This document shows, in pieces, positions 1 through 64,000 of a stretch of 64,000 nucleotides of DNA. Below the pieces are notes generated by a model. The model ran no database searches. It had not been told where the DNA came from and saw only the letters and a list, made by a program, of their open reading frames with translations. The stretch comes from an uncultured Myxococcaceae bacterium (GTDB lineage: Bacteria; Myxococcota_A; Polyangia; Polyangiales; Ga0077539), in the NCBI GenBank assembly GCA_964447205.1, contig CAYUSB010000004.1:51799-115798 (forward strand). Reading direction: 5' to 3'. The translations under genes were made by a program, and so were the position numbers. Each line of letters begins with the position of its first letter. Positions within the stretch are counted from its first letter, which is position 1.

Positions 1-1401
1 GGCAGCAGCCCCCGTTGGTGCTGGTGACGGTGTAGTTCCACACGGCCGAGGACGACGAGAAGGTCGAGGCGCAGATCGTGGCGGTCCCGGTGGTCGTGGC
101 GGTGCAGGTGCACTGTGCCCCGAGGCTGCAGAAGTCGTCGTTGCGGCAGCTGCACGCCCCCGCCACCACCACGTACGGGTCGCCGCTGTAGGCCCCGCAG
201 GTCGAGATCGTGTAGGTGCGCCCGGCCACCACCGGGAAGGTGTACGTCCGCAGGCAGCGGCTGCCGCTCAGGCCGCTGCTCCCGCTCCCGCTGAAGCCCG
301 TGTTGCAGGTGGTGATCGAGCACTGGCACGCCCCGCCCACGCAGGTGGCCGAGGTCCCGCATGCGTTGCCGCAGCTCCCGCAGTGGTTGCGGTCGGTGCT
401 CGTCGACACGCACGACCCGCCGCAGAGGGCCTGTCCGGGCGGGCATCCGCAGCGCCCCGCCGTGCAGTCGATGCCCGGGGCGCAGGCGTTCCCGCACATC
501 CCGCAATGGGTGCGGTCGGTGGCGAGGTCGAAGCAGCCCAGGGTGCAGGCCGTCTGTCCCGGGGGGCACCCGCACAGTCCCGCGGAGCACACCTGTCCGG
601 ACGGGCAGGCCCGGTCGCAGCCCCCGCAGTGGGCCGAGCTGGTGGCGGTGTCGACGCATTGCCCGAGGCAGAGAGTGCCGTTGTTGGGGCACCCGCAGAC
701 CCCGGCGTTGCAGCCCTCCCCGGGCATACACGCCTGCCCGCAGGCCCCGCAGTGGGCGGTGTCGGACTGGAGGTTGAAGCAGAGCGAGGCGCCCCCGACC
801 TGACAGAAGCTCTGTCCCGTGGGGCAGGGCAGGGTGCAGACCCCCCCCACGCAGGTGAGGCCCGGGCCGCAGGCGTCGCCGCAGGCCCCGCAGTTTTCGT
901 CGTCGATCTGGAGGTCGACGCAGCGGCCCGGGAGCGTCCCGCAGCGGCTCAAGCTGCCCGCGCAGGGGGTCACGCAGCGGCCCCCGTCGCAGACCGTCCC
1001 GGTGGGGCAGGCCACGTCGCAGGCTCCGCAGTGGGCGGGGCTGGTCTGGGTGTCGACGCAGGCTCCGCCGCAGAGGGTCTCGGCGGGGGTGCACATCGGG
1101 CCCGTGTCGGCGGGGGCTGCGTCCTCGGGGGGCGCGTCTTCGAGGGCTGCGTCTTCGAGGGCCGCGTCTTCGACGGCCGCGTCTTCGGGGGCCGCGTCTT
1201 CGAGGCCCGCGTCTTCGAGGGCCGCGTCCTTGTCGGCGTCGAGGGCCGGGGTGTCGTCGAGGGGCGAGACATCGGCCGAGGCGTCGTCGAAGGGGTCGTC
1301 GGTGCCCGTGTTGCGTCCGCGGGCGCAGGCCGCGAGGTAGAGGCCCAAGGCCGCCACGAGGATGATGCTGCTCCGACTCTGCCCGGCGACTCGACCCATC
1401 G
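1..1401 (-). CDS. Cys-rich repeat lipoprotein (myxobacterial 'CGxCGxxC' disulfide-repeat family), 5'-complete, runs off window start
   Basis: Reverse complement from the ATG at 1401-1399 translates to MGRVAGQSRSSIILVAALGLYLAACARG..., a signal peptide with a lipobox. It is followed by (EDAAL)n acidic pentapeptide repeats encoded by 15-bp tandem repeats at ~1125-1245. Then come at least 8 repeats of C-x-x-C-V-D-x-Q-x-D-x-x-H-C-G-x-C-G-x-x-C-x-x-G-x-x-C. No stop before position 1, so the 3' end lies outside the window. The listed plus-strand ORFs 216-803, 383-1660 and 819-1340 are its antisense shadows. Confidence 0.6.
1125..1245. repeat. 15-bp tandem repeat (~8 units) encoding acidic pentapeptide (E/L)DAA(L/V) repeats on the minus strand
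   Basis: GCGTCTTCGAGGGC(C/T) units repeated head-to-tail, inside the Cys-rich lipoprotein gene. Confidence 0.7.
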
Positions 1402-1508
1402 TGCGACCTCCGCGGCCGAGTGTGCACGTTTCCGCGGCCTTCTGCGAGGGCCGAGCGGGGTGCGGGGCGAAGGCGGCCCGGAGGGCGCGGCGGAGCTCCA
1501 GGAGTCTT

Positions 1509-2387
1509 CTACCCGAAGGTCCCGCGGTAGCTGGCGAGCCGCGCGACCCGGGGCGCCATCCGGGCGACGAGGTCGGCCTGGGCGTCCGTCGACATCGGCG
1601 GGGCCTCGGCCGCCTGGGCCAGGGCCCGAACCTCCTCGGGGCTGCTGCACCCCACGATGACCACGTCGACGGGCTGGGCGAGGGCGTAGGCCAGGAGGGC
1701 CTCGGGGGAGTACCCCTCGCGCACGAGCCTGCCGGCCCCGACCGCTCCCGGGCTCCCGGAGCCGCCCAGGACCTTCATGCCGATCACCCCGAGCCCGCGG
1801 GCCCGGGCCGCCTGGAGGGTGTCGGTGAGGAAGCCCCCGAGGGCCCCCTCCATGGGGTTGGCCGGCAGGAGCACGGTGTCGAGGGGCCAGCGCCGGATGG
1901 CCTCGGTCAACACGGCCGGGTCGTGGTGTCCGGTCACCCCGATGTGCCGCACGCGGCCCTCCCGCTTCGCCTCCAGGAAGGCCTCGAGGGCTCCTCCAGG
2001 GGCCTCGATCGCGTCGAGCTCGGACATCGCGCGCAGGTCGTGAATCTGCCACAGGTCGAGGTGGTCGGTCTTGAGCCGGGCGAGGGTCTCGGTGAGCTGT
2101 CGACGGGCGGGGGCAGCGGCCCGCTCGGCCGATTTGCTCGTGAGGAAGACCCGGTCTCGATCGGCGGGGCGTTGGCTCCAGACCCCGCCGTGGTACCGCT
2201 CGGAGTCGTCGTAGGCCCGGGCGGAGTCGAAGTAGGTGATCCCCGCGTCGAGGGCTTCTTCGATCACGGCGTGGGCCTCCGCGGTGCGGCCTCGGGTGCG
2301 CAAGACCCCTTCGCCCCCGAGTCCGACCCGGGTCACGAGGGGGCCGGTGGGGCCGAGGGGGATGCGGGGCAATGAGGTAGGGGGCAC
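1509..2387 (-). CDS. aldo/keto reductase family oxidoreductase
   Basis: 292 aa ORF. AKR fold signatures: ...GITYFDSARAYDDSE..., ...HLDLWQIHD..., IGVTGHH, and a C-terminal LAYAL.QP..VVIVGCSSPEEV typical of AKR11/AKR13-like enzymes. Confidence 0.85.
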   Translation of the reverse strand: MPPTSLPRIPLGPTGPLVTRVGLGGEGVLRTRGRTAEAHAVIEEALDAGITYFDSARAYDDSERYHGGVWSQRPADRDRVFLTSKSAERAAAPARRQLTETLARLKTDHLDLWQIHDLRAMSELDAIEAPGGALEAFLEAKREGRVRHIGVTGHHDPAVLTEAIRRWPLDTVLLPANPMEGALGGFLTDTLQAARARGLGVIGMKVLGGSGSPGAVGAGRLVREGYSPEALLAYALAQPVDVVIVGCSSPEEVRALAQAAEAPPMSTDAQADLVARMAPRVARLASYRGTFG

Positions 2388-2470
2388 GGGCGATCCTCCG
2401 GCACGGGAAACTGAGGGGGTGGAGAGGGACCGTAATCATCCCCGCCCCGGGTCGCCACGGCGTCGGGCCG

Positions 2471-3691
2471 TCACCCTCCCCGGGCCCGGCGGGCCGCGCT
2501 GGCCAGGGCCCGAACCTCGGCCGCCTCGTCGCCCGCGGCCACCGCGTCGAGGGCGAAGCGCACCTGCGGGGTCGCGGCCGTCTCGGCGGCCTGGGCCATC
2601 CGGGCGCACCCCTGGGCGTCGAGCCCGGGGCCGAGGGCCACCGCGGCGGCCACCCGGAGCTCGGCCTCGGCAGCGGGGGACTCGACCGCGTCCCAGAGGT
2701 CTTCGACCCGGAGGCCCGCGGTGCGGTAGTGCTGGGGGGCGGGGGCTCCGAGGGCCTGGAGGTCGGCGCGCCACGCGGCGAGGTCGCGGTCGTGGCGGCG
2801 CAGGGGGGTCACGTCGGCCGGGGACTGTCGGGTCGCGGCCACAGCCCGGGCCTCTTCGATGCGGGCCCCGAGGGCCTCGGCCCAGGTCCGTCGGGAGCGC
2901 GCGGGGTCGAAGCCCTCGGCCACCGGACCCGCAGCCCAACGGGTCCCGATCCACAGGGGAGGCTCCGCGGCCTGGTCGATCCAGAGCCCCCCGTCGTCGA
3001 CCCGCACGGCCGTGATGGCCCCGAGGGGGATCGTGCGTCGGCGCCACCACCAGCGCAGGTCCAGGGCGTCGAGGCCCACGGTCACCTGCTGGGGAAAGCC
3101 CACGACGATCAGGCCGACCGCACATAGCAGGACGGCCCCGAGGGCCGCAAAGACCCCGAAGAGCGGCCACCACACCTCAGCCACGGCCCCAGCGCCGAGG
3201 ACGAGTCCGGCCAACACCGCGCCGCGGTGTAGGGCCGTCGCGTCGGTGGGGAAGGCCATGACCCGCTGGGAGGCCCCGAGCCCCAGGGCGTGCAGGAGGG
3301 CGACCCCTTCGGCGGGCCCCGACACGGCGAGGCGTACGGCGTGGAGCTGACGGTGGTGCAGCATCACCTCCGTGTCGCCGCTCTGGGTGACCACGAACCC
3401 CCGCACGAGGTCGTGCGACGCGAAGGCCAGTCGGTCGCCGATGGAGAGCCCCGCGGGCGAGGCGGAGACGGGCGACGCGGCCGCGGGCCACTGCCGCCTG
3501 CGCCACGCCAGAAACCCCGCCAGGACCCCGCTCGCGGCCAGGATCCCGAGGCCCGCCGCGACCTGCCCGAGGACCAGGGTCAGGGCCGCGAAGATCCACA
3601 GGACGGTCAGGACGACCCGCTGGCTGAGGGAGATCGTCGGGGGCGTGAGGAGCCGGGCTCCGGGCAGGGGGGTCACGACCACGGGGGACAT
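2471..3691 (-). CDS. membrane protein with bacterial PH-like (YdbS/YdbT-type) domains, hypothetical
   Basis: Start ATG at 3691-3689 (MSPVVVTPLPG...). The N-terminal part of track ORF 2471..4540 is antisense to the GNAT gene and rejected. Two hydrophobic hairpins flank soluble segments (…VVLTVLWIFAALTLVLGQVAAGLGILAASGVLAGFLAWRRR… and …WPLFGVFAALGAVLLCAVGLIVVGF…), which is the typical bPH_2 topology. Confidence 0.45.
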   Translation of the reverse strand: MSPVVVTPLPGARLLTPPTISLSQRVVLTVLWIFAALTLVLGQVAAGLGILAASGVLAGFLAWRRRQWPAAASPVSASPAGLSIGDRLAFASHDLVRGFVVTQSGDTEVMLHHRQLHAVRLAVSGPAEGVALLHALGLGASQRVMAFPTDATALHRGAVLAGLVLGAGAVAEVWWPLFGVFAALGAVLLCAVGLIVVGFPQQVTVGLDALDLRWWWRRRTIPLGAITAVRVDDGGLWIDQAAEPPLWIGTRWAAGPVAEGFDPARSRRTWAEALGARIEEARAVAATRQSPADVTPLRRHDRDLAAWRADLQALGAPAPQHYRTAGLRVEDLWDAVESPAAEAELRVAAAVALGPGLDAQGCARMAQAAETAATPQVRFALDAVAAGDEAAEVRALASAARRARGG

Positions 3692-3762
3692 CGACCCCGC
3701 GGAGTCTACTCCCGTCTTGCGCCCGACGGCCCACCCGCGCCACCCTTCGGTCCACCTCCCCG

Positions 3763-4212
3763 ATGCGCTTCGAGCACCTCCCCTTCCATGCCCTGTCGTG
3801 CGACACCCTGTACGCCGTGATGGCCTTGCGGCAGCGGGTCTTCGTGGTCGAACAACGATGCCCCTACCTCGACGCCGACGGGGCCGACCCGCGGGCCACC
3901 CACCTCCTCGGGTACGACGCGGATGATGCCCTGGTGGCCTACGCCCGGCTCTTCGCGGCGGGCGAGAAGGTTGCGGGGGCCTGCGCCCTGGGGCGGGTCG
4001 TGACGGCCCCCGAGGTGCGGGGGACGGGGGTAGGGCGGCTCCTGGTGGCCGAGGCCCTGCGCTGCCTCGACGCGGCCTGGCCCCCCCGGGCCCGGGTGGT
4101 GATCTCGGCCCAGTCTCACCTCCAGCGTTTCTATGGCGACTTCGGCTTCGTCGGGGTGGGGGACGCGTACCTCGAGGACGACATCCCGCACCGCGAGATG
4201 GTGCGGGCGTGA
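3763..4212 (+). CDS. GNAT family N-acetyltransferase (ElaA-like)
   Basis: 149 aa. Acetyl-CoA binding motif A in ...RVVTAPEVRGTGVGRLLVAEAL... (R/Q-x-x-G-x-G/A). Overall ElaA-like order. The stop overlaps the next start (ATGA at 4209-4212). Confidence 0.8.
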   Translation: MRFEHLPFHALSCDTLYAVMALRQRVFVVEQRCPYLDADGADPRATHLLGYDADDALVAYARLFAAGEKVAGACALGRVVTAPEVRGTGVGRLLVAEALRCLDAAWPPRARVVISAQSHLQRFYGDFGFVGVGDAYLEDDIPHREMVRA

Positions 4213-4613
4213 GGGCCGAGGCGGGGGTTCTGATCGCCCGGGGTCTCGCGGCCTCGGCGGGGGTGGCCGAGGGGGTCTTGGCGATGTCGGCCGCCGACGC
4301 CCTCGGGCGGGTGGCCCAGGGGCAGCGGGTGGTCCTCGTGTTGCGCGACTTCGACCCCGAGGACGCCCCGGCGGTGCGGGCCTGTGTGGCCCTGGTGACC
4401 GCGGTGGGCGGACTCACCAGCGACGGGGCCATCGTGGCCCGGGTCCTGGGCATCCCCTGCGTGACGGGCTGCGGGGGGCTCGCTCCGACGGCCTCGGGCG
4501 AGGCCCTCCTGGCCCAGGGGGAGGGCCCGACGTTGACCATCCCCGCCGGGGCCCGGCTGCGGGTCGACGGGGCCGCGGGGCGGGTCGAGCACCTGCCCGA
4601 GGGCGATCAGTAG
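4209..4613 (+). CDS. stand-alone PEP-utilising enzyme mobile (phosphohistidine) domain protein, His->Asp variant
   Basis: 134 aa. ...VVLVLRDFDPEDAPAV..VALVTAVGGLTSDGAIVARVLGIPCVTGCG... matches the PF00391 core (GG.TSHAAI.ARE.GIP.VVG), but the phospho-accepting His is Asp (TSDGAIV). ATGA start/stop overlap with the GNAT gene. Confidence 0.65.
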   Translation: MRAEAGVLIARGLAASAGVAEGVLAMSAADALGRVAQGQRVVLVLRDFDPEDAPAVRACVALVTAVGGLTSDGAIVARVLGIPCVTGCGGLAPTASGEALLAQGEGPTLTIPAGARLRVDGAAGRVEHLPEGDQ

Positions 4614-5725
4614 ATCGACAGGGCCGTGCTGACCTCAGGCACGACCGTGGTCCCGATGTCGTTGAAGCGCATCCAGGCGACCCCGGCACGCACCTGCAAC
4701 GACATCCGCGTGGTCACCGGGAGCTCGCCGAGAAACCCGGCCCGGGCGAAGTTGCCGAGGATGTCGCGGGTCACGGTCCCGCCCGTGCGTCCAAAGACCC
4801 AGCCCCCGCCGACGTAGGCCCCGGCGTAGAGGGTGGGCATCACCCGCACCTCGGGCCCGATGGAGGCCACCAGGGCGCTGCGGGCCAGGACATCGACGGC
4901 GGCCCCGACCCCCAGATACTGGAGCGGGAAGTACCCGAGGAAGGTGTGTCCCCCGAACGAGGCTCTGGGGTTTTCGACCCCGTCGGAGGGCAGCCAGGCC
5001 CCCCCGACGCCCGCCGTGAGGTTGAGCCCCACCCGGTTGAGGGGGGCCCGGCCGATGCGGGCGTAGCGGTCGCCGGGGCCCTCGTAAATCCGTGCGCTGT
5101 GGGCGCTCAGGGCGTGCTCGGGGGTCAGAAGATGCAACGGCATGGCGAGGGTCTGGCCGTCTTGTTCGAGGAAGAGCTCCTCGTTGGGGTTGACCGCCAC
5201 CCAGCCGTCGTAGCGGGCCCCCTCGGAGCCCGCGAGCACGAAGACGATCACCGCCCCGGCCACCACCGCGGCCACGAGGATGGCCGCCCCCGCGCTGCCT
5301 GACCCGCCGCCGCCGCCGCCCCCGCCGCCCCCGCCGCCGCTGCGGCCGGAGCTGCCGCCCCCTCCGCCCGAGCGTCCGAGGTTGAGCCCGCCTCCGCCGA
5401 GTCCCCCGCCGAGTCCCCCGGTGCGGCCCCGGCTCGAGGCCAGCCGAGGCGGGGTGAGCCGCCAGCGGCCGCCGGAGGAGAAGCCGACAGGCTCCTGGAG
5501 CACGGTGTAGGCGGGGTAGAAGGTCACCCCGCGGGCGGGAGGGGCGTCGGACCCGCCGAGGCTCTGGGTGGCGCGAACGGCCTGCCAGCGGGCCTCGGGC
5601 GGGAGCTGGGACAGACGCAGGAGCTCGGATTGCGAGACGGTGTAGCTCCGCGACAGGCAGCCCCCCATGCTCAGGGTCAGGGGGATCGCCGCCGCTGCCA
5701 CCCATCGCCGCCATGTTTCCCGCAT
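4607..5725 (-). CDS. Gly-rich lipoprotein, hypothetical
   Basis: 372 aa. N-terminus MRETWRRWVAAAAIPLTLSMGGC has a lipobox. A long poly-Gly/Ser tract (GGGGSSGRSGGGGGGGGGGGGSGS) is encoded by the (CCG)n-rich stretch at 5280-5400. It is followed by a TM-like segment and a Gly/Ala-rich C-terminal domain. Confidence 0.5.
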   Translation of the reverse strand: MRETWRRWVAAAAIPLTLSMGGCLSRSYTVSQSELLRLSQLPPEARWQAVRATQSLGGSDAPPARGVTFYPAYTVLQEPVGFSSGGRWRLTPPRLASSRGRTGGLGGGLGGGGLNLGRSGGGGGSSGRSGGGGGGGGGGGGSGSAGAAILVAAVVAGAVIVFVLAGSEGARYDGWVAVNPNEELFLEQDGQTLAMPLHLLTPEHALSAHSARIYEGPGDRYARIGRAPLNRVGLNLTAGVGGAWLPSDGVENPRASFGGHTFLGYFPLQYLGVGAAVDVLARSALVASIGPEVRVMPTLYAGAYVGGGWVFGRTGGTVTRDILGNFARAGFLGELPVTTRMSLQVRAGVAWMRFNDIGTTVVPEVSTALSIY

Positions 5726-5835
5726 GGGGCCGGAGGGTAGCGTGCGCGGGCGGTCTTCACCAGCCCGGGCGGTGTGCTAGGAAAGGCCTCGCGCGGTGGG
5801 CGTCGTGGAGACGCCCGGGTCGCGGGAACAAGCAG

Positions 5836-6481
5836 CATGAAGTTCTTCATCGATACGGCAGACCTTGAGGAGATTCGCGCCGCCGCGGCGATGGGTCTCA
5901 TCGACGGGGTCACCACCAATCCCTCCCTGGTCGCCCGCACGGGGCGCAAGTACCTCGACGTGGTCCGCGAGATCTGCGAGGTCGTCGACGGCCCCATCTC
6001 CGCCGAGGTCCTGTCCACCGACTACGACGGCATGATGCGGGAGGCCCACGACTGGGCCAGGGTTCACACCAACGTGGTGGTGAAGCTCCCCCTGACCCTC
6101 GACGGGCTCCGGGCCACCCGCACCTGCACCAAGGAGGGCATCCGGGTCAACGTCACCCTGTGCTTCTCCGCCAATCAGGCCCTCCTCGCGGCCAAGGCCG
6201 GGGCCACCTACATCTCGCCCTTCGTCGGCCGCCTTGACGACATCTCCGAGGTGGGGATGGCCCTCATCGAGGACATCGTCGCCGTCTACGGCAACTACCG
6301 CTTCGGCACCGAGATCCTGGTGGCCAGCGTGCGCCACCCCGTCCACGTCCACCAGGCCGCCCTCCTCGGGGCCCACGTGTGCACGATCCCCTACAAGGTC
6401 ATCGCCCAACTGGCCCAGCATCCCCTCACCGACGCGGGCCTCGCGAAGTTCGTCGAGGACGCCAAGAAGATCCCGCGGTAG
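5836..6481 (+). CDS. tal: transaldolase / fructose-6-phosphate aldolase (short Tal/FsaA subfamily)
   Basis: Start at internal ATG 5836 ([14 protein letters not shown]...). Class I aldolase TIM-barrel; the Schiff-base lysine sits in ...NVVVKLPLT.... 215 aa, typical of archaeal/bacterial short transaldolases. Confidence 0.9.
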
Positions 6482-6485
6482 CCGC

Positions 6486-7046
6486 TCAGGGCGGGGGCGG
6501 CGGGGCCGTGGGCTCGGGCCTCCCGACGAAATCCCGGACCTCCTCCCACACCCACCGCACCCCCAGGGACACGTGGGCCTCGACCCCCGCGGGGCCCTCC
6601 TGGACGACCCCGCGGAGCTCGGGGCCGAGCAGGGCGGTCGCCACCCGCCGCCCCGGGTCGTCGTCGCGGGAGATCCGCCACAGCCACCCCAGGTGGGCCC
6701 CGCCCCCCCACGCTACAGGGCCCTCCAGGGCCGACTCCACGGTGGCCCCGACCCCGAACACCAAGGCCCCGCGGCGGCGGTGTACGAGCCCCTCCGGCCC
6801 GAGGGAGGCCGCGAGGGAGAGGCGTCCGTGTTGGGCTCCGAGGGCCCCGCGGGCGCTGAGGGCGTAGGCCGACCAGTGGGTGGTCTCGCCCAGGCCGAGG
6901 CCCGCCCGAACGGCCGCCTGGGGGCGCAGGGAGCCCTGCCCGTCGAGGCCGAGGGCGGCGTCGGCCCCGAGGCTGTGGGCGCATCCGGCCCCGGCGAGGG
7001 CGAGCCAGAGGGGGAGGCCACCGAGGGCGAAGCCGGTGCGTGTCAG
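6486..7046 (-). CDS. hypothetical secreted/lipoprotein (start uncertain)
   Basis: Track ORF 6486..7223. Only the part from ...LTRTGFALGGLPLWLALAGAGCAHS (signal with lipobox) onward looks protein-like; the upstream part is PR-rich low complexity. I found no clean ATG/GTG, so a CTG/other start is likely. Confidence 0.3.
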   Translation of the reverse strand: MTRTGFALGGLPLWLALAGAGCAHSLGADAALGLDGQGSLRPQAAVRAGLGLGETTHWSAYALSARGALGAQHGRLSLAASLGPEGLVHRRRGALVFGVGATVESALEGPVAWGGGAHLGWLWRISRDDDPGRRVATALLGPELRGVVQEGPAGVEAHVSLGVRWVWEEVRDFVGRPEPTAPPPPP

Positions 7047-7129
7047 GGAGGGCAAGACGGAGGGACTGTATCGCGAGGGGCCCAAGGTGCTAGACCGTGA
7101 GCATGGGCGATCGAGATGGCCTTCGGAGG

Positions 7130-7561
7130 ATGGCAGGGGTGGGGGTGGTGGTCTCGGCGTCCTGGGCCCTGGGGGGCTGTCCCCACGCCTCGGGGCCTGC
7201 GGAGCCGGGGCCCATGAGCCCATCGGCCAACCCGCCGCCGCCGCACGCGATCCAGTCGGGGTCGGCGTTGCAGCCGGGGCCCCCGCAGGGGCGGCCCATC
7301 GAGGGCACTACCCAGGTCAACATGGGGGGGGCCATGGTGCCCGCGCCCCACGCGTCGGCGGAGTGCCAGACCGCGGCCGATTGTGTGCAGGCCCAGTGTT
7401 GTCACGCCACGACGTGCGTCCCGGTGGCCTCGCGCCCTGACTGCAGCGGGACGATGTGCACCCGGGAGTGCCGCCCCGGGACCCTCGACTGCGGCGAGTC
7501 TCGCTGCGCCTGCATCGGCGGCCACTGTGGGGTCCAGCGTCGAAGCGAGACCGAGCCCTGA
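7130..7561 (+). CDS. small Cys-rich lipoprotein, hypothetical
   Basis: MAGVGVVVSASWALGGC signal with lipobox. Mature part has 12 Cys in ~70 aa (…CQTAADCVQAQCCHATTCVPVASRPDCSGTMCTRECRPGTLDCGESRCACIGGHCG). Confidence 0.4.
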   Translation: MAGVGVVVSASWALGGCPHASGPAEPGPMSPSANPPPPHAIQSGSALQPGPPQGRPIEGTTQVNMGGAMVPAPHASAECQTAADCVQAQCCHATTCVPVASRPDCSGTMCTRECRPGTLDCGESRCACIGGHCGVQRRSETEP

Positions 7562-7564
7562 CGT

Positions 7565-8194
7565 TCAGGGCGCGTTGAGGAGGTCGGTGTCGAGCTCGGC
7601 CTGCACGAGGGCCACGGCCTGCCGGAGCTTGTCGAGGAAGTCGTCGGCGGGGCCCACGCAGATCCGGCGGGGGTGACCCTGCCAGGCCGCGAGGATCCGC
7701 CGGTCGATGGCCTGGGCCTCGTCGGGATGCTCGGTGCGCAAGGGGTTCTGATGGTTGTACCCGTGGGCCAGGTCGGGGGTCTGGAGGTGGATCACCAGGC
7801 CGTACCGGGCGTAGCAGGCCTCCCGGGAGACCCCGAGGTCGCTCCAAAACCCGGCCACCCCGTCGGGCCAGTAGGCGGCCCCGTCGACCACCCCCCGATC
7901 GCACAAGATCAACCTCCCCCCGGCCTCCTCCACGGCCATCTGCTCCAGGGCGTCCTGAACGTGGAAGATGGCCCGCTGGGCGGCCTTCCGCGCCCCCACT
8001 CCGACGCCTCGGGGAAACCCTCCCCCGAAGAGGATGCTCGCGGCCTCGGGCAGGACCATCACCCGCTCCCCGAGCTCGCGCCGCAGGACCTCCAGGACGG
8101 CCGTCTTGCCGGCCCCGGGGCCGCCCGTGAGGACGACCCGTCGGGGGGCGTGGGGGAGTTCGGACGGGGGGGCGGGGTCGGGGGAGGTGTGCAT
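7565..8194 (-). CDS. P-loop NTPase, AAA_28/NadR-like ATPase domain protein
   Basis: Walker A VVLTGGPGAGKTAVL and Walker B-like ...RLILCDRG.... ~210 aa, the size of AAA_28 family members. Confidence 0.7.
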   Translation of the reverse strand: MHTSPDPAPPSELPHAPRRVVLTGGPGAGKTAVLEVLRRELGERVMVLPEAASILFGGGFPRGVGVGARKAAQRAIFHVQDALEQMAVEEAGGRLILCDRGVVDGAAYWPDGVAGFWSDLGVSREACYARYGLVIHLQTPDLAHGYNHQNPLRTEHPDEAQAIDRRILAAWQGHPRRICVGPADDFLDKLRQAVALVQAELDTDLLNAP

Positions 8195-8258
8195 CCGCCC
8201 GGGGGGTACTACCGCAGATCGACGCGGCCCGGCGACGCCTTCGTGTCGGAGCGCGCGG

Positions 8259-9377
8259 TCAGCGCGGGACGTACTGGGTGCAGGCCCCGGCGTATCCGCG
8301 GCGGGTCGAGGGGATGGCGCTATTCTGCACCCAGCCGATGGTGGAGCACTGGTACCAGAGCTCGTCGAAGCGGCTCTGGAGGCAGGTCCCGACGCTCATC
8401 TGGCGGTTGAGGGTGCTGCTGTGGCAACCCGAGGGGGGGGTCGGGGTGGGGCCCGCCGTGCTCCCGAGGGGGAAGCTCTGGCCGCAGTTCTGCCGGCCCT
8501 GGTACCAGGCCCCATTGCGGCAGTTGTACCAGATCTCGTCGAAGCGGCTCTGGACGCAGGACCTCTCGGGCATCGTGCGGCCGAGGGTCTGCGAGTAGCA
8601 GGTGTCGCCGCTCGTGCCGCCTCCGGAGGAGGTGGTGTTGGTGGGGGCCTGCGAGCCGGCGGCCCGCTCCCAGTGCCAGGCCTCGCTCGGAACGGTGCGG
8701 CGGAAGCCGTACCGCGCGGCGTTGCGGTTGAGCCAGGCGAGGGCCCCTCCGCCCGTCCCGATGTCGAGGGCGAGGCCCGACTGGTGGTTGCTGAACCCCG
8801 GGCGGGCGGCGAGGTTGCCGCGGCCCGAGAGGTAGAGGTTGTAGAGGTACCGCTGCTGGTCCATCGTGCGGAAGCCTGAGTTGAGCACGAGCCAGACGGC
8901 CTCGCGGGCGGCGTGGGCCTTCATGGCCTGGTAGGCCCGGGCCGTGTTGACCTCGGCGAGCTTGCCGTCGACGTTGACCACGCAGATGCGGGTGGGGTTG
9001 CCCCGGGAGTAGCCCTGGGCAGGGCTGCACGCGGTGCTGGCTTCGATGAAGGTGCTGTACGCGTCCCCGTCGGCCCCTCCGGCCTGGTCGAGGCGCGGGG
9101 CGAGGGCGGCGAGGTCGCCGTCGGTCTCGGGGGTGGGCTCGAAGTGGTCTTGACCGGTGTCTTCGACCCCCGCGGCCTGCTCGGCTTCGGTGATGGGGGT
9201 GTCGGGGATGGGAGCCCCCCCGGCCCCCTGGGCGGGCCCTGCCGGGACCTCGTCGACCGGGGCACAGCCCACCACCACGAGGGCCACCCCCAGAAGCCCG
9301 ACGGTGATCGCCCGGGACGAAGCCGTACGGGGAAGCAGGACGCGGGAGGAAAGGTCGGGGCTCAAGCGCTCGATCAC
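8259..9377 (-). CDS. D-alanyl-D-alanine carboxypeptidase (peptidase M15B/VanY-like) lipoprotein with two C-terminal Cys-containing repeats
   Basis: GTG start at 9377-9375, with AGAGG 7 nt upstream. Signal SRAITVGLLGVALVVVGC (lipobox). M15B motifs LNSGFRTMDQQRYLY...SNHQSGLALDI (Zn-ligand H and D). The C-terminus has two ~45-aa repeats: CYSQTLGRTMPERSCVQSRFDEIWYNC.NGAWYQGRQNC and CHSSTLNRQMSVGTCLQSRFDELWYQCSTIGWVQNSA. Confidence 0.7.
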   Translation of the reverse strand: MIERLSPDLSSRVLLPRTASSRAITVGLLGVALVVVGCAPVDEVPAGPAQGAGGAPIPDTPITEAEQAAGVEDTGQDHFEPTPETDGDLAALAPRLDQAGGADGDAYSTFIEASTACSPAQGYSRGNPTRICVVNVDGKLAEVNTARAYQAMKAHAAREAVWLVLNSGFRTMDQQRYLYNLYLSGRGNLAARPGFSNHQSGLALDIGTGGGALAWLNRNAARYGFRRTVPSEAWHWERAAGSQAPTNTTSSGGGTSGDTCYSQTLGRTMPERSCVQSRFDEIWYNCRNGAWYQGRQNCGQSFPLGSTAGPTPTPPSGCHSSTLNRQMSVGTCLQSRFDELWYQCSTIGWVQNSAIPSTRRGYAGACTQYVPR

Positions 9378-9609
9378 GGGGACACCTCTGAGGGCGGGGA
9401 GACCGCACACGCCGTGCCATACGACCGGCGCATCCGGGAGGATGACACTGTTTGCGCTCGAGACACCACAATCTCGGGCTCTGGGCGGGGGACAGGGGGC
9501 GACCAGGGGAGGGCCCGGGAGATGTAGGCCCCGGGCCCCTGGGGCTCGGGTGACCAGGGAGACCCGGGCCTGGGGCGGGGCACCTCTGACCACCCCGTCG
9601 GGACGCGAA

Positions 9610-11442
9610 TTACTCGTCGTCGGTCGCGGCGTGGAGCGAGGTCACCGTCAGCGGGAACGAGCACTGGGTGAGCCGGGCCGGAGCGGCGAACCGGGCCCCC
9701 GCGATGACGCCCTCCAGACAGCGCAGGACCCCGTCGGGGACCGGTCCTCGGGCTTCGACCTGGGCAGGGGCCGAGGGGTCGGCCCCGGAGGTGGGGGCGA
9801 GCTGCCATTGCAGGGTCAGGACGAGGAGGGGGGTGTTTCCGCCGGAGTACGCGGCGAGGCACTGCTCGAAGGCCGACACGCTCTGGCGCACCCGGAGGTT
9901 GACCGGCCCGATCAGTCGGGGGTCACCGACCACGGTCCCGAAGCCGATCCCGACGTGGTAGCGGCCCGTCTGGCCCTGGGGCAAGGCGGGGTTGTCCGGG
10001 GGCAGGGGGGTCATGGTGACCGTGGGCACCCCCGGGGGCGGAGCGGTGGGGGCGACCGGGACCTGGGGCTGCGGAGGGATCTGGGGGGGAGCGTGGGGAG
10101 GCGGTGGGGCCTGGGCGATCGGGGTCATCGAGGGACCGCTCCGGCGAGGCCCCGCGGGTTCGTCGTCGGTCCCGACCACGAGGTAGTACGCGAGGGTGAG
10201 GGACCCGAGGCTCAGGACCACGGCCGCCACGAGGCAGCCCACGAGCCAGCGGCTCCCACGGCGGGCCGGAACCGGCGCGGGGGGCGGAGCCAGGAAGGGG
10301 TACTGCGGGCCCGACGGGGCCGCGGGGCCGGGCCACGAGATGGCCGTCGGGGGGGTGATGGGGACGTACGGAAGCATCGGCCCCACGGGGGTCACGGGGG
10401 CGTGATGCGGGGCGGGCTGGGTGGGGGCGTGTTGGGGCCCCGGGGCCGTGGCGGGACCGAACCCGGGGGCGGGGCCGAGCCCGGTGGCGGGGAGGGGGCC
10501 CGGGAGGGTGCTCGGGTGGGCGAGGGAAGGGTCCCACGACGGGTGGGCCGCGGCCTGGGCCCGCAGGAGCGACACGAGGCCCTGGGTGGCGGCGTTGGCC
10601 TCGGCGAAGCGCTCGGCCGGGTCGCGTACGACGCAGCGGTGAAACCACCCCTCGAAGCCCTGCGGGAGCCGGGCGAAGACCCCCGACTCCTGGGCCCGGA
10701 CCGACACCGAGGGCAGGGGCTCGACCAGGATCTCCCGCAGGAGCTGCATCATGGCCCCCCCGTCCTGGAGGCGGGCCGAGCGCCAGTAGTACTCGCCTGT
10801 CAGGAGGTGGAAGGCCATCAGCCCGAGGGCCCACACGTCGGTGGCCGGGCTCACCCCGCCCGACTCGGTCTGCTCGGGGGCCATCCACAGGGGCGACCCC
10901 ATGGCCTGGGTGCTCGACACCCGGCACTCCTGCACGACCTTGGCGATGCCAAAGTCAAGGAGCTTGACCGTAAACGGGACGTCCCTCCGCCGGGCCACGG
11001 CGAGGAAGACGTTTTCAGGCTTGAGGTCGCGGTGCACGATGCGGGCGGCGTGGGCGGCCCCGAGGGCGTGGCCGAGCTGCTCGTAGACGGCGGCCACCTC
11101 GGCGGGGCTCATCGACCCGCGGCGCTCGATCACGGCCCCGAGGTCTTCGCCCTTGAGCAGCTCCATCGCGAGCCACGGGGTCCCGGAGTCGTCGTCGATC
11201 CCGGCCCCTACCACCTCGACGATGTGGTCGGAGTCGAGGGTGGCCCCGATGCGGGCTTCTTGTTCGAAGCGGGCCCGGCTCTTGGCGTCGGCCACGAGTT
11301 GGGCGTGCATCAGCTTGAGGGCCCGGGGTTTGCCCGTGCTGAGCTGCTCGGCCACATAGACGGCCCCCATCCCTCCTTCGGCCAGGGGCTTGACGATGCG
11401 GTAATCCCGCGCGAACACGACCCCGGGGGCTAGTTGTAGCAT
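9610..11442 (-). CDS. eukaryotic-like Ser/Thr protein kinase with TM segment and C-terminal extracytoplasmic domain
   Basis: Start ATG 11442-11440 (MLQLAPGVVFARDYRIVKPLAEGGMGAVYVAEQ...). Hanks subdomains present: GxGxxG, VAIK-like ALK, HRDLKPEN, DFG, APE. A Pro-rich linker leads into TM helix WLVGCLVAAVVLSLGSLTLAYYLVV and a C-terminal domain. Confidence 0.85.
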   Translation of the reverse strand: MLQLAPGVVFARDYRIVKPLAEGGMGAVYVAEQLSTGKPRALKLMHAQLVADAKSRARFEQEARIGATLDSDHIVEVVGAGIDDDSGTPWLAMELLKGEDLGAVIERRGSMSPAEVAAVYEQLGHALGAAHAARIVHRDLKPENVFLAVARRRDVPFTVKLLDFGIAKVVQECRVSSTQAMGSPLWMAPEQTESGGVSPATDVWALGLMAFHLLTGEYYWRSARLQDGGAMMQLLREILVEPLPSVSVRAQESGVFARLPQGFEGWFHRCVVRDPAERFAEANAATQGLVSLLRAQAAAHPSWDPSLAHPSTLPGPLPATGLGPAPGFGPATAPGPQHAPTQPAPHHAPVTPVGPMLPYVPITPPTAISWPGPAAPSGPQYPFLAPPPAPVPARRGSRWLVGCLVAAVVLSLGSLTLAYYLVVGTDDEPAGPRRSGPSMTPIAQAPPPPHAPPQIPPQPQVPVAPTAPPPGVPTVTMTPLPPDNPALPQGQTGRYHVGIGFGTVVGDPRLIGPVNLRVRQSVSAFEQCLAAYSGGNTPLLVLTLQWQLAPTSGADPSAPAQVEARGPVPDGVLRCLEGVIAGARFAAPARLTQCSFPLTVTSLHAATDDE

Positions 11443-11563
11443 CGGCTCCGACCGGGGCACACTATGCCCCGGGGGCCCCCTGCGCAACCTCCGCGGCGGA
11501 GGGGGTGTGCGCAGAATGGGGGCGTGCGGCCCGCCCTGGGGTGCCGTAGAGTGGAGGCCCAAG

Positions 11564-13042
11564 ATGACCAACACCCAGCACGAAGCACCCGATCCGCGCG
11601 CCTCGCTGCGCGCTCCCTTCGCTCCCGGAGGTCCGTACGAGATCGACCGGGAGCGGGCCCGCAAGCTCCTGGAGGTGGCCCTCGGGCGGGGGGGCGACGC
11701 GGCCGACCTGTTCGCGGAGTTTGCCGTCGGAGCCGCCCTGGTCTTGGAGGAGGGCATCGTGAAGTCGGCCAGCCGGGGGGTCTCCCTCGGGGTCGGGATC
11801 CGCGTCCAGCGCGACTACGCCGCGGGCTACGCCTACACCGAAGACCTCACCTGGGAGGCCCTCGTGCGCTGCGCCGAGACCGCCGCCCAGATCGCCCACG
11901 CCTCGGCCCGGGCCGTGGTCGAGGTCACCGCGAGGACCCACCCCGAGCGCTACCTCGTGGAGTCCCCGAGCATCCTCGCCTCGGGCCTGGCCAAACGCGA
12001 CCTCCTCCTCGGGGCCGACCAGGCCGCTCGGGCCGCCGATCCGCGCGTCCACCGGGTCGAGGCGTCGCTGTCGGAGTCGTACCGGGAGGTCCTCATCGCC
12101 ACCAGCGACGGCAAGTTTCTGCGCGACGTCCAGCCCATGCTGCGCTTCGGGGTGCGGGCCATCGCCGAGGTCGGCGACCGTCGCCAGGCGGGCTCCTCGG
12201 GAGGCGGGGGCCGCACCGGGATGGAGTACTTCGACCGCCCCGGCAAGGGGGCCGACGACCACGCCCGCGAGGCCGTCCGGGTGGCCCTGGCCATGCTCGA
12301 GGCCCGCGAGGCCCCCGCCGGCGAGATGGAGGTGGTCCTGGCCCCGGGCGACAGCGGGATCCTCCTGCACGAGGCCGTGGGCCACGGCCTGGAGGCCGAC
12401 TTCAACCGCAAGGGGGTGAGCAACTACTCGGGCCGCGTGGGGTCGCCCGTGGCGAGCCCGCTCTGCACGGTGGTCGACCGGTCCGACCTCGACCACGAGC
12501 GAGGTTCGATCAACGTCGACGACGAGGGCAACACGGGCACCTCCACCACCCTCATCGAGGGGGGGATCCTGCGGGGGTACCTCCACGACACCTTCTCGGC
12601 CCGGCACTTCTCCCTCGGCCCCACGGGCAACGGACGCCGCGAGAGCTTCCGGTCGACCCCGCTGCCCCGGATGACCAACACCCTGCTCCTCAACGGCCCG
12701 CACAAGCCCGAGGAGATCGTGCGCTCGGTCAAGCGGGGCCTGTACGCCACCCGCTTCGGGGGGGGCCAGGTCGACATCGCCTCGGGCGATTTCGTCTTCT
12801 CCCTGAGCGAGGCCTACCTCATCGAGGACGGCAAGCTCACGACCCCCGTCAAGGACGTCAACCTCATCGGCAACGGCCCCGACGCCCTCGGCAAGGTGGT
12901 CATGCTCGGCGACGACATGGCCGTGAGCGACGGGATCTGGACCTGCGGCAAGGACGGCCAGAGCGTCCCGGTGGGGGTGGGGTGCCCGACCATCAAGATC
13001 TCGGCGATGACCGTAGGCGGCACCGCCGTACAGAAGGGCTGA
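11564..13042 (+). CDS. tldD: metalloprotease TldD (peptidase U62)
   Basis: ATG at 11564 (MTNTQHEAPD...) with GGAGG 8 nt upstream. Conserved TldD blocks HEAVGHGLEAD and ...GNGRRESF.... Confidence 0.9.
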   Translation: MTNTQHEAPDPRASLRAPFAPGGPYEIDRERARKLLEVALGRGGDAADLFAEFAVGAALVLEEGIVKSASRGVSLGVGIRVQRDYAAGYAYTEDLTWEALVRCAETAAQIAHASARAVVEVTARTHPERYLVESPSILASGLAKRDLLLGADQAARAADPRVHRVEASLSESYREVLIATSDGKFLRDVQPMLRFGVRAIAEVGDRRQAGSSGGGGRTGMEYFDRPGKGADDHAREAVRVALAMLEAREAPAGEMEVVLAPGDSGILLHEAVGHGLEADFNRKGVSNYSGRVGSPVASPLCTVVDRSDLDHERGSINVDDEGNTGTSTTLIEGGILRGYLHDTFSARHFSLGPTGNGRRESFRSTPLPRMTNTLLLNGPHKPEEIVRSVKRGLYATRFGGGQVDIASGDFVFSLSEAYLIEDGKLTTPVKDVNLIGNGPDALGKVVMLGDDMAVSDGIWTCGKDGQSVPVGVGCPTIKISAMTVGGTAVQKG

Positions 13043-13049
13043 CAGCGCG

Positions 13050-14399
13050 ATGGACCAGGACAGGCTTCAACAGATTTGTGACGACGTCCTCGGGCGCCTG
13101 CAGCGGGGCGGGGCGAGCGACGCCAAGGTCGTAGCCCGGGCTGGGCGCGACCTGTCGGTGCGGGTGCGTCTCAGCGAGGTCGAGCTCGTCGAGGAGGCGG
13201 CCACCCAATCGCTGGCGGTGCGGTGCTTCAAGGGCCAGCGGGTGGCCATGGCGAGCACGAGCGACCTCACCGCCGCGGGCCTCTCCCGGCTGGTCTCCGA
13301 CGCCCTCGAGCTCGCCGACCTGTCGCAAGACGACCCCTCCGCGGGATTGCCCGACCCGTCCGAGCTCACCCACACCTGGCCCGACCTCGGGCTCTACGAC
13401 CCGACCTGCGGCGACATCTCGGCCGCCGAGGCCGTGGTCCGGGCCCGGCGCTGCGAGGAGGCCTCGCGGGCCTTCGACCCCCGCATCACCAACTCCGAGG
13501 GCGGGGCCTTCGGGCGCACCGCCGGGGGCTTCGTGATGGCCACCTCGGGGGGCTTCCGCGGGGGCTACCAGGGCAGCTACGCCAGCGTCAGCGCCTCGCC
13601 CGTGGCCGCCGACGAGGGCGGCAAAAACCGCACGGCCAGCTACTGGTCGGCCCGGCGGTTTCTGTCGAAGCTCGAGTCCGAAGAGGCCGTCGGGCGCGAG
13701 GCCGGGCGGCGCACCGTGGCCCTCCTCGGGGCCCGCAAGGTTCCCACCCAGGAGGCCCCGGTGGTGTTCGACCCCGACGCGGCCCGGGCCCTCCTCGGGG
13801 CCTTCGCAGGCTGCATCACGGGCGACGCCGTGTACCGCCGGTCGAGCTACCTCCTCGACAAGATGGGCGAGTCGGTGGCCAGCGACCTCGTGTACATCAT
13901 CGACGACCCGCTCATCCCCGGGGCCCCGGGCTCGCGGCCCTTCGACGGCGACGGCCTCGCCACCCGGCGCAACGTGGTGGTGGAGGGAGGGGTCCTCAAG
14001 ACCTGGCTCCTCGACACGTACGGGGCCCGCAAGCTGGGGCTCCGCTCGACGGGCAACGCCGCGGGGGCCACGGGCACCGGGGCGGGGGTCAGCAATTTCT
14101 TCCTGGCCCCCGGGACCCAGACGCCCGCGGAGATCCTGCAGAGCACCCGGAAGGGGCTCTACGTGACGGGGATGATGGGGTTCGGGTTCAACGCCGTGAC
14201 GGGGGACTTCTCCCGCGGGGCCACCGGGTACTGGATCGAAGACGGGGCCCTGGCCTTCCCCGTGGCCGAGGTCACCATCAGCTTGAACTTCAAGGACTTG
14301 TTTGCTTCCATCGACGCGGTGGGCGACGACCTTGATATGAAGTCCTCGGTGGCCTCCCCGACAATTCGGGTGGCCCGGATGACCATCGCCGGCAGTTAA
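13050..14399 (+). CDS. pmbA: metalloprotease PmbA/TldE (peptidase U62)
   Basis: 449 aa. PmbA-type domain order, with a C-terminal ...GNAAGATGTGAGVSNFFLAPG... block. Directly follows tldD, as in the canonical TldD/TldE pair. Confidence 0.9.
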   Translation: MDQDRLQQICDDVLGRLQRGGASDAKVVARAGRDLSVRVRLSEVELVEEAATQSLAVRCFKGQRVAMASTSDLTAAGLSRLVSDALELADLSQDDPSAGLPDPSELTHTWPDLGLYDPTCGDISAAEAVVRARRCEEASRAFDPRITNSEGGAFGRTAGGFVMATSGGFRGGYQGSYASVSASPVAADEGGKNRTASYWSARRFLSKLESEEAVGREAGRRTVALLGARKVPTQEAPVVFDPDAARALLGAFAGCITGDAVYRRSSYLLDKMGESVASDLVYIIDDPLIPGAPGSRPFDGDGLATRRNVVVEGGVLKTWLLDTYGARKLGLRSTGNAAGATGTGAGVSNFFLAPGTQTPAEILQSTRKGLYVTGMMGFGFNAVTGDFSRGATGYWIEDGALAFPVAEVTISLNFKDLFASIDAVGDDLDMKSSVASPTIRVARMTIAGS

Positions 14400-14417
14400 G
14401 GCATACGAAGACCTCCC

Positions 14418-15824
14418 ATGGGCCTCTCCCTCGACACCGCGGTGGCGCGTTTCCCTGAGCTTGGCGGCTCCGCCCAGGACGTGTTCGCCCTCGTGGAGGT
14501 GGCCGGGTTGGTCTCCTCGCGGCAGACCTCTCCCGGATACGCCCCGGGTCCCGCCCGCCCGCCGTTGTGTCTGGCCCTCTGCATCGACGCCTCGAGCTCA
14601 ATGCGGGGGCCGCGGTTTGCCCTGGCCCTCCAGGCCGCCCGCAACGTCGTGCACTCCCTCGGCCCCGACGACCGCTTCGCCGTGGTCACCTTCGACCGCA
14701 GCGCCCGGGTGGTCCTGCCCCCGACCACCCTCGATCCCGACGGGGTTCACGCGGCCTCCCGGGCCCTCGACCGACTCACCACGGGCATCGGGACCAACCT
14801 CGGGGCGGGCTGGCGCGAGGCGGCCGAAGGGCTCCTGCGGACCATGGTCCCGGGGGCGGTCCGGCGGGTCCTGCTCCTGACCGACGGGTACCCCTCGCGG
14901 GGCGAGACCCAACCCGAGGCCCTGCGGGCGATGGTGGCCGACGGGGCCGCTCGGGGCGTCGAGACCAGCCTCCTGGGTCTCGGAGACGGCATCGACGAGG
15001 GCCTCTGCACCACCCTGGCCCGCGCAGGGGAGGGACGGTTTCATTACCTCCGCGACGAGGCGGGTCTGGGCGACCTCGTGGCCGCCGAGGTCGAAGGGGC
15101 CCGGAGCCTCATCGCCCGCGATGTGGTGTTGAGCCTCGGGCTCGCGGCCCGGGTCGATCGGGCCGAGATCCTCCACCGGTTTCCCTGCCAGGCCGACGGG
15201 GACGGGGGCCGGACCCTGCGGGTGCGGGTCGGGTCTCTCACCCGCGACACCCCGCGGTCGATGCTCGTGCAGCTCCATGTGCGCGACGTGGCCACCGACA
15301 CCGTGCTCGGCACGGCCCAGGCCCAGGGCCTCGGGGTGCTCCCTGGCGTTGGGCGTACGACCCCCGCGGCCACGACCCGTCCCGGGTTCGCCCTGGGCGA
15401 CGCCCAGGAGCTCGGGCCCGGCGACCTGGTGATGGTGTCGCCTCCGGTGCACCTCACCCTCTCGGGCGACGGGGCCGACGGAGCCCGGGCCCGGGTGGCC
15501 TACGAGCTCCTGGCGTTGCGTACGGCGGCGGAGATCCGTTCGGCCTGGGACGCCCTCGACGGGGGCGACCGCGAGGCCATGCAGCGGCGCCTCGACCGGG
15601 CCCGCAAGCTGCGGAGGATCCTGGTCGAGCGGGGGCTGGTGAGCCCCGTCCGGCTCGAGGCCTTGCCCGACATCGAGGCCGTGCACCGGGCCATGACAGC
15701 CACCGAGGCCCAGTCCCGCGAGGCCCGGAGGCGCTTCGCGTCGTGGGCCCACAACACCCAGTCGAGCTTCGCCCCGGCGATGCGCACCGACGGCCTGAGC
15801 CCCATCAAGCCGTCGCGGGAGTAA
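14418..15824 (+). CDS. von Willebrand factor type A (VWA) domain protein
   Basis: MIDAS motif LCIDASSSMRG (DxSxS) with downstream T and D residues (…LLTDGYPS…). C-terminal helical region. Confidence 0.75.
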   Translation: MGLSLDTAVARFPELGGSAQDVFALVEVAGLVSSRQTSPGYAPGPARPPLCLALCIDASSSMRGPRFALALQAARNVVHSLGPDDRFAVVTFDRSARVVLPPTTLDPDGVHAASRALDRLTTGIGTNLGAGWREAAEGLLRTMVPGAVRRVLLLTDGYPSRGETQPEALRAMVADGAARGVETSLLGLGDGIDEGLCTTLARAGEGRFHYLRDEAGLGDLVAAEVEGARSLIARDVVLSLGLAARVDRAEILHRFPCQADGDGGRTLRVRVGSLTRDTPRSMLVQLHVRDVATDTVLGTAQAQGLGVLPGVGRTTPAATTRPGFALGDAQELGPGDLVMVSPPVHLTLSGDGADGARARVAYELLALRTAAEIRSAWDALDGGDREAMQRRLDRARKLRRILVERGLVSPVRLEALPDIEAVHRAMTATEAQSREARRRFASWAHNTQSSFAPAMRTDGLSPIKPSRE

Positions 15825-15845
15825 CGCAGACCGTACGCGGGGGGC

Positions 15846-16481
15846 TCAGGCCCGCAAGAGGGCGAAGGCGTGGACCCACTGGTTCTTCGTGAACCCGCGG
15901 GCGCACCAGAGCTGGCACAGGGGCTCGATGGCCCGGGCTCCGGCGGCGGGGCCGACGTCTTCGACGTCCCAGCCAAACTGGGCGAGGATGCCCCGCGCGG
16001 TCTCCTTCGCGGCAGGGTCGTCGCCGCAGATGAACATGGTCGGGGTACCTCCCGGGAGGGAGGGATTGACCATGAGGTGGGCCCCGACGCACGAGAAGGC
16101 CTTGACGAAGCGGGTCGCGGGGGCCTTGGCCTGGAGGCGCTCCATCAGGGAGTCGTTGGGCCCGGTGAAGAAGGGCAGGATGCCCTGCACGGGGGGCCCG
16201 GCGATGGGGTTGGTGGCGTCGATCACGACCTTGCCCGCGAGCTTGTCGCCGAGGGAGGCCACGAGGTTTTCCGACACGCTGCCGGTGACGGCGAGGACCA
16301 CCACCTCGGCCTCGGCGATGGCCCCGGCGAAGGGGGCCTCGGGGATGCCGTGTTCGGCCGACCACGCGGCGAGTTTGGTCCCCTCCCGGCTGCCGATGGT
16401 CACCGCGTGTCCGTGCTTCTTGAACCCAAGGGCGAGGGTCTTGCCCACGTCGCCCGTCCCGATCACACCCACTGTGGTCAT
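15846..16481 (-). CDS. NADP-dependent oxidoreductase, F420-dependent NADP reductase (NpdG)-like Rossmann protein
   Basis: Start ATG 16481-16479 (MTTVGVIGTGDVGKTLALGF... GxGxxG). ~212 aa. F420_oxidored/NADP_oxidoreductase-like. Confidence 0.7.
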   Translation of the reverse strand: MTTVGVIGTGDVGKTLALGFKKHGHAVTIGSREGTKLAAWSAEHGIPEAPFAGAIAEAEVVVLAVTGSVSENLVASLGDKLAGKVVIDATNPIAGPPVQGILPFFTGPNDSLMERLQAKAPATRFVKAFSCVGAHLMVNPSLPGGTPTMFICGDDPAAKETARGILAQFGWDVEDVGPAAGARAIEPLCQLWCARGFTKNQWVHAFALLRA

Positions 16482-16556
16482 ACGCGTCGCTCCCTGTCGT
16501 GCCGTGGCTCCGCGGCGCACGCTGCGTCGCGAGAGACCCACCGAGGCGCCGGGACG

Positions 16557-18167
16557 CTACACCGTGTCGGGCACCACGGAAAGCCTCGGGGCGGCCTTGG
16601 CGTCGGGGGAGGGAGGCTCGGCGGCGGCCGTCAAGTGAAACTGAACCCGCGCGGCCCGCTGCACGATGCGCTCCATCCACGCGACGGTCTCGAGCTCGGC
16701 CCCGGCCCGCTCGGGGCTCTCCTCGCCGCGGGCCGTGGCCGCCAGGATTGAGATGCGCAGGGTCTTGCGCCGCTCGACCATGGACTCCGCGGCGGCGTCG
16801 AGGGGCGGGGGGGCGGTCTCGGCCTGGGCCGCGATCCAGTCGGCAGACTCCTCGAGGCGGTCGGCGAGGAGGCGGGCCGTGGGGCGCAGGGTGTCCGAGG
16901 CCGCGACCACCCCGGCGTGGTGGGCGGGCTCGAGGGCCTCGACGAGGGCCCGGAGGTGGTCGAGGACGTGCAGGGCCGAGACGTGGGCGGCGTAGGTCCG
17001 GGGCGAGGCCGGGTCGGAGCGCAGGGTGGTGAGGTAGGCCCGGGTAAACTCCAGGGCCCCGTGGAGGTCTTCGAGGGAGTGGTCAAGCAGCTTGCCCTCC
17101 CCCCGGAGCCGGCAGGCCAGGGCGCGAAACGTCGCGGCCGCGATCGAGCGGGCTGTCTGTTGGGTGGCCTCGACGGCCACGGCGGGCACGGCGGTCTGGG
17201 CCCGGGACAGGCCGCCGAGGAGGGTGTGTCCCCGGGCGGGGAAGACCCGCTCCAGGAGGGCCCCGAGAGGGGCCGCCAGGGGGAGAAAGACCAGCACCCC
17301 GAGGGCGTTGAAGAGGGAGTGAAACCCGCTCACGGCCAGGGCCGGGTCGTCGCGCCCGAACACGCGCAGGACGACCGAGACGAAGACCGGGAAGAGGGCG
17401 AGAGCCAGGACCCCGGTGCCGATGTTGAACACGGCGTGGGCCGCGGCGATACGACGGGCGGCGACGGTGCCCCCCACGGCCCCGAGCAGGGCGGTGACGG
17501 TGGTCCCGACGTTTTGCCCGATGACCATGGCCGCGGCGTGCTCGATGGTGAGGGTCCCTCCGTGGACGGCGGCCAGGGAGGTGGCCACGGCGGCGCTCGA
17601 CGACTGCATCACCACGGTCATCACGAGGCCGACCCCCACCAGGGCGAGGCGGGCGACGAAGCCGTCCCCGGCGAAGCGGGCGAGGTCGATCCGGGTCCCG
17701 AGGGTGGCCATGCCCGCCTGCAGGGTGTCGAGGCCGACGAAGATCAGCCCGAAGCCCGCCAGGGCCATGGAGATGGAGGCTCCCCGCCCGCGCAGGAGGA
17801 GCTTGCCGAAGGCCCCGACCCCGAGGAGGGGCAGGGCCACCACGGACATGCGCACCTTGAGCCCGAGCCCGGCGACGATCCAGGCCGTGGCGGTGGTGCC
17901 CACGTTGGCCCCGCAGATGACCCCGAAGGCCCCGGTGAAGGTCAGCAGACCCGCCCCGACGAAGCCGATGGTGGCCACGGTGACGGCGCTCGACGACTGG
18001 ACCACGGCGGTGACGAAGGCCCCTGTGGCGAGGGCCGCGAGGCGGTTGCGGGTGTACCGCCGGAGCATCGTGCGGAGGGCGTCCCCGGCGGCGGTCTGGA
18101 GCCCGTCCGTGAGCAGGCTCATCCCCAGGAGGAACATCCCGATTCCGCCCGCGATCGCTGGAAACAT
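16557..18167 (-). CDS. Na+/phosphate symporter (NptA/YjbB family) with PhoU-like C-terminal domain
   Basis: 536 aa. Duplicated Na_Pi_cotrans membrane repeats (…QSSSAVTVATIGFVGAG… and …QSSSAAVATSLAAV…), then a soluble helical C-terminus. Confidence 0.8.
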   Translation of the reverse strand: MFPAIAGGIGMFLLGMSLLTDGLQTAAGDALRTMLRRYTRNRLAALATGAFVTAVVQSSSAVTVATIGFVGAGLLTFTGAFGVICGANVGTTATAWIVAGLGLKVRMSVVALPLLGVGAFGKLLLRGRGASISMALAGFGLIFVGLDTLQAGMATLGTRIDLARFAGDGFVARLALVGVGLVMTVVMQSSSAAVATSLAAVHGGTLTIEHAAAMVIGQNVGTTVTALLGAVGGTVAARRIAAAHAVFNIGTGVLALALFPVFVSVVLRVFGRDDPALAVSGFHSLFNALGVLVFLPLAAPLGALLERVFPARGHTLLGGLSRAQTAVPAVAVEATQQTARSIAAATFRALACRLRGEGKLLDHSLEDLHGALEFTRAYLTTLRSDPASPRTYAAHVSALHVLDHLRALVEALEPAHHAGVVAASDTLRPTARLLADRLEESADWIAAQAETAPPPLDAAAESMVERRKTLRISILAATARGEESPERAGAELETVAWMERIVQRAARVQFHLTAAAEPPSPDAKAAPRLSVVPDTV

Positions 18168-18346
18168 CGTGTGAGGGACTCCCGCGTGACAGGGGGGTGC
18201 AGGGACCCAGTGTGCCCGCGGGTCGGGGTCGAGGGCAACGGCCGAGGGAGCCCGATGGGGTCCGAGGGCCCGTGGCCGGAGCTCCCCGGGGCGGGAGGGG
18301 GCCTCGGCGGGGGGGGCGACGACAAGGCCCGGAGGCTGTGCTATAG

Positions 18347-19453
<1,107 letters not shown>

Positions 19454-19457
19454 TCGG

Positions 19458-20345
19458 GTGAACCCCTGGAAGCGACATTGGGACGCCCTGGTCTGCGTGA
19501 TCCTTCTGGCGATTCCGTTTGTATTTCTGCGCACGAGCACCCGCGACCCGACCCGCTACGACGAGCTCGACCGGGTGATGGCCCGGGTCATCGCGAAGGT
19601 CGAGTGGGTGGTGGCCCCAGTGGCCATGGGGGCCGCCGACCTGTGGTCGGACTACCTCTACCTCGTGCACGTCAAACGCGACAACGAGCGCCTCATCGCG
19701 GAGAACGCCCGCCTGCGCGCCGAGGCCGCTCGGCACCGGGCCGAGTTTGACGAAAACCGCCGGCTGCGTCGGCTCTTGCAGCTACGCACCGAGGTCCCCG
19801 GCGAGGTCTTCGCGGCCCAGGTGGTCATCAAGGACGTGTCGCCCTTCTTCCGGGTGACCCGCCTCGCGGTGATGGCCGAAGACCGCTCGCGGATCCGCCC
19901 GGGGATGCCCGTCCTGACCGACGAGGGATTGGTCGGGCAGGTGTCGCGGACCTTCGGGGAGTTCGCCGACGTTCTCTTGTCGGTCGACTCGCGGATGGCC
20001 ATCGACGTGATGGTCGAGCGCTCCGGGGCCCGGGGCATCGTACGCGGGACGGGCGAACGCGACCGCTACGCGGCCCGGGTGGAGTACCTCCAGCGCACCG
20101 ACGACGTCCGGGTGGGCGACGCCGTGGTGACCTCGGGCCTGGGGTGCCGTTACCCCGCGGGGGTCCTGGTGGGCCGGGTGGCCTCGGTGACCCGCCGCGA
20201 GTTTGGGATCTACCAGGAGGTCGAGGTGGCCCCGGCGGTCAATTTCTCGCGCCTGTCGGAGGTCTTGGTTCTGGCCACGGCCTCGCCCGACCGGCCCGGG
20301 TGCCGCGGGGGGGCCTCGCCCGTGCGGGTCCGGGGGCGGACGTAG
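19458..20345 (+). CDS. mreC: rod shape-determining protein MreC
   Basis: GTG at 19458, 4 nt after the mreB stop. N-terminal TM (ALVCVILLAIPFVFL), a coiled-coil, and C-terminal beta domains. Positioned between mreB and mreD. Confidence 0.85.
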   Translation: MNPWKRHWDALVCVILLAIPFVFLRTSTRDPTRYDELDRVMARVIAKVEWVVAPVAMGAADLWSDYLYLVHVKRDNERLIAENARLRAEAARHRAEFDENRRLRRLLQLRTEVPGEVFAAQVVIKDVSPFFRVTRLAVMAEDRSRIRPGMPVLTDEGLVGQVSRTFGEFADVLLSVDSRMAIDVMVERSGARGIVRGTGERDRYAARVEYLQRTDDVRVGDAVVTSGLGCRYPAGVLVGRVASVTRREFGIYQEVEVAPAVNFSRLSEVLVLATASPDRPGCRGGASPVRVRGRT

Positions 20346-20348
20346 CCG

Positions 20349-20858
20349 ATGCGCAACGTGATCCTGCTGGCCGTGGGCTTCGGGCTTTTGCTCTTGCAGG
20401 GGGTGATCGCCCGGGTGGTCCCGAGCGAGTACGTGGTCCCGTCGCTGGTGATGCCCATGGTCTTGACCATGAGCGTGGGGGAGTTCTCCCTCGTGCGGGG
20501 GATGAGCCTGAGTTTTGTCCTGGGGTACCTCACCGACGTAGGGGCCGGGGGCTCGATGGGCCTGTGGACCTTCACCCTGATGTCGATGTTTCTCCTGGCC
20601 CGGGTGGCGGGGCTCAAGCTCTTCCTGCACGGGGTGGTCTTCCAGATGCTCCTGAGTTTTCTCGCGATGGTGGCCGCGGGGCTGGAGATGATGGCCCTGG
20701 TCCTGGTGTTCGACCGGCGGCCCCTGGCCATGGGGTCGGCCCTGGGGGTGGTTCTGGCGCAAGGGGTGGCCACGGCGGTGTGCGCCCCGTGGGTGTTCGC
20801 CCTCGTGCGGGGGTTGCCCGGGGTGAGCACCCCGCGCCCGGACGAGGCCGCGGCGTGA
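20349..20858 (+). CDS. mreD: rod shape-determining protein MreD
   Basis: 169 aa polytopic membrane protein immediately after mreC. Confidence 0.75.
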   Translation: MRNVILLAVGFGLLLLQGVIARVVPSEYVVPSLVMPMVLTMSVGEFSLVRGMSLSFVLGYLTDVGAGGSMGLWTFTLMSMFLLARVAGLKLFLHGVVFQMLLSFLAMVAAGLEMMALVLVFDRRPLAMGSALGVVLAQGVATAVCAPWVFALVRGLPGVSTPRPDEAAA

Positions 20859-20893
20859 CCGGGCTCCGAGGATAGAGAGGGGACCGCGGGCCG

Positions 20894-22813
20894 ATGGAGA
20901 TCTCCCCCAAGCTCGGGCTGAGCGAGATGCGCGAGCGCATCCGGGTGATGGCCCTGGTCGCCATGGTGGGGGTGTCCCTCCTGGTGGGGCGGCTCTTCTA
21001 CGTGCAGGTCATCGACGCCGACCGGTGGATCCGGATGGCGGAGGACAACGTCCTGCGTCGGGTCAGCCTGCCGAGCACCCGGGGGCTCATCCGCGACACC
21101 CGGGGCCGGGTCGTGGCCACCAACCGCCCGAGCTACAACGTGTACGTCGTGCCGGGGATGTTTCGCCTCGAGAACTTCCCGCGCCTCGCCGAGACCCTGG
21201 GCCTGACCCGCGACGAGCGCGACCGTCTCGAGGCCCGGATCCGCGGCACGGAGGGCCCCCGGCGGTATCACGCCCTCCTCGCCCGCGGCGACATCAGCCG
21301 CGAGGCCCTGGCCCTCATCGAGACCCACCGGGCAGACTTCCCGGGCATCCAGGTGATCGCCGCCCCCGTGCGGCAGTATCCCTTCGGCGAGCTGGCCTCG
21401 CACGCCATCGGGTTTCTCAACGAGGTCAACGCCGACGACCTGCGCGAGTACGAGGGCCGCGACTACCGGGCCGGCGAGCGCATCGGCCGCTCGGGGATCG
21501 AGCGGGCCTGGGAGGCCGTCCTGCGCGGCCGCCGCGGGTGGGTCCGGGTCGAGCACGATGTCCGGGGGGCCCTCCTCGCGTCGCGCGACGCCCTGCAGCA
21601 CCTCGGGCCCGACCGCCGCCAGGACCCGATCCCTGGCCGCGACCTCGTGCTCACCCTGGACATGGAGCTGATGCGCTCGATCGACCGGGCCTTCCGGGGT
21701 CGCCCCTCAGGGGCCGCCGTGGTGGTGGACGTGCGCACCGGGCGGGTCCTGGCCCTGTACTCCAAGCCCAGCATCGACCCCAACCTCATCACCCTCGGGA
21801 TGCCCGCGGCCCTGAGCCGCGAGATCGACGAGAACCCCTACCGCCCTCGCATCGACAAGACCATCTTCGAGAGCTACTTCCCGGGGTCGACCTTCAAGCC
21901 CTTTACGGCCCTCGCGGGCCTCGGGGCCAACCTCATCGACGCCCGGACCCAGGCCAACTGCACGGGGCGACACATCCTCGGCCGGCGCGTGTTTCGCTGC
22001 AAACACGTGCACGGGCCGGTGGCCCTCCACCGGGCCATCGCCGAGTCGTGCAACGTGTACTTCTACCAGCTCGCCGAGGCCGTCACGATGGACCGCATCG
22101 CCCAGATGGCCTTCGAGTTTGGGATGGGGGCCCGCACGGGCATCGGGATCAACATGGAGACCCCGGGCTTCATCCCCACCCGGGCCTGGTACGCGCAAAA
22201 CTACCCCGGCCAGTGGCGCATCGGGCACACCCTCAACACGGCCATCGGCCAGGGCAACGTGCGGGTCACCGTGCTCCAGCTCGCCATGGCCTACGCGGCC
22301 CTCGCCAACGGCGGGACCCTCTTCGTCCCGCAGATCGTCGAGCGGGTGGAGTCCCCGGACGGCACGGTGGTGCAGCGGTTTCCGCCGACCGTACGGCGTC
22401 AGCTCGCGGTCGACCCGCGTCAGCTCGACATGATCCGACGGGCCCTCACCGACGTGGTGGCCGACCGGTTCGGGACGGCCCACGGGGCGCAGATCGCCGA
22501 GGTCGACGTGGCGGGAAAGACCGGGACGGCCCAGGTCTCGCGGATCATCCGCGACGCCGTCGACCCGCGGCGGGGGTGGACCTCGGCCCGCGATCACGCG
22601 TGGTTCGCGGGGTTTGCCCCGGCCCAGGCCCCGGAGATCGCCATCGTGGTGCTGGTCGAGCACGGAGGGTCGGGCGGTCATGAGGCCGCCCCCGTGGTGA
22701 CCCAGGTGGCCCGCGATTATTTCACCCGCATCCGCCCCGGGCCCCCCGTCCCCGCCGTGGAGGTGATGCGGGCGGCCGAGCAGCGCCGTCGCCGGGCCTC
22801 GGGGATCCGGTAA
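20894..22813 (+). CDS. mrdA: penicillin-binding protein 2 (peptidoglycan D,D-transpeptidase MrdA)
   Basis: N-terminal TM, PBP dimerisation domain, and transpeptidase motifs STFK (…PGSTFKPFT…), SxN and KTG(T) (…AGKTGTAQV…). Confidence 0.9.
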   Translation: MEISPKLGLSEMRERIRVMALVAMVGVSLLVGRLFYVQVIDADRWIRMAEDNVLRRVSLPSTRGLIRDTRGRVVATNRPSYNVYVVPGMFRLENFPRLAETLGLTRDERDRLEARIRGTEGPRRYHALLARGDISREALALIETHRADFPGIQVIAAPVRQYPFGELASHAIGFLNEVNADDLREYEGRDYRAGERIGRSGIERAWEAVLRGRRGWVRVEHDVRGALLASRDALQHLGPDRRQDPIPGRDLVLTLDMELMRSIDRAFRGRPSGAAVVVDVRTGRVLALYSKPSIDPNLITLGMPAALSREIDENPYRPRIDKTIFESYFPGSTFKPFTALAGLGANLIDARTQANCTGRHILGRRVFRCKHVHGPVALHRAIAESCNVYFYQLAEAVTMDRIAQMAFEFGMGARTGIGINMETPGFIPTRAWYAQNYPGQWRIGHTLNTAIGQGNVRVTVLQLAMAYAALANGGTLFVPQIVERVESPDGTVVQRFPPTVRRQLAVDPRQLDMIRRALTDVVADRFGTAHGAQIAEVDVAGKTGTAQVSRIIRDAVDPRRGWTSARDHAWFAGFAPAQAPEIAIVVLVEHGGSGGHEAAPVVTQVARDYFTRIRPGPPVPAVEVMRAAEQRRRRASGIR

Positions 22814-22831
22814 CGAGGAAGAGGCCGAACG

Positions 22832-23941
22832 ATGCCCAGGACCCTCCAGCCGCGGCTCCGCGACGAGTTTGATTGGCCCTTGTTTCTGCTGATCTCCGTG
22901 GTGGCCACCCTCGGGGTGGTCAACCTCTACTCCGCCACGAGCGCCCAGACCGGGGTGCGGAGCGAGCTCTACATCCAGCAGATCTACTGGCTCGGGGGCG
23001 GGGCCCTGGTGGCCTCCCTGGTGGCCATCGTGGACTACAAGTTCTACGAGCGGTACGCCTACGCGGGGTACGTGGCCAACCTCACGGCCCTGGTGCTGGT
23101 GTTCCTCGTGGGGGCCTCGATTCGTGGGACCCACCGGTGGATTCAGATCGGGAGCTTTCTGTTTCAACCCAGCGAGTTCATGAAGCTGGCCTTGATGATC
23201 GCGGTGGCCCGGTACATCTCCCGCGAACAGCGGCGCGAGGCCTGGACCCTGCGCGACCTGCTCGCCCCGGGGGCCCTGATCGGAGTGCCTCTCGTGCTGG
23301 TGATGGCCCAGCCCGACCTCGGGACGGCCCTGATCATTGGCCTCGTGTCGGTGAGCGTGCTCCTTCTCCAGCGCATCGCGTGGCGCTCCCTGGCCAAGCT
23401 CGTGGTGGGCGGGGTGGCGGGCTCTTTCCTCATGTGGGAGTACGGGCTCAAGGACTACCAGAAGGGGCGGTTGACGAGTTTTCTCGGGGGCGAGCGGGAC
23501 GTCCAGGGCAGCGGGTGGCAGGCCCATCAGAGCATGGTGGCCATCGGGTCGGGCCGCTGGACGGGCCAGGGCTTCATGCGGGGCACGCAGAACCAGCAGC
23601 ACTTTCTGCCCGACACCCACACCGACTTCCCCTTCCCGGTGTGGGCCCAGGAGCAAGGGCTGCTCGGGGCCGTGACGGTCCTCGTGCTGTTTCTCCTGCT
23701 GATCCTGTGGGGGCTGCGGGTGGCGGCCTTGTCCCGCGACCGCTTCGGGGCCGCCCTGGCCGTGGGGGTGGCCTCCCTCTTCTTCTGGCAGCTCATCTTC
23801 AACGTGGGGATGGTCACCCGGAGCCTGCCCGTGGTCGGGGTCACCCTCCCCTTCTTCTCGTACGGGGGCTCCAGCGTCCTCACCATTCTCATCGGGGTGG
23901 GCCTCCTGATGAACGTCTCCATGCGCAAATCGGCCTACTGA
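22832..23941 (+). CDS. rodA: SEDS-family peptidoglycan glycosyltransferase RodA
   Basis: 369 aa, 10-TM SEDS protein. Conserved …QPSEFMKLAL… and …FSYGGSS… blocks. Positioned after mrdA. Confidence 0.9.
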   Translation: MPRTLQPRLRDEFDWPLFLLISVVATLGVVNLYSATSAQTGVRSELYIQQIYWLGGGALVASLVAIVDYKFYERYAYAGYVANLTALVLVFLVGASIRGTHRWIQIGSFLFQPSEFMKLALMIAVARYISREQRREAWTLRDLLAPGALIGVPLVLVMAQPDLGTALIIGLVSVSVLLLQRIAWRSLAKLVVGGVAGSFLMWEYGLKDYQKGRLTSFLGGERDVQGSGWQAHQSMVAIGSGRWTGQGFMRGTQNQQHFLPDTHTDFPFPVWAQEQGLLGAVTVLVLFLLLILWGLRVAALSRDRFGAALAVGVASLFFWQLIFNVGMVTRSLPVVGVTLPFFSYGGSSVLTILIGVGLLMNVSMRKSAY

Positions 23942-24030
23942 CCGGCCCCTCGACGGCCTCGCCGCAGGAAAGTCCCCCGAGGGGGCTTTGCGGCGCCAAC
24001 AAAACGGGTGCATCCTCCGTCCGAGGTCGT

Positions 24031-25005
24031 ATGTCACATCTCATCCAGGCTCCCGTCCCCATGGTGTCTCCCCGCGGCGTGGCCACAGCCTCCACCGCCC
24101 TCCTTGCGACCCTCGGGGGCCTTCTGACCCCCCTGGTGACGCAATCGCTCGGAGGCAGGGCGGTCACGACGGTCGACTGGATCGTCTCGGTGGCCATGGG
24201 GGCCGTGGTGTTTGGCCTCGTGGGCCGCAAGGTCGTGCGGTCCGACACCGACGGGGCCGGGGCCGCCCTACGGATCGTCCCGCGGGGGGCCTTCTTCGGG
24301 GCCCTCGGGGGGGCCGCCCTCCTGCCGATGCTCCTGGCCGTCTCGGGGTACACGGGCGGTCACTACCCGGTGATGGCCCTCTTCGGGGCCGTGTACGGCA
24401 CGCTCACCGGCGTGACCCTGGCTTTCCCTGCGGCCCTGTGGTGCCTGCGGGCCCATCGGGCCCTGGAGCAGGGGGCCGCCGTCGATCACGAGCGCCTCAC
24501 CATCGACGCCGGGGCCTTTGTGGCCGTGGCCGGGGTGGTGGGTCTGGCCCTGTACCGCATCGAGGCCCTGTCCGCCCTGAGCCTCGGGCTCATCGTGGCC
24601 GGGGTGGTCACCGTGCTCGCGGCCACCCTGCGTACGGCCCGTCTCACCCGGCTCCTCGACGGGGTCGGGGCCGGGACCCTCAAGCTCTACGAGGACACCG
24701 CCGTGGGGGTGCCTCCCCTGGTGGCGGTCCCGGGCCTCGATCGGGTCATCGTGCACGAGGGAGCCCCGGTCGATGGGACCCCCTTTCGGGCCAACGTCCC
24801 GGGGGCCATGATCGCGCGGGTTCCGGCCGACCTCGGGGTGGTCCGGGCGGCCATCGGGCGTACGGTGCGGGCGGGGATCATCACGGCCGTGTCTCTGGTG
24901 GCCCTGTCCTTCGCGGGGCTGGCCTTCACCCTCACCATCGGCTGCGCGGGCGGCGGGTGCGGAGCGGCCCGGGCCGCGGGCGACTGCGGCGGCTGCCAGC
25001 ACTGA
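24031..25005 (+). CDS. hypothetical polytopic membrane protein with C-terminal Cys cluster
   Basis: Real start ATG 24031 (MSHLIQAPV...). Track ORF 22873..25005 is an out-of-frame fusion across rodA. Several TM helices. Ends with ...TLTIGCAGGGCGAARAAGDCGGCQH. Confidence 0.45.
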   Translation: MSHLIQAPVPMVSPRGVATASTALLATLGGLLTPLVTQSLGGRAVTTVDWIVSVAMGAVVFGLVGRKVVRSDTDGAGAALRIVPRGAFFGALGGAALLPMLLAVSGYTGGHYPVMALFGAVYGTLTGVTLAFPAALWCLRAHRALEQGAAVDHERLTIDAGAFVAVAGVVGLALYRIEALSALSLGLIVAGVVTVLAATLRTARLTRLLDGVGAGTLKLYEDTAVGVPPLVAVPGLDRVIVHEGAPVDGTPFRANVPGAMIARVPADLGVVRAAIGRTVRAGIITAVSLVALSFAGLAFTLTIGCAGGGCGAARAAGDCGGCQH

Positions 25006-25042
25006 TTGTTCCCTCGGGGCCCGTTTGAGATAAGGTCTCGAC

Positions 25043-25480
25043 GTGGCCCACGACCCCTTCGACGCCTACCGACGGAGCGCCCTCGACGGCCTGAGCCCCG
25101 CAGCCCCCGCGGCCCCGTGGCGGAAGGCTCCGCGGGCCCGCGACACTTCGGGAGCTCCCGTGCTCCCTCCGGGGCTCGAGCGGCTCACCCGCGAACCCCT
25201 GGTGGGCATCCTGCGCGAGGAGGCGGGGCGGTGTTGGCGGCGGGCTGTGCCGGCGTGGTCGCCGAGCTTGGAGGCCGTGCTCGGGCGGGGGCCCCTCGCG
25301 GTGGAGGTACACCCGGGTCTGGTGACGGTGTCCCTGGCCCATGCCACCTGCAGGGCACGCGGCATCCCGACCCCCTGGGTGGGCGTGGTGGTGGCCCTCC
25401 TCACGGGGATCGAGCTTGGCACGGTGCGCAAGGCCCTGCGTCGCGGGGTGCGGCGGTTTGAGCCGGGAGGGCGGACATGA
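25043..25480 (+). CDS. hypothetical protein
   Basis: 145 aa with GC3-rich codon usage. Its stop overlaps the start of the C-N hydrolase gene (ATGA at 25477). Confidence 0.35.
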   Translation: MAHDPFDAYRRSALDGLSPAAPAAPWRKAPRARDTSGAPVLPPGLERLTREPLVGILREEAGRCWRRAVPAWSPSLEAVLGRGPLAVEVHPGLVTVSLAHATCRARGIPTPWVGVVVALLTGIELGTVRKALRRGVRRFEPGGRT

Positions 25481-26316
25481 CCGAGGGAGTGACCCTCGCG
25501 GGGGTCGTGCAGATGACCTCCACGGCCGACGTGGGGCGCAACCTGGCGCGGGCGGGGGCCCTTGTGCAGGAGGCTGTACGTCGCGGGGCGGCCTTCGTGG
25601 CCCTACCTGAAAACGTGGCGTACATGGGCCCGGAGGGGGGCAAGCTGGCCCTGGCCGAGGACTTCGTGGTGGGGGAAATCCCCGCGGGCCCCGCGGTGGG
25701 AGCGGCCGTGCGGGCCGTGGCTGCGGCGTCAGGGGCGTGGGTGCTTTGGGGGGGCGTACCCGAGCGCATCGCAGGGGATGCTCGCCGCACGTACAACACC
25801 GCGGTGGTGGTGTCGCCGGACGGGCGGGTGGCGGCCCGGTACCGCAAGGTTCATCTGTTTGATGTGGCCCTGGCGGATGGGACGGTGCTCACGGAGTCGC
25901 AGTCGGTGGCCCCGGGGGAGGGGGTCACGGCGGTCGATACCCCCGTCGGTCGGGTGGGCCTGTCGATCTGTTACGACGTGCGGTTTCCAGAGCTGTACCG
26001 AGCCCTGGTCGACCAGGGGGCCACGGTGCTCACGGTGCCCGCGGCGTTTACCGTGACCACGGGCCGCGACCACTGGCACACCCTGCTCAAGGCCCGGGCG
26101 ATCGAGTCGCAGTGTCACCTCCTGGCCCCCGCCCAGTGGGGGTCCCACGGGGACGGGCGCACGACCTACGGGCACGCCCTCGTGATCGACCCCTGGGGCA
26201 CCGTCCTGGCCGAGTGCGGCGACGGGGAGGGCGTGGCCGTGGCCCCCATCGACGCGGCCCGGACGGGGCGGGTACGGGCCACCCTGCCGTCCCTGGCCCA
26301 CCGACGGATGGGGTAA
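25477..26316 (+). CDS. carbon-nitrogen hydrolase family protein (nitrilase/omega-amidase-like)
   Basis: Catalytic triad context: E in …FVALPE…, K in …YRKVHLFD…, C in …GLSICYDVRFPE…. 279 aa. Confidence 0.85.
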   Translation: MTEGVTLAGVVQMTSTADVGRNLARAGALVQEAVRRGAAFVALPENVAYMGPEGGKLALAEDFVVGEIPAGPAVGAAVRAVAAASGAWVLWGGVPERIAGDARRTYNTAVVVSPDGRVAARYRKVHLFDVALADGTVLTESQSVAPGEGVTAVDTPVGRVGLSICYDVRFPELYRALVDQGATVLTVPAAFTVTTGRDHWHTLLKARAIESQCHLLAPAQWGSHGDGRTTYGHALVIDPWGTVLAECGDGEGVAVAPIDAARTGRVRATLPSLAHRRMG

Positions 26317-26357
26317 GAGGGGCCGAGGCTGAACGCCCGCGCCCGGATGGCCCTCGC

Positions 26358-26533
26358 GGGGGTCGTGCTCAGAGTCTGTAGAACAATGTCTCCCGTCGGT
26401 GGCGGCGCGATGCCCGTCGCGATGCGGCGTCGACGCACTTCACCGCACATTCAGTGCGCTTTCAGTGCATCTCCTTGCCTCGCTCGGGCCTCCCGCCACC
26501 ACCTCGGTCCGACATTATTCTACAGACTCTCAG
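26358..26533. repeat. 23-bp imperfect inverted repeat (21/23) enclosing a ~130-bp lower-GC core; possible sRNA/MITE-like element
   Basis: Left arm GCTCAGAGTCTGTAGAACAATGT (26358-26380). Right arm ACATTATTCTACAGACTCTCAGC (26511-26533) is its reverse complement with 2 mismatches. The core contains a direct repeat TTCAGTGC x2. Confidence 0.5.
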
Positions 26534-26686
26534 CGTGGGAGGGTGAGGGGGGCCTTGGGGCTCCGGAGGGGGCATCTCCGGGGTGCAAAAGCCGGGTCAT
26601 ATTCTGTCCCGAGACGGTTGCGTGGCGCGGGCGCGGACGTAGGTTGCCAACGTCTACGGGAGAGGAGAGGAGAGGCCATGATCACG

Positions 26687-26935
26687 CACCGTGTGTTGGG
26701 GGACAATGACATCGGCACCGCCTGGGGTTTCGTCGACGAATGCGAAGACGAGACCCCCCGCGCCTGGGGGCTCGAGCTCGCCCTCGGGACGGTGATCCGC
26801 GACCGCGACGGGGTCCACCGGCTCCGCTCCGCCTCGGCGGACTTCAGCAGCCTCACGTCGCGGCGGGTCACCGACGTGGAGGACGCCCTCATCGCCCGCA
26901 TCGACCGGGCCCGTCGGCGGGCTCGCACCGACTGA
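26687..26935 (+). CDS. small hypothetical protein (83 aa)
   Basis: ATG at 26687, preceded by GGGAGAGGAGAGGAGAGG, a very strong purine-rich RBS. Acidic protein MITHRVLGDNDIGTAWGFVDECEDETPRAWG.... Confidence 0.4.
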   Translation, partial: HRVLGDNDIGTAWGFVDECEDETPRAWGLELALGTVIRDRDGVHRLRSASADFSSLTSRRVTDVEDALIARIDRARRRARTD

Positions 26936-27070
26936 GCCTCTCGTCTTCGCCCGGGGCCTCGGGCGGCGCATCGCTTCTGACAGGCTCTGCGTGCCACGAG
27001 TCTGACGCGCACCCCGTGACGAACCCGCCTCGATCTGGACGGCACGGGCGCTACGCGGGAACCTCTCCCC

Positions 27071-28099
27071 ATGATGAAGGTTGAACCCAACAGTCTGCGC
27101 CAGTTTGGGGACGAGGGGTGGCTCCTCTGGCGACAGCGCGTGGGGGACACGCCCCAGGAGGGGCTCCTGTTGACGACCCGGGCCTGTGCCAGCCGGGAGT
27201 GTCCCTGTCGGTCGGTCACCGTGGATGCATGGTACGTCCCGGAGTCGCTCGCGGGCGTGTCTCGACGCAAGGATGGGAGGCTCTCGCTTCGGTTCCGGAG
27301 GGGGCACGAGCCGACGACGCGGTTCGCCCTGATGGCCTCGGTGGATATCGACACCGGCGCCGTGAGCCCGGTCGAATCTGCGGCACGGGGCGAACCCGAC
27401 CTCACGGCGCTGGCGTGGCTCCGCGAGGAGATGAACGGGGAGCTATTGGAGCGGCTCGCGCAGCGGTTTCTGCTGGCCAAGGGCTACCTGCCCAACGAGG
27501 AGCGCTGGCGCTCGGTGGACTGGTCGGAGTGGGAGCCCGGTCAACTCATCGGGTGGCGCGAGGTGGCCGACTTCGGGCGCGAGGACCTCTACGTCCTGGA
27601 TGGGCGGACCTATCTGGCCGACGACCTCTACTGCGTCGAACCGACGTGCCCCTGCGAGACCATCCACGTCGAGTTCTTCGAGCTCACCGGAGAAGGCCTC
27701 GCGGAGGAGCACGAGATCGGCGTCGTGGTCACGGACCTCCTCGGGTTCAAGCCATTGGTGGTCGAGCGCGACGCGGGCGATCCTGACCTCGTCGTGCGCC
27801 TCGGGGAGGCGTTCCGGCGGCGATACCTACGAGCGGGCATCCTCTCTGGCCGCAAGTCCAAGGTGAGGACGGTCGGGGCGGAGCTGTTGCGTACGCATCA
27901 GGAGCGCCAACGCGCTCCGTTGCCAGGGCCCGCACGCCCGATCCCTGCGCGTGCTGCGCCGACGCCCGGCCGGAACGACCCCTGTTTTTGCGGCTCGGGG
28001 AAGAAATTCAAGAAGTGCTGTCTGGGACGGGCATCCCCGTCGACGGACCTCACCCGGGGGTCCGCCCTGTCGCCGCGGACCGACCTCAGCGGCGGATGA
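27071..28099 (+). CDS. SEC-C motif (Zn-ribbon) domain protein, hypothetical
   Basis: C-terminal …GRNDPCFCGSGKKFKKCC… is a canonical SEC-C metal-binding motif. Two additional CxxxCPC motifs (…CASRECPCR…, …CVEPTCPCETIH…). Confidence 0.6.
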   Translation: MMKVEPNSLRQFGDEGWLLWRQRVGDTPQEGLLLTTRACASRECPCRSVTVDAWYVPESLAGVSRRKDGRLSLRFRRGHEPTTRFALMASVDIDTGAVSPVESAARGEPDLTALAWLREEMNGELLERLAQRFLLAKGYLPNEERWRSVDWSEWEPGQLIGWREVADFGREDLYVLDGRTYLADDLYCVEPTCPCETIHVEFFELTGEGLAEEHEIGVVVTDLLGFKPLVVERDAGDPDLVVRLGEAFRRRYLRAGILSGRKSKVRTVGAELLRTHQERQRAPLPGPARPIPARAAPTPGRNDPCFCGSGKKFKKCCLGRASPSTDLTRGSALSPRTDLSGG

Positions 28100-29960
28100 G
28101 CTCCAGCAACATCGCCGTCGCGGGCATGAGGATTGACCCCACCACGGCCTCGCCCGCGATGAGCCCCGACGCGAGGGGGGCGGCGTAGCGCTCGAAGCTG
28201 CCGTCAGCGTCGGGGGAGGCCTTGCGCCACACCGCCGCGATCACGGCCCCGAGGGCGATGGCGATGTTGAGCGACGGCGGCAAGATGAGCGCGAACCCCA
28301 ACGCCGCGGGGATGGGCACAAACCAGAACCGGCTCCCGTCCCCCTCCCGGGCGGGCACGGCCCGCAGGAGCTCAAACACGATCCCGAGCACGATGCCTAC
28401 CTTCGAGGCCGCGAGGGCCCCGTGGGGGAGGTATCCCAGGCCACGTTCCATGGCGATGGCGAGGGTGGCGATCTTCAGGCCGGTCGGGGCCGAGAGTTGC
28501 CCCGGGTTGAGCCCGATCCCGTACGTGCGCTGCAACACGTTGAACACCACCGGGGTGAGCAGGGCCCCGATGGGGATCACGATGAGCTGTGCGATGACCA
28601 GGGTGCGAAACCGCCCCCCGAGGCGTTGGGCCACCCAGAAGGCCGGGACGACGTTTTCGGACGAGGCCTGGGGGCTCGCGCTGATGTAGGCCGCGGTGAG
28701 GTTGGACCGGATCTGGGCGGGCCAGAGGATGCCGAAGAGAAACTGGGTCGCGTTGGCCATGAGCGACACCGGGCCCGATCCCGTGATGCCCAGGACACGC
28801 AGCCCCGCCACGATGAGCAGGGGCTGGATCGCCACCGCGAGCAGCACCTCCGTCCACGGCACGTTGAACCACCGCGTGGTGAGCCACACCAGCAGCGACC
28901 CGCTCACCCCGAGGCCGGTGACCACCCACCAGGTCGGGATGGTCTCGTCGGCCAGGGACTCCACCACGGGCTCGGCGATGTCGGTCTTGCGCGTGAGCAT
29001 GCTGCGCACCACGGGGATGAGCACGCTTGTCACGGCCGCGGCGATCATCATCGCGGTGGCGGGCCACATCATCCACTGCACGACGAACTTGAAGTGCGAG
29101 GTGGCCTGAGAAAACTCCGCGGCCTTGGCGCACGACTGCCCGAGGTAGGCCAGGGCCGTGTCGCGCTCGGGGCCGACGAGGCCGGGGAGGCGGTTCATGG
29201 CGGCGATGCAGGGAGCGAGGCCGGCTTCGGGCACGCCGGAGAGGGCGGCGTAGCGGGCGGCGGTGTCGCCGAAGGTGGCGACGATCCAGGTGCCGAGGAG
29301 GCCTGACATCCCGACCGAGAGCGGAACGAGCATGCCGAGGCCGATGGCGGCCAGCTCGAGGCCGAGGGCCATGTTGAGGGCGGGGTTGCCGACGATGGGG
29401 GGGATGACCCCGAGGCCGTCGCGGAGGAAGGTGAGAAACCCCGCGACCCCGGTGGTGGTGGTGAGCACGTCGCGGCGGGCCCGGGTGCTCTCGGTGGCGC
29501 TCGGGTCGGTGAGGGTCTGGGCGATGGCGAGGGTGGCCCGGGAGGTGGGCCACGGGAGCTTGCGGTCGCGGAGCATGGCGCTGCGCGGCACGATCCCCAT
29601 GAAGACCCCGAGGTTGGCCGACACGACCAGCCAGGCGAACATCTGCCAGGCCGAGGGGTGAAAGCCGATGTCGCGCCCGGTGAGGGCCCGGATGTAGAAG
29701 AAGGCCGCGAGGATCACCACCATGAAGGCGATGCCCGACACCATCCCGATCATCGACTGGATGATGTTGAGCTGCACCGCCAGCGCGCGCCCCTTCACGT
29801 GTTTGCCCAGGGCAAAAGCCGCGAGGAACATGCCCCCCATGGTGAGGTCGACGCTCTGCCCGAGCTTGAGGGTGACGTAGGGGGTGGCGGCGGCGGCCAC
29901 CGCGCAGAGGAGGCAGCCCAGGAGCACGGTGCGGACGTTGAGCTCGTTGCCGGGGTTCAT
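28086..29960 (-). CDS. OPT family oligopeptide transporter
   Basis: Start ATG 29960-29958 (MNPGNELNVRTVLLGCLLCAVAAAATPYVTLKLGQS...). ~624 aa with many TM helices and OPT family sequence character. Confidence 0.8.
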   Translation of the reverse strand: MNPGNELNVRTVLLGCLLCAVAAAATPYVTLKLGQSVDLTMGGMFLAAFALGKHVKGRALAVQLNIIQSMIGMVSGIAFMVVILAAFFYIRALTGRDIGFHPSAWQMFAWLVVSANLGVFMGIVPRSAMLRDRKLPWPTSRATLAIAQTLTDPSATESTRARRDVLTTTTGVAGFLTFLRDGLGVIPPIVGNPALNMALGLELAAIGLGMLVPLSVGMSGLLGTWIVATFGDTAARYAALSGVPEAGLAPCIAAMNRLPGLVGPERDTALAYLGQSCAKAAEFSQATSHFKFVVQWMMWPATAMMIAAAVTSVLIPVVRSMLTRKTDIAEPVVESLADETIPTWWVVTGLGVSGSLLVWLTTRWFNVPWTEVLLAVAIQPLLIVAGLRVLGITGSGPVSLMANATQFLFGILWPAQIRSNLTAAYISASPQASSENVVPAFWVAQRLGGRFRTLVIAQLIVIPIGALLTPVVFNVLQRTYGIGLNPGQLSAPTGLKIATLAIAMERGLGYLPHGALAASKVGIVLGIVFELLRAVPAREGDGSRFWFVPIPAALGFALILPPSLNIAIALGAVIAAVWRKASPDADGSFERYAAPLASGLIAGEAVVGSILMPATAMLLELIRR

Positions 29961-30132
29961 TCTGGGCACGACGCTACTCAGGGGCGGGGCGGGGGCGGAG
30001 GGAAATCGACGCCCGCCGGGCCGCGGAGGGCCTCGTGGCCGGGCGATTGACGGCGGCAGTGTTTGGGGGGCTTGACGTGCGCGAGGGCGGGCCTTCTGAA
30101 GTTCTCCCACTCGTCCACGCCATGGAGCCGCG

Positions 30133-30810
30133 ATGAAGGCACACTCCCGAGACACCCAGGCCAGCACTACCCCCCGGCGCGCCCTTGAGTTCCTCCGCGA
30201 AGGCAATCAGCGCTTCGTCAACAACCTCAAGGCCAACCGCAACCTGCTTGAGCAGGCCAACGAGACCCGCGACGGGCAGTGGCCCTTCGCCACCATCCTG
30301 TCGTGCATCGACAGCCGCACCTCGGCCGAGCTCATCTTCGATCAGGGCCTCGGCGACATCTTCTCGATTCGCATCGCGGGCAACGTGATCAACACCGACA
30401 TCCTCGGCAGCATGGAGTTTGCCTGCAAGGTCGCAGGCAGCAAGCTCCTCGTCGTGCTCGGCCACACGAGCTGCGGGGCCGTCAAGGGCGCGTGCGACCA
30501 CGTCGAGATGGGCAACCTCACCGAGCTCCTCGCCAAGCTCCAGCCCGCGGTCTACCAGGAGCGCGGGGTCGTCGACCCGGCCCTCCGCACCTCGAAGAAC
30601 AGGGACTTCGTCGAGAGCGTCGCGCAGATCAACGTGCGTCGCTCGGTCAGGTCGGTGATCGAGCGCAGCTCCATCCTCGAGCAGATGGTGGAGTCCGAGA
30701 AGATCGGCCTGATCGGCGGGATGCACCACCTCGACACGGGCCTCGTGGATTTCTACGAGGACTCGGCGGTGTTTACCGCAGCGGACGTCCAGCGCCTCCG
30801 CAACGGCTGA
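30133..30810 (+). CDS. beta-class carbonic anhydrase
   Basis: Zn ligands in …ILSCIDSRTS… (C, D) and …VLGHTSCGAV… (H, C). 225 aa. Confidence 0.9.
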   Translation: MKAHSRDTQASTTPRRALEFLREGNQRFVNNLKANRNLLEQANETRDGQWPFATILSCIDSRTSAELIFDQGLGDIFSIRIAGNVINTDILGSMEFACKVAGSKLLVVLGHTSCGAVKGACDHVEMGNLTELLAKLQPAVYQERGVVDPALRTSKNRDFVESVAQINVRRSVRSVIERSSILEQMVESEKIGLIGGMHHLDTGLVDFYEDSAVFTAADVQRLRNG

Positions 30811-30815
30811 GGGCG

Positions 30816-32390
30816 GTGAGCGCGATCGAGAAGCTGGCCCACCTCTGCGGCAGCACCGAGGCGGGGCGGGTGATGGTCGAGGGGGACGGCACGGTCCACC
30901 TCGCGGGCTGGCAGCAGTGGGGCGTGAGCCGCGACGGCGGGGCCACCTTCGCCCGCACCCGGGTGAACAAGGGCGTGCATTTCTTTGGCATGGCCCGGGG
31001 CCCCGATGGGCGTGTCGTGCTCTGCGGCATCCGCGGGATGATCGCCTCGTTCGACGACGATGGGGTCACCTGGACCTCGGTCACCGTCAAGGGAAAGCCC
31101 TCCCTGCGCGGCTGCCTCGCGACCCCGGAGGGGACGATGGTGGTGGGCGACGGGGTGATCCTCTTCCGCGCGGCAGGGACCGACCTGTGGGAGACCGTGC
31201 ACAAGGCCCACGGGGTGATGTTCTTCGGGGCTGCGCGCAGCGACGCGGGGGCCATCGTGGTGCTCGCGGCGGAGACCGTCCCAGGGACCCAGCCCTTCGA
31301 GCACAAGTTCACCTGGAGCGTGTGGGTGTCGGACGACGGGGGGCGGTGCTTCACCGCCGTCGACCCCGGGGCCCAGCGGGCCCTCGCCGTCCTCTCCGAC
31401 GGAACCCGCTTCTATCTCCCCGACGGCTACGACCGCATCCTGGCCTCGGACGACCAGGGGCGGAGCTGGTTCGTGATCGCTCACCCCGGGGCGGCGAAGA
31501 CCCAGGACCGACGCGACAATCGCATCGTGGCCTTCTACGCGCGGGGCGAGGTTCTCTATGCCGTCGACGCCACGGGCGCCGTGCGGCGCTCGGGCGACCG
31601 CGGGGTGCACTGGGAGACCGTGGGCGAGGTCGACGAGGTGCATTGCATCGACAGCGCACCCGACGGGACCCTGTTCCTGTCGGGCTACTATGCGGTGTGG
31701 AGGCTGCACGACCCCGCCCTCGTGCGCCCGTTGACGCCCGTGGCGCGGCCCGCTGCGACGCCCCCTGCGTCGGTCGCGGCAGCCCCGGAGGTGACGGGCA
31801 CGGCAGCCCTGATCGAGCGGCTCCTCGTCGCATGGAGGGCCGAGCGCCACCCCGCCCTCGCCGAGGCCATCGAGTCTCTCAGCGCGACCCTGCCGGTCCC
31901 TGGGACCGACCTGCGCACCCTCGACGGGCCGAGCCGGCAGGCGGGGTGGATGAAGCTGGCGAAGCAGGGAGGCCCCGCGGCGGTTCCGCATCTGCTGGAG
32001 ACCTTTCGGGCGGGGACCCTCGACGAGCTGAAGGATCGGGTGGGGTGGGTGGTCAAGCTCCCGGACGACCCGCGGGTGGCCTCGTTGGCCGCGTGTTTCG
32101 TCGAGGAGTGCGCGTATGGGTCGACGGGGTCGAAGCCCCTGTGGACGGCCCTCTGCGGGCGGTTGGTGGCCCTGCGGGATCCGCGCACCGTGCCAAGGGT
32201 GACGGCCGCCGCGACGCAGGGGGCCCCGGTGACGGGGGCGACGATGAAGGCATGGCTCGATGCGACGCTGCCGCGGGTGGCGAACCAGCTCGCGGCCGCG
32301 TGCGCGGGGGAGCCGGTGCTGACGCCCGCGGCGAAGGCGCTGCTCGACGAGGCGGCCGGAACGCCTTCTGCGCGTCGCGACCCGCCGTAG
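30816..32390 (+). CDS. BNR/Asp-box repeat beta-propeller protein (Ycf48/sialidase-like) with helical C-terminal domain
   Basis: GTG start at 30816, 3 nt after the CA stop. Repeated S/T-x-D-x-G-x-T-W/F Asp-boxes: SRDGGATFART, FDDDGVTWTSV, SDDGGRCFTAV, SDDQGRSWFV, SGDRGVHWETV. The first ~180 aa of track ORF 30279..32390 are out of frame over the CA gene. Confidence 0.55.
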   Translation: MSAIEKLAHLCGSTEAGRVMVEGDGTVHLAGWQQWGVSRDGGATFARTRVNKGVHFFGMARGPDGRVVLCGIRGMIASFDDDGVTWTSVTVKGKPSLRGCLATPEGTMVVGDGVILFRAAGTDLWETVHKAHGVMFFGAARSDAGAIVVLAAETVPGTQPFEHKFTWSVWVSDDGGRCFTAVDPGAQRALAVLSDGTRFYLPDGYDRILASDDQGRSWFVIAHPGAAKTQDRRDNRIVAFYARGEVLYAVDATGAVRRSGDRGVHWETVGEVDEVHCIDSAPDGTLFLSGYYAVWRLHDPALVRPLTPVARPAATPPASVAAAPEVTGTAALIERLLVAWRAERHPALAEAIESLSATLPVPGTDLRTLDGPSRQAGWMKLAKQGGPAAVPHLLETFRAGTLDELKDRVGWVVKLPDDPRVASLAACFVEECAYGSTGSKPLWTALCGRLVALRDPRTVPRVTAAATQGAPVTGATMKAWLDATLPRVANQLAAACAGEPVLTPAAKALLDEAAGTPSARRDPP

Positions 32391-32512
32391 CCCGTCGGGC
32401 AGGGCCATTCCTCCTCGCCGCTGCACCCAATACCCCCCGCACAGACCGGGTGCGCGGCCCCCCGCCGGGGTGCTACCGTCCCCGCCCCGTGAACGAGAGG
32501 GGACTGAAATCG

Positions 32513-35275
32513 ATGGAGACGCGTCAGAAGATTCCCGTGCCGCGGCGGTCGTTCCTGTGGTCGCTCAATGAGACCTCGGGCGAGATCCTGCTGCACGTCG
32601 GGCCCACGGAGTTTACCCCCAGCGCCAACGACCGGATCGTCCGGGCCAACGAGCGCGGAGGCTTCGAGGCCGCCCCCATGGAGGCCCGGCCCTTCGTCGT
32701 CGCCCGCGACGGCGAGTACGTCGTGCTCAGCAACCCCCTCAAGGGCGACACCACGGACGAGTACGCCAACGGGGCCTACCTCCCCGGCGGCAACAAGGAG
32801 AAGGAGCTTGCCCTCGGCACCACCCGCATGATCCCGGGGCCCTGCGCCTTCCCCATCTGGCCCGGGCAGAGCGCCGAGGTGCGCACCGCCCACAAGCTCG
32901 GGGCCAACCACTACCTCCTCGTGGAAGTCGTCGGGTCGCTTGACGAGAAGGCCCCGTACTACAAGCTGGTCATGGAGTCGGCGGGGCTCTCCAGCGCCGT
33001 CATCGACTCGGGCGAGTCGGCCGTAGGACCCGTGGCCCAACCCGTCGCAGCAAGCGCCGCCGTGGCCACCGCCGCCGTGCTCGTGAAGGGACAACGCATC
33101 GTCGTCCAGGGGCGGCACACCCCCCTCTTCATCCCCCCGTCGGGCATCGAAATCGTTCCACCCGTCGAGGAGATGGAGGCCCAACAGGCTGCCAAGGAGA
33201 CCGACACCGAGGCCATCGCGGCCCTCCCGCAGCCCCTCCAGCAGGAGCTCGCGAAGCTCATCGCCCAGGTGCGGCAGGGCATCTCGTCGCGGCAGTTTTC
33301 GACCCTCAAGAACGAGCTGCGGCACCGGCAGGACGTGGCCGTCGGGCAGCGGGCCGTCATGCTCACGGCCCTCGACGTGACCTACGAAGAGCGGGCCACC
33401 AAGAGCGACGCCCGACGCCGCGGGGGGAGCGTCGACCGCAGGGCCCCGACGGCCCCGATGGACCCGTACGCCCGGCGGGCGGTCCTGCTCAACCACAAGG
33501 AGTACTGCGTGCTCTTTGACGCCGACGGGAACCCCCGCATCGTACGCGGCCCGGCCCGGGTGTTTCCGGGGCCCCACGACACCTTCATGCAGCGCGGGTC
33601 GCGGCGCCGGGTGTACGACGCGTACGAGCTGGCCGAGCACCAGGCCCTGTGGATCCGGATCATCGCCCCGGTCTCGCGCGAGCGCCTCGGGCAACACCTC
33701 CCCCCGGGCATCGAGATCGACCGCGACCTGTACGAGCAGGGGCACGAGTTTATCGTGAAGGGTCGGCCGTCGGTCTTCTTCCCCTTCATCGAGGCCGAGG
33801 TGATCCACCCCGGGACCCACGACCCCCACGTCGGAAACGACCACGAGGGGGTGGTCCTGGAGGCCATCGGGATCGACCAGAAGAGCGGGATCTACGTCCG
33901 CGATCTGCGCACGGGCATGGTCAAGATGGTCCGCGGAGAGACCAGCTACCTCGTCGACCCGCGGTCCGAGGAGCACGTCCACCGGCGCGTCCCCCGCGAA
34001 CAGTGGAACCTCTGGATCGCCCACGCCGAGCCCCACAAGACCCTCGCCAAGGAGGAGGCCGTCACCACCCCGTGGGCCGTGTCGGTGACCATCCCCAACA
34101 ACGAGGCCTGCCTCATCTCGTCACGGCACGGACGGCGGGTGGAGGTGGGACCCAAGGTGGTTCTCCTGGAGTACGAGGAGACCCTCGGGCAGATGCGCCT
34201 GTCGAAGGGGCCCTCGAAGGACGGGCACGCCACCGTGGTCACCAGCTTCCTGCGCGTGAAGGGGGGCCGGGTGGCCGACACCTTCGAGCTGGAGAGCGCG
34301 GACTTTGTGAAGTTCAAGGTGCGCCTCGGGTTCGCCGGGCACTTCGAGGGCGAGGGGGCCCGGTGGTTCGAGGTCGAGGACCCCGTCAAGCTGCTTGCCG
34401 ATACGGTGCGGGCCCGCCTGCGGGAGGTCGCCCGAGGGGTCGGGGCCACGCGGCTCCTGTCGGAGTTTCCGGCCCTGGCTCGCAAGGCCCTCTTCGCCGA
34501 GACGGCCACCCTGCGCTTCGAGGAGAACGGGATGGTCATCGACCACATGGACGTCCTCGGGGTGTCGATCGCCGACGGGGCCCTGGCCGACCTCTTCCTC
34601 GGCACCCAACGCGAGGCCGTCAAGCTCGAGCTCAACGACCAGCAGGCCGCCCGGCGCCTCGTGTCGGCCCGCCACGCCGACGGGGTTCACGCCGAGGAGA
34701 ACCGCCTCGCCCGCGAGGCCGCCCGACGGGGGGCCGAGACCCGCATCGTCGAACACGAGCAGAGCCACGCCGTGGCCCTGCGGAGCCAGGTTCTGACGAG
34801 CGAGCGTCGGGCTGACGACGTCACCCGCACCCAGGACCTCCTCGCCCGCGAGCTTGATTTCGAGCTTCGGGCCGCGAAGGAGCGGGCCGAGTCCGAGGCC
34901 CAGCGTCGGCTGAAGGTTGCGGAGGCCGAGGCCGAGGCCCTGGCCGAGGGGTACCGGGTCGAGGAGGCCCACCTCGTGGCCGTGGCCGCGGTCGAGCAGC
35001 AGCGGGTGCGGGCCCTGGCCGAGGCCGACGCGATCAAACTCGGGGCCATCCAGCCCGAGCTCGTGGCCGCCCTGCACGGGGCCGCCGACTCCGAGGTCAT
35101 GAAGGCCGCCGCCAACAACATGAACCTCGTCTCCCTCCTCGGGGGTCGGTCGCCCTCCGAGATCCTCGGGCAGATCGTGCGGGGGACTCCCCTCGCGCGC
35201 ACCGTCGACAGCATGCGCGGCCGCGGACCGACCGAGGCCGTCGACGCCACGGTGGAGCCCGCGGACGAGGACTGA
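32513..35275 (+). CDS. major vault protein (MVP) homologue: MVP repeats + SPFH-like shoulder + cap-helix coiled coil
   Basis: ATG 32513 (METRQKIPVPRRSF...), 921 aa. Several blocks align to metazoan MVP:
- window SGIYVRDLRTGMVKMVRGETSYLVDPRSEEHVHRRVP vs MVP [27 protein letters not shown]...
- window EFIVKGRPSVFFPFIEAEV vs MVP RVVKGEKSFFLQPGE
- window TIPNNEACLISSRHGRRVEVGPKVVLLEYEETLGQMRLSKGPSK vs MVP [46 protein letters not shown]
The C-terminus (34650-35150) is a long Ala/Glu/Arg-rich alpha-helix (…RLKVAEAEAEALAEGYRVEEAHLVAVAAVEQQRVRALAEADAIKL…), as in the vault cap-helix. The first 1596 nt of track ORF 30917..35275 are an out-of-frame overlap of the BNR gene. Confidence 0.8.
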   Translation: METRQKIPVPRRSFLWSLNETSGEILLHVGPTEFTPSANDRIVRANERGGFEAAPMEARPFVVARDGEYVVLSNPLKGDTTDEYANGAYLPGGNKEKELALGTTRMIPGPCAFPIWPGQSAEVRTAHKLGANHYLLVEVVGSLDEKAPYYKLVMESAGLSSAVIDSGESAVGPVAQPVAASAAVATAAVLVKGQRIVVQGRHTPLFIPPSGIEIVPPVEEMEAQQAAKETDTEAIAALPQPLQQELAKLIAQVRQGISSRQFSTLKNELRHRQDVAVGQRAVMLTALDVTYEERATKSDARRRGGSVDRRAPTAPMDPYARRAVLLNHKEYCVLFDADGNPRIVRGPARVFPGPHDTFMQRGSRRRVYDAYELAEHQALWIRIIAPVSRERLGQHLPPGIEIDRDLYEQGHEFIVKGRPSVFFPFIEAEVIHPGTHDPHVGNDHEGVVLEAIGIDQKSGIYVRDLRTGMVKMVRGETSYLVDPRSEEHVHRRVPREQWNLWIAHAEPHKTLAKEEAVTTPWAVSVTIPNNEACLISSRHGRRVEVGPKVVLLEYEETLGQMRLSKGPSKDGHATVVTSFLRVKGGRVADTFELESADFVKFKVRLGFAGHFEGEGARWFEVEDPVKLLADTVRARLREVARGVGATRLLSEFPALARKALFAETATLRFEENGMVIDHMDVLGVSIADGALADLFLGTQREAVKLELNDQQAARRLVSARHADGVHAEENRLAREAARRGAETRIVEHEQSHAVALRSQVLTSERRADDVTRTQDLLARELDFELRAAKERAESEAQRRLKVAEAEAEALAEGYRVEEAHLVAVAAVEQQRVRALAEADAIKLGAIQPELVAALHGAADSEVMKAAANNMNLVSLLGGRSPSEILGQIVRGTPLARTVDSMRGRGPTEAVDATVEPADED

Positions 35276-35289
35276 GGGGGTACGGGCCT

Positions 35290-37620
35290 TCAGACCGGGC
35301 GGATCACCCGCAGGCGGGCCCCGAGCTCGAAGCAGCCCAGGTGGCCGCTCTCTTCGGCCACGTACACCGCGCATTGCTCGTCGACCCGCACGAGGTCGGG
35401 CACGAGGTCGCAGGCTTCGAGCTCGGCCAGGACGGTTCCATCGCGGGGGCGGAGCACGGCGAGGCTGCTCTGCGGCACGAAGAGGGCCCCGGCCCGGAGC
35501 TGCACGTCGAGCCTGCGCGGGACATCGTCCGCCACGGGAGCCCGGAACGTGTGGGCCCACCGCAGCCGCCCGGTGTCCGCGTCGAGGGCCACCACCCGGC
35601 CCGTCGGGAGGTTGGCGACAAAGCAGTCGTCGAAGGCCGTCACCGCAGGCCGAGCCCCGCCCGGGCCGGTGACTCCGAGGGGCGTGCGGAATCGTTCCGC
35701 CCCCGTGGTGGCGTCGAGCCCGAGCAGGCTCACCCCCTCGCGCGTGAGGAGGGGAACGGCCACGGTATCGCCCGTCGCGCAGGGCAATCCGCACGCGGGA
35801 GAGTCGGACTCTGCGCTCCACAGGAGGGCCCCGGTGTAGGCCCCGAGGGCGTAGAGCCGGGCGGGGCTGCGGGCCCCGTCGCCCCCGAGGGCGTAGACGG
35901 CGTCGCGGTGAACCACAGGGGCCGTGGAGAAGGGAGCCCGGTGGCCGAAGCGCCAGACCCTTTCGCCCGTGGCGAGGTCGAGGGCCGTCACCGCGGCGTC
36001 GCCCGAGGTCACCACGAGGAGCCGACCCGCGCGGCGCATCCGGAAGGCCCCGGAGTGACGGGCCGCGTAGGTCCAGCGGGCCTCGCCCGTGCGCAGGTCG
36101 AGGCCCACGAGACGGCGTTCGCCCTCGGCCACGACCACCACCCGGGGCATCCCGGGGGCCGTCACGGCGTGGGCGAGGATCTGAGCCCCCACCCGCGGGG
36201 CCACCCGGGTGCTCCACAGGCTCTCGCCGGTGCTCACCGACCGCAGCTCGACCTCGCCCCGGGGAGAGACCCGCAGGATGTCCTCGCCCGCCAGGGTCGT
36301 GCTCGCCCGCGAGACGGGAACGGTCCAGACCACCTCGCCGCGGTTGCGGTCGAGGGCGTGCAGCTCGCGCACCCCAGGCACGAGGAGCTTGTCGCCGCAG
36401 AGGAGGGTTCCTTGCAGGTCGAGGCCTTCGATCTCGGCGCGCCAGCGGGCGGTGTAGCGGAGGCGGGCGGCCCCGGTGAGGTCGGGTTCGCGGGTCGAGG
36501 CCGGGTCGGACGCGGCCGGGACGCAGCGGTAGCGGGCCGGGTCGTCGTTGACCTGGGTGTCGACCCGGTCGAGGTCGCGGAGCCAACGGCGCAGGGCCCG
36601 GGCCTCGCCGCGCAGGGCACGGAGCCGGAGGTTGCGCCCGAGGCCCCGGTCGACCCGGACCATGGCCGAGGCCAGGGCCAGGGCCGCGTCGAGGACGGGG
36701 GTGACAAAGGCCCGGGGGTCGAGGGAGGGGGCCGTGACGCCCCCGTCGGCGGTGGCGGAGACGGAGAGGGCGAGGCGTTCGTCGGCCCCGAGGCGCAGGC
36801 CCAGGGTGGCGCTCCCGAGGTGAACCCGGAGGTGCAGGGCCCGGCGCGAGGTCCAGGCTTCGAGCAATGGGCGGCACAAGGCCACGAGGCGTTCGACCTG
36901 GAGGAAGACGAACCCGTCGGGCAGGGGGGCGTTCATCCCGCGGAGCGCGAGGGTGACCCGGCCTCGTACGAGGAGGGCCCGCAGGTCGCTCTGGGGCGCG
37001 CTCGGGGCGCCTCCCTCGACGGGGCCGGGGACGGCGCACACGAAGCCGAGCCCCAGGGTGGCCCGGGGTTGGGTCGCGGCGCTGGTCCAGCGGGCCTGGG
37101 TCTCGTCACCGCGTTGGGGGCTCCGCAGCCCGGACTCGGGGGCGGCTTTGAGTCGGCCGAGGGTGGCGTCGAGGTCGGCGCTGAAGGCGCTGTCGAGGAC
37201 GGGGCGCAGGGACGCGAGGGCCCGCTCGACGCTCTGGGCCACGGCCCAGGGAGAGACCGGGACGTCGAGGGCGATCACCTCGGGGTGGGTTCCGGTGCGG
37301 TAGAGCGTGGCCAGGAGGGTGCGGTCGCCGACTCCGAGGCAGAGCTCCCAGGGGGTGTCGTAGAAGGCTACGATCCGGCGGGGGCTTCGGCCTTCGCTCA
37401 CGGCCGCAGCGGCCTCGGCGAGGTCGCGCAGCACGAAGGCGGCGTGGTCGACCCGGGTGGCGGCCTCGCAGCGTTGTCCGGCCAGCTCGAGGGCGAGCTG
37501 GAGCGAGGCAGCGGGGGCCCGCTCGGGGGCGAGGCTGGCCACGGTGGCGCCGCGGGACTCGGCGCGGACGGAGGAGGCGCCTGGCGTGCGCTGCTGCAGG
37601 TGGAGATCGATGACCGGCAT
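35290..37620 (-). CDS. PQQ-like (BamB/YVTN-type) beta-propeller repeat protein
   Basis: Start ATG 37620-37618 (MPVIDLHLQQ...). C-terminal half carries ≥6 PQQ-like blades with the G-x-x-x-W signature: GEVVWTV, GESLWST, GEARWTY, GERVWRF, GALLWSA, GRLRWAH. Convergent with the MVP gene; the stops are 15 bp apart. Confidence 0.65.
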   Translation of the reverse strand: MPVIDLHLQQRTPGASSVRAESRGATVASLAPERAPAASLQLALELAGQRCEAATRVDHAAFVLRDLAEAAAAVSEGRSPRRIVAFYDTPWELCLGVGDRTLLATLYRTGTHPEVIALDVPVSPWAVAQSVERALASLRPVLDSAFSADLDATLGRLKAAPESGLRSPQRGDETQARWTSAATQPRATLGLGFVCAVPGPVEGGAPSAPQSDLRALLVRGRVTLALRGMNAPLPDGFVFLQVERLVALCRPLLEAWTSRRALHLRVHLGSATLGLRLGADERLALSVSATADGGVTAPSLDPRAFVTPVLDAALALASAMVRVDRGLGRNLRLRALRGEARALRRWLRDLDRVDTQVNDDPARYRCVPAASDPASTREPDLTGAARLRYTARWRAEIEGLDLQGTLLCGDKLLVPGVRELHALDRNRGEVVWTVPVSRASTTLAGEDILRVSPRGEVELRSVSTGESLWSTRVAPRVGAQILAHAVTAPGMPRVVVVAEGERRLVGLDLRTGEARWTYAARHSGAFRMRRAGRLLVVTSGDAAVTALDLATGERVWRFGHRAPFSTAPVVHRDAVYALGGDGARSPARLYALGAYTGALLWSAESDSPACGLPCATGDTVAVPLLTREGVSLLGLDATTGAERFRTPLGVTGPGGARPAVTAFDDCFVANLPTGRVVALDADTGRLRWAHTFRAPVADDVPRRLDVQLRAGALFVPQSSLAVLRPRDGTVLAELEACDLVPDLVRVDEQCAVYVAEESGHLGCFELGARLRVIRPV

Positions 37621-37887
37621 GCGTCCCTGTGCGTCGCGCGGAACAACGCCGACTGTGCTGCCCACGACCCCCCATCGCGGCGGAGCCTCCACCGCAACGA
37701 GGGCACTGCTCCCCCAGGGATACGGCGCGAGTCCCCTGCGCCGGGTCCTGAAAGATCGTGACCACCCATCCTCAGGATGTGTGGTGTCGGAGCGCATCGC
37801 GGCGTCGCGACGTGAACGGACCGTACGTCCCCGGCGTCCCCGGGTCGACTTTTCGACCGTCCCCCCGGAGCGGCCCGAGGCCGTGTT

Positions 37888-39117
37888 TTACGGTCCCGGC
37901 GTCGGGGGGCGGAGCTCTGCCGACGCGTCGCGTCGATGCATTCCCCGCGTGGCCAGCGGGCACAGGAGGGCCACGAGCACGAGGTGATACCGGTCGGCCC
38001 CGAGGAAGACCCCGTGGGTGGCCACCACCCCAAAGGCGGCCACGGCGATCACGCGCACGGCGGCAGACCCGCGGGCTACCAGGGCCCCGCGCAGGGCCAG
38101 GACCACGAGGGCCCACCAGCTCAGGGTGCAGGCCATCACGGCCCCGATCACCCCAACGGGGGGCAGGCCCCGGGGAGGCCAGGGCCAGAGGTAGCTCACG
38201 GGGTCGTGCTCCCAGCCGAAGGTGATGGCGAGCTTCCACAGCCCGCTGCGGAGCCACGTCCACGGGTCGCGTACGATGCGCCCGCGGGCCACCCGGGCCA
38301 TACATCGGTCGCGATGGACCTCCCCGTCCACGCGGTCGCACCCGTCGTCGGGACGAGGGCGACGGTAGCCTCCGCGGGCCTCGGGGAAGGTCCCGATGAG
38401 GAGGTTGCTTCCCCCGTTGGTGCTGATGAGGGCGCAGGCGTCGAGGCGGGCGCAGTTGCGGGCCGTCCAGGGCCCGACAGCCAGGGCGGCTCCGAGGCAG
38501 AGGGTGGCGGCCAGGACGAGGCGTCGCGTCCACGCGAGGGGAAGGGCCCACGGCGCCACGAGGAGGGCGAGGGAGGGCGGCCGAACGAGTCCCGCGAGCC
38601 CGAGGGTCACCCCGGCCCCGAGGGCGGCGGGAAGGCCCCTCAGGGGGCGGCTGCCTTGCGCGTGGTGGGACCGCAGGAGGAGGGCCGCGGCGAGGGCGAG
38701 GAGGGTTCCGGTGAGGGTCTCGGTCATGGCCGCGAGGGACCACAGGGCGGGGCCGGGGAGGAGGGCGTAGAGCATCCCGGCCCGCCAGCCGGTGGGGCGG
38801 TCGGCGAGGGTGGTTCCGAGGTGCATGACCACGAGGCACCCGACGAGGGCGGCGGCGAGGTTGAGGCCCACCACGGCCCGTTGCGGGTCGCCGAGGAGGC
38901 GCAGTGCTGCCGACAGGGCCGCGGGGTACCCCACGGGGTAGAAGGCCGTGGGGCGGTCGGGGGGGTGCAGGGTCTCGACGTAGCCGCGTCCGTGCGCGAG
39001 GGCCTCGGCGTAGCGGGCGTAGAAGAACCCGTCCCAGCGGGGGCGGGCGTCGAGGCTGAGGGCCAGGGCCGCCCGCACGGCCAGGGTGACCGCGGGGGGG
39101 ATCCAGGCCCGGGTCAC
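37888..39117 (-). CDS. GT39/ArnT-family (PMT_2-like) membrane glycosyltransferase
   Basis: GTG start 39117-39115, overlapping the upstream stop (GTGA). …RWDGFFYARYAEALAHGRGYVE…FYPVGYPAALSAAL… resembles the N-terminal loop-1 region of dolichyl/undecaprenyl-phosphate-sugar transferases. ≥9 TM segments. The upstream ~430 aa of track ORF 37888..40404 are rejected. Confidence 0.55.
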   Translation of the reverse strand: MTRAWIPPAVTLAVRAALALSLDARPRWDGFFYARYAEALAHGRGYVETLHPPDRPTAFYPVGYPAALSAALRLLGDPQRAVVGLNLAAALVGCLVVMHLGTTLADRPTGWRAGMLYALLPGPALWSLAAMTETLTGTLLALAAALLLRSHHAQGSRPLRGLPAALGAGVTLGLAGLVRPPSLALLVAPWALPLAWTRRLVLAATLCLGAALAVGPWTARNCARLDACALISTNGGSNLLIGTFPEARGGYRRPRPDDGCDRVDGEVHRDRCMARVARGRIVRDPWTWLRSGLWKLAITFGWEHDPVSYLWPWPPRGLPPVGVIGAVMACTLSWWALVVLALRGALVARGSAAVRVIAVAAFGVVATHGVFLGADRYHLVLVALLCPLATRGMHRRDASAELRPPTPGP

Positions 39118-41012
39118 GGCCCCGGGGGCATGCGGTACATGGCCATGGGGGAGTCGGGGGTGTGAAAGAGCCAGGTCGCTCCCGCGGCCCGGAGGGCGGC
39201 CTCGGCGGGGGTGTTGACGGTTACCCCGACCCACTTCGCGCGCAGGGCCCGAAGGCGCCGGAGGTAGGCCTGGGGGTCGCCCTCGGAGGAGACGAAGAGC
39301 ACCCGGTGGTCGTAGTTGTGCGACCACAGCTCGCCGAGGAAGTGGACCCCCTCGTCGTAGGCGAGGACGTCTCCGGGGCCGAGCTCCCGCTCCTTGGCGA
39401 GCATCCACTCCGAGGGCCAGAGGAAGGTGTCGATCTGCATCGAGGCCCGCTCGGCGGGTGTGGCCGCCCGGGCCTGGGCGAAGTACCGCGGGTGCACGAT
39501 GAACCCCCGGTAGCCCTCTTGATAGCCGTGCCAGGTGAGGGCCACGAGGGCGGCCGAGAGCACGAAGCGCCCCGCGGGGACCTTGAGGTCCCGGTGCACG
39601 ATGCAGAAGATGACCAGGGACGCGCAGCCCGCTGACAGGATGAACCGGGTCATGTACGGGACCGGGACCATCAGGGCCTCGACGAAGAGGACCAGGGGCA
39701 GGAGCCCGCGGCGCCAGTTGCGTCCGCGCAGGAGGTCGACCACGAGGACGACCACGCAGAAGAGGAGGAGCCAGCGGAAGACCGGGCCGAAGCCCCCCGA
39801 GCGCACGTCGGGGCAGTAGAAGGGCCGGGCGTTGTACCAGCTCGTGAGAAGCTCCTGGACGGCGTTGGGGGCCCCGAAGAAGGTGGGAGACTGGTCGGGC
39901 CCCGAGCCGTACTCGCGCCCCGGGTCGCTCGGTCCGTGGAAGTGAAGCCCCAGGGCCCGCACCTTCACGTCGAAGGGGAACATGGGGTTGCCCGTGTGCA
40001 GGAAGTTCTGCACGTACTTGAAGCAGCCGATCCCGAGGGCGAAGAGCCCGGAGGCGGCCACGTCGAGGGCGGTCCGGAGGCGTTTGCCGGTGGGGGTGTC
40101 GCGCACCTCGACCACGGCCCGCCCGAGGAGCCACGGACCCCAAAGGGCGAGGTGGAAGAGCCCCGTGTACTTGGCCCCAAGGAACAGCCCCCAACACAGG
40201 AACCCCATCCACCGGTCGCGGCGCTCGGGGCGGCCGAGGGTGAAGTAGATGGCGGCGGTGAAGAGGGCGTTCCAGGCCACGTCGACGTGGGTGGAGTGGG
40301 CCTGGAGGAAGACCGGGGGCATGGCCACCCAGACGGCCCCTGCGGCGAAGGCGAGGGGGCGCGAGGCCCCGACCCGGCGGGCCCACGCGGCGATGACGGC
40401 CCACCCCATGAAGAGGAAGGGGACCTGGCTGCTGTCATCGAGGCGGCTGTCGCGTTGCCAGATGCAGTTCCAGACGGCGAGGAGCTCGATGTTGTGGGGG
40501 TTGCCCTGGGTCCAGATGTTGGCCGTGGAGAGCCAGGCGAGGCTCCGCTCCTGGATGGCGTAGCTGGTCTTGGGGACGTGGTACCAGACCGGGTCCCAGG
40601 TCCACGAGCGGTAGTACCAGCACATCAGGATCACGGTCCCCGACGCGAGGAGGGCCGGGACCGCCGTAAACACGGCGATCTCGCGCTCGGAGAAGGCCTC
40701 GCGCCCGAGGCGCTTGAAGGCCCCGAGGTCGCCCCAGGCGAGGGTGCGGAGGGGGGCGAGGCCGCCGAGGCTGCGCAGGGACAGGGCGATGACGCCGGCG
40801 AAGAGGACCGTGGAGGCGATCCCGAGGGTGACGGGTTCGAGCCGACCGGCGATGCCGGTGGCGTGCAGGGCGAAGAGGAGGAGGCCCGTGCCGACGGCGA
40901 AGGCCGCCACCACGCGGTCGAGTACGCCCCGGTCGCGGTAGATTGCCGCCGCTGCCGCGTAGCTCGCCGCTGCGCACAGGGCGCTCTCGATCATCCAGAC
41001 GATCCAGCCCAT
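39114..41012 (-). CDS. large polytopic membrane protein, glycosyltransferase (GT39/GT83-like) family candidate
   Basis: 632 aa. ≥10 TM helices in the N-terminal 430 aa, then a soluble C-terminal domain. Translationally coupled (GTGA) to the downstream GT39-like gene. Confidence 0.45.
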   Translation of the reverse strand: MGWIVWMIESALCAAASYAAAAAIYRDRGVLDRVVAAFAVGTGLLLFALHATGIAGRLEPVTLGIASTVLFAGVIALSLRSLGGLAPLRTLAWGDLGAFKRLGREAFSEREIAVFTAVPALLASGTVILMCWYYRSWTWDPVWYHVPKTSYAIQERSLAWLSTANIWTQGNPHNIELLAVWNCIWQRDSRLDDSSQVPFLFMGWAVIAAWARRVGASRPLAFAAGAVWVAMPPVFLQAHSTHVDVAWNALFTAAIYFTLGRPERRDRWMGFLCWGLFLGAKYTGLFHLALWGPWLLGRAVVEVRDTPTGKRLRTALDVAASGLFALGIGCFKYVQNFLHTGNPMFPFDVKVRALGLHFHGPSDPGREYGSGPDQSPTFFGAPNAVQELLTSWYNARPFYCPDVRSGGFGPVFRWLLLFCVVVLVVDLLRGRNWRRGLLPLVLFVEALMVPVPYMTRFILSAGCASLVIFCIVHRDLKVPAGRFVLSAALVALTWHGYQEGYRGFIVHPRYFAQARAATPAERASMQIDTFLWPSEWMLAKERELGPGDVLAYDEGVHFLGELWSHNYDHRVLFVSSEGDPQAYLRRLRALRAKWVGVTVNTPAEAALRAAGATWLFHTPDSPMAMYRMPPGP

Positions 41013-41277
41013 GCGCTCGCGGGGGGTGAAACCACGTCTGCCGCGGAGGTGTCAAGGCGGGCCTTGCGCGCTGGGATTCGGACCAGGCGCCCGCGGGCCC
41101 GGAGGGACGGGCTACGGGCAGCGAAGCCGCAAGGGCGCAAGGTGCGCAAGGGTCAGAAGGTTTTGTGGGTGGGAGCGCGGCGTGACCCCCTCGGCGTCTC
41201 GTTGGGCGTCAAGGGCTGCGGGTCACCCCGGTGGTGAGCCTCGACCTGGGCTGGTCGTTCTGACCCGCGGGCGCTGC

Positions 41278-42183
41278 CTACGACCCGCGGCGCGCTCGTA
41301 CGAAGGCCTGGGTCTCCGCCGAGAGGGTACGAAGATACTCCTCCGGCAGCGTGCTCAACACCTCCAGGGGGAGGGCCCGCACCACGTCTTCGGGCGCGAG
41401 CCCAGCGAGGCGTTGTTCAGGCGTGAGTTCGGCGAGAACAACGGCTGGGTCCATGGAGGCGACCATCTTGGCGACGTCGCGCTCCCAGCGCTTCTTGACC
41501 TTGTCGATGTCCTTGGCCATGGCACCCTCTGGGCTGCGGGAGAGCTGCTCGATGCAGCGATAGAGGCGAGTGTAGAGGTCCCGCTCGCGGTCGTCCACCG
41601 GGCGTAGGGCGAGCTCCTCGGACAGAAACCGCGGGGAGATCACCCGCAGCGCCTCCTCCCGCGGCGCATCGCAAGCCACGCTGGTCTCCACAACACGCAG
41701 GGCGAAGGTACTCAGCCTGCCCTCGTACACCCCGGGACGCGCCGTCGGCTCCAGCACCCCACCCAACGCACGAAGCTGCGCCACGAAGCGGTCGGTGCGT
41801 GCAGGCGCCACGAAGCGCAGGCCCACCTCGGCCGGGTCGGACAAGGACCGCATGGCCATGTACTCCAGCACGTAGGCCAGGCCTTCCAGCACATCCGTGG
41901 CCTCCAGCGCGTCGGTCGCGCCCTTGAAGCTGAACACCGTGTGCAGCGGCATCCCGTCGAGCACCGAGGCCAGGCCCGCGGGAGGTGCCACCGTGGTGGC
42001 TGAGGGGTCGGTGCGGTGCACCACCACCACGTCGATCCGACGCGGTTCGCGCCCAAGTTGAAGCTCGGGCAGGACCTCCCACACTCGCAGGTCGAGCGAC
42101 GACTCCACCAGCACCACGAACATCGGATGCCACGCCGTACGCGGGGCCCGAGGGATACGCCGAGTCGAGCGGGGGCGGGCCAT
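41278..42183 (-). CDS. hypothetical protein, possibly Rpn/YhgA-like PD-(D/E)XK nuclease-family (transposase_31-like) protein
   Basis: Start taken at MARPRSTRRIP... (42183); an alternative is MFVVLVES.... Features: …RIDVVVVHRTD…TVFSFKGATD… (D…F-K) and a helical C-terminus (…LAELTPEQRLAGLAPEDVVRALPLEVLSTLPEEYLRTLSAETQAFV…). The 3' ~75 bp are duplicated at 42226-42311. Confidence 0.35.
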   Translation of the reverse strand: MARPRSTRRIPRAPRTAWHPMFVVLVESSLDLRVWEVLPELQLGREPRRIDVVVVHRTDPSATTVAPPAGLASVLDGMPLHTVFSFKGATDALEATDVLEGLAYVLEYMAMRSLSDPAEVGLRFVAPARTDRFVAQLRALGGVLEPTARPGVYEGRLSTFALRVVETSVACDAPREEALRVISPRFLSEELALRPVDDRERDLYTRLYRCIEQLSRSPEGAMAKDIDKVKKRWERDVAKMVASMDPAVVLAELTPEQRLAGLAPEDVVRALPLEVLSTLPEEYLRTLSAETQAFVRARRGS

Positions 42184-42268
42184 CGCATCGCTCCTACCGC
42201 CGCCACCCAGGCAGCGCAATCCCTGGATGCCACGCGACCGGTTGCGCTGACTTCGACCCGCGCCGCGC

Positions 42269-42676
42269 TCAGACGAAGGCCTGGGTCTCCGGAGAGGGTA
42301 GGAAGATACTCCTTCGGCAGCCGCAGGGATCACGGCAGCGACAGCACCCGCTGCCGCACGGGCACCTCTGGCCACAGCCCCGCAACCGGCGCCGCGGAGC
42401 GTGTGCTGGGGGGGCGAGGTCGGGGTCGCGGGCCACGAAGCGCGTGCCGTCCACGTGCAGGTCCCTCATGACGCCTCCGGATGACGGGGGCGCGAAGCGT
42501 TGACAGGAACTCTCCGCGCGACCACAGTGTTGCGGGGTGTCTTCCGCGTATCGTACGCCCAACGACAACATGGTCTCTTCGGAGCAGCGCGCATGGCTTG
42601 CGGGGCAGGGGCGTTCCGAGGCCGAGGTTGCGTCGTGGCAGCGCGGGATCCTCCCCGCTGCACAGGTGCGCCGCAT
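42269..42676 (-). pseudogene. remnant/degenerate tandem paralogue of the 41278-42183 gene (only the 3' end is conserved, frameshifted)
   Basis: 42226-42311 is ~88% identical to 41262-41350, with a 2-nt indel that shifts the frame. The ORF ends …RRSIFLPSPETQAFV*, versus …EEYLRTLSAETQAFVRARRGS* in the intact copy. The upstream part is not homologous. Confidence 0.3.
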
Positions 42677-43199
42677 GACGGCGAGCAGGTCCGACCCAGC
42701 GTGGGTGGTCGTCGGGGCGCTGGCGATCCCGGCGTTGCTGATGGTGGTCAGTGCGGCGGTGACGCACGCGCCGTGGGCCTTGGCCGCCGCGGGGGCTGGC
42801 GTCGCGGCTGTGGTGGCATCCGTGGTGTGGGCACTTGTGTCGAACCCCGCGCGGCGGATGGGCTTCGGTGCAGTGCAAATCCTTTGCGGCGAGCCGTGTC
42901 ATGCCGAACCCCGTGCGGAGACCGACGAAGAGGGCGTGACGCCGGGGTCACACGTCGTGCGTGGTATCTTTGTCGACTCCGCGGGTGGCTACTGGGGCAA
43001 GAACAGCTTCGTCGTGAGCGCGTGGGTCTGGGAGCGCATACCTGCTGTTTTCTCCAACGAGTCGCACACGTTATGCGAGCGTTTCACGTTCTACGTGGTG
43101 AGGCGGACGGGGGCTCCATGGGTGACGGTCCTCGCGGTGCTTCCGGGCTGGGAGTTGCCTGATCCGTGGTCTCCTCCTCCCAGTTCGGGAGGAGGGTGA
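42570..43199 (+). CDS. hypothetical membrane protein (orphan)
   Basis: ATG 42570 (MVSSEQRAWLAGQG...). One or two TM helices (WVVVGALAIPALLMVVSAAV…AAAGAGVAAVVASVVWALV). GC is visibly lower than its surroundings over 42.9-43.2 kb. Confidence 0.35.
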   Translation: MVSSEQRAWLAGQGRSEAEVASWQRGILPAAQVRRMTASRSDPAWVVVGALAIPALLMVVSAAVTHAPWALAAAGAGVAAVVASVVWALVSNPARRMGFGAVQILCGEPCHAEPRAETDEEGVTPGSHVVRGIFVDSAGGYWGKNSFVVSAWVWERIPAVFSNESHTLCERFTFYVVRRTGAPWVTVLAVLPGWELPDPWSPPPSSGGG

Positions 43200-43273
43200 G
43201 AGGGGGCGGGGCGCAGCGTGGCAGGCCAGTAGTTTCTGGGTGCCCCCCACCGTGGGATCGTAAGGGTCGCCAC

Positions 43274-43445
43274 GGCCCGAGACGCATCCGGGCTCCCGAT
43301 GCGCCCTGGACACGCTGGCCCGACACGCATCGGGGCCTCCGATGCACGCTGGATATCCCGGCCCGACACGCATCCCTGGCACCGAAGCCCCATAGACATC
43401 CTGGCCCGACCCACATCCGGGCCCCAGGTGGTGTGGGAGCGCGTG
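43274..43445. repeat. degenerate 43-bp tandem repeat x4 (GGCCCGACACGCATCCGGGC-core)
   Basis: Four head-to-tail units start at 43274, 43317, 43360 and 43403. Each begins GGCCCGA(C/G)(A/C)CGCATC(C/G)(G/C)GGC and has a more divergent 3' half. Lies in a convergent intergenic region. Confidence 0.6.
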
Positions 43446-43625
43446 TCTCCGGTCATCCCCCCGCCCCCCGATGCAGGTCGGGCATGGCCCCGCGCCAAGC
43501 ACCCGCTCGTGTGGAGCTCCAGGCCCACCGCAGTGTTGCCTGAATCCCCATGATGCGCTGTGACCTGCCGCCCGCCTGTGGCGCTGCGCGTGACCGCGCC
43601 GGATAACGCCGGGGCGCAGGTGGGC

Positions 43626-44636
43626 CTACGCGCCGGGATACGCCGCGTGGATGTCGCCGTCGAACAGCCGCCAGCAGAAGTCGTTCATCCGCGCCGCCGC
43701 AGGGGCGTGCCGGGCAAGGATGTCCGCCACGGCGGCCGGCACGTCCTGCGGGATGTCGCCGCCCGCGCATCGGCGCACGTACCTGTTGCGGTCGACGGGG
43801 CCACCGCTGGCCGGCACCGCGACCCCGCACACCGTCGTGACCAGCCAGTTGACCAGCCGCATCGCCGCGTACTCGGCATCGTGGCCGACGTGCCGCGCGA
43901 CGAACTCGCGCTCGGCGGTCGACAGGTCGAACCGGGGCGAGGTGGCCAGCCCGAAGTCGACGAGGTAGATCCGATCGTCGTCAGCCCGGATGTTGCCGAA
44001 ATGTCCGTCCATGTGCAGCAGCTCGCGGCGACGCAAAAACGCCACGATCTCGAACAGCTGCCGCTCGAAGAGCTCGGCCTGGCCGACCGGGTCGGTCAGC
44101 CGGTCGAGCAGCGGAGCGGGGACGTACTCGAGAAACAGCACGAGGCTGGAGGTCGCGGCGGCCAGTTCCTCGAGGCGGATGCGCACGGCCGGGGCGCCGC
44201 CAAACTGGGCGACGACGGCGTCGATGTCCAGCTGTTCGGACGCGATGGGTGCACGGCCGGGCAGCACCCGCCAGTGGTACAGCAAGGGGAAGGACGCCGA
44301 CTCACCGGCGAGGACTCCTTCGGTGACGATCATGTTCGCGGCCAGCTCGCGCCAGGCCCCGAAGCTCGGGCCGGCGCGGCCGTACATGCCGTACTGGCAG
44401 CAGGTCGGCAGGTCGAACAGGTTCGTTGTGCCGTGCGGATGCGCCAGCTCCCGGTCGGTGATCGGGATCCGCTTGGTGAACACCGGCACGCCGTCCACGT
44501 CGAGCACCGAGGAGCCGCCGCCCACCCCCACGGCGGGCCAGGGCGCGGCGCGCAGGACCGCCGCCAGCGCGTCGTCGTCGCGGGCGGTAAGCAGGGCCGA
44601 CATGCGGTCGTGGCGGAACCGTCGGAGGGAGCGCAT
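43626..44636 (-). CDS. protein-kinase-fold phosphotransferase (APH/choline-kinase-like family)
   Basis: Catalytic-loop-like HMDGHFGNI (HxDxxxxN) and YLVDFGLA (DFG) motifs. 336 aa. Confidence 0.6.
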   Translation of the reverse strand: MRSLRRFRHDRMSALLTARDDDALAAVLRAAPWPAVGVGGGSSVLDVDGVPVFTKRIPITDRELAHPHGTTNLFDLPTCCQYGMYGRAGPSFGAWRELAANMIVTEGVLAGESASFPLLYHWRVLPGRAPIASEQLDIDAVVAQFGGAPAVRIRLEELAAATSSLVLFLEYVPAPLLDRLTDPVGQAELFERQLFEIVAFLRRRELLHMDGHFGNIRADDDRIYLVDFGLATSPRFDLSTAEREFVARHVGHDAEYAAMRLVNWLVTTVCGVAVPASGGPVDRNRYVRRCAGGDIPQDVPAAVADILARHAPAAARMNDFCWRLFDGDIHAAYPGA

Positions 44637-44707
44637 CGCCCCCCATCATGCCAGGGGATGGCGGTCCCTCAAGCTGGAGCTTCCGAACCCTGCGCCCGCC
44701 GCACGAG

Positions 44708-45631
44708 TTACAGGGTGAACCAGGCCGCGCAGAGGGCCTCGAGCGAGCCCGGGGGCTCGGCGAAGCGGCGGACGATCCGCGGGAGGGTGGAGTACGGGTG
44801 CCGCAGGGTCCAGGCCAGGAGGGCTTCGGGGTCGGGGTCGAGACCGGCCGCGTCAACAAAGGCCCCGAGGCAGCCCGGGGCCCCCTGAAACACAAACTCC
44901 ACCAGCGAGGCCACCTCCAGCCCGGCCGGGGCGGCCCGGGCCTCGGCCCAGTCGAGGAGCGACACCACCCTCCACCCGTCCGGTCCCTCCTCCAGCCGAA
45001 CGTGGTCGCCCAGGAGCTCGGTGTGGCACACCCCGACGGGTGCCTCGGGGTCGACCGGGTGGGCCGCGAAGAGGGCTGTCGTCACGTCGGGGCCGAACAC
45101 CCCCCGCTGACGTCCCGCCGCCGCAGCCTCCGTGCTGCGCAGAAACTCCGGCCACGCCCGCACGCTCTCCGCGGGCGGCGCGAGGCCCTGGAGGCCCCGC
45201 ACGAGGTCGCCCAGGTGGCGGGCCAGGGCCACCCGGGCAGAAGGGTCGAGGCCAGGCCAGAGGTCTGACAGGGCCCGGCCGTGGACCCGGGTCATCACCA
45301 CGTAGGGCCAGCCCGAGACCTCGCCCGACGCCACGACCTGGGGAAGGGTCAGGGACAGGGCCGCCGCGATCCGGGGATAGTCCGCCTCGTTGACCAGATC
45401 GGCGGCGTAGCAGGGGGCCGTGAGCTTGAGGACGTGGGTGTCCGTGCCCCAGACCACGGCCGTCCCGTCCGAGAAGGGGACGAGCTCGCCCGGCAGGCCG
45501 TGCCGGGCCTGGAGGTCGCGCAAGACATCGCCCCACGCCTCCAGCGACAGGTGATCGCGTGTCTCCCGGGACGGGTCGTAGGGCGGCAGGGTGGGGGGCG
45601 CTTGACGCCCGGGACGCGGTGCGGTTCCCAT
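44708..45631 (-). CDS. aminoglycoside-phosphotransferase-like (APH) family protein
   Basis: …VCHTELLGDHVRL… (Brenner-like H-x-D/E motif) and …VVSLLDWAEA… (IDWE-like). 307 aa. Adjacent to, and in the same orientation as, a second kinase-fold gene. Confidence 0.6.
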   Translation of the reverse strand: MGTAPRPGRQAPPTLPPYDPSRETRDHLSLEAWGDVLRDLQARHGLPGELVPFSDGTAVVWGTDTHVLKLTAPCYAADLVNEADYPRIAAALSLTLPQVVASGEVSGWPYVVMTRVHGRALSDLWPGLDPSARVALARHLGDLVRGLQGLAPPAESVRAWPEFLRSTEAAAAGRQRGVFGPDVTTALFAAHPVDPEAPVGVCHTELLGDHVRLEEGPDGWRVVSLLDWAEARAAPAGLEVASLVEFVFQGAPGCLGAFVDAAGLDPDPEALLAWTLRHPYSTLPRIVRRFAEPPGSLEALCAAWFTL

Positions 45632-45648
45632 CGCAGCGTGGCTACACC

Positions 45649-46644
45649 ATGAGGGCCCCGTTCGACCACGATCCGTCGGCCCTCTCGCGTCGTCGGGCGA
45701 TCCAGTGTGGGGTCCTGGCCCTCGTCGGCTGCGGTCGCCCCGTGACGGAACCGTCGTCGGACTGGGGCGCCGCGGGACTCGGTCGCCCGCGTTGGCTCGC
45801 CTCGGCAGGGGAAGACCTCTTCTTCCTCGACGATTCCCCCGGGACCCGCGGAGGCGGGGCGATCTTCCGGCTCCCGCACGCGGGCGGGCTTGCCCGAGGG
45901 GTGGTCTTCGAATCCACGGGCATCACCGGGGCGGCCGTGTGGCCCGAGGGGATCGTCTGGGTTCCGCGCCGCGGGGGCGGGGCCCTGAAGCTGCTGGAGC
46001 ACCGACACCCCGAGGCATCGCGCGTCCTCACGACGGGCCCCGCGGCCTGGAGGGAGGCCCTGGTCACCGACGGGGTCGATGTCTTCGGCTCCACCGTCGG
46101 CGGCCCCCTGGTGGCTGTTCCCCTCGCCGGAGGGCCCAGCCGGAACCTCTTCCCCGAGCCCGCCACGGCCCTCGCTCTCGCCCCCGGGGTCCTCGTCTTT
46201 GTCGCAGGCGACACCCTCCGGGTGGTCCCGCGCCAGGGCGGTTCCTCGGCGCCTCTCGCTCCCGCCCGCGGGGTGGGGTCCCTCGTCGTGCGGGGGTCGT
46301 ACGCCTACTGGGCGGAGCGTTCTCGTCCCCTCGGGGCACGGACCGGGGCCTTGCGTCGGGTGGCCCTCGCAGGGGGGCCCGTCGAAACCCTGGTTGCGGG
46401 CATCGCCGACCCTGAGGCCCTCGCGGTGGGCGGGGCGAGGGCCTGGTACGCCGGGGCGGTGTTCGATCCCGAGGCCCGGCGCGGGGCCCGGGTTCTGGGG
46501 AGCGTGGACCTGGGCAGCCGCAGCCACCGGGAGGGGTCTTGCCCGGTCGGGGTCACGGCCCTGCTCTGCGAAGGGGCCTCCCTCTATCTGGTCGGGACCC
46601 TCGGGGCCAAGGTCGGGGGCGTCGTGCGCAGGCAACCCGCGTGA
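45649..46644 (+). CDS. hypothetical Tat-signal lipoprotein
   Basis: MRAPFDHDPSALSRRRAIQCGVLALVGCG has a twin-arginine motif plus lipobox. Gly/Ala-rich, beta-like remainder. Confidence 0.45.
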   Translation: MRAPFDHDPSALSRRRAIQCGVLALVGCGRPVTEPSSDWGAAGLGRPRWLASAGEDLFFLDDSPGTRGGGAIFRLPHAGGLARGVVFESTGITGAAVWPEGIVWVPRRGGGALKLLEHRHPEASRVLTTGPAAWREALVTDGVDVFGSTVGGPLVAVPLAGGPSRNLFPEPATALALAPGVLVFVAGDTLRVVPRQGGSSAPLAPARGVGSLVVRGSYAYWAERSRPLGARTGALRRVALAGGPVETLVAGIADPEALAVGGARAWYAGAVFDPEARRGARVLGSVDLGSRSHREGSCPVGVTALLCEGASLYLVGTLGAKVGGVVRRQPA

Positions 46645-46988
46645 GGCTGGGGCCCTCGGCCGTGTGTGCGGTGGTCCTCGTCGGGTGCGGATCTCGGACG
46701 GTGACCGACGCCCGGTGGACCTTCCGCTGGGACGTAGACGGCTCCGTGGTCGACGACACCTGGACCGACCGGGTCGCGACCTGCGCCCGCAGCGCAGCCG
46801 ACGCGGAGAACGCCCGGGCCCTCGTGCACCGCAGCCACGTGGCCGTCTGCGACCGGCGCTGCGCCCGCGGGGCGGAGGCGGACTGGGGGCCCTGCTGGCT
46901 GCGCTGCGAGGCGGTCGTGACCCTGCGCGACCGACGCTGCACCGAGCGCCGACGGGTGCTGCCACGACCGCCGTTCTGGATCCGCTGA
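46641..46988 (+). CDS. small Cys-rich lipoprotein, hypothetical
   Basis: GTG start overlapping the upstream stop (GTGA at 46641-46644). VRLGPSAVCAVVLVGCGS lipobox. 9 Cys in 115 aa. Confidence 0.35.
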   Translation: MRLGPSAVCAVVLVGCGSRTVTDARWTFRWDVDGSVVDDTWTDRVATCARSAADAENARALVHRSHVAVCDRRCARGAEADWGPCWLRCEAVVTLRDRRCTERRRVLPRPPFWIR

Positions 46989-47011
46989 CGGGCCCCGCTG
47001 GGGGGGACGGG

Positions 47012-47884
47012 CTACGTGCCGCTCTTGCCGCGCAGGACCACGTCCTCGCCGTGGACCCCCCGCAGGAGCTCGAGGTCCTTGTTGGAGCCGAGGAGGAGGG
47101 CGATGTTCTTGTCGGTGAGGGCGTCGAAGATGGCGGCCCCCTGGGGGTCGGGGACGAGCTCCTTGTACATCCGCGACAGGGCCTCGAAGTCCTTGATGAA
47201 ACACGCCCCCCCGGCCCCGCGGCCCGACTTGTGGATGGGATTCATGTACGTGGGGCCGTTGTCGGGATCGGCGGCCATGGCCTGGCGGATCACGTCCCAG
47301 CTCACGTCGTGCTTCGTCACGAGCTCGTAGAACAGGTTGATGAACACCACCCGCACGAACCCCAGGGCGTTGCGCCCATACTTGATGAACTCCGCCTCGC
47401 GGGCCGAGCACACGATGGCGTAGTTGGCCTTGGGCAGGACCTTGAGGACCTCCTCGGCCGCGGCGTGGTACTCCGCGGAGTCCACGGGGATGCCCACGAT
47501 GTTGCGGGTGGGGTTTTCCGCGTCGTGTTTGGCCGTGGCCACCGACAGAAACTCCGGCGAATGCATGACCATCACGTCGGGGTACTGCCGCTGGATCGAC
47601 TCCGTCGTGCCGGGCAGGAGGGTGGACTTGATGACCACCGTCTTGCCCTTGCCCACCAGCCCGATGCAGCTCCGCACGATGCTGTCGTCGAAGCCCTCGG
47701 GGGTGGTCGGGGTCGGCACCGCCACGAAGACGATGTCGCACTCCTTGATGAGCCCGGCGTTGCCCGTGTAGGGCTCCTCCTTGGCGTAGCGGGCCACGGC
47801 GTACCCGCGGCGCTCGAAGTCGTCCGCGTAGGTCTTGCCGATCCAGCCCTGGCCAATGAATCCAATGGTCTTCTGTGTGGTCAT
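47012..47884 (-). CDS. NDP-sugar dehydrogenase family protein (UDP-glucose/GDP-mannose 6-dehydrogenase-like, short form)
   Basis: Start ATG 47884-47882 (MTTQKTIGFIGQGWIGKTYA…, a Rossmann GxGxxG). Catalytic-Cys motif GGACFIKD (compare UDPGDH GG.CF.KD). Only 290 aa, so it lacks the C-terminal UDP-binding domain. Confidence 0.65.
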   Translation of the reverse strand: MTTQKTIGFIGQGWIGKTYADDFERRGYAVARYAKEEPYTGNAGLIKECDIVFVAVPTPTTPEGFDDSIVRSCIGLVGKGKTVVIKSTLLPGTTESIQRQYPDVMVMHSPEFLSVATAKHDAENPTRNIVGIPVDSAEYHAAAEEVLKVLPKANYAIVCSAREAEFIKYGRNALGFVRVVFINLFYELVTKHDVSWDVIRQAMAADPDNGPTYMNPIHKSGRGAGGACFIKDFEALSRMYKELVPDPQGAAIFDALTDKNIALLLGSNKDLELLRGVHGEDVVLRGKSGT

Positions 47885-47991
47885 GGTGCGCGTGTCCCTG
47901 CTCCGGGAGCGGTCAAGGGCGTCGGTCTCGCCCGGGGGAGTCTCGATGCTGGCCGGGAGGTGTATCCGAAGTTGGCCCGTCGCGCAGCACC

Positions 47992-48463
47992 TCACGCGCC
48001 GCGGGCCCCCAACCAGGCCGCCAGGGCCCGCCCGTCGCCGGTCACCCTCTCCACCCTGGCCCCCTCCAGCACGACCCCAAGGTCGGCCGCCAGGACCGCC
48101 CCGAGGGCCTCTGCGTTGGCGAGCTGGAGCCCCGCGCCCTGGTTGGCCCGGACGGGGGCGTCGCGTTTGAGCTCGACCACCCACACCGCGCGATGGCCCG
48201 GGTCGGGGGGCGACATATCCACGGCCGCGAAGTCGCCGCAGCGGCGCTGCTGGTGCGTACGAAACAGCCAGAAGCGCGCGTGATGGCCCAAGAGGGCGCG
48301 GGCAAACTCGAGCTCGTCGCACTTGAACGCAAACGCGTGCCGGGCCTCGTCGGGATCGACCCGTCGGGCACGATGGAGGGCGTGCGACATGCGCTCGATC
48401 ACGTCGCGGCGCGCGACTGAGGCGCGCGGGAGCCGCAAAAACCACGGGACTATTCTGCTCATG
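47992..48463 (-). CDS. small PD-(D/E)XK nuclease-superfamily protein (YraN/UPF0102-like), hypothetical
   Basis: Start ATG 48463 with AGGAGA 8 nt upstream. …CDELEFARALLGHHARFWLFRTHQQRRCGDFAAVDMS…VWVVELKRD… gives an E…D…E-x-K arrangement like YraN (GE…GEIDLIA…VFVEVK.R). Confidence 0.4.
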
Positions 48464-48765
48464 ATGTCTCTCTCCTGCGGCTGCGGCCCCATCGGTGCGG
48501 GCGGCAGCTCCCCTACGGCGTCACGACTACGAGGACGGGGGCGGTCAGCAGAGGACAATCATGGCGAGGCCGGTGGTAGCGCAGGCCGCGGGGTGCGTCA
48601 ACGCAGGGGCCACGGGCGAGGTCGTCGGCACCGGGGTGTTCGGTCACGACGTGACGCGATGCCTCAGCGGCCCCCTCGTACGAGGGCACCACGCCGGGCG
48701 GACGGGGCCCTTCCGGGCTGCGCCCGGCTCTTGCAGCGGCGCCAGTTGTGCGCAGGAGGTCAGCC

Positions 48766-49800
48766 ATGAAGCTCAACACTCGAGAGAAAATTGGGATCGC
48801 GGTGGCCCTCGGGGTAGGGGCCGCGGTCGCGCGTAGGCTGCTCCGGGCGCAGTATTCGTTCGCGGGCAAGACGGTGCTGATCACGGGGGGATCGCGGGGC
48901 CTGGGGCTGGTCCTGGCCCGGGCCTTCGCGGCCGAAGGGGCCCGGATCGTGTTGTGCGCCCGCGACCTGTCGACCCTGGGCCGGGCCTGCGACGAGCTCG
49001 GGGAGGCGGGGGCGGAGGTCCTTGCGGTCGCGGCCGATGTGACCCTCGACCTGGATGTCCGCTCGCTCCTGGCCGCGGTGGGCGACCGCTTCGGGCCGGT
49101 CGATGTCCTGGTCAACAACGCCGGGACCATGGACGTGGGCCCCCTGGAGTCGATGACCGAGGACGACTTCGCCCGGGCCATGGACACCCACTTCTGGGGC
49201 CCCCTGCGGCTGATGGAGGCCGTCCTGCCGTCGATGCGGGACCTGGGGGCGGGGCGCATCGTCAACGTGGTGTCGATCGGCGGGGTCGTTCCGGTGCCGC
49301 ATATGATCCCGTACACGGCGAGCAAGTTTGCGCTCGGGGGATTGTCCGAGGCCATGGCCGCAGAGCTGGTCCGCGAGGGGGTGACGGTGACCACGGTGTA
49401 CCCGGGGCTGATGCGCACGGGCTCGACGCGGCACGCCCGCTTCAAGGGCCAGCACCGGGCCGAACACGCCTGGTTCACCCTGCTCGATGCCCTGCCCCTG
49501 GCGTCGATGAACGCGGGACGGGCGGCACGGCAGATCGTGGAGGCCTGCCGTCGCGGAGATGCCCGGGTGGTGCTGTCCGTGCCTGCCAAGCTCGCGGTGT
49601 TCGCGCGGGGGGTGGCTCCCAACCTGGTGGCCCGGGTGACGGGCCTGGTGGGACGCCTCCTGCCGACCCCGGGGGGGCTCGGGACCGCGTCGCGTAAGGG
49701 CTACGAGAGCGAGTCCCCGGTGACCCTCTCGGTGCTCACGGCCCTCGATCGCAAGGCCGCCGCGGCCAACAACGAGGTCGCCCCGGGCAAGCCCAACTGA
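48766..49800 (+). CDS. short-chain dehydrogenase/reductase (SDR) family oxidoreductase with N-terminal TM anchor
   Basis: MKLNTREKIGIAVALGVGAAV (TM), then TGGSRGLGL (TGxxxGxG), NNAG, and catalytic Y…K in …YTASKFAL…. Confidence 0.85.
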   Translation: MKLNTREKIGIAVALGVGAAVARRLLRAQYSFAGKTVLITGGSRGLGLVLARAFAAEGARIVLCARDLSTLGRACDELGEAGAEVLAVAADVTLDLDVRSLLAAVGDRFGPVDVLVNNAGTMDVGPLESMTEDDFARAMDTHFWGPLRLMEAVLPSMRDLGAGRIVNVVSIGGVVPVPHMIPYTASKFALGGLSEAMAAELVREGVTVTTVYPGLMRTGSTRHARFKGQHRAEHAWFTLLDALPLASMNAGRAARQIVEACRRGDARVVLSVPAKLAVFARGVAPNLVARVTGLVGRLLPTPGGLGTASRKGYESESPVTLSVLTALDRKAAAANNEVAPGKPN

Positions 49801-49830
49801 CACGAAACGCCCATTGCACGAGGTGATCCC

Positions 49831-50292
49831 ATGACCACGCCGAACCGCAAGACCCCCGGAGGTCGATCGAAGCCGGTGGCGCCCCCTGCCCGGACCCCGC
49901 GGGCCTCCCGGGACAAGACCCCCGCGAGCGCAGAGGCCCCGCAGGCCCGGAGTCACTCCAGGAGCTTCTATGCCGAGGCCCGACAGCGGGCCGTGCGCCC
50001 GGACGACGCCCACGCCTTCGTGAGCGACCCCGCGGAGCGCCAGGCTCCGGTCACCGACGACCTCGCCGAGCAGCTCGCCGAACAGTATGTGGCCTCGGCC
50101 ACCTCGGGCGCCGACGCGGCCTCGGAGTCCGTCGACGACATCGTTCCCGAGGAGGTGGGGGGGCCCTTCGTGCTGTCGAGCTCCGAGCGTGAGTTTGCGC
50201 CCGGCACCGACGCGTCCAACCCCCCCGACGCCGAGGTCGAACCCTTTCCCGCGCCGATGAAGTCCCCCGCACGCGGTCCCCGGTCGGGCTGA
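49831..50292 (+). CDS. hypothetical low-complexity (disordered, Pro/Ala/acidic) protein
   Basis: ATG with GAGGTGA 5 nt upstream. 153 aa, with no recognisable domain. Confidence 0.3.
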   Translation: MTTPNRKTPGGRSKPVAPPARTPRASRDKTPASAEAPQARSHSRSFYAEARQRAVRPDDAHAFVSDPAERQAPVTDDLAEQLAEQYVASATSGADAASESVDDIVPEEVGGPFVLSSSEREFAPGTDASNPPDAEVEPFPAPMKSPARGPRSG

Positions 50293-50294
50293 GC

Positions 50295-50615
50295 CTACAG
50301 GGGCCCCCTGCGGGTGACGGCGAGGATCTCCCGCACGAAGCTCACCCGCGGGGCAGGGGCGCTGTACCCATGGGCCGACCGACCCGCCACCGTGAAGGGG
50401 TAGGGCCTCGAGACTTCCCCGAAGCAGATGATCGGGTCGCGGGCCACGTACACCCGCTGCCCGTCAATCGTACGCAGGGTCACCTCGACCCCGTCGTCGG
50501 TCGTGGTCGGAGTCGCCTCCGGGGTCGGGGCCGTCTGCGCCCAACCGTTGCCTGCACAGAGCGTAAACCCCATCGCCAGGGTCGCCGCCATGCCCGTCTT
50601 GTGTGCGCGCTTCAT
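50295..50615 (-). CDS. small secreted hypothetical protein
   Basis: MKRAHKTGMAATLAMGFTLCAGNGWAQTAP is a signal peptide. 106 aa. Confidence 0.4.
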   Translation of the reverse strand: MKRAHKTGMAATLAMGFTLCAGNGWAQTAPTPEATPTTTDDGVEVTLRTIDGQRVYVARDPIICFGEVSRPYPFTVAGRSAHGYSAPAPRVSFVREILAVTRRGPL

Positions 50616-50916
50616 CGGGAGTCTCCCATTGTGGTCGAGCGGAGGTCTCGGAGCTGCTCTGACCCCCTCGGCCTACGCAAGCACGGCCCCGAGCTCTTGT
50701 CACTGCGGGTCTGGGCCGCGGCATCGAGGCCGCCGGGTACATCCCCCACGGTGCAGGGCCGAGGCGCGTGACCGGCCGTCGTCGCGGACCGTCGGTCTGC
50801 GGCGGACTGCCGCGGTGGGTGTTTGACACCGTATGGCAGTCCCACTACACCGCGGGGTAGCGGTCGCTGGATGGGAGACTGGTCACCCTCCTGCGTGCCC
50901 TTCGCAGGAGCTGAGA

Positions 50917-53154
50917 ATGAGACATCGAGACGTATTCTTTGCTGCGGTGTTCGCGTCGTTCGCGGCATGCAGCAGTGACCCCGCCCCGGCCGAGCCCGAG
51001 GACTCGGGGGTCGTCACCGATCTGGGAAATCTCCCGGAAGACACGGGCAACCCGACCCCCGACACGGGCAACCCGATCCCCGACACGGGCAACCCGATCC
51101 CCGACACGGGCAACCCCGTCGAGGACACGGGCAACCCCGTCGAGGATACGGGCAACCCCGTCGAGGACACGGGCCCCCTCTGTCCCTCGGGCCAACTGGA
51201 GTGCGCCGGGGGCTGCGTCGACCCGCAGACCAACCCCGCCCACTGCGGGGCCTGCGGCACGACCTGCATGCCCTCCGAGGAGTGCCGGGCGGGGATCTGC
51301 ACCCCGACGGTGACCTGCATGGGGGGACAGATCCTGTGCGGCGGGGGCTGCGTCGACCCCCAGACCGACCGCAACAACTGCGGCACCTGCGGGACGGCCT
51401 GCACCGAGACCCAGACGTGTACGGCCGGGGCCTGCGTAGCCACCATGACCTGCCCCATGGGCCAGACCGCGTGCGGGATGACCTGCGTCGACACGGCCAC
51501 CAGCAACGCCAACTGCGGTAGCTGCGGGGCGGCCTGCGGGACGGGGGAGACCTGCATGGGCGGGGCCTGCCAGCTCCCGATGTGCCCCGCCGGCCAGACC
51601 CGCTGCAACGGGGCGTGCAGCAACCTGCAGAATGACGCGACCAACTGCGGGGCCTGCGGGACGGCCTGCGCCACCACCGAGACCTGCACCGCGGGAGCCT
51701 GCCGCCCGAGCTGCGCGGCGCCGCGGCGCAACTGCACCGTCGACGGGGCCGAGGTCTGCATCGACGTCCAGACCAGCGCCACCCACTGTGGGATGTGCGG
51801 CAACGCGTGCCCCACCGGTCAGGTCTGCACGGCCGGCCGTTGCGGCTGCCCGACGGGTCGCACCGCCTGCGGGATGGCCTGCGTCAATATCACCAGCGAC
51901 AACGCCAACTGCGGGATGTGCGGGACCGCCTGCCCGATGGGCCTGTCGTGCACGATGGGGGCCTGCGTGTGCCCCACGGGGTCCACCCGCTGCGGGACGG
52001 GCTCGGCCGCGCGCTGCGTCAACACCCAGAGCGACACCGCCAACTGCGGGATGTGCGGGCGGGCCTGCACGGCCCCGGCGACCTGCAACATGGGCACGTG
52101 CAACTCGCTCTGCGGGACGGGGACCACGAGCTGCGGGGGCCGCTGCGTGGCCGTCACGACCTTCCAGACCGACAACGCCAACTGCGGCCGCTGCGGCAAC
52201 GCCTGCGGGACGGGGACCACCTGCACCGCCGGGGTCTGCCGTCCCACCAACGACGCCCGGACCGCGGCCATCGCCGTGGTCTTGAGCACGGCCCGTGAGG
52301 TCACCGTCACGGGCAACACCACCAACGCGACCCACGACGGCCCCACGGTCCCCTGCGGCTGCACCTCGGGCGGCAACGTCTGGTACCGCTTCACGGTCCC
52401 GTCGCCGGGCGGAGTGGTCTACCTCGACACGGCCGGCTCGGCCTTCGACACCTCGCTCTTCCTCACCAACTCGTCCGGCACGGCCGTGCCTGCGCAGGCC
52501 GCCTCGGGTTCGCCCAGCCTCGGCCTGTGCAACGACGACGCCCTGTGCGGCACGGGCGGGGGATTCACCTCGGGCGTGCAGTCGCGCACCGTCGGGGTCC
52601 TCGCGGCGGGGACCTACAACGTGGCCGTCGGGGGCTGCGGGGCCGGAGCCTTCACCCTCCGACTCCAGTACCTCCCGCGCAACGTCGGGAGCCGCTTCGT
52701 CGACGCCCGGCTCACCGGCACGGGCAACGTCAGCGGCACCACCGCGGGGACTGCCGTGACCGCGGGCACCTGCGGCGGGGCGGGCGGGTCGGAGGATGTT
52801 CGGTGGTTCCTCAGCTGCGGGTCGGCCCCGCAGCTCTTCAGCCTGTGCCGGAGCGATCCGGGGGCGAGCTGGGTTCGCCAGCGCAACGGGGGGCCGACCT
52901 TCGACCCCGCGGTGTACGCCCGCAGCGCCCAGACCGGGGCCCAGATCGCCTGCAACGACGACGGGGCCTCGATGGGCGGCACCGACTGCCGCGGCCTCGT
53001 GCAGCGCACCCTCTTCCCGACCACCATCGACTCGCGGCAGTTCGGCTCGCGGCTCAACAACCTCTCGGCCCCCCGCGGCCTCAACGCCGTGTTCATCGAC
53101 ACCCTCTCCGGCGGGGCCGGGCTCATCTACAACATGCGCTACCAGGTCCAGTGA
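50917..53154 (+). CDS. Cys-rich repeat lipoprotein: (DTGNPxP)7 heptad repeats + ~18 myxobacterial 'CGxCGxxC' disulfide repeats + C-terminal PPC (pre-peptidase C-terminal)-like domain
   Basis: ATG 50917 with AGGAG 7 nt upstream. MRHRDVFFAAVFASFAACSSD has a lipobox. 21-bp tandem DNA repeats at 51040-51180 encode DTGNP(T/I/V)(P/E). Then …C.GGCVDPQT..NHCGACGTxC..GE.C..G.C… repeats about 18 times. C-terminus …WYRFTVPSPGGVVYLDTAGSAFDTSLFLTNSSG… is PPC-like. Confidence 0.75.
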   Translation: MRHRDVFFAAVFASFAACSSDPAPAEPEDSGVVTDLGNLPEDTGNPTPDTGNPIPDTGNPIPDTGNPVEDTGNPVEDTGNPVEDTGPLCPSGQLECAGGCVDPQTNPAHCGACGTTCMPSEECRAGICTPTVTCMGGQILCGGGCVDPQTDRNNCGTCGTACTETQTCTAGACVATMTCPMGQTACGMTCVDTATSNANCGSCGAACGTGETCMGGACQLPMCPAGQTRCNGACSNLQNDATNCGACGTACATTETCTAGACRPSCAAPRRNCTVDGAEVCIDVQTSATHCGMCGNACPTGQVCTAGRCGCPTGRTACGMACVNITSDNANCGMCGTACPMGLSCTMGACVCPTGSTRCGTGSAARCVNTQSDTANCGMCGRACTAPATCNMGTCNSLCGTGTTSCGGRCVAVTTFQTDNANCGRCGNACGTGTTCTAGVCRPTNDARTAAIAVVLSTAREVTVTGNTTNATHDGPTVPCGCTSGGNVWYRFTVPSPGGVVYLDTAGSAFDTSLFLTNSSGTAVPAQAASGSPSLGLCNDDALCGTGGGFTSGVQSRTVGVLAAGTYNVAVGGCGAGAFTLRLQYLPRNVGSRFVDARLTGTGNVSGTTAGTAVTAGTCGGAGGSEDVRWFLSCGSAPQLFSLCRSDPGASWVRQRNGGPTFDPAVYARSAQTGAQIACNDDGASMGGTDCRGLVQRTLFPTTIDSRQFGSRLNNLSAPRGLNAVFIDTLSGGAGLIYNMRYQVQ
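51040..51180. repeat. 21-bp tandem repeat x7 (GACACGGGCAACCC(G/C)(A/G)(T/C)CC(C/G)C) encoding DTGNPxP heptads
   Basis: Visible directly in the sequence. Lies within CDS 50917-53154. Confidence 0.75.
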
Positions 53155-53230
53155 CCTGAGGCCCACCCCCCGCACGCCCGCGCAGAACCTCCCGCTGCGC
53201 GGGCCTCGGCTCGTGTAGAGTCCCCGGGTC

Positions 53231-54187
53231 GTGGTGGTCGAAGCGTACCGGTCGGTTGTCCCCCCTCTGCGCGCCTGGCTCGTCGTGCCCGGGCCCGAAG
53301 TCCCTGCCCCTGCGGCCGTACGGGCCGCGGTCGTCACCGCTCGATGCCTCATCCACCAGGCCGATGACGCCCGACGGGCCGACGCCCTGGGGCTCCTCGG
53401 CCTGGAGCTTCCCTCCGCGGCCCCTGCCGCGGCCCTGGCTGCACAACGAGAGGCCCTGCGCCTGGTCCTGTCGGCCCGGGAGGGCCTCGACGAGCCGCTC
53501 CCCACCGTGGCCGAGGCCCTGCAGACGCCCGCCGGGGAGGCCTTCTGCGCGGCCTACCCCGCGCTCCCCGCGGTGGTCCTGCGTACGGCCGAGGCCGACC
53601 TCGACCACGACCCCGCCGCCCTCAACGCCGCCGTCGACGCCCTCGGGACCGCCCTCGAAGCCGAGCTGTCCGTGGTCGAACCCTCCGTCCGCAGTCGCCG
53701 GATGCGGGCCTTCCTCCGCCTGGAGCGCACCCTCCTGACCGTGGGGCTTCTGGCCCTCGGGGCCATGGGGCTGCGCGCGGTGGGCCTGTCGATGCGCACC
53801 GATCACGCGGTCCACGCGGTGTGGCAGGCCAGCTCGGCGGTCGACGGGTACACCCGCACGGGGCGGGGTTTTCATCCCATCGAGGGCCGCTTCAACATCT
53901 TCTTCCAGACCGCGGTCGAGGCCGAGCCCTGGGTGCGCTTCGACCTCGGGGCCGTGCGGGCCGTGCGGGCCGTGCGGGTACAAAACCGCCTCGACAACCA
54001 CCAGGACTGGGCCGTCCCCCTCATCCTCGAGGTCTCGACCGACGGAACCTCCTGGCGCGAGCTCGCCCGCCGCGTCGAGCCCTTCTACTTCTGGCAGGCC
54101 ACGTTTCGTCCCACCCGGGTCCGATGGGTTCGGCTCCGGGTGCCCCGCCCGACGAGCCTCCAGCTCGGGCGTGTCGAGATCCGCTGA
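53231..54187 (+). CDS. hypothetical membrane-anchored protein with C-terminal F5/8 type C (discoidin/galactose-binding-like) domain
   Basis: TM LLTVGLLALGAMGL. C-terminal …FFQTAVEAEPWVRFDLGAVRAVRAVRVQNR…WAVPLILEVSTDGTSWREL… resembles discoidin-domain core strands. Confidence 0.45.
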   Translation: MVVEAYRSVVPPLRAWLVVPGPEVPAPAAVRAAVVTARCLIHQADDARRADALGLLGLELPSAAPAAALAAQREALRLVLSAREGLDEPLPTVAEALQTPAGEAFCAAYPALPAVVLRTAEADLDHDPAALNAAVDALGTALEAELSVVEPSVRSRRMRAFLRLERTLLTVGLLALGAMGLRAVGLSMRTDHAVHAVWQASSAVDGYTRTGRGFHPIEGRFNIFFQTAVEAEPWVRFDLGAVRAVRAVRVQNRLDNHQDWAVPLILEVSTDGTSWRELARRVEPFYFWQATFRPTRVRWVRLRVPRPTSLQLGRVEIR

Positions 54188-54244
54188 GGGGCTCCCCCGC
54201 GCGGGGCGACAAACCCATCGGTCTACGATATGGTCCCGGGACCT

Positions 54245-56080
54245 ATGAATCGTCGCGCGCAGGCTGGGGGTTGGGTTGGTGTGGTGGCCGCGTTGGGGGC
54301 CCTGGGATGCGGGGGGGGTTCGGCCACCCCGGGGACAGACGGAGGCCCCGGGCCGGGGGCCGACGTGGCCGGGGCAGATACAGCCCCCGCGGTCGACACG
54401 GGCCCCGGGGTGTGTGTGCCCGACCGGGCGGCCTGGGACAGTACCATCCTCGGTCACGTCACCCGGCAGTGCGGGACCTGCCACGGGGCCTCCCCGCAGT
54501 ATGGTTCGCCCTACTCCTTGCTCGATTACGACGCCAACCTGACGGGCCCTGTGGGGCTGCGGCGGGTCGATCGGATCGCCGCCCGGCTCATGGCCGGCAC
54601 GATGCCCCCCGCGGGCACCCCGGCTCCCACCGACGCGGTCAACGCGGCCCTCGTGCAGTGGGCCACCTGCGGGGCCCAGACCCCGATGCCGGGGCAGGGG
54701 CTGCGGGCCTCGGCCCCCGTGTTCCGCTCGCCCGAGCGGAGCCCCGAAGGGCTCGCCCAGTTTGAGCTTCGGGCTGACAGCTTCCCCGTGCCCCCGACCT
54801 TGCGTGACCGCTACCAGTGTTACTCGTTCACGGCCCCGGTCGACGGCCCGCGCTTCATCAAGCGCTTCGAGATGATCGTCGACAACCCCGAGGTCTTGCA
54901 CCACCTCGTGCTCCTGCGCGACCCCCAGGGTACGGCCCCCCGCGAGCCCTTCCAATGCAACAGCATGCCCGAGGGCAGCGAGTACCTCTACGCGTGGGCC
55001 CCCGGGCAAAACGCCTTTGAGTTCCCTGAGGGGGGGCTGCGGGTCGAGCCCGGCCAGCGCTTCGTGGTGCAGTTTCACTACAACAACAGCGCCATGCGCG
55101 AAAACGTGGTCGACCGCTCGGGGGTCCGGCTCTATCACGGCCCCGTCGCAGGGACCGAGTACGGGATGGTGGCCATCGGGCCCGTGGGCTTCACCCTCCC
55201 GGCCCGCAGCGAGACCACGGTCGCGAGCGCGTGCACCCTGCGGGCGGGCAGCCGGATGCTCGCGGGGATGCCCCACATGCACGGGATCGGGACGGGCTTC
55301 GAGCAGACCGTACGGCGCCGGGCGGGGGGCACCGACCCCGTGGTGTCGCTCCAGGGATGGCGCTTCGAGACCGAGCTCTTCTACGAGCTCCCGGTGACCC
55401 TGGCCGAGGGCGACCGGCTCATCACCCGGTGTACGTTCAACAACCCCACGAGCAGCCCCGTGCGCTCGGGGTCGCGCACCACCGACGAGATGTGCTTCAA
55501 CTTCGCGTACGTCACCCCGCCGCCCCTGTTCCGCTTCTGCGACGAGGCCATCAACGTCGGCCCCGACCTCATGTACACCCCCGGGCGGTGCGCCGCCCCC
55601 GCCGCCACGCGCGCCCTCCCGCTGGCCCAGGGGCGGGTCATCGCCGACGATCCGCCCGCCCTCGTGGCCGGGCCCATCCCGTCGGGCCGCTGGGAGCTCG
55701 CGAGCGTCAACTACTACGTCGACACCATCATGACCGGGGCGGGGGTGCTCAACCTGTCCGAGTCGTCGATGTCCGGCCGCGGCCAGATGTGGATCGAGTC
55801 GGGGCGCCTGGTGGCCGACTTCAACACCTCCCTCGTGCTGGTGATCGGGGCCGGGATCCGGTTCTCGCGGGAGATCCCCCTGAGCTTCGCGGGCGACACC
55901 ACCCTCACCGGCACCGACATCGCCCTGCGGCCCACGTGTTCGGCCGAGGGCTCCACTGCCCCGATGGCCCTGCAGTACGGGCTCGGGGCAGGGGGCACCG
56001 AGCTCACCCTTGGGCTGCGGGCCCAGGAGACCGCCGGGGTGCGGATCACGCCGCGGTACACCTTCCGCCGGGCGGATTGA
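54245..56080 (+). CDS. lipoprotein with N-terminal CxxCH motif and copper type-II ascorbate-dependent monooxygenase (PHM/DBH)-like domain
   Basis: MNRRAQAGGWVGVVAALGALGCGG lipobox; …TRQCGTCHGASP… (CxxCH). PHM-like CuH site …NPEVLHHLVLL… (HH…), CuM site …AGMPHMHGIG… (H-x-H), and …TTDEMCFNFAYV… (Met ligand context). Confidence 0.55.
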   Translation: MNRRAQAGGWVGVVAALGALGCGGGSATPGTDGGPGPGADVAGADTAPAVDTGPGVCVPDRAAWDSTILGHVTRQCGTCHGASPQYGSPYSLLDYDANLTGPVGLRRVDRIAARLMAGTMPPAGTPAPTDAVNAALVQWATCGAQTPMPGQGLRASAPVFRSPERSPEGLAQFELRADSFPVPPTLRDRYQCYSFTAPVDGPRFIKRFEMIVDNPEVLHHLVLLRDPQGTAPREPFQCNSMPEGSEYLYAWAPGQNAFEFPEGGLRVEPGQRFVVQFHYNNSAMRENVVDRSGVRLYHGPVAGTEYGMVAIGPVGFTLPARSETTVASACTLRAGSRMLAGMPHMHGIGTGFEQTVRRRAGGTDPVVSLQGWRFETELFYELPVTLAEGDRLITRCTFNNPTSSPVRSGSRTTDEMCFNFAYVTPPPLFRFCDEAINVGPDLMYTPGRCAAPAATRALPLAQGRVIADDPPALVAGPIPSGRWELASVNYYVDTIMTGAGVLNLSESSMSGRGQMWIESGRLVADFNTSLVLVIGAGIRFSREIPLSFAGDTTLTGTDIALRPTCSAEGSTAPMALQYGLGAGGTELTLGLRAQETAGVRITPRYTFRRAD

Positions 56081-56209
56081 GCCCACCGGGCCCTCCAGCT
56101 ACCAGCGTCTGTCGATTTCCTCGCCGGGCGCGACGAAGCCTGCAGCCTGTCGTGACCCTCCTGCTCGAACGCCCTCTCTGTCGGAGGGCGACCGTAAGGA
56201 GGGTGCGCT

Positions 56210-57412
56210 GTGTCGCCTTTGTTGTGGTGTCGTTTCCGCGTGGCGGGAGCGGGTGTGGCCCTGGGCCTTGGGCTGACGGTGCCGCTGGCGAGCTGTCTGC
56301 CGCCCGAGAACCGTCCTGAGCCTGCGTACTTTCCCCCGACGCCGTCGTCTCCGCCACGCCGCGTCCGGCGCCTGGTGACCTCGGGGGGCGCGACGGCCCT
56401 GAGCCGCTTCACCCAGCACGAGCTGCACGAGTACCAGCCCGTGCTCTCTCCCGATGGCCGGAGCGTGGTGTTCGCGCAGACCGGGCAGGAGCTTGGACCG
56501 TACGGCGACCCCCAGGGGCCTACGGTGATCGCCTCTGTCGACGCCGCGACGGGGGCTCGGCGCGTGATGTGGACGCCCGCCCAGGCCCTGTCACTGTCGC
56601 CGACGTGGCTGCCCGACGGCAGCTCCCTGCTCTACGTCTCCAACCGCTCGGGCCCCGCGGCCGTGGTGCGCTCGCTGTCGGCTTCTCCCAACAGCGGCGT
56701 CTCGATCATCATGGACGAGAACCAGGCCCAGCGCATCGGCTCACCCTCGGTGTCGCCTGACGGTCGTCGGGTTGTCGCGCAGGCATACATCGGCAACGCG
56801 GTGTCGATCGTGATGCTCTCCCTCGGCACGAGCGAGTACGCGGTGTTGGGAGAGGGCCACCACCCGGTCTTCGACCCGCGCGGCGAGCGCATCGCCTTCG
56901 TGCGTCAGGTCGGGGCCGAGACCCAGATCTACACGATGCGGGCTTCGGACGGAACGGACGTGGTCCAGCTCACCCAGGGGGAGTACGCGGCCGACGACCC
57001 GACCTTCTCCCCGGACGGGCGCTGGATCGCCTACACCCTCAACCGGGGCGAAGGCGCCCGCGGCCCCGCCCGGGATCGTCGCAACCTCTTCGCGACCCGC
57101 GCCGACGGGCAGGGGACCCTCATTCAGGTCACCGACGGCGAGTCGATGGTGCGCCACCCGCATTGGGGCGTCGATGGCGCGATCTACTTCTCGGCCAATA
57201 GTCACAATGGCAACTATGACATCTGGAAGCTGCGTCCCACGGGGGAGCTTGCCTCGCTCGCCGTGACGCCCACCGTGTACCCCGGGGCCCCGTCGTCGGT
57301 GGCCCCGCCGAGCGACGCGACGTCGTCTCCGGCTCCGCAGACCCTGACGCCGGTGGGGGAGGTGTTCCCGGTGGAGCCCGAGGCCCCAGTGCGCCGTCGG
57401 GGGCGTCGATGA
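56210..57412 (+). CDS. TolB-like PD40 (WD40-like) beta-propeller lipoprotein
   Basis: GTG 56210 with AAGGAGG 8 nt upstream. Lipobox LASC. Repeated PD40 motifs: LSPDGRSVVF, WLPDGSSLLYVSNRSG, VSPDGRRVV, FSPDGRWIAYTLNRGEG. Confidence 0.7.
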   Translation: MSPLLWCRFRVAGAGVALGLGLTVPLASCLPPENRPEPAYFPPTPSSPPRRVRRLVTSGGATALSRFTQHELHEYQPVLSPDGRSVVFAQTGQELGPYGDPQGPTVIASVDAATGARRVMWTPAQALSLSPTWLPDGSSLLYVSNRSGPAAVVRSLSASPNSGVSIIMDENQAQRIGSPSVSPDGRRVVAQAYIGNAVSIVMLSLGTSEYAVLGEGHHPVFDPRGERIAFVRQVGAETQIYTMRASDGTDVVQLTQGEYAADDPTFSPDGRWIAYTLNRGEGARGPARDRRNLFATRADGQGTLIQVTDGESMVRHPHWGVDGAIYFSANSHNGNYDIWKLRPTGELASLAVTPTVYPGAPSSVAPPSDATSSPAPQTLTPVGEVFPVEPEAPVRRRGRR

Positions 57413-58596
57413 CCCGCGTTGTCCCTGCCTTGGGCCTGGCCGTGTGGCTGTGCGGCCTCCCCGCGTGGGCGCAGCTCTATCGCAACGGCCCTGCGCCACG
57501 GGAACGCCCCCAGGCGCTGCAACCCATGCCTGTGCAGGAGGAGGCCCCGCCCGTCGCGTCTGAGCCGACCGCGCCGGTCGAGGTCGGGGCCGGGCGAAGC
57601 GGGTCGCCGGTGTACGACGGGGGTCGGCTTTCACTCAGCCTGATGGCGAGCAACGCGTTCGGCGCGGGGACCCGGATCGAGTTCAACTATCCCATCGCGC
57701 GCAGGTTGTTCGGCGGCAACAACGCCCTCTCCCTTGGGACCGGGCTCAGCTTCTTTCCGAACGCCGCGTACGAGTCGAGCGGCTGTTACCCCTCCTACCC
57801 GGGGGCGTGCTCGTCCGATGGCATGGCCGTGGGACTCTCGGCGGGCATGGGCTGGCGTTTTGGAGTGGGCGATCACGTCGAACTCGGTCCCCGCACCGCC
57901 CTCGTGCTCTGGGTCGCAGGGGACAGCGCCCTGACCCTGCTCGCGGGCTTCGGCGCGAGCGTGAGGCCCTGGCGGGAGGGGAGCTTTCGGATCTTCTTCG
58001 ACCTCGACTTCGGCCATGCAGACCGATTGGGGGGCGGGCTGGTGTTGTTCGGCCTGGGCATCGGCTGGCAGGTGGGAGGGCTGCCCGACGCGCCCCGCGC
58101 GGCCCCAACGCAGCGCCCTGCCCTGAGCCTGGGGGCGAACACAGGCACCGCGCCCGCGCCCGCGCCGACCGAGGGCCCGGCGGTGCACACGGGGTGGCGC
58201 TGGACCCTGAGCGGCCAGTGGGCCGACGACCTCTACGGCCTCGGGGCCCGCACGGGACTGAGCCTGCCGCTCTCCAACAACGTCCTGTCCAACTCGAGCG
58301 CGATCACCCTGGGGTTCGAGGTGGGATACTTCGAGAAGTCAGAGACATGGACGGCTTCGGCCTTGCTCGGTTGGCGCTTCGGGCTCGGGGACCACTTCGA
58401 GATCGGTCCACGGCTGGGTGTCGGCTTCTGGGGACTGGGCCGGCGAGAGACCCTGATCGTGACGGCGGGCACGAGCCTCGGCATCCGCCCGTCGGTCCAC
58501 AGCGGATTTCGTATCGTGATCGACGCTGATTTCTCCAGGTGGCACGGTCGGCGCGACGTATTGGCCTTCGCGGCGGGCCTGGGGTACGCGTTTTGA
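57409..58596 (+). CDS. secreted protein with internally duplicated domain (possible OM beta-barrel), hypothetical
   Basis: ATGA overlap with the upstream gene. Signal MTRVVPALGLAVWLCGLPAWAQ. Two copies of ~110-aa module (…GMGWRFGVGDHVELGPRTALVLWVAGD… / …LLGWRFGLGDHFEIGPRLGVGFWGLG…). Ends in Y-A-F, a beta-barrel-like terminus. Confidence 0.45.
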   Translation: MTRVVPALGLAVWLCGLPAWAQLYRNGPAPRERPQALQPMPVQEEAPPVASEPTAPVEVGAGRSGSPVYDGGRLSLSLMASNAFGAGTRIEFNYPIARRLFGGNNALSLGTGLSFFPNAAYESSGCYPSYPGACSSDGMAVGLSAGMGWRFGVGDHVELGPRTALVLWVAGDSALTLLAGFGASVRPWREGSFRIFFDLDFGHADRLGGGLVLFGLGIGWQVGGLPDAPRAAPTQRPALSLGANTGTAPAPAPTEGPAVHTGWRWTLSGQWADDLYGLGARTGLSLPLSNNVLSNSSAITLGFEVGYFEKSETWTASALLGWRFGLGDHFEIGPRLGVGFWGLGRRETLIVTAGTSLGIRPSVHSGFRIVIDADFSRWHGRRDVLAFAAGLGYAF

Positions 58597-58657
58597 GCCG
58601 ACGTCGGCTCTGCGACGGGGTTGACCGTGGCGCGGGGTTGCTGGCAGGGTCCGCGGC

Positions 58658-59686
58658 GTGGCGCGAGGGCTTTGGGTGATGGTGGGCGCGCTGTGTCTCG
58701 CCGCGGAGGCAGGGGCACAACCTCATCCGCCGCCCGTCCTCACGGTCACGTCAACCCCCTCCGGATGCCCCACCGCGCTCGAACTGCGGCAGCGATTCGC
58801 GGCCCGATTCTCCGTCGATCCCTTCGCGATGCCTCAGCGCGCAGAGGCTCCTCCCCTCGGCGAGGTGGTGGTGCGCTTCTGGCAGACCGGGCCCCGGGGG
58901 TTCCGCGCGACGCTCTCGCTTCCGCCCGGCGAGGCGACCCAGGGGTTTGGCCCCGCGGCGGACTGCGATGCCGTGGTCGATCGCATGCTGGGATACATCC
59001 GTTCGCTCTTTCGCTCGACCTTGTACCTGTCCTCTCCGCCACCCCCGCCACCCCCTCCGCCTCCCTCGCTTCCCTCGCCTCCTCCCCTTCCATCACGCCC
59101 GCCAGAACCGTCCCCGCCGTCGCCCCCGTCGCCTCCGCCGCCCCTGTCGCCCCGTGGTTTCGCCCTGCGCCTCGGCGGGGGCGTGACCCTCGTAGGGATG
59201 CCCTCTCCGGCCGGCCTCGGGCAGCTCGTGGTGTCGTACGAGACCGCCCGGTGGGCCCTGGGGGGGCGGCTGGAGGTGGGGAGCACGGTGTTGGGAGAGC
59301 GTGTGCAGGTCGGCGGGGCGTCGGGGGCCGTGTCGGTGCAGCGGTCGGGGGCCGTGCTCGAGGGCTGTCGGTCGGTCGACCTGTGGGCGGCGGGCCTCGG
59401 GCTCTGCGCGGTCGTCGGCGGGGCGTGGCTGCGCGGGGCCTTCCGCGGCGACGGGGACCATCCCGCGGTGGGGCAGCGGTTTGCGCTCGACCTGGGCCTG
59501 CTCGCGCGGGTGACCTGGCCCGCCCGAGGGCGGCTGGGGCTGTGGGGGGCCGGCGCAATGGGGGCCCTCGTGCCTGCCCCGGAGTGGACCGGGATCGACC
59601 TGCCGGGCACTGGGGCGCGGAGGGTGCTGTTCGAGCGGAGTATGATCGCCGTCATGTTGTCGGCGGGGGTGGTCGTTCGGCTGTAG
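58658..59686 (+). CDS. secreted hypothetical protein with Pro-rich linker
   Basis: Signal MARGLWVMVGALCLAAEAGAQ. (P)n / SPPSPP linker at 59030-59160. Gly/Ala-rich C-terminal domain. Confidence 0.4.
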   Translation: MARGLWVMVGALCLAAEAGAQPHPPPVLTVTSTPSGCPTALELRQRFAARFSVDPFAMPQRAEAPPLGEVVVRFWQTGPRGFRATLSLPPGEATQGFGPAADCDAVVDRMLGYIRSLFRSTLYLSSPPPPPPPPPPSLPSPPPLPSRPPEPSPPSPPSPPPPLSPRGFALRLGGGVTLVGMPSPAGLGQLVVSYETARWALGGRLEVGSTVLGERVQVGGASGAVSVQRSGAVLEGCRSVDLWAAGLGLCAVVGGAWLRGAFRGDGDHPAVGQRFALDLGLLARVTWPARGRLGLWGAGAMGALVPAPEWTGIDLPGTGARRVLFERSMIAVMLSAGVVVRL

Positions 59687-59717
59687 AGGTTGTGTTCGCC
59701 CGTCCCGAGAGGTCACC

Positions 59718-60905
59718 ATGAGCCCCAACTTCCCTGGCGCCCTCGCCGCGTCTCCCACCCCCTGGACCCTTCGACCGACGGACGCCCTGGAGGTCCGGTG
59801 GGTGCTCACCGTCAACGCCGTCAACACGCTGGCCTGGCTGACGGACCAGGCACGGTGTTCTCGGGGGTGCCACGATGCCGAACTGGCCAACGAGACCTGG
59901 ATGCGCGCGATCGTGTCGAGCGAGAAGTACGATCCGAAGCGGGGCGCGTTGGGGCAATGGCTGAAGAGTCTGATGCGCGGGGTCTGCCTCGACGCCCACC
60001 GTCGCAGGGGCCGTGGGGGACGCCTCGAGACGGTGGCGCACGGCGACATGTCGGAGTTTGCCCAGGGGGACGGTCTCGACCCGGAGCGCGAGGTCGCGCT
60101 GCGGGAGGGGCTCGGGTACGCCGTCGAGGACCTCGACCCGCGCTCGATCCGGCTCCTGTTCGCAGACGAACTCGAGTCCAAGAGTCTGGAGGAGCTGGCC
60201 CAGGAGCTCGGGCTGGCCGTGTCGTCTGTGTACATGGCCCGCACCCGCGCGAAGGCTCAGGCGAGGCCCCGGCGGGAGCACGTGTTCGCGCTCCTGCCGC
60301 TTCTGTTTGGGGGCGGGACCGAAGGGCGTTCGGCCCGTCAGGAGCTGTGGGCCTGGATCACCTCGGGCTGGCGGGCCGTATCCCTGGGGGTCACGGCGTT
60401 GGCGCTCACCGCGGGAGGGGCCTTCCATCTCGGCCAGCAGTCGGGGAGGCGCCCGCCGCAGGAGACGCGTCCTACGGTCGTCGCGGCGCGGCCCGCGGTG
60501 GTGGAGACCGTGCCGAGGTCCGAAGCCGCGTTGGTCCCGACCGTGGTGGGCTCCGCGCCTCCGGCGGCGGTTCGGTCGTCGCCCGAACTCGTCGTCGACC
60601 CGGCTGTTCGGTCCGTGTCGCGCCCTTCGGGGGCGGAGTCTGCGCGGGCTGCCCGCGTCCTGATCGACGAGGCCGAAGGGCTGTTTGGCGCGCACCCGGC
60701 CGAGGCCCTGCGTCGCGCCGAACAGGCTGCCCGGGTGGCTCCGCGCGTCGACGAAGACCGTCGGGAGTCGCTGCGTTGCGTGGCCCTCGGTCGTCTCCAC
60801 CGCGACGCCGAGGCCGCCGCGTGTGCGCGCGATTTCCAACGCCGCTGGCCCCGGAGCCCGTTGGCCTCGCAGGTCGCCGCCCTGCGCCCGTCGAGCGCAC
60901 CGTGA
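59718..60905 (+). CDS. RNA polymerase sigma-70 factor, ECF family, with long C-terminal extension (TM + ~190-aa domain)
   Basis: Region-2-like N-terminus. Region 4 HTH …SLEELAQELGLAVSSVYMARTRAKAQ…. Then TM (WAWITSGWRAVSLGVTALALTAGGAF) and an Ala/Arg-rich C-terminal domain resembling a fused anti-sigma. Its stop overlaps the next gene's start (GTGA). Confidence 0.6.
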   Translation: MSPNFPGALAASPTPWTLRPTDALEVRWVLTVNAVNTLAWLTDQARCSRGCHDAELANETWMRAIVSSEKYDPKRGALGQWLKSLMRGVCLDAHRRRGRGGRLETVAHGDMSEFAQGDGLDPEREVALREGLGYAVEDLDPRSIRLLFADELESKSLEELAQELGLAVSSVYMARTRAKAQARPRREHVFALLPLLFGGGTEGRSARQELWAWITSGWRAVSLGVTALALTAGGAFHLGQQSGRRPPQETRPTVVAARPAVVETVPRSEAALVPTVVGSAPPAAVRSSPELVVDPAVRSVSRPSGAESARAARVLIDEAEGLFGAHPAEALRRAEQAARVAPRVDEDRRESLRCVALGRLHRDAEAAACARDFQRRWPRSPLASQVAALRPSSAP

Positions 60906-62302
60906 GGGTCTTGTGGCTCGCCGCGCTGGGGTTGGGATGCACCGTCCAGATCGACGTGATCGCGGTCCCCTTCGACGTCGGCGTGCGGCTCGATGCGTCC
61001 GAGGTGGAGGCCGACGCGCAGCCTGGCGATCTCCCCGCGGGCGACGGGGCCCCGACGACCCCCGACGCGCCTCCCACGAGCGAGCTCCCCGTCGGCTGCG
61101 AAGACGGCCGGGTGCGCTGCGGAGGGGCCTGCGTGCGGACCGACCGTGACCCCGCCCACTGCGGCGACTGCGGCCGAGCCTGCCGCGCGGGGGTGGGCTG
61201 CACCGAGGGCCGCTGCGACGACGCGGTGATTGATCTCGCATTGGGCGAGAGCCATCTGTGCGCCCTTCGCGGCAACGGGGAGGTGGCGTGTTGGGGCAAC
61301 AACGACTTCGGCCAGTTGGGGGACGGCTCGATCAACAATCGGGCCGTCCCGACCCCGGTGATGGGGATCTTCGGGGCCCGTCACGTCGACGTGCGACAGT
61401 CGCACTCCTGCGTGGTCGCCACCGCCGCGCGCGAGCTGCTCTGTTGGGGCAACAATAGCCGCGGTCAGCTCGGCAACGGGGGCCGTGACGACTCGGTGTT
61501 GCCGGTCCTCGTGACCGGGTCGCGGGGTGCGACGACGGTGTCGATCGGCCAGGAGTTCAGTTGTTTTGCGGCGGGACAGGTGTGGTGCTGGGGCGACAAC
61601 GCGCAGGGCCAGTTGGGCGACGGGACCCTGATGCCCCGTCGGCTGGCGGGGCCCGTGGCCGACCTCGACATGGTGGCCGAGGTCGCCGCGGGGGGCACCC
61701 ACGCCTGCGCCCTGCGAGACGGACGGGTATACTGCTGGGGCGAGGGACACGATGGCAGGCTCGGCCAGGGGGAGGGGGCCATGTTGCGGGCCACGCGCCC
61801 CGTCGAGGTGCCGGGGCTACGGGGCGTGGCCCAACTCGCGGTGGGGGCGTATCACGCCTGCGCGCGGGTTCGGGGCGATGGGGTGTGGTGCTGGGGCTCC
61901 AACAACAACGGACAGCTCGGCGACGGCACCTTCGTCAGCCGCGGGGCGCCCACCCGGGTGGCCGAACCCGAGCTGCTGGAGGCCAAGTGGATCGTGGCTG
62001 CCCCCGGCGGGTTTCACACCTGCGCCCTCGATGGCCGGGGTGGCCTGTGGTGCTGGGGCAACAACGAAGGGGGCCAGGTGGGCGACGGCTCGACGGCGAT
62101 CCGGGTGCCCCTGCCCGCCCGGGTGCGTGTGCCCGCCGAGGCCGAGCCCATGGAGCGCATCCGCCTCGGCGCGCAGGCCTCGTGCTCGATCTCAGCCCGC
62201 GACGGAGGCGTCTGGTGTTGGGGGCAGCTCGGTTGGATCTTGCCGAGCGCGGGTGTGGGGGCGCAACGTACCCCGCGGAGGCTTCCATGGTTTGGTCCGT
62301 GA
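60902..62302 (+). CDS. RCC1/ATS1-repeat beta-propeller lipoprotein with one N-terminal myxobacterial Cys-rich module
   Basis: GTG 60902. WLAALGLGC lipobox. …CGGACVRTDRDPAHCGDCGRACRAGVGCTEGRC… is a single disulfide repeat. Seven RCC1 repeats follow (…CWGNNDFGQLGDGS…, …CWGNNSRGQLGNGG…, …CWGDNAQGQLGDGT…, …CWGEGHDGRLGQGE…, …CWGSNNNGQLGDGT…, …CWGNNEGGQVGDGS…). Confidence 0.75.
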   Translation: MRVLWLAALGLGCTVQIDVIAVPFDVGVRLDASEVEADAQPGDLPAGDGAPTTPDAPPTSELPVGCEDGRVRCGGACVRTDRDPAHCGDCGRACRAGVGCTEGRCDDAVIDLALGESHLCALRGNGEVACWGNNDFGQLGDGSINNRAVPTPVMGIFGARHVDVRQSHSCVVATAARELLCWGNNSRGQLGNGGRDDSVLPVLVTGSRGATTVSIGQEFSCFAAGQVWCWGDNAQGQLGDGTLMPRRLAGPVADLDMVAEVAAGGTHACALRDGRVYCWGEGHDGRLGQGEGAMLRATRPVEVPGLRGVAQLAVGAYHACARVRGDGVWCWGSNNNGQLGDGTFVSRGAPTRVAEPELLEAKWIVAAPGGFHTCALDGRGGLWCWGNNEGGQVGDGSTAIRVPLPARVRVPAEAEPMERIRLGAQASCSISARDGGVWCWGQLGWILPSAGVGAQRTPRRLPWFGP

Positions 62303-64000
62303 AGACCCGGCTCCTCGCGGGGACACTCGGGTTGATTGGGGTGTGTGCGTCACCCGAGGTTGATGCCCAGCGCATCTGCGCGGGCGCCACGGTGCTGCGC
62401 GATGGCGCCCTGGACGAGGACGAGTGGATCGGGCTCACGGGGTCGCTCACGCAGAACAACCTCGCGGTGCAGTGCATCCGCGTCGGGTTTCACCTCGACC
62501 TGTGGCTGCGGCTCGACGACGCCCTGCGGCGCGGCCCGGGCGAGCGTACGCTCTTCGAGGTCTGGCGCGAGTCGCTGCGACGGTACCGCCAGCGGGGCGT
62601 GACCCAGGTGTTGATGCACCTGCCGCCCGAGGCCACCGGGAACACCTGGGCCACGCTACAGACCCCCGCGGGGCGGGCCCAGTATCTGGCGGGGCTGGAG
62701 CGGATTCTCACGGAGTTTCGTGGGCTCGTCGACCTCGTCGAGTTGCCCGAGCAGGCCAACGCCCGGGGGACAGGGACGGCCCCGCGGATGTCCCCCGCCG
62801 ACTACGTCGACCTCGTCGCGGGGGCGGAGAACGTGCGGCGGAGGGTTCCGTTTCAGCAGCCTGCGCGGTGTGGACCGCCGCAGGTAGCGGCGGGCGCATT
62901 GCTCGTGCACCACGGAAAGGTCCCGGTCGCGCAGCACGGGTACCTCTATCTCCGCGCAGCCCTGGAGGCCGCTGCGTCCAACCCGCAGTGGATGGCCCTG
63001 CGGCGGGCTGGCAGCCGGGTGATGGATCACCTCGCGGTGCAGGAGTACTTCCGCGTGTCGAGCCAACCCGCGGTCGATCACGGCAACGCGGGGTTGGGCG
63101 GCGTCGACCTGTTTGCCGAGGAGCTTCGGCGCTACTACGGCCCGGAGCGCGGCGAGCATCCCCGGCTGTGGATCACGGGGGTAGGCTCCAGCACCGACGA
63201 CTCCCAGCGGCAGTACTTCTGGCAGGGCAGCTACATCCGCAACACGATGCGCTACGTGATGGAGTCGCCGGAGTGTCCTCCCGTCGAGGCGGTGACCTTC
63301 ACCGAGATGCTCGACGATCGCGACCCGGACGCCTTCTGGGGCCTACACCGCGGGAGCCGTTGGGAGACCGCGGTCGCGCGCCATGGCTACGTGGTGTTTG
63401 CCAACGAGTGGGCGGTGCGCCGCCCGGTGCTCTCCGCCCGGATGACCTTCACCGATCTGCTGGGCGTCACCCTCGGCCCGGGCCACACCCGCCACGTCGG
63501 TCTGCGCATCTGGAACATGGGCCCAAGCCTCGACAGCACCCCGCGCTGGGACGCCACCTGGGGGCTGACGATCGCCCAGGCAGAGGGCTGTCCCTTCGCC
63601 GCGGGCGAGATCAACGGGGTGCGTTGGGTCGCGGCCGGCCCCCCCGGTGTGATGCCCGGCATCATCGTCGGGCGGAGTCTGCCGTTTCGTCCCAGCCCCG
63701 CGCTCATCCCGACCGCGGCGCGGACCGTGGAGATCGAGATCGAGGCCCCGTCGACGCCAGGTCAGTACCTCATGGCCGCCCAGATGTACGACCCCGATGC
63801 GGGCTTCTTCGGCAACGCGGCCACCCTGAGCGTCACCGTGGTCGCTGACGCGGGACCGCAAGACACCGGGGCCCCGGAAGGGGGGATGGCCGACGCGGGG
63901 CTGGCCGACGCAGGTGCCGCGGAGGCGGGAACGGTCGACGCGGGTACGGTCGACGCGGGTACGGTCGACGCGGGTACGGTCGACGCGGGTACGGTCGACG
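62287..64000 (+). CDS. secreted hypothetical protein (possible glycoside-hydrolase-like TIM barrel), 3'-truncated by window end
   Basis: ATG 62287 (MVWSVKTRLLAGTLGLIGVCASPEVDAQ is a signal). Open to the end of the window, so it is not in the ORF track; track ORF 62424..63848 is a different, rejected frame. Terminal 15-bp tandem repeats GCGGGTACGGTCGAC x≥4 encode (AGTVD)n. Confidence 0.4.
   Translation, partial: MVWSVKTRLLAGTLGLIGVCASPEVDAQRICAGATVLRDGALDEDEWIGLTGSLTQNNLAVQCIRVGFHLDLWLRLDDALRRGPGERTLFEVWRESLRRYRQRGVTQVLMHLPPEATGNTWATLQTPAGRAQYLAGLERILTEFRGLVDLVELPEQANARGTGTAPRMSPADYVDLVAGAENVRRRVPFQQPARCGPPQVAAGALLVHHGKVPVAQHGYLYLRAALEAAASNPQWMALRRAGSRVMDHLAVQEYFRVSSQPAVDHGNAGLGGVDLFAEELRRYYGPERGEHPRLWITGVGSSTDDSQRQYFWQGSYIRNTMRYVMESPECPPVEAVTFTEMLDDRDPDAFWGLHRGSRWETAVARHGYVVFANEWAVRRPVLSARMTFTDLLGVTLGPGHTRHVGLRIWNMGPSLDSTPRWDATWGLTIAQAEGCPFAAGEINGVRWVAAGPPGVMPGIIVGRSLPFRPSPALIPTAARTVEIEIEAPSTPGQYLMAAQMYDPDAGFFGNAATLSVTVVADAGPQDTGAPEGGMADAGLADAGAAEAGTVDAGTVDAGTVDAGTVDAGTVD

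What the first reader, a model, noticed from the sequence alone, without database searches (positions are those of the whole stretch)
4209..4613. Stand-alone PEP-utilising 'mobile domain' with phospho-His replaced by Asp, translationally coupled to a GNAT acetyltransferase
The 134-aa ORF is essentially only a PF00391 swivelling phosphohistidine domain, with the conserved GG-TSHAAI-ARE-GIP-V-G signature. The catalytic His is Asp (TSDGAIV), a potential constitutive phosphomimetic or a non-phosphorylatable decoy. Its start overlaps the GNAT stop (ATGA), which suggests co-expression.
Basis: partly seen in the sequence, partly recalled or inferred. Interest (0 to 1): 0.5.

Follow-up and report, generated by a model that had tools for sequence, protein, structure and literature searches.

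The report
Stand-alone dikinase swivel domain, His→Asp
This small gene encodes only the phosphate-carrying "swivel" domain of pyruvate phosphate dikinase with its catalytic histidine replaced by aspartate, and it belongs to a conserved, undescribed family in myxobacteria that probably acts as a non-catalytic regulator rather than an enzyme.

Summary
Window 4209-4613 (+) encodes a 134-aa protein that is a complete PPDK-type central (swivel) domain and nothing else: PF00391 E=1e-17, PDB PPDK E=5e-15, AF2 pLDDT 92.7, TM 0.83 to PPDK. Asp72 (GAC, 4422-4424) aligns with the catalytic His (TSH to TSD).

One detail is wrong. The start is GTG, so the overlap with the GNAT stop is GTGA, not ATGA.

The Asp is neither an error nor strain-specific. 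All orthologues (57-92% identity) carry it. So do 45 of 45 non-His members among the sampled proteins of 160 aa or less, from Myxococcales, Polyangiaceae and Labilithrix MAGs. In proteins over 400 aa from the same sample, His is kept in 120 of 123 domains. The catalytic loop stays invariant (GG-x-T-x-D-x-A…R…C), including the Thr that DUF299 kinases target in PPDK.

The GNAT link is lineage-specific. It is conserved, with the overlap, in about 7 related lineages. It is absent from the other PEPut subfamilies and from 79 of 80 ElaA-like GNAT loci.

Best reading: a PPDK-derived pseudo-phosphocarrier that works by binding a partner, with Asp supplying a fixed negative charge. The partner is unknown. 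It is a new variant of a known kind, of moderate interest.

The parts
4209..4613 (+). Gene for the 134-aa stand-alone PPDK-type central (swivel) domain protein. GTG start, TAG stop.
   Evidence: ORF list. PF00391 E=1e-17. PPDK central domain E=5e-15 over residues 4-126. AF2 pLDDT 92.7. Foldseek TMq 0.83 to PPDK. GC3 0.96. dN/dS 0.2-0.7 against orthologues.
4407..4442 (+). Catalytic-loop equivalent GGLTSDGAIVAR (residues 67-78). G67, G68, T70, A74 and R78 are invariant in the stand-alone family.
   Evidence: Alignment to PPDK GGMTSHAAVVAR. Column counts over 47 stand-alone proteins.
4422..4424 (+). Codon GAC for Asp72, at the position of the phospho-accepting His of PPDK (the TSH motif). It is one transversion away from His CAC.
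   Evidence: Sequence. HMMER alignment. D in 35 and H in 12 of 47 stand-alone homologues. D in 45 of 45 non-His domains in proteins of 160 aa or less.
4416..4418 (+). Codon for Thr70, two residues before Asp72. It is equivalent to the regulatory Thr of the PPDK/PEPS TSH motif and is invariant in all 47 stand-alone homologues.
   Evidence: The role of this Thr in PPDK/PEPS is described in PMC9009071.
3763..4212 (+). Upstream ElaA/PA0115-family GNAT acetyltransferase gene (149 aa).
   Evidence: Pfam Acetyltransf_10/7/1. NCBIfam PRK10314 122 bits, below the 171 cut-off. PDB 1xeb 4e-30 and ElaA 5z6n 1e-29. Conserved directly upstream in L001, L002, L003, L008, L032, L034 and L040.
4209..4212 (+). 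GTGA overlap. The GTG start of the swivel-domain gene overlaps the TGA stop of the GNAT gene.
   Evidence: Sequence. The same GTGA junction occurs in L001, L002, L032-34 and L008, with an 11-nt gap in L003.
4607..5725 (-). Convergent 372-aa Gly-rich gene with no Pfam match. Its stop overlaps the end of the swivel-domain gene by 7 nt. It is a syntenic neighbour and not shown to be functionally linked.
   Evidence: The same convergent overlap occurs in L002, L003 and L032. tblastn hits in L001-L003 and in L040.

Best explanation
**Shown.**
- The gene encodes a complete, independently folding copy of the central phosphocarrier domain of pyruvate phosphate dikinase, cut at the domain boundaries.
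- The phospho-accepting His is replaced by Asp.
- It belongs to a conserved family of proteins of about 125-135 aa found in Myxococcota-type genomes.
- In this family Asp is the rule, and the rest of the catalytic loop is invariant, including the regulatory Thr, the Arg and a Cys.
- Because the His is gone and no nucleotide-binding or PEP-binding domain is attached or nearby, it cannot act as a dikinase phosphocarrier.

**Inferred.** It is a pseudo-phosphocarrier, meaning a regulatory or adaptor protein that still presents the catalytic loop to a partner.
- Asp would provide a permanent negative charge where the phospho-imidazole would sit.
- Likely partners are proteins that normally read this loop. 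These are the catalytic domains of a full-length PPDK or PEP synthase (inhibition in trans) or a DUF299-type PPDK/PEPS regulatory kinase-phosphatase, which targets the Thr two residues upstream.
- The ancestry is PPDK, not PEP synthase, Enzyme I or rifampin phosphotransferase.

**The GNAT.** In the window's own lineage the gene became translationally coupled to an ElaA-type GNAT. This is a lineage-specific operon arrangement rather than a defining feature of the family.
For: **Domain identity and His to Asp.**

**PPDK ancestry.**
- TIGR01828 scores 2.3e-19, ahead of PEPS and RPH.
- The protein is 42-47% identical to the central domains of long PPDK-type proteins, including the 891-aa three-domain P0016.

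**Conservation of Asp.**
- Orthologues at 92, 67 and 57% identity all carry TSD.
- The Myxococcales/Polyangiaceae loci L004-L010 also carry it.
- Thirty-five of 47 stand-alone homologues have D and 12 have H.
- In 299 sampled domains, proteins of 160 aa or less show D 45 and H 41. Proteins of 161-400 aa show H 86 of 90. Proteins over 400 aa show H 120, D 2, E 1.
- Seven non-His residues occur outside the small proteins. Five are acidic (3 D, 2 E); the other two are N and Q.

**Loop invariance.** G67, G68, T70, A74, R78, C84 and D52 are invariant across 47 proteins that are down to about 31% identical to the window protein.

**Genuine complete genes.** The genes lie inside long contigs of up to 689 kb, with flanking genes on both sides.

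**Selection.** dN/dS is below 1 in all 15 pairwise comparisons, range 0.21-0.70.

**Precedent for a non-catalytic swivel domain.**
- The pyruvate-kinase ECTD/PEPut autoinhibits PK, and H539A and T537A give no phenotype (PMC11834443).
- In B. subtilis PykA, Asp substitutions in the TSH motif, used there as phosphomimics, altered replication phenotypes and PykA activity (PMC9009071).
Against: - No partner has been identified.
- Gene neighbourhood differs between subfamilies: GNAT; a TM/Zn-ribbon protein; solitary; or DsbA with an alpha/beta hydrolase. Context therefore gives no consistent functional clue.
- The presence of full-length PPDK/PEPS or DUF299 in the same genomes could not be checked.
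- Asp is geometrically a poor mimic of phospho-His.
- The uniform Asp could partly reflect a single ancestral substitution rather than repeated selection.
- dN/dS reaches 0.5-0.7 in some pairs, and the C-terminal third is poorly conserved.
- There are no expression data.
Confidence: 0.5

Rival explanations
1. Aspartyl-phosphate carrier. Asp72 is a real phospho-acceptor (an acyl phosphate, as in receiver domains). The small protein would shuttle phosphate between separately encoded donor and acceptor proteins.
For: - The entire phosphotransfer loop is retained apart from the nucleophile.
- Longer proteins exist with a PPDK_N ATP-grasp domain plus an Asp-bearing swivel domain: L016, P0058 and P0093. 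In these a dead carrier next to an apparently intact ATP-binding domain would be odd.
Against: - No ATP-grasp or PEP-binding partner gene lies next to any stand-alone member examined.
- No case of Asp replacing His as nucleophile in this fold came up in the literature searches.
- L016, P0058 and P0093 all lack a recognisable PEP-utilizers_C domain, which fits degeneration.
Confidence: 0.08
2. GNAT-centred function. The swivel domain is a subunit, specificity adaptor or substrate of the co-translated ElaA-type acetyltransferase, for example through N-terminal acetylation.
For: - The 4-nt GTGA overlap and adjacency are conserved in about 7 related lineages whose swivel-domain proteins are 57-92% identical to the window's.
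- The two genes stay together while flanking genes change: T6SS genes upstream in L001, the glyS region in L032.
Against: - Other subfamilies of the same protein have no GNAT nearby.
- Seventy-nine of 80 ElaA-like GNAT loci, at 44-61% identity, have no PEPut gene within the 2.5-kb flanks fetched. Many of those flanks are shorter because the contig ends.
- No GNAT-PEPut fusions appear among the hits.
- The protein has no Lys, so Lys acetylation is impossible and only the N-terminal amine could be modified.
Confidence: 0.15
3. Functionless relic. The gene is a decaying remnant of an ancestral ppdK gene.
For: - L010 shows an intermediate form: the C-terminal half of the nucleotide-binding domain plus a TSD swivel domain, directly downstream of glyS.
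- glyS lies about 2.8 kb upstream in L032-34.
- Selection is relatively relaxed compared with the GNAT.
Against: - Intact ORFs of constant length occur in dozens of 90%-identity clusters spanning 31-92% identity.
- Motifs are invariant, and the domain boundaries are precise.
- GC3 is 0.96, and dN/dS is below 1 in every pair.
Confidence: 0.05
4. Sequencing error or strain-specific mutation of a His codon.
For: His (CAC) to Asp (GAC) is a single-base change.
Against: Asp is present in every orthologue and in 45 independent small-protein clusters from different assemblies.
Confidence: 0.01

Closest known systems
Central phosphohistidine (swivel) domain of pyruvate phosphate dikinase (C. symbiosum PPDK 1dik/1kbl; isolated domain 2fm4)
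   Same: - Same fold (TMq 0.83, rmsd about 1.5 A).
- Same boundaries as the 128-residue isolated domain solved by NMR.
- 30-36% identity to PDB PPDKs and 42-47% to metagenomic PPDK-type proteins.
- Same ASxG, ED, GGxT-x-x-AAxxAR and GxPC motifs.
   Different: - It is encoded on its own, with no flanking linker helices.
- It has no nucleotide-binding or PEP-binding domain.
- The catalytic His is replaced by Asp.
Extra C-terminal PEPut/ECTD domain of Bacillota pyruvate kinase (B. subtilis PykA; G. stearothermophilus 2e28)
   Same: - It is a swivel domain used for regulation rather than phosphotransfer.
- The His and the Thr are each dispensable for ECTD autoinhibition (PMC11834443).
- Structural match E=2.9e-7.
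- Some Clostridia-type PKs also carry TSD.
   Different: - The PK domain is fused to its target enzyme, whereas this one is free-standing.
- This protein is closer in sequence to PPDK than to the PK domain: tblastn E about 1e-15 to 1e-19 with long PPDK-type proteins, against 6e-9 with a PK.
- In B. subtilis the motif is TSH.
Pseudo-receiver domains and other pseudoenzymes or pseudo-phosphocarriers
   Same: The concept is shared: a phosphotransfer fold that has lost its phospho-acceptor yet is conserved and presumably signals by binding. A review of pseudo-receivers, PMC12632262, turned up; only its abstract was read.
   Different: The fold and ancestry are unrelated. This is an analogy only.
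ElaA / PA0115 GNAT family (5z6n, 1xeb), for the upstream gene
   Same: E=1e-29 to 4e-30 over the full length.
   Different: - It scores below the NCBIfam equivalog cut-off (122 against 171 bits).
- I did not establish the substrate of ElaA. The papers listed were not read beyond their abstracts.

Membership tests
PF00391 PEP-utilising enzyme mobile (swivel) domain | Profile match above the curated gathering score | tested here: met
   63.9 bits against a cut-off of 23.1, E=1.1e-17.
PF00391 PEP-utilising enzyme mobile (swivel) domain | Swivel-domain fold | tested here: met
   AF2 pLDDT 92.7. Foldseek against PPDK central domains gives TMq 0.83 and rmsd 1.4-1.8 A.
PF00391 PEP-utilising enzyme mobile (swivel) domain | Phospho-accepting His in the GG-x-T-S-H loop | tested here: not met
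   Asp72 aligns with the His. There is no other His within the aligned domain.
Pyruvate phosphate dikinase (TIGR01828) | Three-domain architecture: PPDK_N ATP-grasp, swivel domain, PEP-utilizers_C TIM barrel | tested here: not met
   - 68.9 bits against a cut-off of 843.
- Only profile positions 385-500 are matched.
- No PPDK_N or PEP-utilizers_C sequence occurs in the window.
Pyruvate-kinase ECTD/PEPut-type regulatory swivel domain | Fused to the C-terminus of a pyruvate kinase | tested here: not met
   The ORF is free-standing, and there is no PK sequence in the window.
Pyruvate-kinase ECTD/PEPut-type regulatory swivel domain | Regulates a partner enzyme without His phosphorylation | not testable with these tools
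   This needs biochemistry. The precedent is in PMC11834443.
Substrate or pseudosubstrate of DUF299 (PDRP/PSRP) regulators | Thr two residues N-terminal to the (phospho)His position | tested here: met
   T70-S71-D72. Thr is invariant in 47 of 47 stand-alone homologues.
Substrate or pseudosubstrate of DUF299 (PDRP/PSRP) regulators | A DUF299 (PF03618) protein encoded in the same genome | not testable with these tools
   Only 64 kb of the genome is available, and the Pfam scans covered only the genes between positions 216 and 15821.
ElaA-family GNAT (upstream gene) | Full-length similarity to ElaA/PA0115 and GNAT Pfam domains | tested here: met
   PDB 1xeb 3.8e-30 and 5z6n 1.4e-29. Acetyltransf_10/7/1.
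ElaA-family GNAT (upstream gene) | NCBIfam PRK10314 equivalog cut-off | tested here: not met
   122.2 bits against a cut-off of 171. It is a family member but not an equivalog.

The most novel reading that the evidence does not exclude
Asp72 is not a dead residue but a working nucleophile. On this reading, the stand-alone proteins, and the longer ATP-grasp plus Asp-swivel proteins such as L016, P0058 and P0093, carry phosphate as an aspartyl phosphate. That would be a His-to-Asp switch of carrier chemistry within the dikinase swivel fold. A milder novel reading is that the family is a natural phospho-His mimic that regulates PPDK/PEPS or their DUF299 regulator in trans. I put that reading at about 0.2-0.25.
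Probability: 0.07. Interest if true: 0.8.

Novelty: new variant of a known kind. Interest (0 to 1): 0.45.

Why it matters
**The swivel domain and its catalytic His.** The swivel domain is a textbook case of a tethered phosphohistidine carrier. Here dozens of genomes keep the domain alone, with its catalytic loop intact except for a His-to-Asp change. That suggests the loop is read by other proteins as a signal.

**What experiments it would enable.** If the partner is PPDK, PEP synthase or their DUF299 regulator, the family would be a genetically encoded mimic of the phosphorylated state. It would control the PEP-pyruvate node in myxobacteria, and it would be a ready-made tool for trapping those complexes.

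**Annotation.** JGI records name these proteins 'pyruvate, orthophosphate dikinase', and NCBI records call them 'hypothetical protein'. They are not dikinases, so metabolic reconstructions that count them as PPDK are wrong.

Tried and rejected
1. **Lys-free composition as a sign of escape from the GNAT.** All 8 members of the GNAT-linked clade have no Lys, while the other clades have 2-11 (and the L008 sequence). The window's predicted proteome is only 1.3% Lys, so P(0 in 134 aa) is 0.18. Two other predicted proteins in the window (372 aa and 318 aa) also lack Lys. Not significant.
2. **Promoter and terminator scan of 3300-5900.** Nothing was found on either strand. This is uninformative in a 72% GC genome with non-sigma-70-like promoters.
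3. **Neighbour-joining tree of 299 domain instances.** Asp-type proteins fall in several adjacent blocks interleaved with long His-type proteins. The domain is too short for a reliable answer on one origin or several.
4. **ppdK remnant idea from glyS synteny.** L010 has glyS directly upstream, and L032-34 have it about 2.8 kb upstream. L001 has T6SS genes there instead, and no glyS was called among the window's upstream genes. That glyS-ppdK adjacency is common in other bacteria is my recollection only and was not tested.
5. **Literature searches** for stand-alone or His-to-Asp swivel domains found nothing relevant. Papers on ElaA were listed but not read.
6. **AFDB Foldseek library.** Not available, so UniProt or cultured-organism members could not be listed.
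7. **Other dikinase or PK parts in the window.** None found.
8. **GNAT-side survey.** This was done to test whether the pairing is general, and it is not.

Full report

Yes.
- The window has an ORF at 4209-4613 on the + strand, 134 aa, starting with GTG.
- GC by codon position is 0.82/0.57/0.96, the pattern of genuine genes in this 72% GC sequence.
- It matches Pfam PF00391 at 63.9 bits, E=1.1e-17, against a gathering score of 23.1.
- Among NCBIfam models the best is pyruvate phosphate dikinase TIGR01828 (2.3e-19, profile positions 385-500). This is ahead of PEP synthase (1e-13) and rifampin phosphotransferase (8e-7). All are far below their whole-protein cut-offs, because only the central domain is present.
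- Against PDB sequences the best match is the isolated PPDK phosphoryl-carrier domain 2fm4 (E=4.8e-15). It is aligned over residues 4-126 of 134, so the ORF is the whole domain cut at its natural boundaries.
- That alignment puts GGLTSDGAIVAR on GGMTSHAAVVAR. Asp72 (GAC, 4422-4424) occupies the position of the phospho-accepting His, and Thr70 that of the Thr in the TSH motif.
- An AF2 model built on 47 homologues is confident (pLDDT 92.7, pTM 0.88). It superposes on PPDK central domains at TMq 0.83 and rmsd 1.4-1.8 A.

The junction with the upstream gene is GTGA (GTG start 4209-4211, TGA stop 4210-4212), not ATGA. The 'ARE' element of the signature is ARV here.

**2. Is the Asp an accident?**

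No.
- Word-indexed search found orthologues at 92, 67 and 57% identity, all with TSD.
- A scan of species-representative genomes found further stand-alone TSD proteins in Myxococcales, Polyangiaceae and Polyangiales MAGs (L004-L010).
- A profile search of 1.8 billion cluster representatives, followed by a second profile search of the 5.8-billion-protein set, found dozens of clusters of 124-138-aa proteins with GG[LI]T[SG]DAAI.
- Where sources name them, they are 'hypothetical protein [Myxococcales bacterium]', '[Labilithrix sp.]', or automatically 'pyruvate, orthophosphate dikinase'.
- In an alignment of 47 stand-alone proteins, position 72 is D in 35 and H in 12. G67, G68, T70, A74, R78, C84 and D52 are invariant.
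- In a sample of 299 domain instances, the residue at this position depends on protein length:

| Protein length | H | D | Other |
|---|---|---|---|
| 160 aa or less | 41 | 45 | none |
| 161-400 aa | 86 | 1 | E 1, N 1, Q 1 |
| over 400 aa | 120 | 2 | E 1 |

- Many of the short H entries carry the motif typical of full-length PPDK (GGMTSHAAV) and come from short contigs. They are probably gene fragments.
- So Asp is tightly associated with the stand-alone architecture. When His is lost in the small proteins, the replacement is always Asp.
- The sample was retrieved with a profile built from Asp-type proteins, so it is not an unbiased census.
- These are complete genes. They lie inside contigs of up to 689 kb with genes on both sides.
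- Pairwise dN/dS within the window's clade is 0.21-0.70. The adjacent GNAT gives 0.09-0.47. This indicates purifying selection that is weaker than on the GNAT and concentrated in the N-terminal two-thirds.

**3. Context.**
- The upstream gene (3763-4212) is a 149-aa GNAT of the ElaA/PA0115 family.
- The GNAT-swivel pair is conserved in the window, L001, L002, L003, L008, L032-34 and L040. The same GTGA overlap occurs in the window, L001, L002, L032-34 and L008. L003 has an 11-nt gap, and the L040 junction was not read.
- Flanking genes differ between these loci: T6SS genes upstream in L001, the glyS region in L032.
- The pairing is not a property of either family:
  - In Polyangiaceae/Labilithrix-type genomes the swivel gene instead overlaps by 4 nt an upstream gene of about 283 aa. 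That protein has two predicted TM helices, a Cys-rich Zn-ribbon-like segment (weak Prok-RING_1 hit) and an acidic tail. A 3-hydroxyacyl-CoA dehydrogenase gene follows directly in L004-L007 and lies 2-2.3 kb downstream in L027-L031.
  - In a third group the gene stands alone between a Dus gene and a peptidase gene on the opposite strand.
  - His-type stand-alone relatives sit between DsbA and an alpha/beta hydrolase.
  - From the GNAT side, 80 metagenomic loci encoding ElaA-like GNATs (44-78% identity) were fetched with flanks of up to 2.5 kb. Only the closest one (L040, 78%) has a swivel gene.
- Nothing dikinase-related lies in the rest of the window. The neighbours scanned are an aldo-keto reductase, a transaldolase/FSA, an AAA_28 ATPase, VanY, a Ser/Thr kinase and a TldD/PmbA pair.

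**4. What it most likely does.**

Shown:
- It is a PPDK-derived central domain.
- It lacks the His and lacks both catalytic domains.
- It has been conserved for a long time with its catalytic loop frozen.

Inferred:
- If the loop were merely structural it would drift. Its invariance, together with the exclusive use of Asp, argues that the loop is still recognised by a partner and that a negative charge there matters.
- From my own knowledge, not tested here: the plant regulator acts on the His-phosphorylated form. If so, a T-S-D loop is what such a regulator, or the dikinase catalytic domains, would see as the charged state.
- I therefore favour a pseudo-phosphocarrier that acts by binding, either as an inhibitor or decoy of a dikinase or as a pseudosubstrate of its regulator. 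Confidence is about 0.5 for the general mechanism and much less for any specific partner.
- A precedent for non-catalytic use of this fold is the pyruvate-kinase extra C-terminal domain. It autoinhibits the enzyme, and H539A and T537A variants behave like wild type (PMC11834443). In B. subtilis PykA, Asp substitutions in TSH, used there as phosphomimics, gave altered replication phenotypes and affected PykA activity (PMC9009071).

**5. Rivals.**
- (a) *Aspartyl-phosphate carrier (0.08).* It cannot be excluded, and it is made slightly more interesting by longer proteins that combine a PPDK_N ATP-grasp domain with an Asp-bearing swivel domain (L016, P0058, P0093). However, no donor or acceptor genes accompany the stand-alone proteins.
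- (b) *GNAT-centred role (0.15).* It is supported by the conserved overlap in one lineage and undermined by the two-sided survey above. Lys acetylation of the protein is impossible because it has no Lys. The Lys-free state is not itself significant in this Lys-poor proteome (P=0.18).
- (c) *Functionless relic of ppdK (0.05).* L010 looks like an intermediate: half of the nucleotide-binding domain plus a TSD swivel domain, directly after glyS. The conservation argues against decay.
- (d) *Sequencing error or private mutation (about 0.01).* Refuted.

**6. Comparison with what is known, and novelty.**
- By fold and profile it is a PF00391 domain. It fails the feature that defines the function of that domain (the His), and it fails PPDK membership outright.
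- It works most like the regulatory PK ECTD, but it is free-standing and closer in sequence to PPDK.
- No curated NCBIfam model covers it. No paper on stand-alone or His-to-Asp swivel domains was found in the searchable library. Public names are 'hypothetical protein' or a wrong 'pyruvate, orthophosphate dikinase'.
- I rate it a new variant of a known kind. A specialist would find a conserved, naturally 'phosphomimetic' free swivel domain moderately surprising. The function is open, so interest is 0.45.

**7. Limits.**
- The organism is unknown. No identical sequence was in the species-representative genome set, and the closest is a 92% protein from a Logan assembly.
- The rest of the genome could not be inspected for PPDK, PEPS or DUF299.
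- The AFDB fold library was offline.
- The Asp-bearing pyruvate kinases were found with a search pattern that required Asp, so they say nothing about frequency.

Noticed in passing
L011-L015, L017-L026 (match regions around 6001-6250 in most loci): Pyruvate kinases of Clostridia-type MAGs (Fermentithermobacillaceae, Peptococcaceae, Syntrophomonadaceae, Clostridium thermobutyricum). Their C-terminal PEPut/ECTD domain carries GGLTSD[GA]AI, so His is replaced by Asp in the TSH motif. They were found only because the scan pattern demanded Asp, so their frequency is unknown.
   Followed up: partly
L016:4729-7305 (candidate division WS6): An 858-aa protein with a good PPDK_N ATP-grasp domain (E=6e-61) and a swivel domain carrying TSD. 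About 340 C-terminal residues give no PEP-utilizers_C hit. It is either a dikinase-like enzyme with Asp at the carrier position or a degenerate one.
   Followed up: partly
P0058 (785 aa), P0093 (700 aa), P0128 (616 aa), P0040 (263 aa), P0090 (382 aa): Longer proteins with Asp or Glu at the His position. P0058 and P0093 have PPDK_N plus a swivel domain and no PEP-binding domain. P0093 also has RCC1 repeats at its N-terminus.
   Followed up: partly
P0010 (1832 aa), P0012 (2648 aa), P0013, P0015, P0022, P0033 and others: Giant proteins with 3-6 tandem PEP-utilizers domains, each with a GGITCHAAI-type motif (Cys in place of the Ser before the His). P0010 has five PF00391 stretches. Their function is not obvious.
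   Followed up: no
L010:5473-6441 (Polyangiales MAG): Directly downstream of glyS lies an ORF (322 codons stop-to-stop) that aligns to PPDK residues of roughly 234-548. It comprises the C-terminal half of the nucleotide-binding domain plus a swivel domain with TSD. A Ser/Thr kinase with a PEGA domain follows. It is a possible evolutionary intermediate between ppdK and the stand-alone family.
   Followed up: partly
L027-L031 about 5111-6004; L004:5097-5924; L005, L006, L007, L009 upstream genes: A conserved protein of about 280 aa lies upstream of the Polyangiaceae/Labilithrix-type swivel genes, overlapping them by 4 nt in L027-L030. It has a basic N-terminus, two predicted TM helices, a CxxC…CxC Zn-ribbon-like segment (weak Prok-RING_1 hit) and a strongly acidic tail. 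It has no Pfam family.
   Followed up: partly
window 4607-5725 (-): A 372-aa Gly-rich, Lys-free protein with no Pfam match. It is convergent with the swivel gene and overlaps it by 7 nt. The overlap is conserved in L002, L003 and L032.
   Followed up: no
window 216-803 (+) and overlapping frames, 1-2400: A 195-aa Pro/Gln-rich repetitive ORF with GC3 0.95 and no Pfam hit. It lies at the window edge, in a region with several long overlapping ORFs typical of very high GC DNA.
   Followed up: no
window 11507-14399 (+): An adjacent TldD/PmbA metallopeptidase gene pair, followed by a VWA-domain protein (14418-15821).
   Followed up: no

Follow-up and report, generated by a model that had tools for sequence, protein, structure and literature searches.

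The window, a stretch of 64,000 nucleotides of DNA, carries a genuine and conserved myxobacterial gene whose product is related to major vault protein (MVP), which builds eukaryotic vaults, and the source of the gene is a Myxococcota (Polyangia-type) bacterium. From its first repeat through the end of the cap-helix, the encoded protein and rat MVP are collinear. Its most likely function, at a probability of roughly 60%, is that of a cytoplasmic, vault-like cage that would self-assemble and, we infer, hold cargo. The existence of bacterial MVP homologues was already known, and what the locus in the window contributes is the anatomy of a known kind of system.

The gene is an uninterrupted open reading frame (32513..35275, + strand) of 920 codons plus stop, which confirms the location given in an earlier note on this DNA and shortens the product stated there (921 aa) by one residue. 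A Shine-Dalgarno-like GAGAGGGGA (32495..32503, +), read off the sequence, lies 9 nt before the ATG at 32513. The GC content at third codon positions (GC3) was 0.86-0.97, reaching at least 0.90 in all 300-nt windows but one, and that at second positions was 0.41-0.52, a profile characteristic of coding DNA in a genome with 72% GC. A longer in-frame reading frame starting at 30917 was rejected as an artefact, because the GC3 signal upstream of 32390 follows a different frame and belongs to a separate gene that ends at 32390. The MVP-like gene is under strong purifying selection (dN/dS = 0.063 in comparison with L001), and its assignment draws on coding GC3, homology to MVP and dN/dS. In DNA this rich in GC, scans for promoters and terminators yielded no usable information.

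MVP was the best match of the protein both by sequence (phmmer, profile) and by fold (Foldseek), in agreement with its earlier designation as a bacterial homologue of eukaryotic MVP. A single-sequence phmmer search against the PDB aligned residues 326-840 to rat MVP 276-792 at E=6e-14, a profile of 55 family sequences matched MVP at E=1.5e-43, and HHalign of the family profile with rat MVP yielded a probability of 100% at E=1.3e-49, with 24% identity over 781 aligned columns that span residues 1-914 of the query and 1-861 of rat MVP. Judged by these alignments, the similarity to MVP lies far above chance, and it extends in collinear fashion across the repeat region and the SPFH-like shoulder, as had been proposed. 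The N-terminal repeats scored 36.8 in HHalign versus a shuffle null of 14.7+/-3.0, and an internal repeat was detected within them at a probability of 87.5%. The Pfam matches that had been anticipated were obtained in part: MVP_shoulder (PF11978) matched aa 587-688 with 36.5 bits (cutoff 25), Vault_3 (26.7) and Vault_4 (19.6) both fell just under their cutoffs, and PF01505 and PF17794 gave no match in the 920-aa protein. The AF2 monomer model, which describes a single chain with low-confidence loops, had a mean pLDDT of 70.7, about 90 in the shoulder, and a pTM of 0.36; a model of the N-terminal part only (aa 1-335, 14 sequences) had a pLDDT of 49.5 and was left out of the fold search. Foldseek against the PDB returned MVP for all of the 12 top matches (8e-32 to 6e-24), the R1-R7 fragment at 6e-11, and SPFH cages only at about 1e-7. 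MVP outranked flotillin and other SPFH proteins by sequence and by fold, and modelled tandem beta repeats flank an insert on both sides. Neither outcome that would have spoken against the earlier reading was obtained, and that reading, a bacterial MVP homologue with repeat region, SPFH-like shoulder and cap-helix, is supported.

The domains follow each other as in rat and human MVP (PDB 4V60, 4HL8, 9BW5): repeats of the R1/R2(/R3) and R6-R9 types, the shoulder, and then a cap-helix some 160 aa long. Three N-terminal beta repeats (aa 1-216; 32513..33160, +) match MVP R1, R2 and, weakly, R3. Unlike in MVP, the place of R4-R5 is occupied by a lineage-specific insert of about 100 aa (aa 217-320; 33161..33472, +), which is helical and basic and is composed of four helices (aa 223-299; pLDDT 75-89) and an Arg-rich disordered linker (aa 300-320; pLDDT below 50). 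Global HHalign sets this insert against rat MVP 165-271 without real similarity, and it is the least conserved named domain (0.35-0.42), only the tail of aa 901-920 being lower. It is missing from the P0284-type subfamily and from phage ORFs; the P0121-type subfamily has a long version of it, rich in Pro and Ala. Four further repeats (aa 321-582; 33473..34258, +) match MVP R6-R9, are collinear with rat 275-519, and show the highest conservation in the protein (0.67-0.81); Vault_4 (aa 451-491) and Vault_3 (aa 541-572) are located in this region. Between R7 and R8, an extra loop relative to MVP contains the motif PHVGNDH (aa 438-444; 33824..33844, +), a conserved insertion that is aligned to a gap in rat MVP by phmmer as well as HHalign. 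Residues G441 and N442 do not vary in the 55-sequence alignment, D443 and H444 hardly do, and the motif is confined to the window-type subfamilies. Tandem MVP-type beta repeats are present N-terminal to the shoulder, and about seven are recognisable versus nine (R1-R9) in metazoan MVP; as R4-R5 have been swapped for an insert unlike the repeats, the geometry may differ from that of the vault.

The SPFH-like shoulder domain (aa 583-688; 34259..34576, +), with a pLDDT of about 90, aligns with the rat MVP shoulder and is directly followed by the equivalent of the cap-helix (aa 689-855; 34577..35077, +). The latter is one helix of 167 aa according to DSSP, rich in Ala, Glu, Arg and Leu (36, 23, 21 and 20 residues, respectively; A+E+R = 48%), with a pLDDT of 75-86 over most of its length and below 70 in the last 25 or so residues, and its alignment with the rat cap-helix reaches about residue 802. 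The earlier note had the protein end in an Ala/Glu/Arg-rich helix; this helix was recovered as a continuous modelled element, but some 65 residues with a conserved motif lie beyond it. These comprise a conserved module (aa 856-900; 35078..35212, +) that contains NMNLVSLLGG (aa 869-878), with N869, M870, N871, L872, L875 and G878 the same in all 55 sequences compared, and a variable acidic tail C-terminal to the module. NMNLVSLLGG and AIQPxLVxAL were presumed to resemble PEMQVKLLQSLGLKSTLI of the rat MVP cap-ring. Equating the C-terminal motif with the cap-ring was rejected, the HHalign result against the rat C-terminus being equalled by 19 of 100 shuffles. Searched against the PDB, the motif gave nothing at E<=10 as a single sequence, and a C-terminal profile of 22 sequences gave chance matches only. 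The NMNLVSLLGG module has no detectable counterpart in MVP, cap-ring included.

The NAD+/ADP-ribose pocket of human MVP is formed by R437, R504, K506, R507, P508, H509, R511, L517, D521, F522, W545, P565 and K573, and 9 of these 13 residues could be mapped by the HHalign and HMMER alignments. About three of the nine are kept (K506 as K569, L517 as L580, H509 as H572); K506 and L517 are conserved family-wide, and H509 is kept in the window protein only. The changes R504P, R507D, R511T, D521G and F522R alter the basic 'keyhole loop' of the human pocket, and P508G is a further one; the pocket is mostly not conserved. The NAD+/ADP-ribose pocket is a trait of the human protein, not of the whole MVP family.

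No signal peptide was found and the N-terminus is not hydrophobic. There is a single hydrophobic stretch (aa 173-191; Kyte-Doolittle 1.63 for the best 19-residue window); it is an Ala-rich loop that is not conserved and carries charges in homologues, and no transmembrane helix, hairpin or lipidation motif was found before the SPFH domain. The protein is thus predicted to be cytoplasmic and, like eukaryotic MVP, has no membrane anchor. Pfam Band_7 (PF01145) gave no match even at E<=1, whereas MVP-like relatives from bacteria and phages score above the threshold of this model. The TolA family was likewise without a Pfam match at E<=1, and the sole non-MVP match at that threshold was DUF6959, which is insignificant.

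The MVP-like gene stands alone in the genome. It is surrounded by bacterial genes with the same 72% GC and GC3 pattern, including mreC, PBP2, rodA, TldD/PmbA and an OPT transporter, and downstream synteny is preserved in related MAGs. All-against-all ORF clustering of 15 loci revealed no conserved neighbour, vPARP/TEP1-like genes included. Ser/Thr kinases recur in 6 of the 15 loci and were rejected as partners because they are ubiquitous in Myxococcota. Two other genes, one for a VWA protein located 17 kb upstream and one with DUF4062 at a distance of 10 kb from the copy in Nannocystis, were considered coincidental, being neither conserved nor adjacent. Rfam returned no match at the gathering score in the 64-kb window, Vault RNA included, and no tRNA was found. 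Vault RNA (searched for in the window) and vPARP or TEP1 (searched for in the 15 loci) were not found near the gene, which would set it apart from rat and human MVP; vault RNA, vPARP/PARP4 and TEP1 are also missing from many eukaryotic vaults. Searches for membership of defence systems (PADLOC) or phage families (PHROGs) and for plasmid carriage gave no match.

The gene belongs to a widespread family. The insert-bearing subfamily of the window protein comprises 407 clusters at 90% identity, and a distinct, larger and insert-less sister subfamily from Myxococcota at least 6,559 clusters; the family as a whole falls into 841 clusters at the 50% identity level. In Myxococcota MAGs and isolates (e.g., Nannocystis pusilla, Polyangium spp.), over 400 homologues of full length with 57-94% identity were found. 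A single-sequence scan of genome contigs provided 12 close loci, with taxonomic breadth taken from source names and literature. Given these numbers, and the copies in megaphages, the view in the earlier note that prokaryotic MVP-like genes are rare does not hold. Nor are such genes unreported: Daly et al. 2013 lists homologues in Corallococcus and Plesiocystis (PMC3762200), Sokolskyi 2019 covers Myxococcales, Cytophagales and Oscillatoriales (bioRxiv 10.1101/872010), and JGI labels many as 'major vault protein'. Reported in silico are Corallococcus coralloides H8MNI3, Plesiocystis pacifica A6FXM1 and A6FXE2, and Enhygromyxa salina A0A0C2D5V5, as well as homologues in Saprospira, Microscilla and Herpetosiphon (PMC3762200, 10.1101/872010). 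Likened by description, the reported myxobacterial proteins are of the same phylum and kind as the window protein, with about 25% identity to eukaryotic MVP, a shoulder and Vault repeats, and all of the bacterial homologues, the window protein included, are known from in-silico analysis alone. The designation 'uncharacterised' remains apt, as our literature search found no experimental study of bacterial MVP homologues. MVP-like ORFs have moreover been described in gut phages (Santos et al. 2023, 10.1101/2023.11.10.566534). ORFs of uncultured megaphages (LR756500.1, LR756501.1) share 25-32% identity with the window protein over aa 21-716, together with MVP_shoulder, Vault_3 and the N-terminal repeats. 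They differ in being shorter (809-827 aa), in lacking the helical insert and PHVGNDH, in an insertion between R8 and R9, in passing Band_7, and in their viral context (RNA ligase, HD/kinase, Macro domain).

MVP alone self-assembles into vaults, and modules of SPFH domain plus helix form cages (PMC13100048, PMC12280208). By analogy with MVP and with every SPFH relative of characterised structure, many copies of the window protein would pack side by side. Their shoulders and long helices would come together as a closed dome and their beta repeats as a barrel with a thin wall, resulting in a hollow homo-oligomeric cage. In eukaryotic vaults the contact surface of the two halves lies on the N-terminal repeat. 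This repeat is conserved and alignable in the window protein (ANDRIV versus DNERVL), and for that reason a closed particle like the vault may arise from two domes that meet at their N-termini. The insert in place of R4-R5 would alter the mid-barrel wall and, being helical and Arg-rich, would be the most plausible site of lineage-specific cargo or nucleic-acid contacts. Mammalian MVP forms a closed two-half cage (78-mer, D39), whereas the window protein is known from its sequence and a single-chain model. A more far-reaching proposal is that the protein forms a true closed, two-halved nanocompartment in the bacterial cytoplasm, with a remodelled barrel in which the insert points into the lumen and retains cargo, for example RNA, and that vaults, in view of the paralogues and megaphage copies, are an ancient prokaryotic invention; we regard this as clearly less likely than not.

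The protein could also form a single dome, or half-cage, on the cytoplasmic membrane that organises or shields a membrane patch, like HflK/C, flotillin, stomatin and QmcA. The canonical SPFH/Band-7 proteins (HflK/C, QmcA, flotillin, prohibitin, stomatin, erlin) have, like the window protein, an SPFH fold that leads into a long helix, form a closed dome in every solved case, and are the second-best structural matches to the window protein. They are, however, half-cages without MVP repeats that are anchored in the membrane N-terminal of the SPFH domain (PMC13100048), where the window protein has no anchor of any such type and instead carries about 580 aa of MVP-type repeats. Together with the absence of a Band_7 match at E<=1 and the R1-like N-terminus, of which the conservation argues for N-to-N contact, this makes a half-dome unlikely.

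An elongated structural or scaffold protein that reuses MVP-type domains without forming a cage, e.g., a TolA-like or gliding-linked one of the sort on which Sokolskyi 2019 speculated, would fit the TolA-like helix, the correlation with gliding bacteria seen in earlier in-silico work (Sokolskyi 2019, 10.1101/872010), and the diverged architecture, in which R4-R5 are replaced and the C-terminus bears a novel motif. The likeness of the helix to TolA is probably compositional, as the helix is Ala/Glu/Arg-rich, and the protein has neither a TolA match nor a transmembrane segment. Moreover, motility or Tol-Pal genes adjoin the gene in none of the 15 loci, and structurally characterised proteins with SPFH domain and long helix all form a ring or cage (PMC13100048), which renders a scaffold improbable. 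Finally, the gene might be an artefact, be it contaminating eukaryotic DNA, a gene acquired from a eukaryote very recently or a pseudogene in decay, considering that MVP is classically eukaryotic and that Daly et al. 2013 weighed eukaryote-to-bacterium transfer for the cyanobacterial copies (PMC3762200). This explanation is effectively refuted by the base composition shared with its bacterial neighbours and the downstream synteny shared with related MAGs, by the intact frame and low dN/dS, and by an identity of only 24% to rat MVP versus 57-94% to hundreds of Myxococcota orthologues.

For some 40 years it has been asked what vaults do and how they arose, and recent reviews still describe vaults as absent from prokaryotes (PMC9778704, PMC11855390). 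As a stand-alone, strongly conserved bacterial MVP gene with orthologues in the cultured Nannocystis pusilla and Polyangium spp., the gene described here offers a simple test system, in which it can be examined whether the vault cage predates eukaryotes and which role a minimal vault has without PARP4, TEP1 and vault RNA. This question is sharpened by the natural variant with R4-R5 replaced, which is informative for the engineering of vault nanoparticles, and by the family's abundance in Myxococcota and presence in megaphages. Should vaults have been invented by prokaryotes long ago, a Myxococcota-like partner could have passed them on to eukaryotes, and vaults would not be a eukaryotic hallmark.

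The reading frame at 32513-35275 (+), in a window with a GC content of approximately 72% throughout, translates into 920 residues followed by a stop codon, and GAGAGGGGA lies 9 nt ahead of its start ATG at 32513. Within this frame, GC at third codon positions is 0.86-0.97 (≥0.90 in all windows but one), and at second positions 0.41-0.52. A longer in-frame ORF from 30917, taken from the mechanical ORF list, was rejected as an artefact: a separate gene in a different frame ends at 32390 according to the frame-specific GC profile, and coding signal in the frame of the longer ORF starts only past that position. Comparison with the closest relative (locus L001, 94% identical) yielded a dN/dS of 0.063, and by these sequence criteria the gene is real, of expressed type and under purifying selection.

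A search of all PDB sequences returned chains of the eukaryotic major vault protein (MVP) as the sole matches (E=6e-14), in a single collinear alignment of residues 326-840 with rat MVP 276-792, and a profile of 55 homologues improved the MVP E-value to 1.5e-43. HHalign comparison of the family profile with rat MVP (sequence as in PDB 4HL8) covered residues 1-914 and 1-861, respectively, with 100% probability (E=1.3e-49, 781 aligned columns, 24% identity). Pfam MVP_shoulder matched residues 587-688 at 36.5 bits (curated cutoff 25), Vault_3 and Vault_4 remained slightly under their cutoffs (26.7 versus 28.8 and 19.6 versus 22.9), and neither PF01505 and PF17794 nor NCBIfam gave a match for the 920-aa protein. 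The protein can thus be assigned to the MVP family with a probability of about 97%; the PDB and HHalign results bear out the earlier note, which had proposed a bacterial MVP homologue, and among the Pfam models it had named for verification MVP_shoulder was recovered and PF01505 and PF17794 were not.

The domain order was established from these alignments and from an AF2 model based on the 55-sequence alignment (mean pLDDT 70.7). Residues 1-216 form beta-strand repeats with two low-confidence loops, followed by four helices (223-299, pLDDT 75-89), a disordered Arg-rich linker up to residue 320, further beta repeats equivalent to R6-R9 (321-582), an alpha/beta shoulder (583-688, pLDDT ~90), a single unbroken helix equivalent to the cap-helix (689-855), and short C-terminal helices; structure prediction, suggested as a check, therefore places beta repeats on both sides of an insert. 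The R6-R9, shoulder and cap-helix equivalences follow directly from the PDB, profile and HHalign alignments. The N-terminal region is too diverged for HMMER, and the best seven PDB matches of its profile were all MVP, but with an E-value of only ~0.01. By HHalign, residues 7-122 aligned with rat MVP 8-106 (R1-R2) at a score of 36.8, attained by 0 of 100 shuffled targets (14.7±3.0), and residues 188-218 aligned weakly but collinearly with 135-163 (R3). Moreover, residues 56-130 are detectably homologous to the R6-like repeat of the same protein (probability 87.5%, E=3.5e-6). The anticipated Ala/Glu/Arg-rich helix was found (167 aa, 48% Ala+Glu+Arg), but it is not terminal, as the protein extends ~65 residues beyond it.

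The segment at residues 217-320 occupies the R4-R5 position without similarity to MVP R4-R5, and ranks last in conservation among the named domains, with lower values only in the short tail (901-920). It is absent from other bacterial and phage MVP-like proteins, the insert of the sister (P0121-type) subfamily being long and Pro/Ala-rich; a helical, basic insert in place of R4-R5 is the one notable architectural variation. Two further features are restricted to this lineage. One is a nearly invariant PHVGNDH loop (residues 438-444, window 33824-33844), which is an insertion between R7 and R8 when compared with rat MVP and is modelled with low confidence; given its high content of His, Asp and Asn, it could represent a metal site or interface. 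The other, past the cap-helix, is the almost invariant NMNLVSLLGG motif (residues 869-878, window 35117-35146), which is kept in both insert-bearing subfamilies; nothing related to it was detected in the MVP cap-ring or elsewhere in the PDB.

The gene, the only MVP-like one in the window, lies directly downstream of genes for an OPT transporter, a beta-carbonic anhydrase and a weak BNR-like protein, and is followed by convergent genes for a PQQ-propeller protein, a PMT_2-type glycosyltransferase and a membrane protein. A monocistronic unit is suggested by the 122-nt gap upstream and the convergent orientation of the gene downstream. The setting is an ordinary myxobacterial chromosome; the more distant mreC, PBP2 (mrdA) and rodA housekeeping cluster (19395-23941, +) and TldD/PmbA metallopeptidase pair (11405-14399, +) confirm that it is bacterial and chromosomal, and a Ser/Thr kinase is also encoded at a distance. 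The gene is genomically independent: beyond close relatives, the 15 orthologue-bearing loci share no gene other than the MVP-like gene itself. All 15 are Myxococcota (Polyangiales, Polyangiaceae, Nannocystaceae and unclassified Myxococcales MAGs). PADLOC and PHROGs did not recognise the protein, a plasmid search gave no match, and no Rfam families or tRNAs were found across the 64-kb window. Elsewhere in the window, a 342-aa protein (27071-28099, +) matched the PADLOC candidate model PDC-S12 at 32 bits through its C-terminal SEC-C motif only, which is probably not meaningful, and the ORF at 54188-56080 (+) contains both halves (Cu2_monooxygen and Cu2_monoox_C) of the PHM/DBH-like copper type II ascorbate-dependent monooxygenase fold, a typically eukaryotic family. 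In Nannocystis pusilla (JAIRAU010000047.1), a gene for DUF4062, a TIR-like NADase domain that vault protein TEP1 also contains, lies ~10 kb upstream of the MVP-like gene (L002:1-198); it is probably coincidental, being neither adjacent nor seen in the other loci.

The insert-bearing subfamily comprises 407 clusters at 90% identity, among whose source names alone Labilithrix, Sandaracinaceae and Bradymonadia were seen, and the whole family 841 clusters at 50% identity (E≤1e-3; 378 with E≤1e-30). A second, much larger, insert-less subfamily (P0284, P0400-P0518; Nannocystaceae and Kofleriaceae) contains at least 6,559 clusters at 90% identity; its members, of ~830-890 aa, lack PHVGNDH and carry an insertion between R8 and R9. 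Myxococcota thus carry paralogous MVP lineages, in agreement with the report of two copies in Plesiocystis pacifica. Many members are annotated as 'major vault protein' (JGI) or 'MVP shoulder domain-containing protein' (UniRef). Myxobacterial, Bacteroidetes, Herpetosiphon and cyanobacterial homologues were listed, with modelling of fold and docking, by Daly et al. 2013 (PMC3762200), and later extended, phages included (Sokolskyi 2019, 10.1101/872010; Santos et al. 2023, 10.1101/2023.11.10.566534). Reviews of recent date continue to describe vaults as restricted to eukaryotes (PMC9778704, PMC11855390). No experimental study of a bacterial MVP homologue emerged from the literature searched. Such homologues are therefore a known kind, experimentally uncharacterised as the earlier note had stated, but not rare; it was right on gene identity and overrated rarity and novelty.

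MVP-like ORFs also occur in the uncultured phages LR756501.1 (735 kb, L015:3938-6367, 809 aa) and LR756500.1 (462 kb, L016:3932-6415, 827 aa), with MVP_shoulder at 95-100 bits, Vault_3 and Band_7. The latter neighbours genes for an RNA ligase, an HD and AAA_33 kinase-like protein, DFP and a Macro (ADP-ribose-binding) domain, the last being suggestive because human vault shoulders bind ADP-ribose. Furthermore, BFVD A0A3G5A4K1 (Harvfovirus sp., 802 aa, 'Prohibitin domain-containing protein') aligned with the model over ~1,000 columns (Foldseek E=4e-11), and may be MVP-like rather than a plain SPFH protein.

The protein is cytoplasmic, since it has no signal peptide or transmembrane segment; its sole hydrophobic window (residues 173-191) is an unconserved Ala-rich loop. 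The human NAD+/ADP-ribose pocket, of which 9 of 13 residues could be mapped, is largely not conserved (K506 and L517 equivalents are conserved family-wide, that of H509 in the window protein only), so that no nucleotide-binding claim is made. A homo-oligomeric cage would be the most likely product, since MVP alone self-assembles, and since all solved proteins in which a long helix follows an SPFH domain form a dome (PMC13100048); by this analogy, cage formation is rather probable. Invariant A38, D40, R41 and V43 align with the rat stretch D39-N40-E41-R42-V43, some of whose positions are named waist residues (PMC12280208). The conserved, alignable R1-like N-terminus makes a closed two-halved particle plausible, and a true closed vault-like compartment is considered doubtful. 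For lineage-specific contacts, the variable insert at residues 217-320 would be the strongest candidate.

Follow-up and report, generated by a model that had tools for sequence, protein, structure and literature searches.

Analysis of the 64-kb window (the whole stretch of DNA that was analysed) revealed a tandem array of about six 43-bp units in a non-coding gap between two convergent genes. Its most probable explanation, held at a probability of roughly 0.6, is a lineage-private minisatellite, i.e., a locally amplified GC-rich hairpin that is now decaying and has at most a generic hairpin role. The array consists of head-to-tail, non-coding repeats within the 10-100 bp range that defines minisatellites or variable number tandem repeats (VNTRs). 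As neither copies nor relatives of it were found elsewhere in the sequence searched, it is most likely an ordinary product of local duplication rather than a new genetic element.

Organization of the tandem array

The array comprises approximately six in-phase 43-bp units from 43274 to 43531. In the following list, units 1-3 were scored against the consensus of all units while units 4-6, along with the flanks, were scored against a consensus from units 1-3 alone:

43274 to 43316, + strand: unit 1, 38/43 matches to the consensus, best-kept palindrome
43317 to 43359, + strand: unit 2, 38/43 matches, perfect 7-5-7 inverted repeat GCATCGG-GGCCT-CCGATGC
43360 to 43402, + strand: unit 3, 35/43 matches, palindrome already broken
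43403 to 43445, + strand: unit 4, 26/43 matches, first half alone retained
43446 to 43488, + strand: unit 5, degenerate, 22-23/43 matches, retaining the second half CCCCGATGCAGGTCGGGC
43489 to 43531, + strand: unit 6, strongly degenerate, 21/43 matches

The four 43-bp units that the sequence-only reading had described at 43274-43445 were present in phase, and TRF reported an array at 43274-43423 with a period of 43, 3.5 copies, 74% matches, no indels, and a score of 160. This compared with a score of 81 for the best array with a period of at least 20 when the whole 64-kb window was shuffled 40 times with its dinucleotide composition preserved. The first four units were exact as described, but the array is longer than that, with two further degenerate units in phase at 43446 and 43489. 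Matches to the consensus of units 1-3 were 26, 22, and 21/43 at 43403, 43446, and 43489, respectively, against a background of 13.1 ± 3.0 in which 26 matches are reached at approximately 1e-5 of positions, 22 matches at 0.003, and 21 matches at 0.008. The phase positions outside the array, 43231 and 43532, gave background values of 12/43 each. The left edge of the array is sharp and unit identity drops in one direction only, rightwards. Autocorrelation of the array displayed peaks at lags 43 and 86 alone, and a 21/22-bp sub-period within the unit was rejected as no peak occurred there.

The first half of the unit was better conserved than the second in units 1-3, with the first 20 nt alike at 16-18/20 positions and the last 23 nt at 15/23 (50/60 versus 45/69 identities among the three units). 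This supported one part of the earlier proposal of a conserved 20-bp 5' half, while the 20-mer quoted for it, GGCCCGACACGCATCCGGGC, is a consensus with no exact copy, from which units 1-4 deviate at 1, 1, 3, and 2 positions, respectively. Allowing up to three mismatches, the 20-mer had four matches in the 64-kb window, every one within the array, versus 0.15 expected. The decaying 3' half described for the units was likewise seen in the less alike last 23 nt of units 1-3 and in unit 4, which keeps its first half alone. The array had also been judged unlike a CRISPR and this held, with the entire 43-bp unit repeated without spacers and no cas domains within ±10 kb.

The units are palindromic in the register i to 40-i, with 12, 10, 7, 9, 7, and 7 Watson-Crick pairs out of 17 for units 1-6, respectively, over a background of 5.1 ± 1.9 pairs (probability of approximately 3e-4 for at least 12 pairs and 0.013 for at least 10). 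Unit 2 contains the dyad GCATCGG-N5-CCGATGC, unit 1 almost does, and units 3-6 have lost it. The 17-nt palindrome arm is GCCCGACACGCATCGGG. A near-perfect 17+3+17 palindrome can be deduced for the ancestral unit, because the second half of unit 5 mirrors the first-half consensus, its reverse complement matching at 15/17 positions. An "inverted fifth core" at 43466-43483 was considered as a BIME-like inverted partner and rejected, being the in-phase second half of degenerate unit 5. A single compensated pair was identified between units 1 and 2 (G8-C32 versus C8-G32) which, together with the better-conserved first half, could reflect some constraint on the unit.

The non-coding gap and its neighbouring genes

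The array occupies 258 bp of the gap between the following genes:

42537 to 43199, + strand: left neighbour, 220-aa ORFan with hydrophobic segments, GC 0.63-0.68, 174 or 209 aa in other assemblies
43200 to 43625, no strand: 426-bp non-coding gap between the convergent genes
43626 to 44636, - strand: right neighbour, 336-aa kinase-fold protein with weak kinase-family matches
44708 to 45631: next gene to the right, APH family

The convergent, intergenic, and non-coding setting first assigned to the array was confirmed, with two 3' ends flanking it and codon-position GC flat over 43150-43560, unlike in the flanking genes. The GC content of the gap is 0.71-0.73 with no AT-rich unwinding element. 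A coding repeat was ruled out by this flat codon-position GC, by the period of 43 that is not divisible by three, and by the array-spanning ORF whose codon pattern is the most gene-like (43299-43553), for which no homologue was identified among 1.84 billion representative proteins. No tRNA was found around the array, no Rfam (Rfam 15) match at E≤1 was obtained for 42000-45000 on either strand, and a site scan of the gap identified neither sigma-70-like promoters nor U-tailed terminator-like sites.

The stop codon of the ORFan lies 75 bp ahead of unit 1. Its sole match among 5.8 billion proteins was itself and it had no Pfam, NCBIfam, or PADLOC match, which together with the GC content supported its earlier description as an orphan, lower-GC gene; the hydrophobic segments are in keeping with the membrane protein proposed there. 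The 336-aa gene has its stop codon 95 bp beyond unit 6, or 181 bp beyond unit 4, and carries its own hairpin directly after this codon. The encoded protein displayed weak matches, below Pfam cut-offs, to the Pkinase, ABC1, and Bud32 families and a weak match to the catalytic-loop region of kinases in the PDB. With regard to a defence-system context, PADLOC gave weak kinase-domain matches only. The "duplicated nuclease-like gene" reported next to the array was not recovered, as the right side instead carries two unrelated kinase-fold genes, the 336-aa gene and the APH-family gene, that are not paralogues, and the left side a multi-copy Polyangiales hypothetical gene. The 336-aa protein might be a small-molecule or antibiotic kinase since its gene adjoins one of the APH family.

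A variable island on the core chromosome

The window overall represents core chromosome, including mreB-mreC-PBP2-rodA, transaldolase, TldD/PmbA, and an ECF sigma factor. No replication, partition, integrase, transposase, RAYT, or Cas domain was identified among its scanned ORFs and called genes. The array is part of a variable segment:

41069 to 53260, no strand: 12.2-kb variable island containing the array, flanked by backbone common to the nearest relatives

An F5/8-type-C gene bounds the island on one side and a conserved 632-aa gene on the other, the latter having led to the nearest different genomes. These two relatives, metagenomic contigs L022 and L023, shared 74-80% nucleotide identity with the window over 35290-41068 and 53261-55951 and carried 3.6-3.9 kb of other genes in place of the island, namely a UvrA-like ATPase plus a VF530 protein in one and two uncharacterized 500-aa proteins plus a VF530 protein in the second. 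The site has the appearance of a gene-turnover hotspot. As the nearest relatives have other genes here, the segment that had been called accessory-looking is truly accessory, and both relatives lack the array along with the whole island.

The 43-bp array was identical in the three assemblies carrying the locus, which may represent one population. The window was identical to Logan contig SRR8863431, while the sole difference from ENA contig ERZ27284381 in 20.9 kb was one 21-bp unit in a tandem repeat of approximately six copies at 51040-51174, which is probably coding as its period is a multiple of three. Further tandem repeats at 63882-64000 (periods of 15, 30, and 45 bp) and 1114-1228 (15 bp × 7.7) are presumably coding. 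The conserved backbone also holds two eukaryote-like genes. One is a major-vault-protein homologue on the + strand, with a 920-aa product ending at 35275 that matches Vault_3 (faintly) and MVP_shoulder; the longest ORF with this end spans 30917-35275. The other (54188-56080, + strand) is a homologue of copper type II ascorbate-dependent monooxygenases.

Comparison with phased protein-binding arrays

On paper, the architecture is that of the sopC centromere of the F plasmid, in which a 43-bp repeat occurs 12 times in direct orientation and each copy contains a 16-bp inverted repeat that SopB binds (PMC3177203). The period of 43 bp, the direct orientation, and the inverted repeat inside the unit are all common to both. 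A phased protein-binding array of the type of sopC, an iteron set, or a multi-operator would have sites every 43 bp (approximately four helical turns and on the same face) where a dimer recognizing GCATCGG-N5-CCGATGC or the first half of the unit builds a nucleoprotein complex. The better conservation of the first half and the 43-bp spacing maintained without indels are consistent with such binding. However, the array has no sequence similarity to sopC and its units are only ~74% alike, with the dyad intact in units 1-2 only (two of six). In addition, neither sopA/sopB-like genes nor ParA, ParB, Rep, or any other candidate DNA-binding partner was identified in the island or among the ORFs scanned in the window. 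The array is set in core chromosome without an AT-rich unwinding element, no similarity to plasmid or phage records was detected, and the array is not conserved in any relative. An iteron or other protein-binding identity, as offered by the sequence-only reading, found no rep, par, or AT-rich element to accompany it and is therefore unlikely. The more specific case of a working phased platform for a DNA-binding protein of the Polyangiales lineage, in which the right-hand units would be spent sites, is very unlikely on the present analysis; if true, such a platform might for instance seed the assembly of a silencing complex, or of one resembling a segregation complex, on an island gained recently.

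Searches for further copies and the REP families

A profile of the unit identified no second copy in the 64-kb window, in the 20.5 kb searched of another contig of this sample, or in related loci totalling 134 kb, such that the copy searches covered ~85 kb of DNA from the source organism. The pattern GGCCCGASACGCATCSGGGC gave 16 hits in 185,579 species-representative genomes (596 Gb), one per genome; the taxa are unrelated, similarity ends with the 20-mer, and ~29 hits had been estimated by chance. No self-hit was obtained and the source genome is therefore absent from this collection. A tolerant two-core pattern retrieved five unrelated short tandem repeats from JGI metagenomes (periods of 21, 42, and 14/29) and none from the viral contigs scanned, and blastn of the unit versus plasmids and phages gave no match. 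The core that had been put forward as a possible dispersed repeat family thus occupies a single locus in all sequence searched. The sequence-only reading had named a core occurring nowhere else in the genome, combined with an array absent or variable without consequence in close relatives, as the outcome that would speak against it, and as far as the available sequence reaches this is what was observed.

The five JGI repeats (L024, L025, L026, L027, and L028) are GC-rich tandem arrays starting GGCCCGA..C.CATC, with units of 42 bp in L026. The L025 repeat at 495-557 has a 21-bp unit, GGCCCGAGCCGCATCCAGGCG, in three copies that matches the core of the 43-bp array at 18/20 positions; this likeness is probably chance since 12 of the 18 matching positions were imposed by the search pattern. 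The L025 repeat lies upstream of a gene whose product starts with a DWGGTL-type motif and was read by eye as HAD-like. An unrelated non-coding minisatellite was identified between two genes of a related JGI contig (L030 7596-7755; 58 bp × 2.8, 79% matches, TRF score 195) within the 134 kb of related loci, showing that related DNA has one-off intergenic arrays as well.

Were the array a local cluster of a species-private, low-density REP/REPIN-like family, dispersed by a RAYT-type transposase encoded elsewhere, the remaining copies would lie beyond the ~85 kb covered. E. coli and Pseudomonas typically carry a REP every 5-15 kb or so, and at such densities several further copies would be expected in the window and the 20.5-kb second contig, yet there were none. 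Similarly, none of the 185,579 species representatives had more than one match to the core. The unit resembles REP, BIME, and REPIN elements (PMC2817692; PMC3337134) as an imperfect palindrome of ~37 nt and thus of REP-like size, in an extragenic position between convergent genes. Its regular spacing is also that of REP clusters (BIMEs), and REP families are described as extragenic with >100 copies per genome (PMC2817692). Unlike these elements, the array is not dispersed, all six units are direct rather than alternating, and neither end of the palindrome has the conserved GT[AG]G head (GTAG or GTGG). Furthermore, no RAYT gene lies nearby and no Y1-transposase domain was identified among the scanned ORFs or called genes. 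The earlier REP/BIME assignment is quite unlikely in view of the missing second copy in the window and related loci and the 16 single genome hits without flanking similarity.

Rearranged DNA around the array

Duplicated sequence was identified to the left of the array. The gene at 41278-42183 (301 aa) encodes a hypothetical protein from a multi-copy Polyangiales family that has no domain assigned, and paralogues of the gene elsewhere match over the gene itself only. An 80-bp direct duplicate of its 3' end (41271-41350), 88.8% identical, occurs upstream at 42244-42321, and next to it lie 65 bp (42331-42395) that match an intergenic stretch on a further contig of this sample (L029 7881-7945). 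On this side of the array, rearrangement has thus produced a mosaic of duplicated gene fragments. A single tblastn hit, weak but collinear, hinted that the array was the 5' region of a decayed 301-aa paralogue under the ORFan, but a profile HMM of 114 family members and the window copy recovered only a short C-terminal remnant (42186-42329), and this explanation was dropped.

To the right, the 336-aa protein has homologues at 75-90% identity across Myxococcota (Myxococcus, Pyxidicoccus, and Kofleriaceae) and Actinomycetota (Micromonospora, Dactylosporangium, Cellulomonas, and Occultella). Three loci (L003, L004, and L005) matched the window at ~89% nucleotide identity from 43609 to ~44660 only. 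These loci are from Pyxidicoccus, Myxococcus, and a contig whose neighbour genes look actinobacterial, and their contexts are unrelated. Homology stops within ~20-30 nt of the ORF on both sides (43609-44667 in the window) and, judging from this sequence pattern, the gene looks like a solitary gene spreading between phyla. The array was considered as part of this mobile kinase-like gene and rejected, as nucleotide homology ends 17 nt beyond the stop codon in three other loci and no tandem repeat was present downstream of the gene in the homologous loci, even beside IS elements.

Were the array a scar from insertion of an island block such as the 336-aa gene or the ORFan, namely what remains of a mobile-element end or recombination junction, this would explain why the array lies between blocks of apparently different origin (the lower-GC ORFan and a gene 89% identical in other phyla) and next to duplicated fragments that show past rearrangement. 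Units 1-4 are also flanked by a 10-nt inverted pair, GGGGGCGGGG and CCCCGCCCCC, with the right arm inside degenerate unit 5. By our own estimate, however, one GC-only inverted pair of 10 nt is approximately what chance provides in 600 nt at such GC, and with no other copies identified a MITE with these terminal inverted repeats was rejected. The window contains no transposase, integrase, or matching second end, the unit had no match in the viral, plasmid, and phage collections, and the loci of the 336-aa gene elsewhere lack the array. Consequently, the mobile-element terminus suggested earlier has a chance as slim as that of the REP families.

Predicted folding of the units

RNA folding favoured the - strand, where unit 1 was predicted at -23.6 kcal/mol (z -2.67) and unit 2 at -18.1 kcal/mol (z -0.96), versus -13.7 kcal/mol for both units on the + strand (z 0.0 for unit 1). 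The A-C mismatches of the + strand become G-U on the - strand, so that units 1 and 2 form 15 and 14 pairs there out of 17, as compared to 13 and 13. Unit 2 did not fold better than shuffles on either strand, nor did unit 4, and unit 3 folded worse than its own shuffles. The folds of the whole array and the whole gap were not significantly better than shuffles (z -1.25 to -1.47). The fold of unit 1, the compensated pair between units 1 and 2, and the G-U pairs of the - strand would suit a structured non-coding RNA, i.e., a small RNA or 3'-UTR element with a specific regulatory role, but this is the least probable of the alternatives given the decay of units along the array, the whole-array folds, no Rfam match at E≤1, and no promoter-like site in the gap.

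Proposed origin and decay, and possible role, of the array

A decaying minisatellite accordingly remains the preferred reading, and the following course is proposed for it. A GC-rich palindrome of ~37 nt in the non-coding gap, of the form GCCCGAC-NN-GCATCGGG, 3 nt, CCCGATGC-NN-GTCGGGC, would have been the starting point. Its head-to-tail amplification with a 43-bp period probably occurred by replication slippage or unequal recombination, as the copies are partial and graded and mobility genes are absent. Bacterial intergenic minisatellites are thought to arise by these same processes. The array would have decayed since, with units 4-6 older and nearing background. Units 1-3 appear to be a younger, more uniform layer that was copied from an already diverged unit, given the derived changes common to their second arms. 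Neither a dedicated protein nor a mobility function would have been involved.

Mycobacterial MIRU loci are intergenic tandem repeats of 40-100 bp, dispersed at dozens of loci with strain-variable copy number. The array is similar to MIRU/VNTR loci in being head-to-tail, non-coding, tens of bp in period, and high in GC, with a partial terminal copy and diverged units; unlike MIRU, it occurs at one locus in the sequence searched and its unit is palindromic.

Any activity of the array would probably be generic. In transcripts from either gene, units 1, 2, and 4 may fold into U-less, GC-rich stem-loops that would terminate transcription as tandem or convergent hairpins or would block 3'-exonucleases, as is common in high-GC bacteria. 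In WebGeSTer, terminators typically have -15 to -25 kcal/mol and the U-less (I-shaped), tandem (U-shaped), and convergent (X-shaped) classes become commoner as GC rises, with predicted terminators clustering within 50 nt of the stop codon (PMC3013805). The GC-rich hairpins of the array lack a U tail, are <50 nt apart, and lie between convergent genes as in these classes, and units 1-2 on the - strand are inside the WebGeSTer energy range. In contrast to the WebGeSTer terminators, the weaker + strand (-13.7 kcal/mol) is outside that range, half of the units no longer fold, and the distances from the hairpins to the two stop codons (78 nt and >180 nt) exceed the typical <50 nt. A terminator or 3'-protection role is held loosely on these predictions, because the hairpins are far from the stop codons and the 336-aa gene has its own hairpin.

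Implications

The array in itself matters little, being one more local amplification of hairpin-forming GC-rich DNA in a high-GC genome. It provides another case of short-lived tandem arrays sitting in strain-variable islands, and its one-directional decay from a young, uniform end to an old end is a record of how the array grew. The locus could be used as a marker for strains if genomes of relatives become available. Should the array bind a protein or terminate transcription, it would constitute a compact example of a 3' region tuned by repeat amplification.
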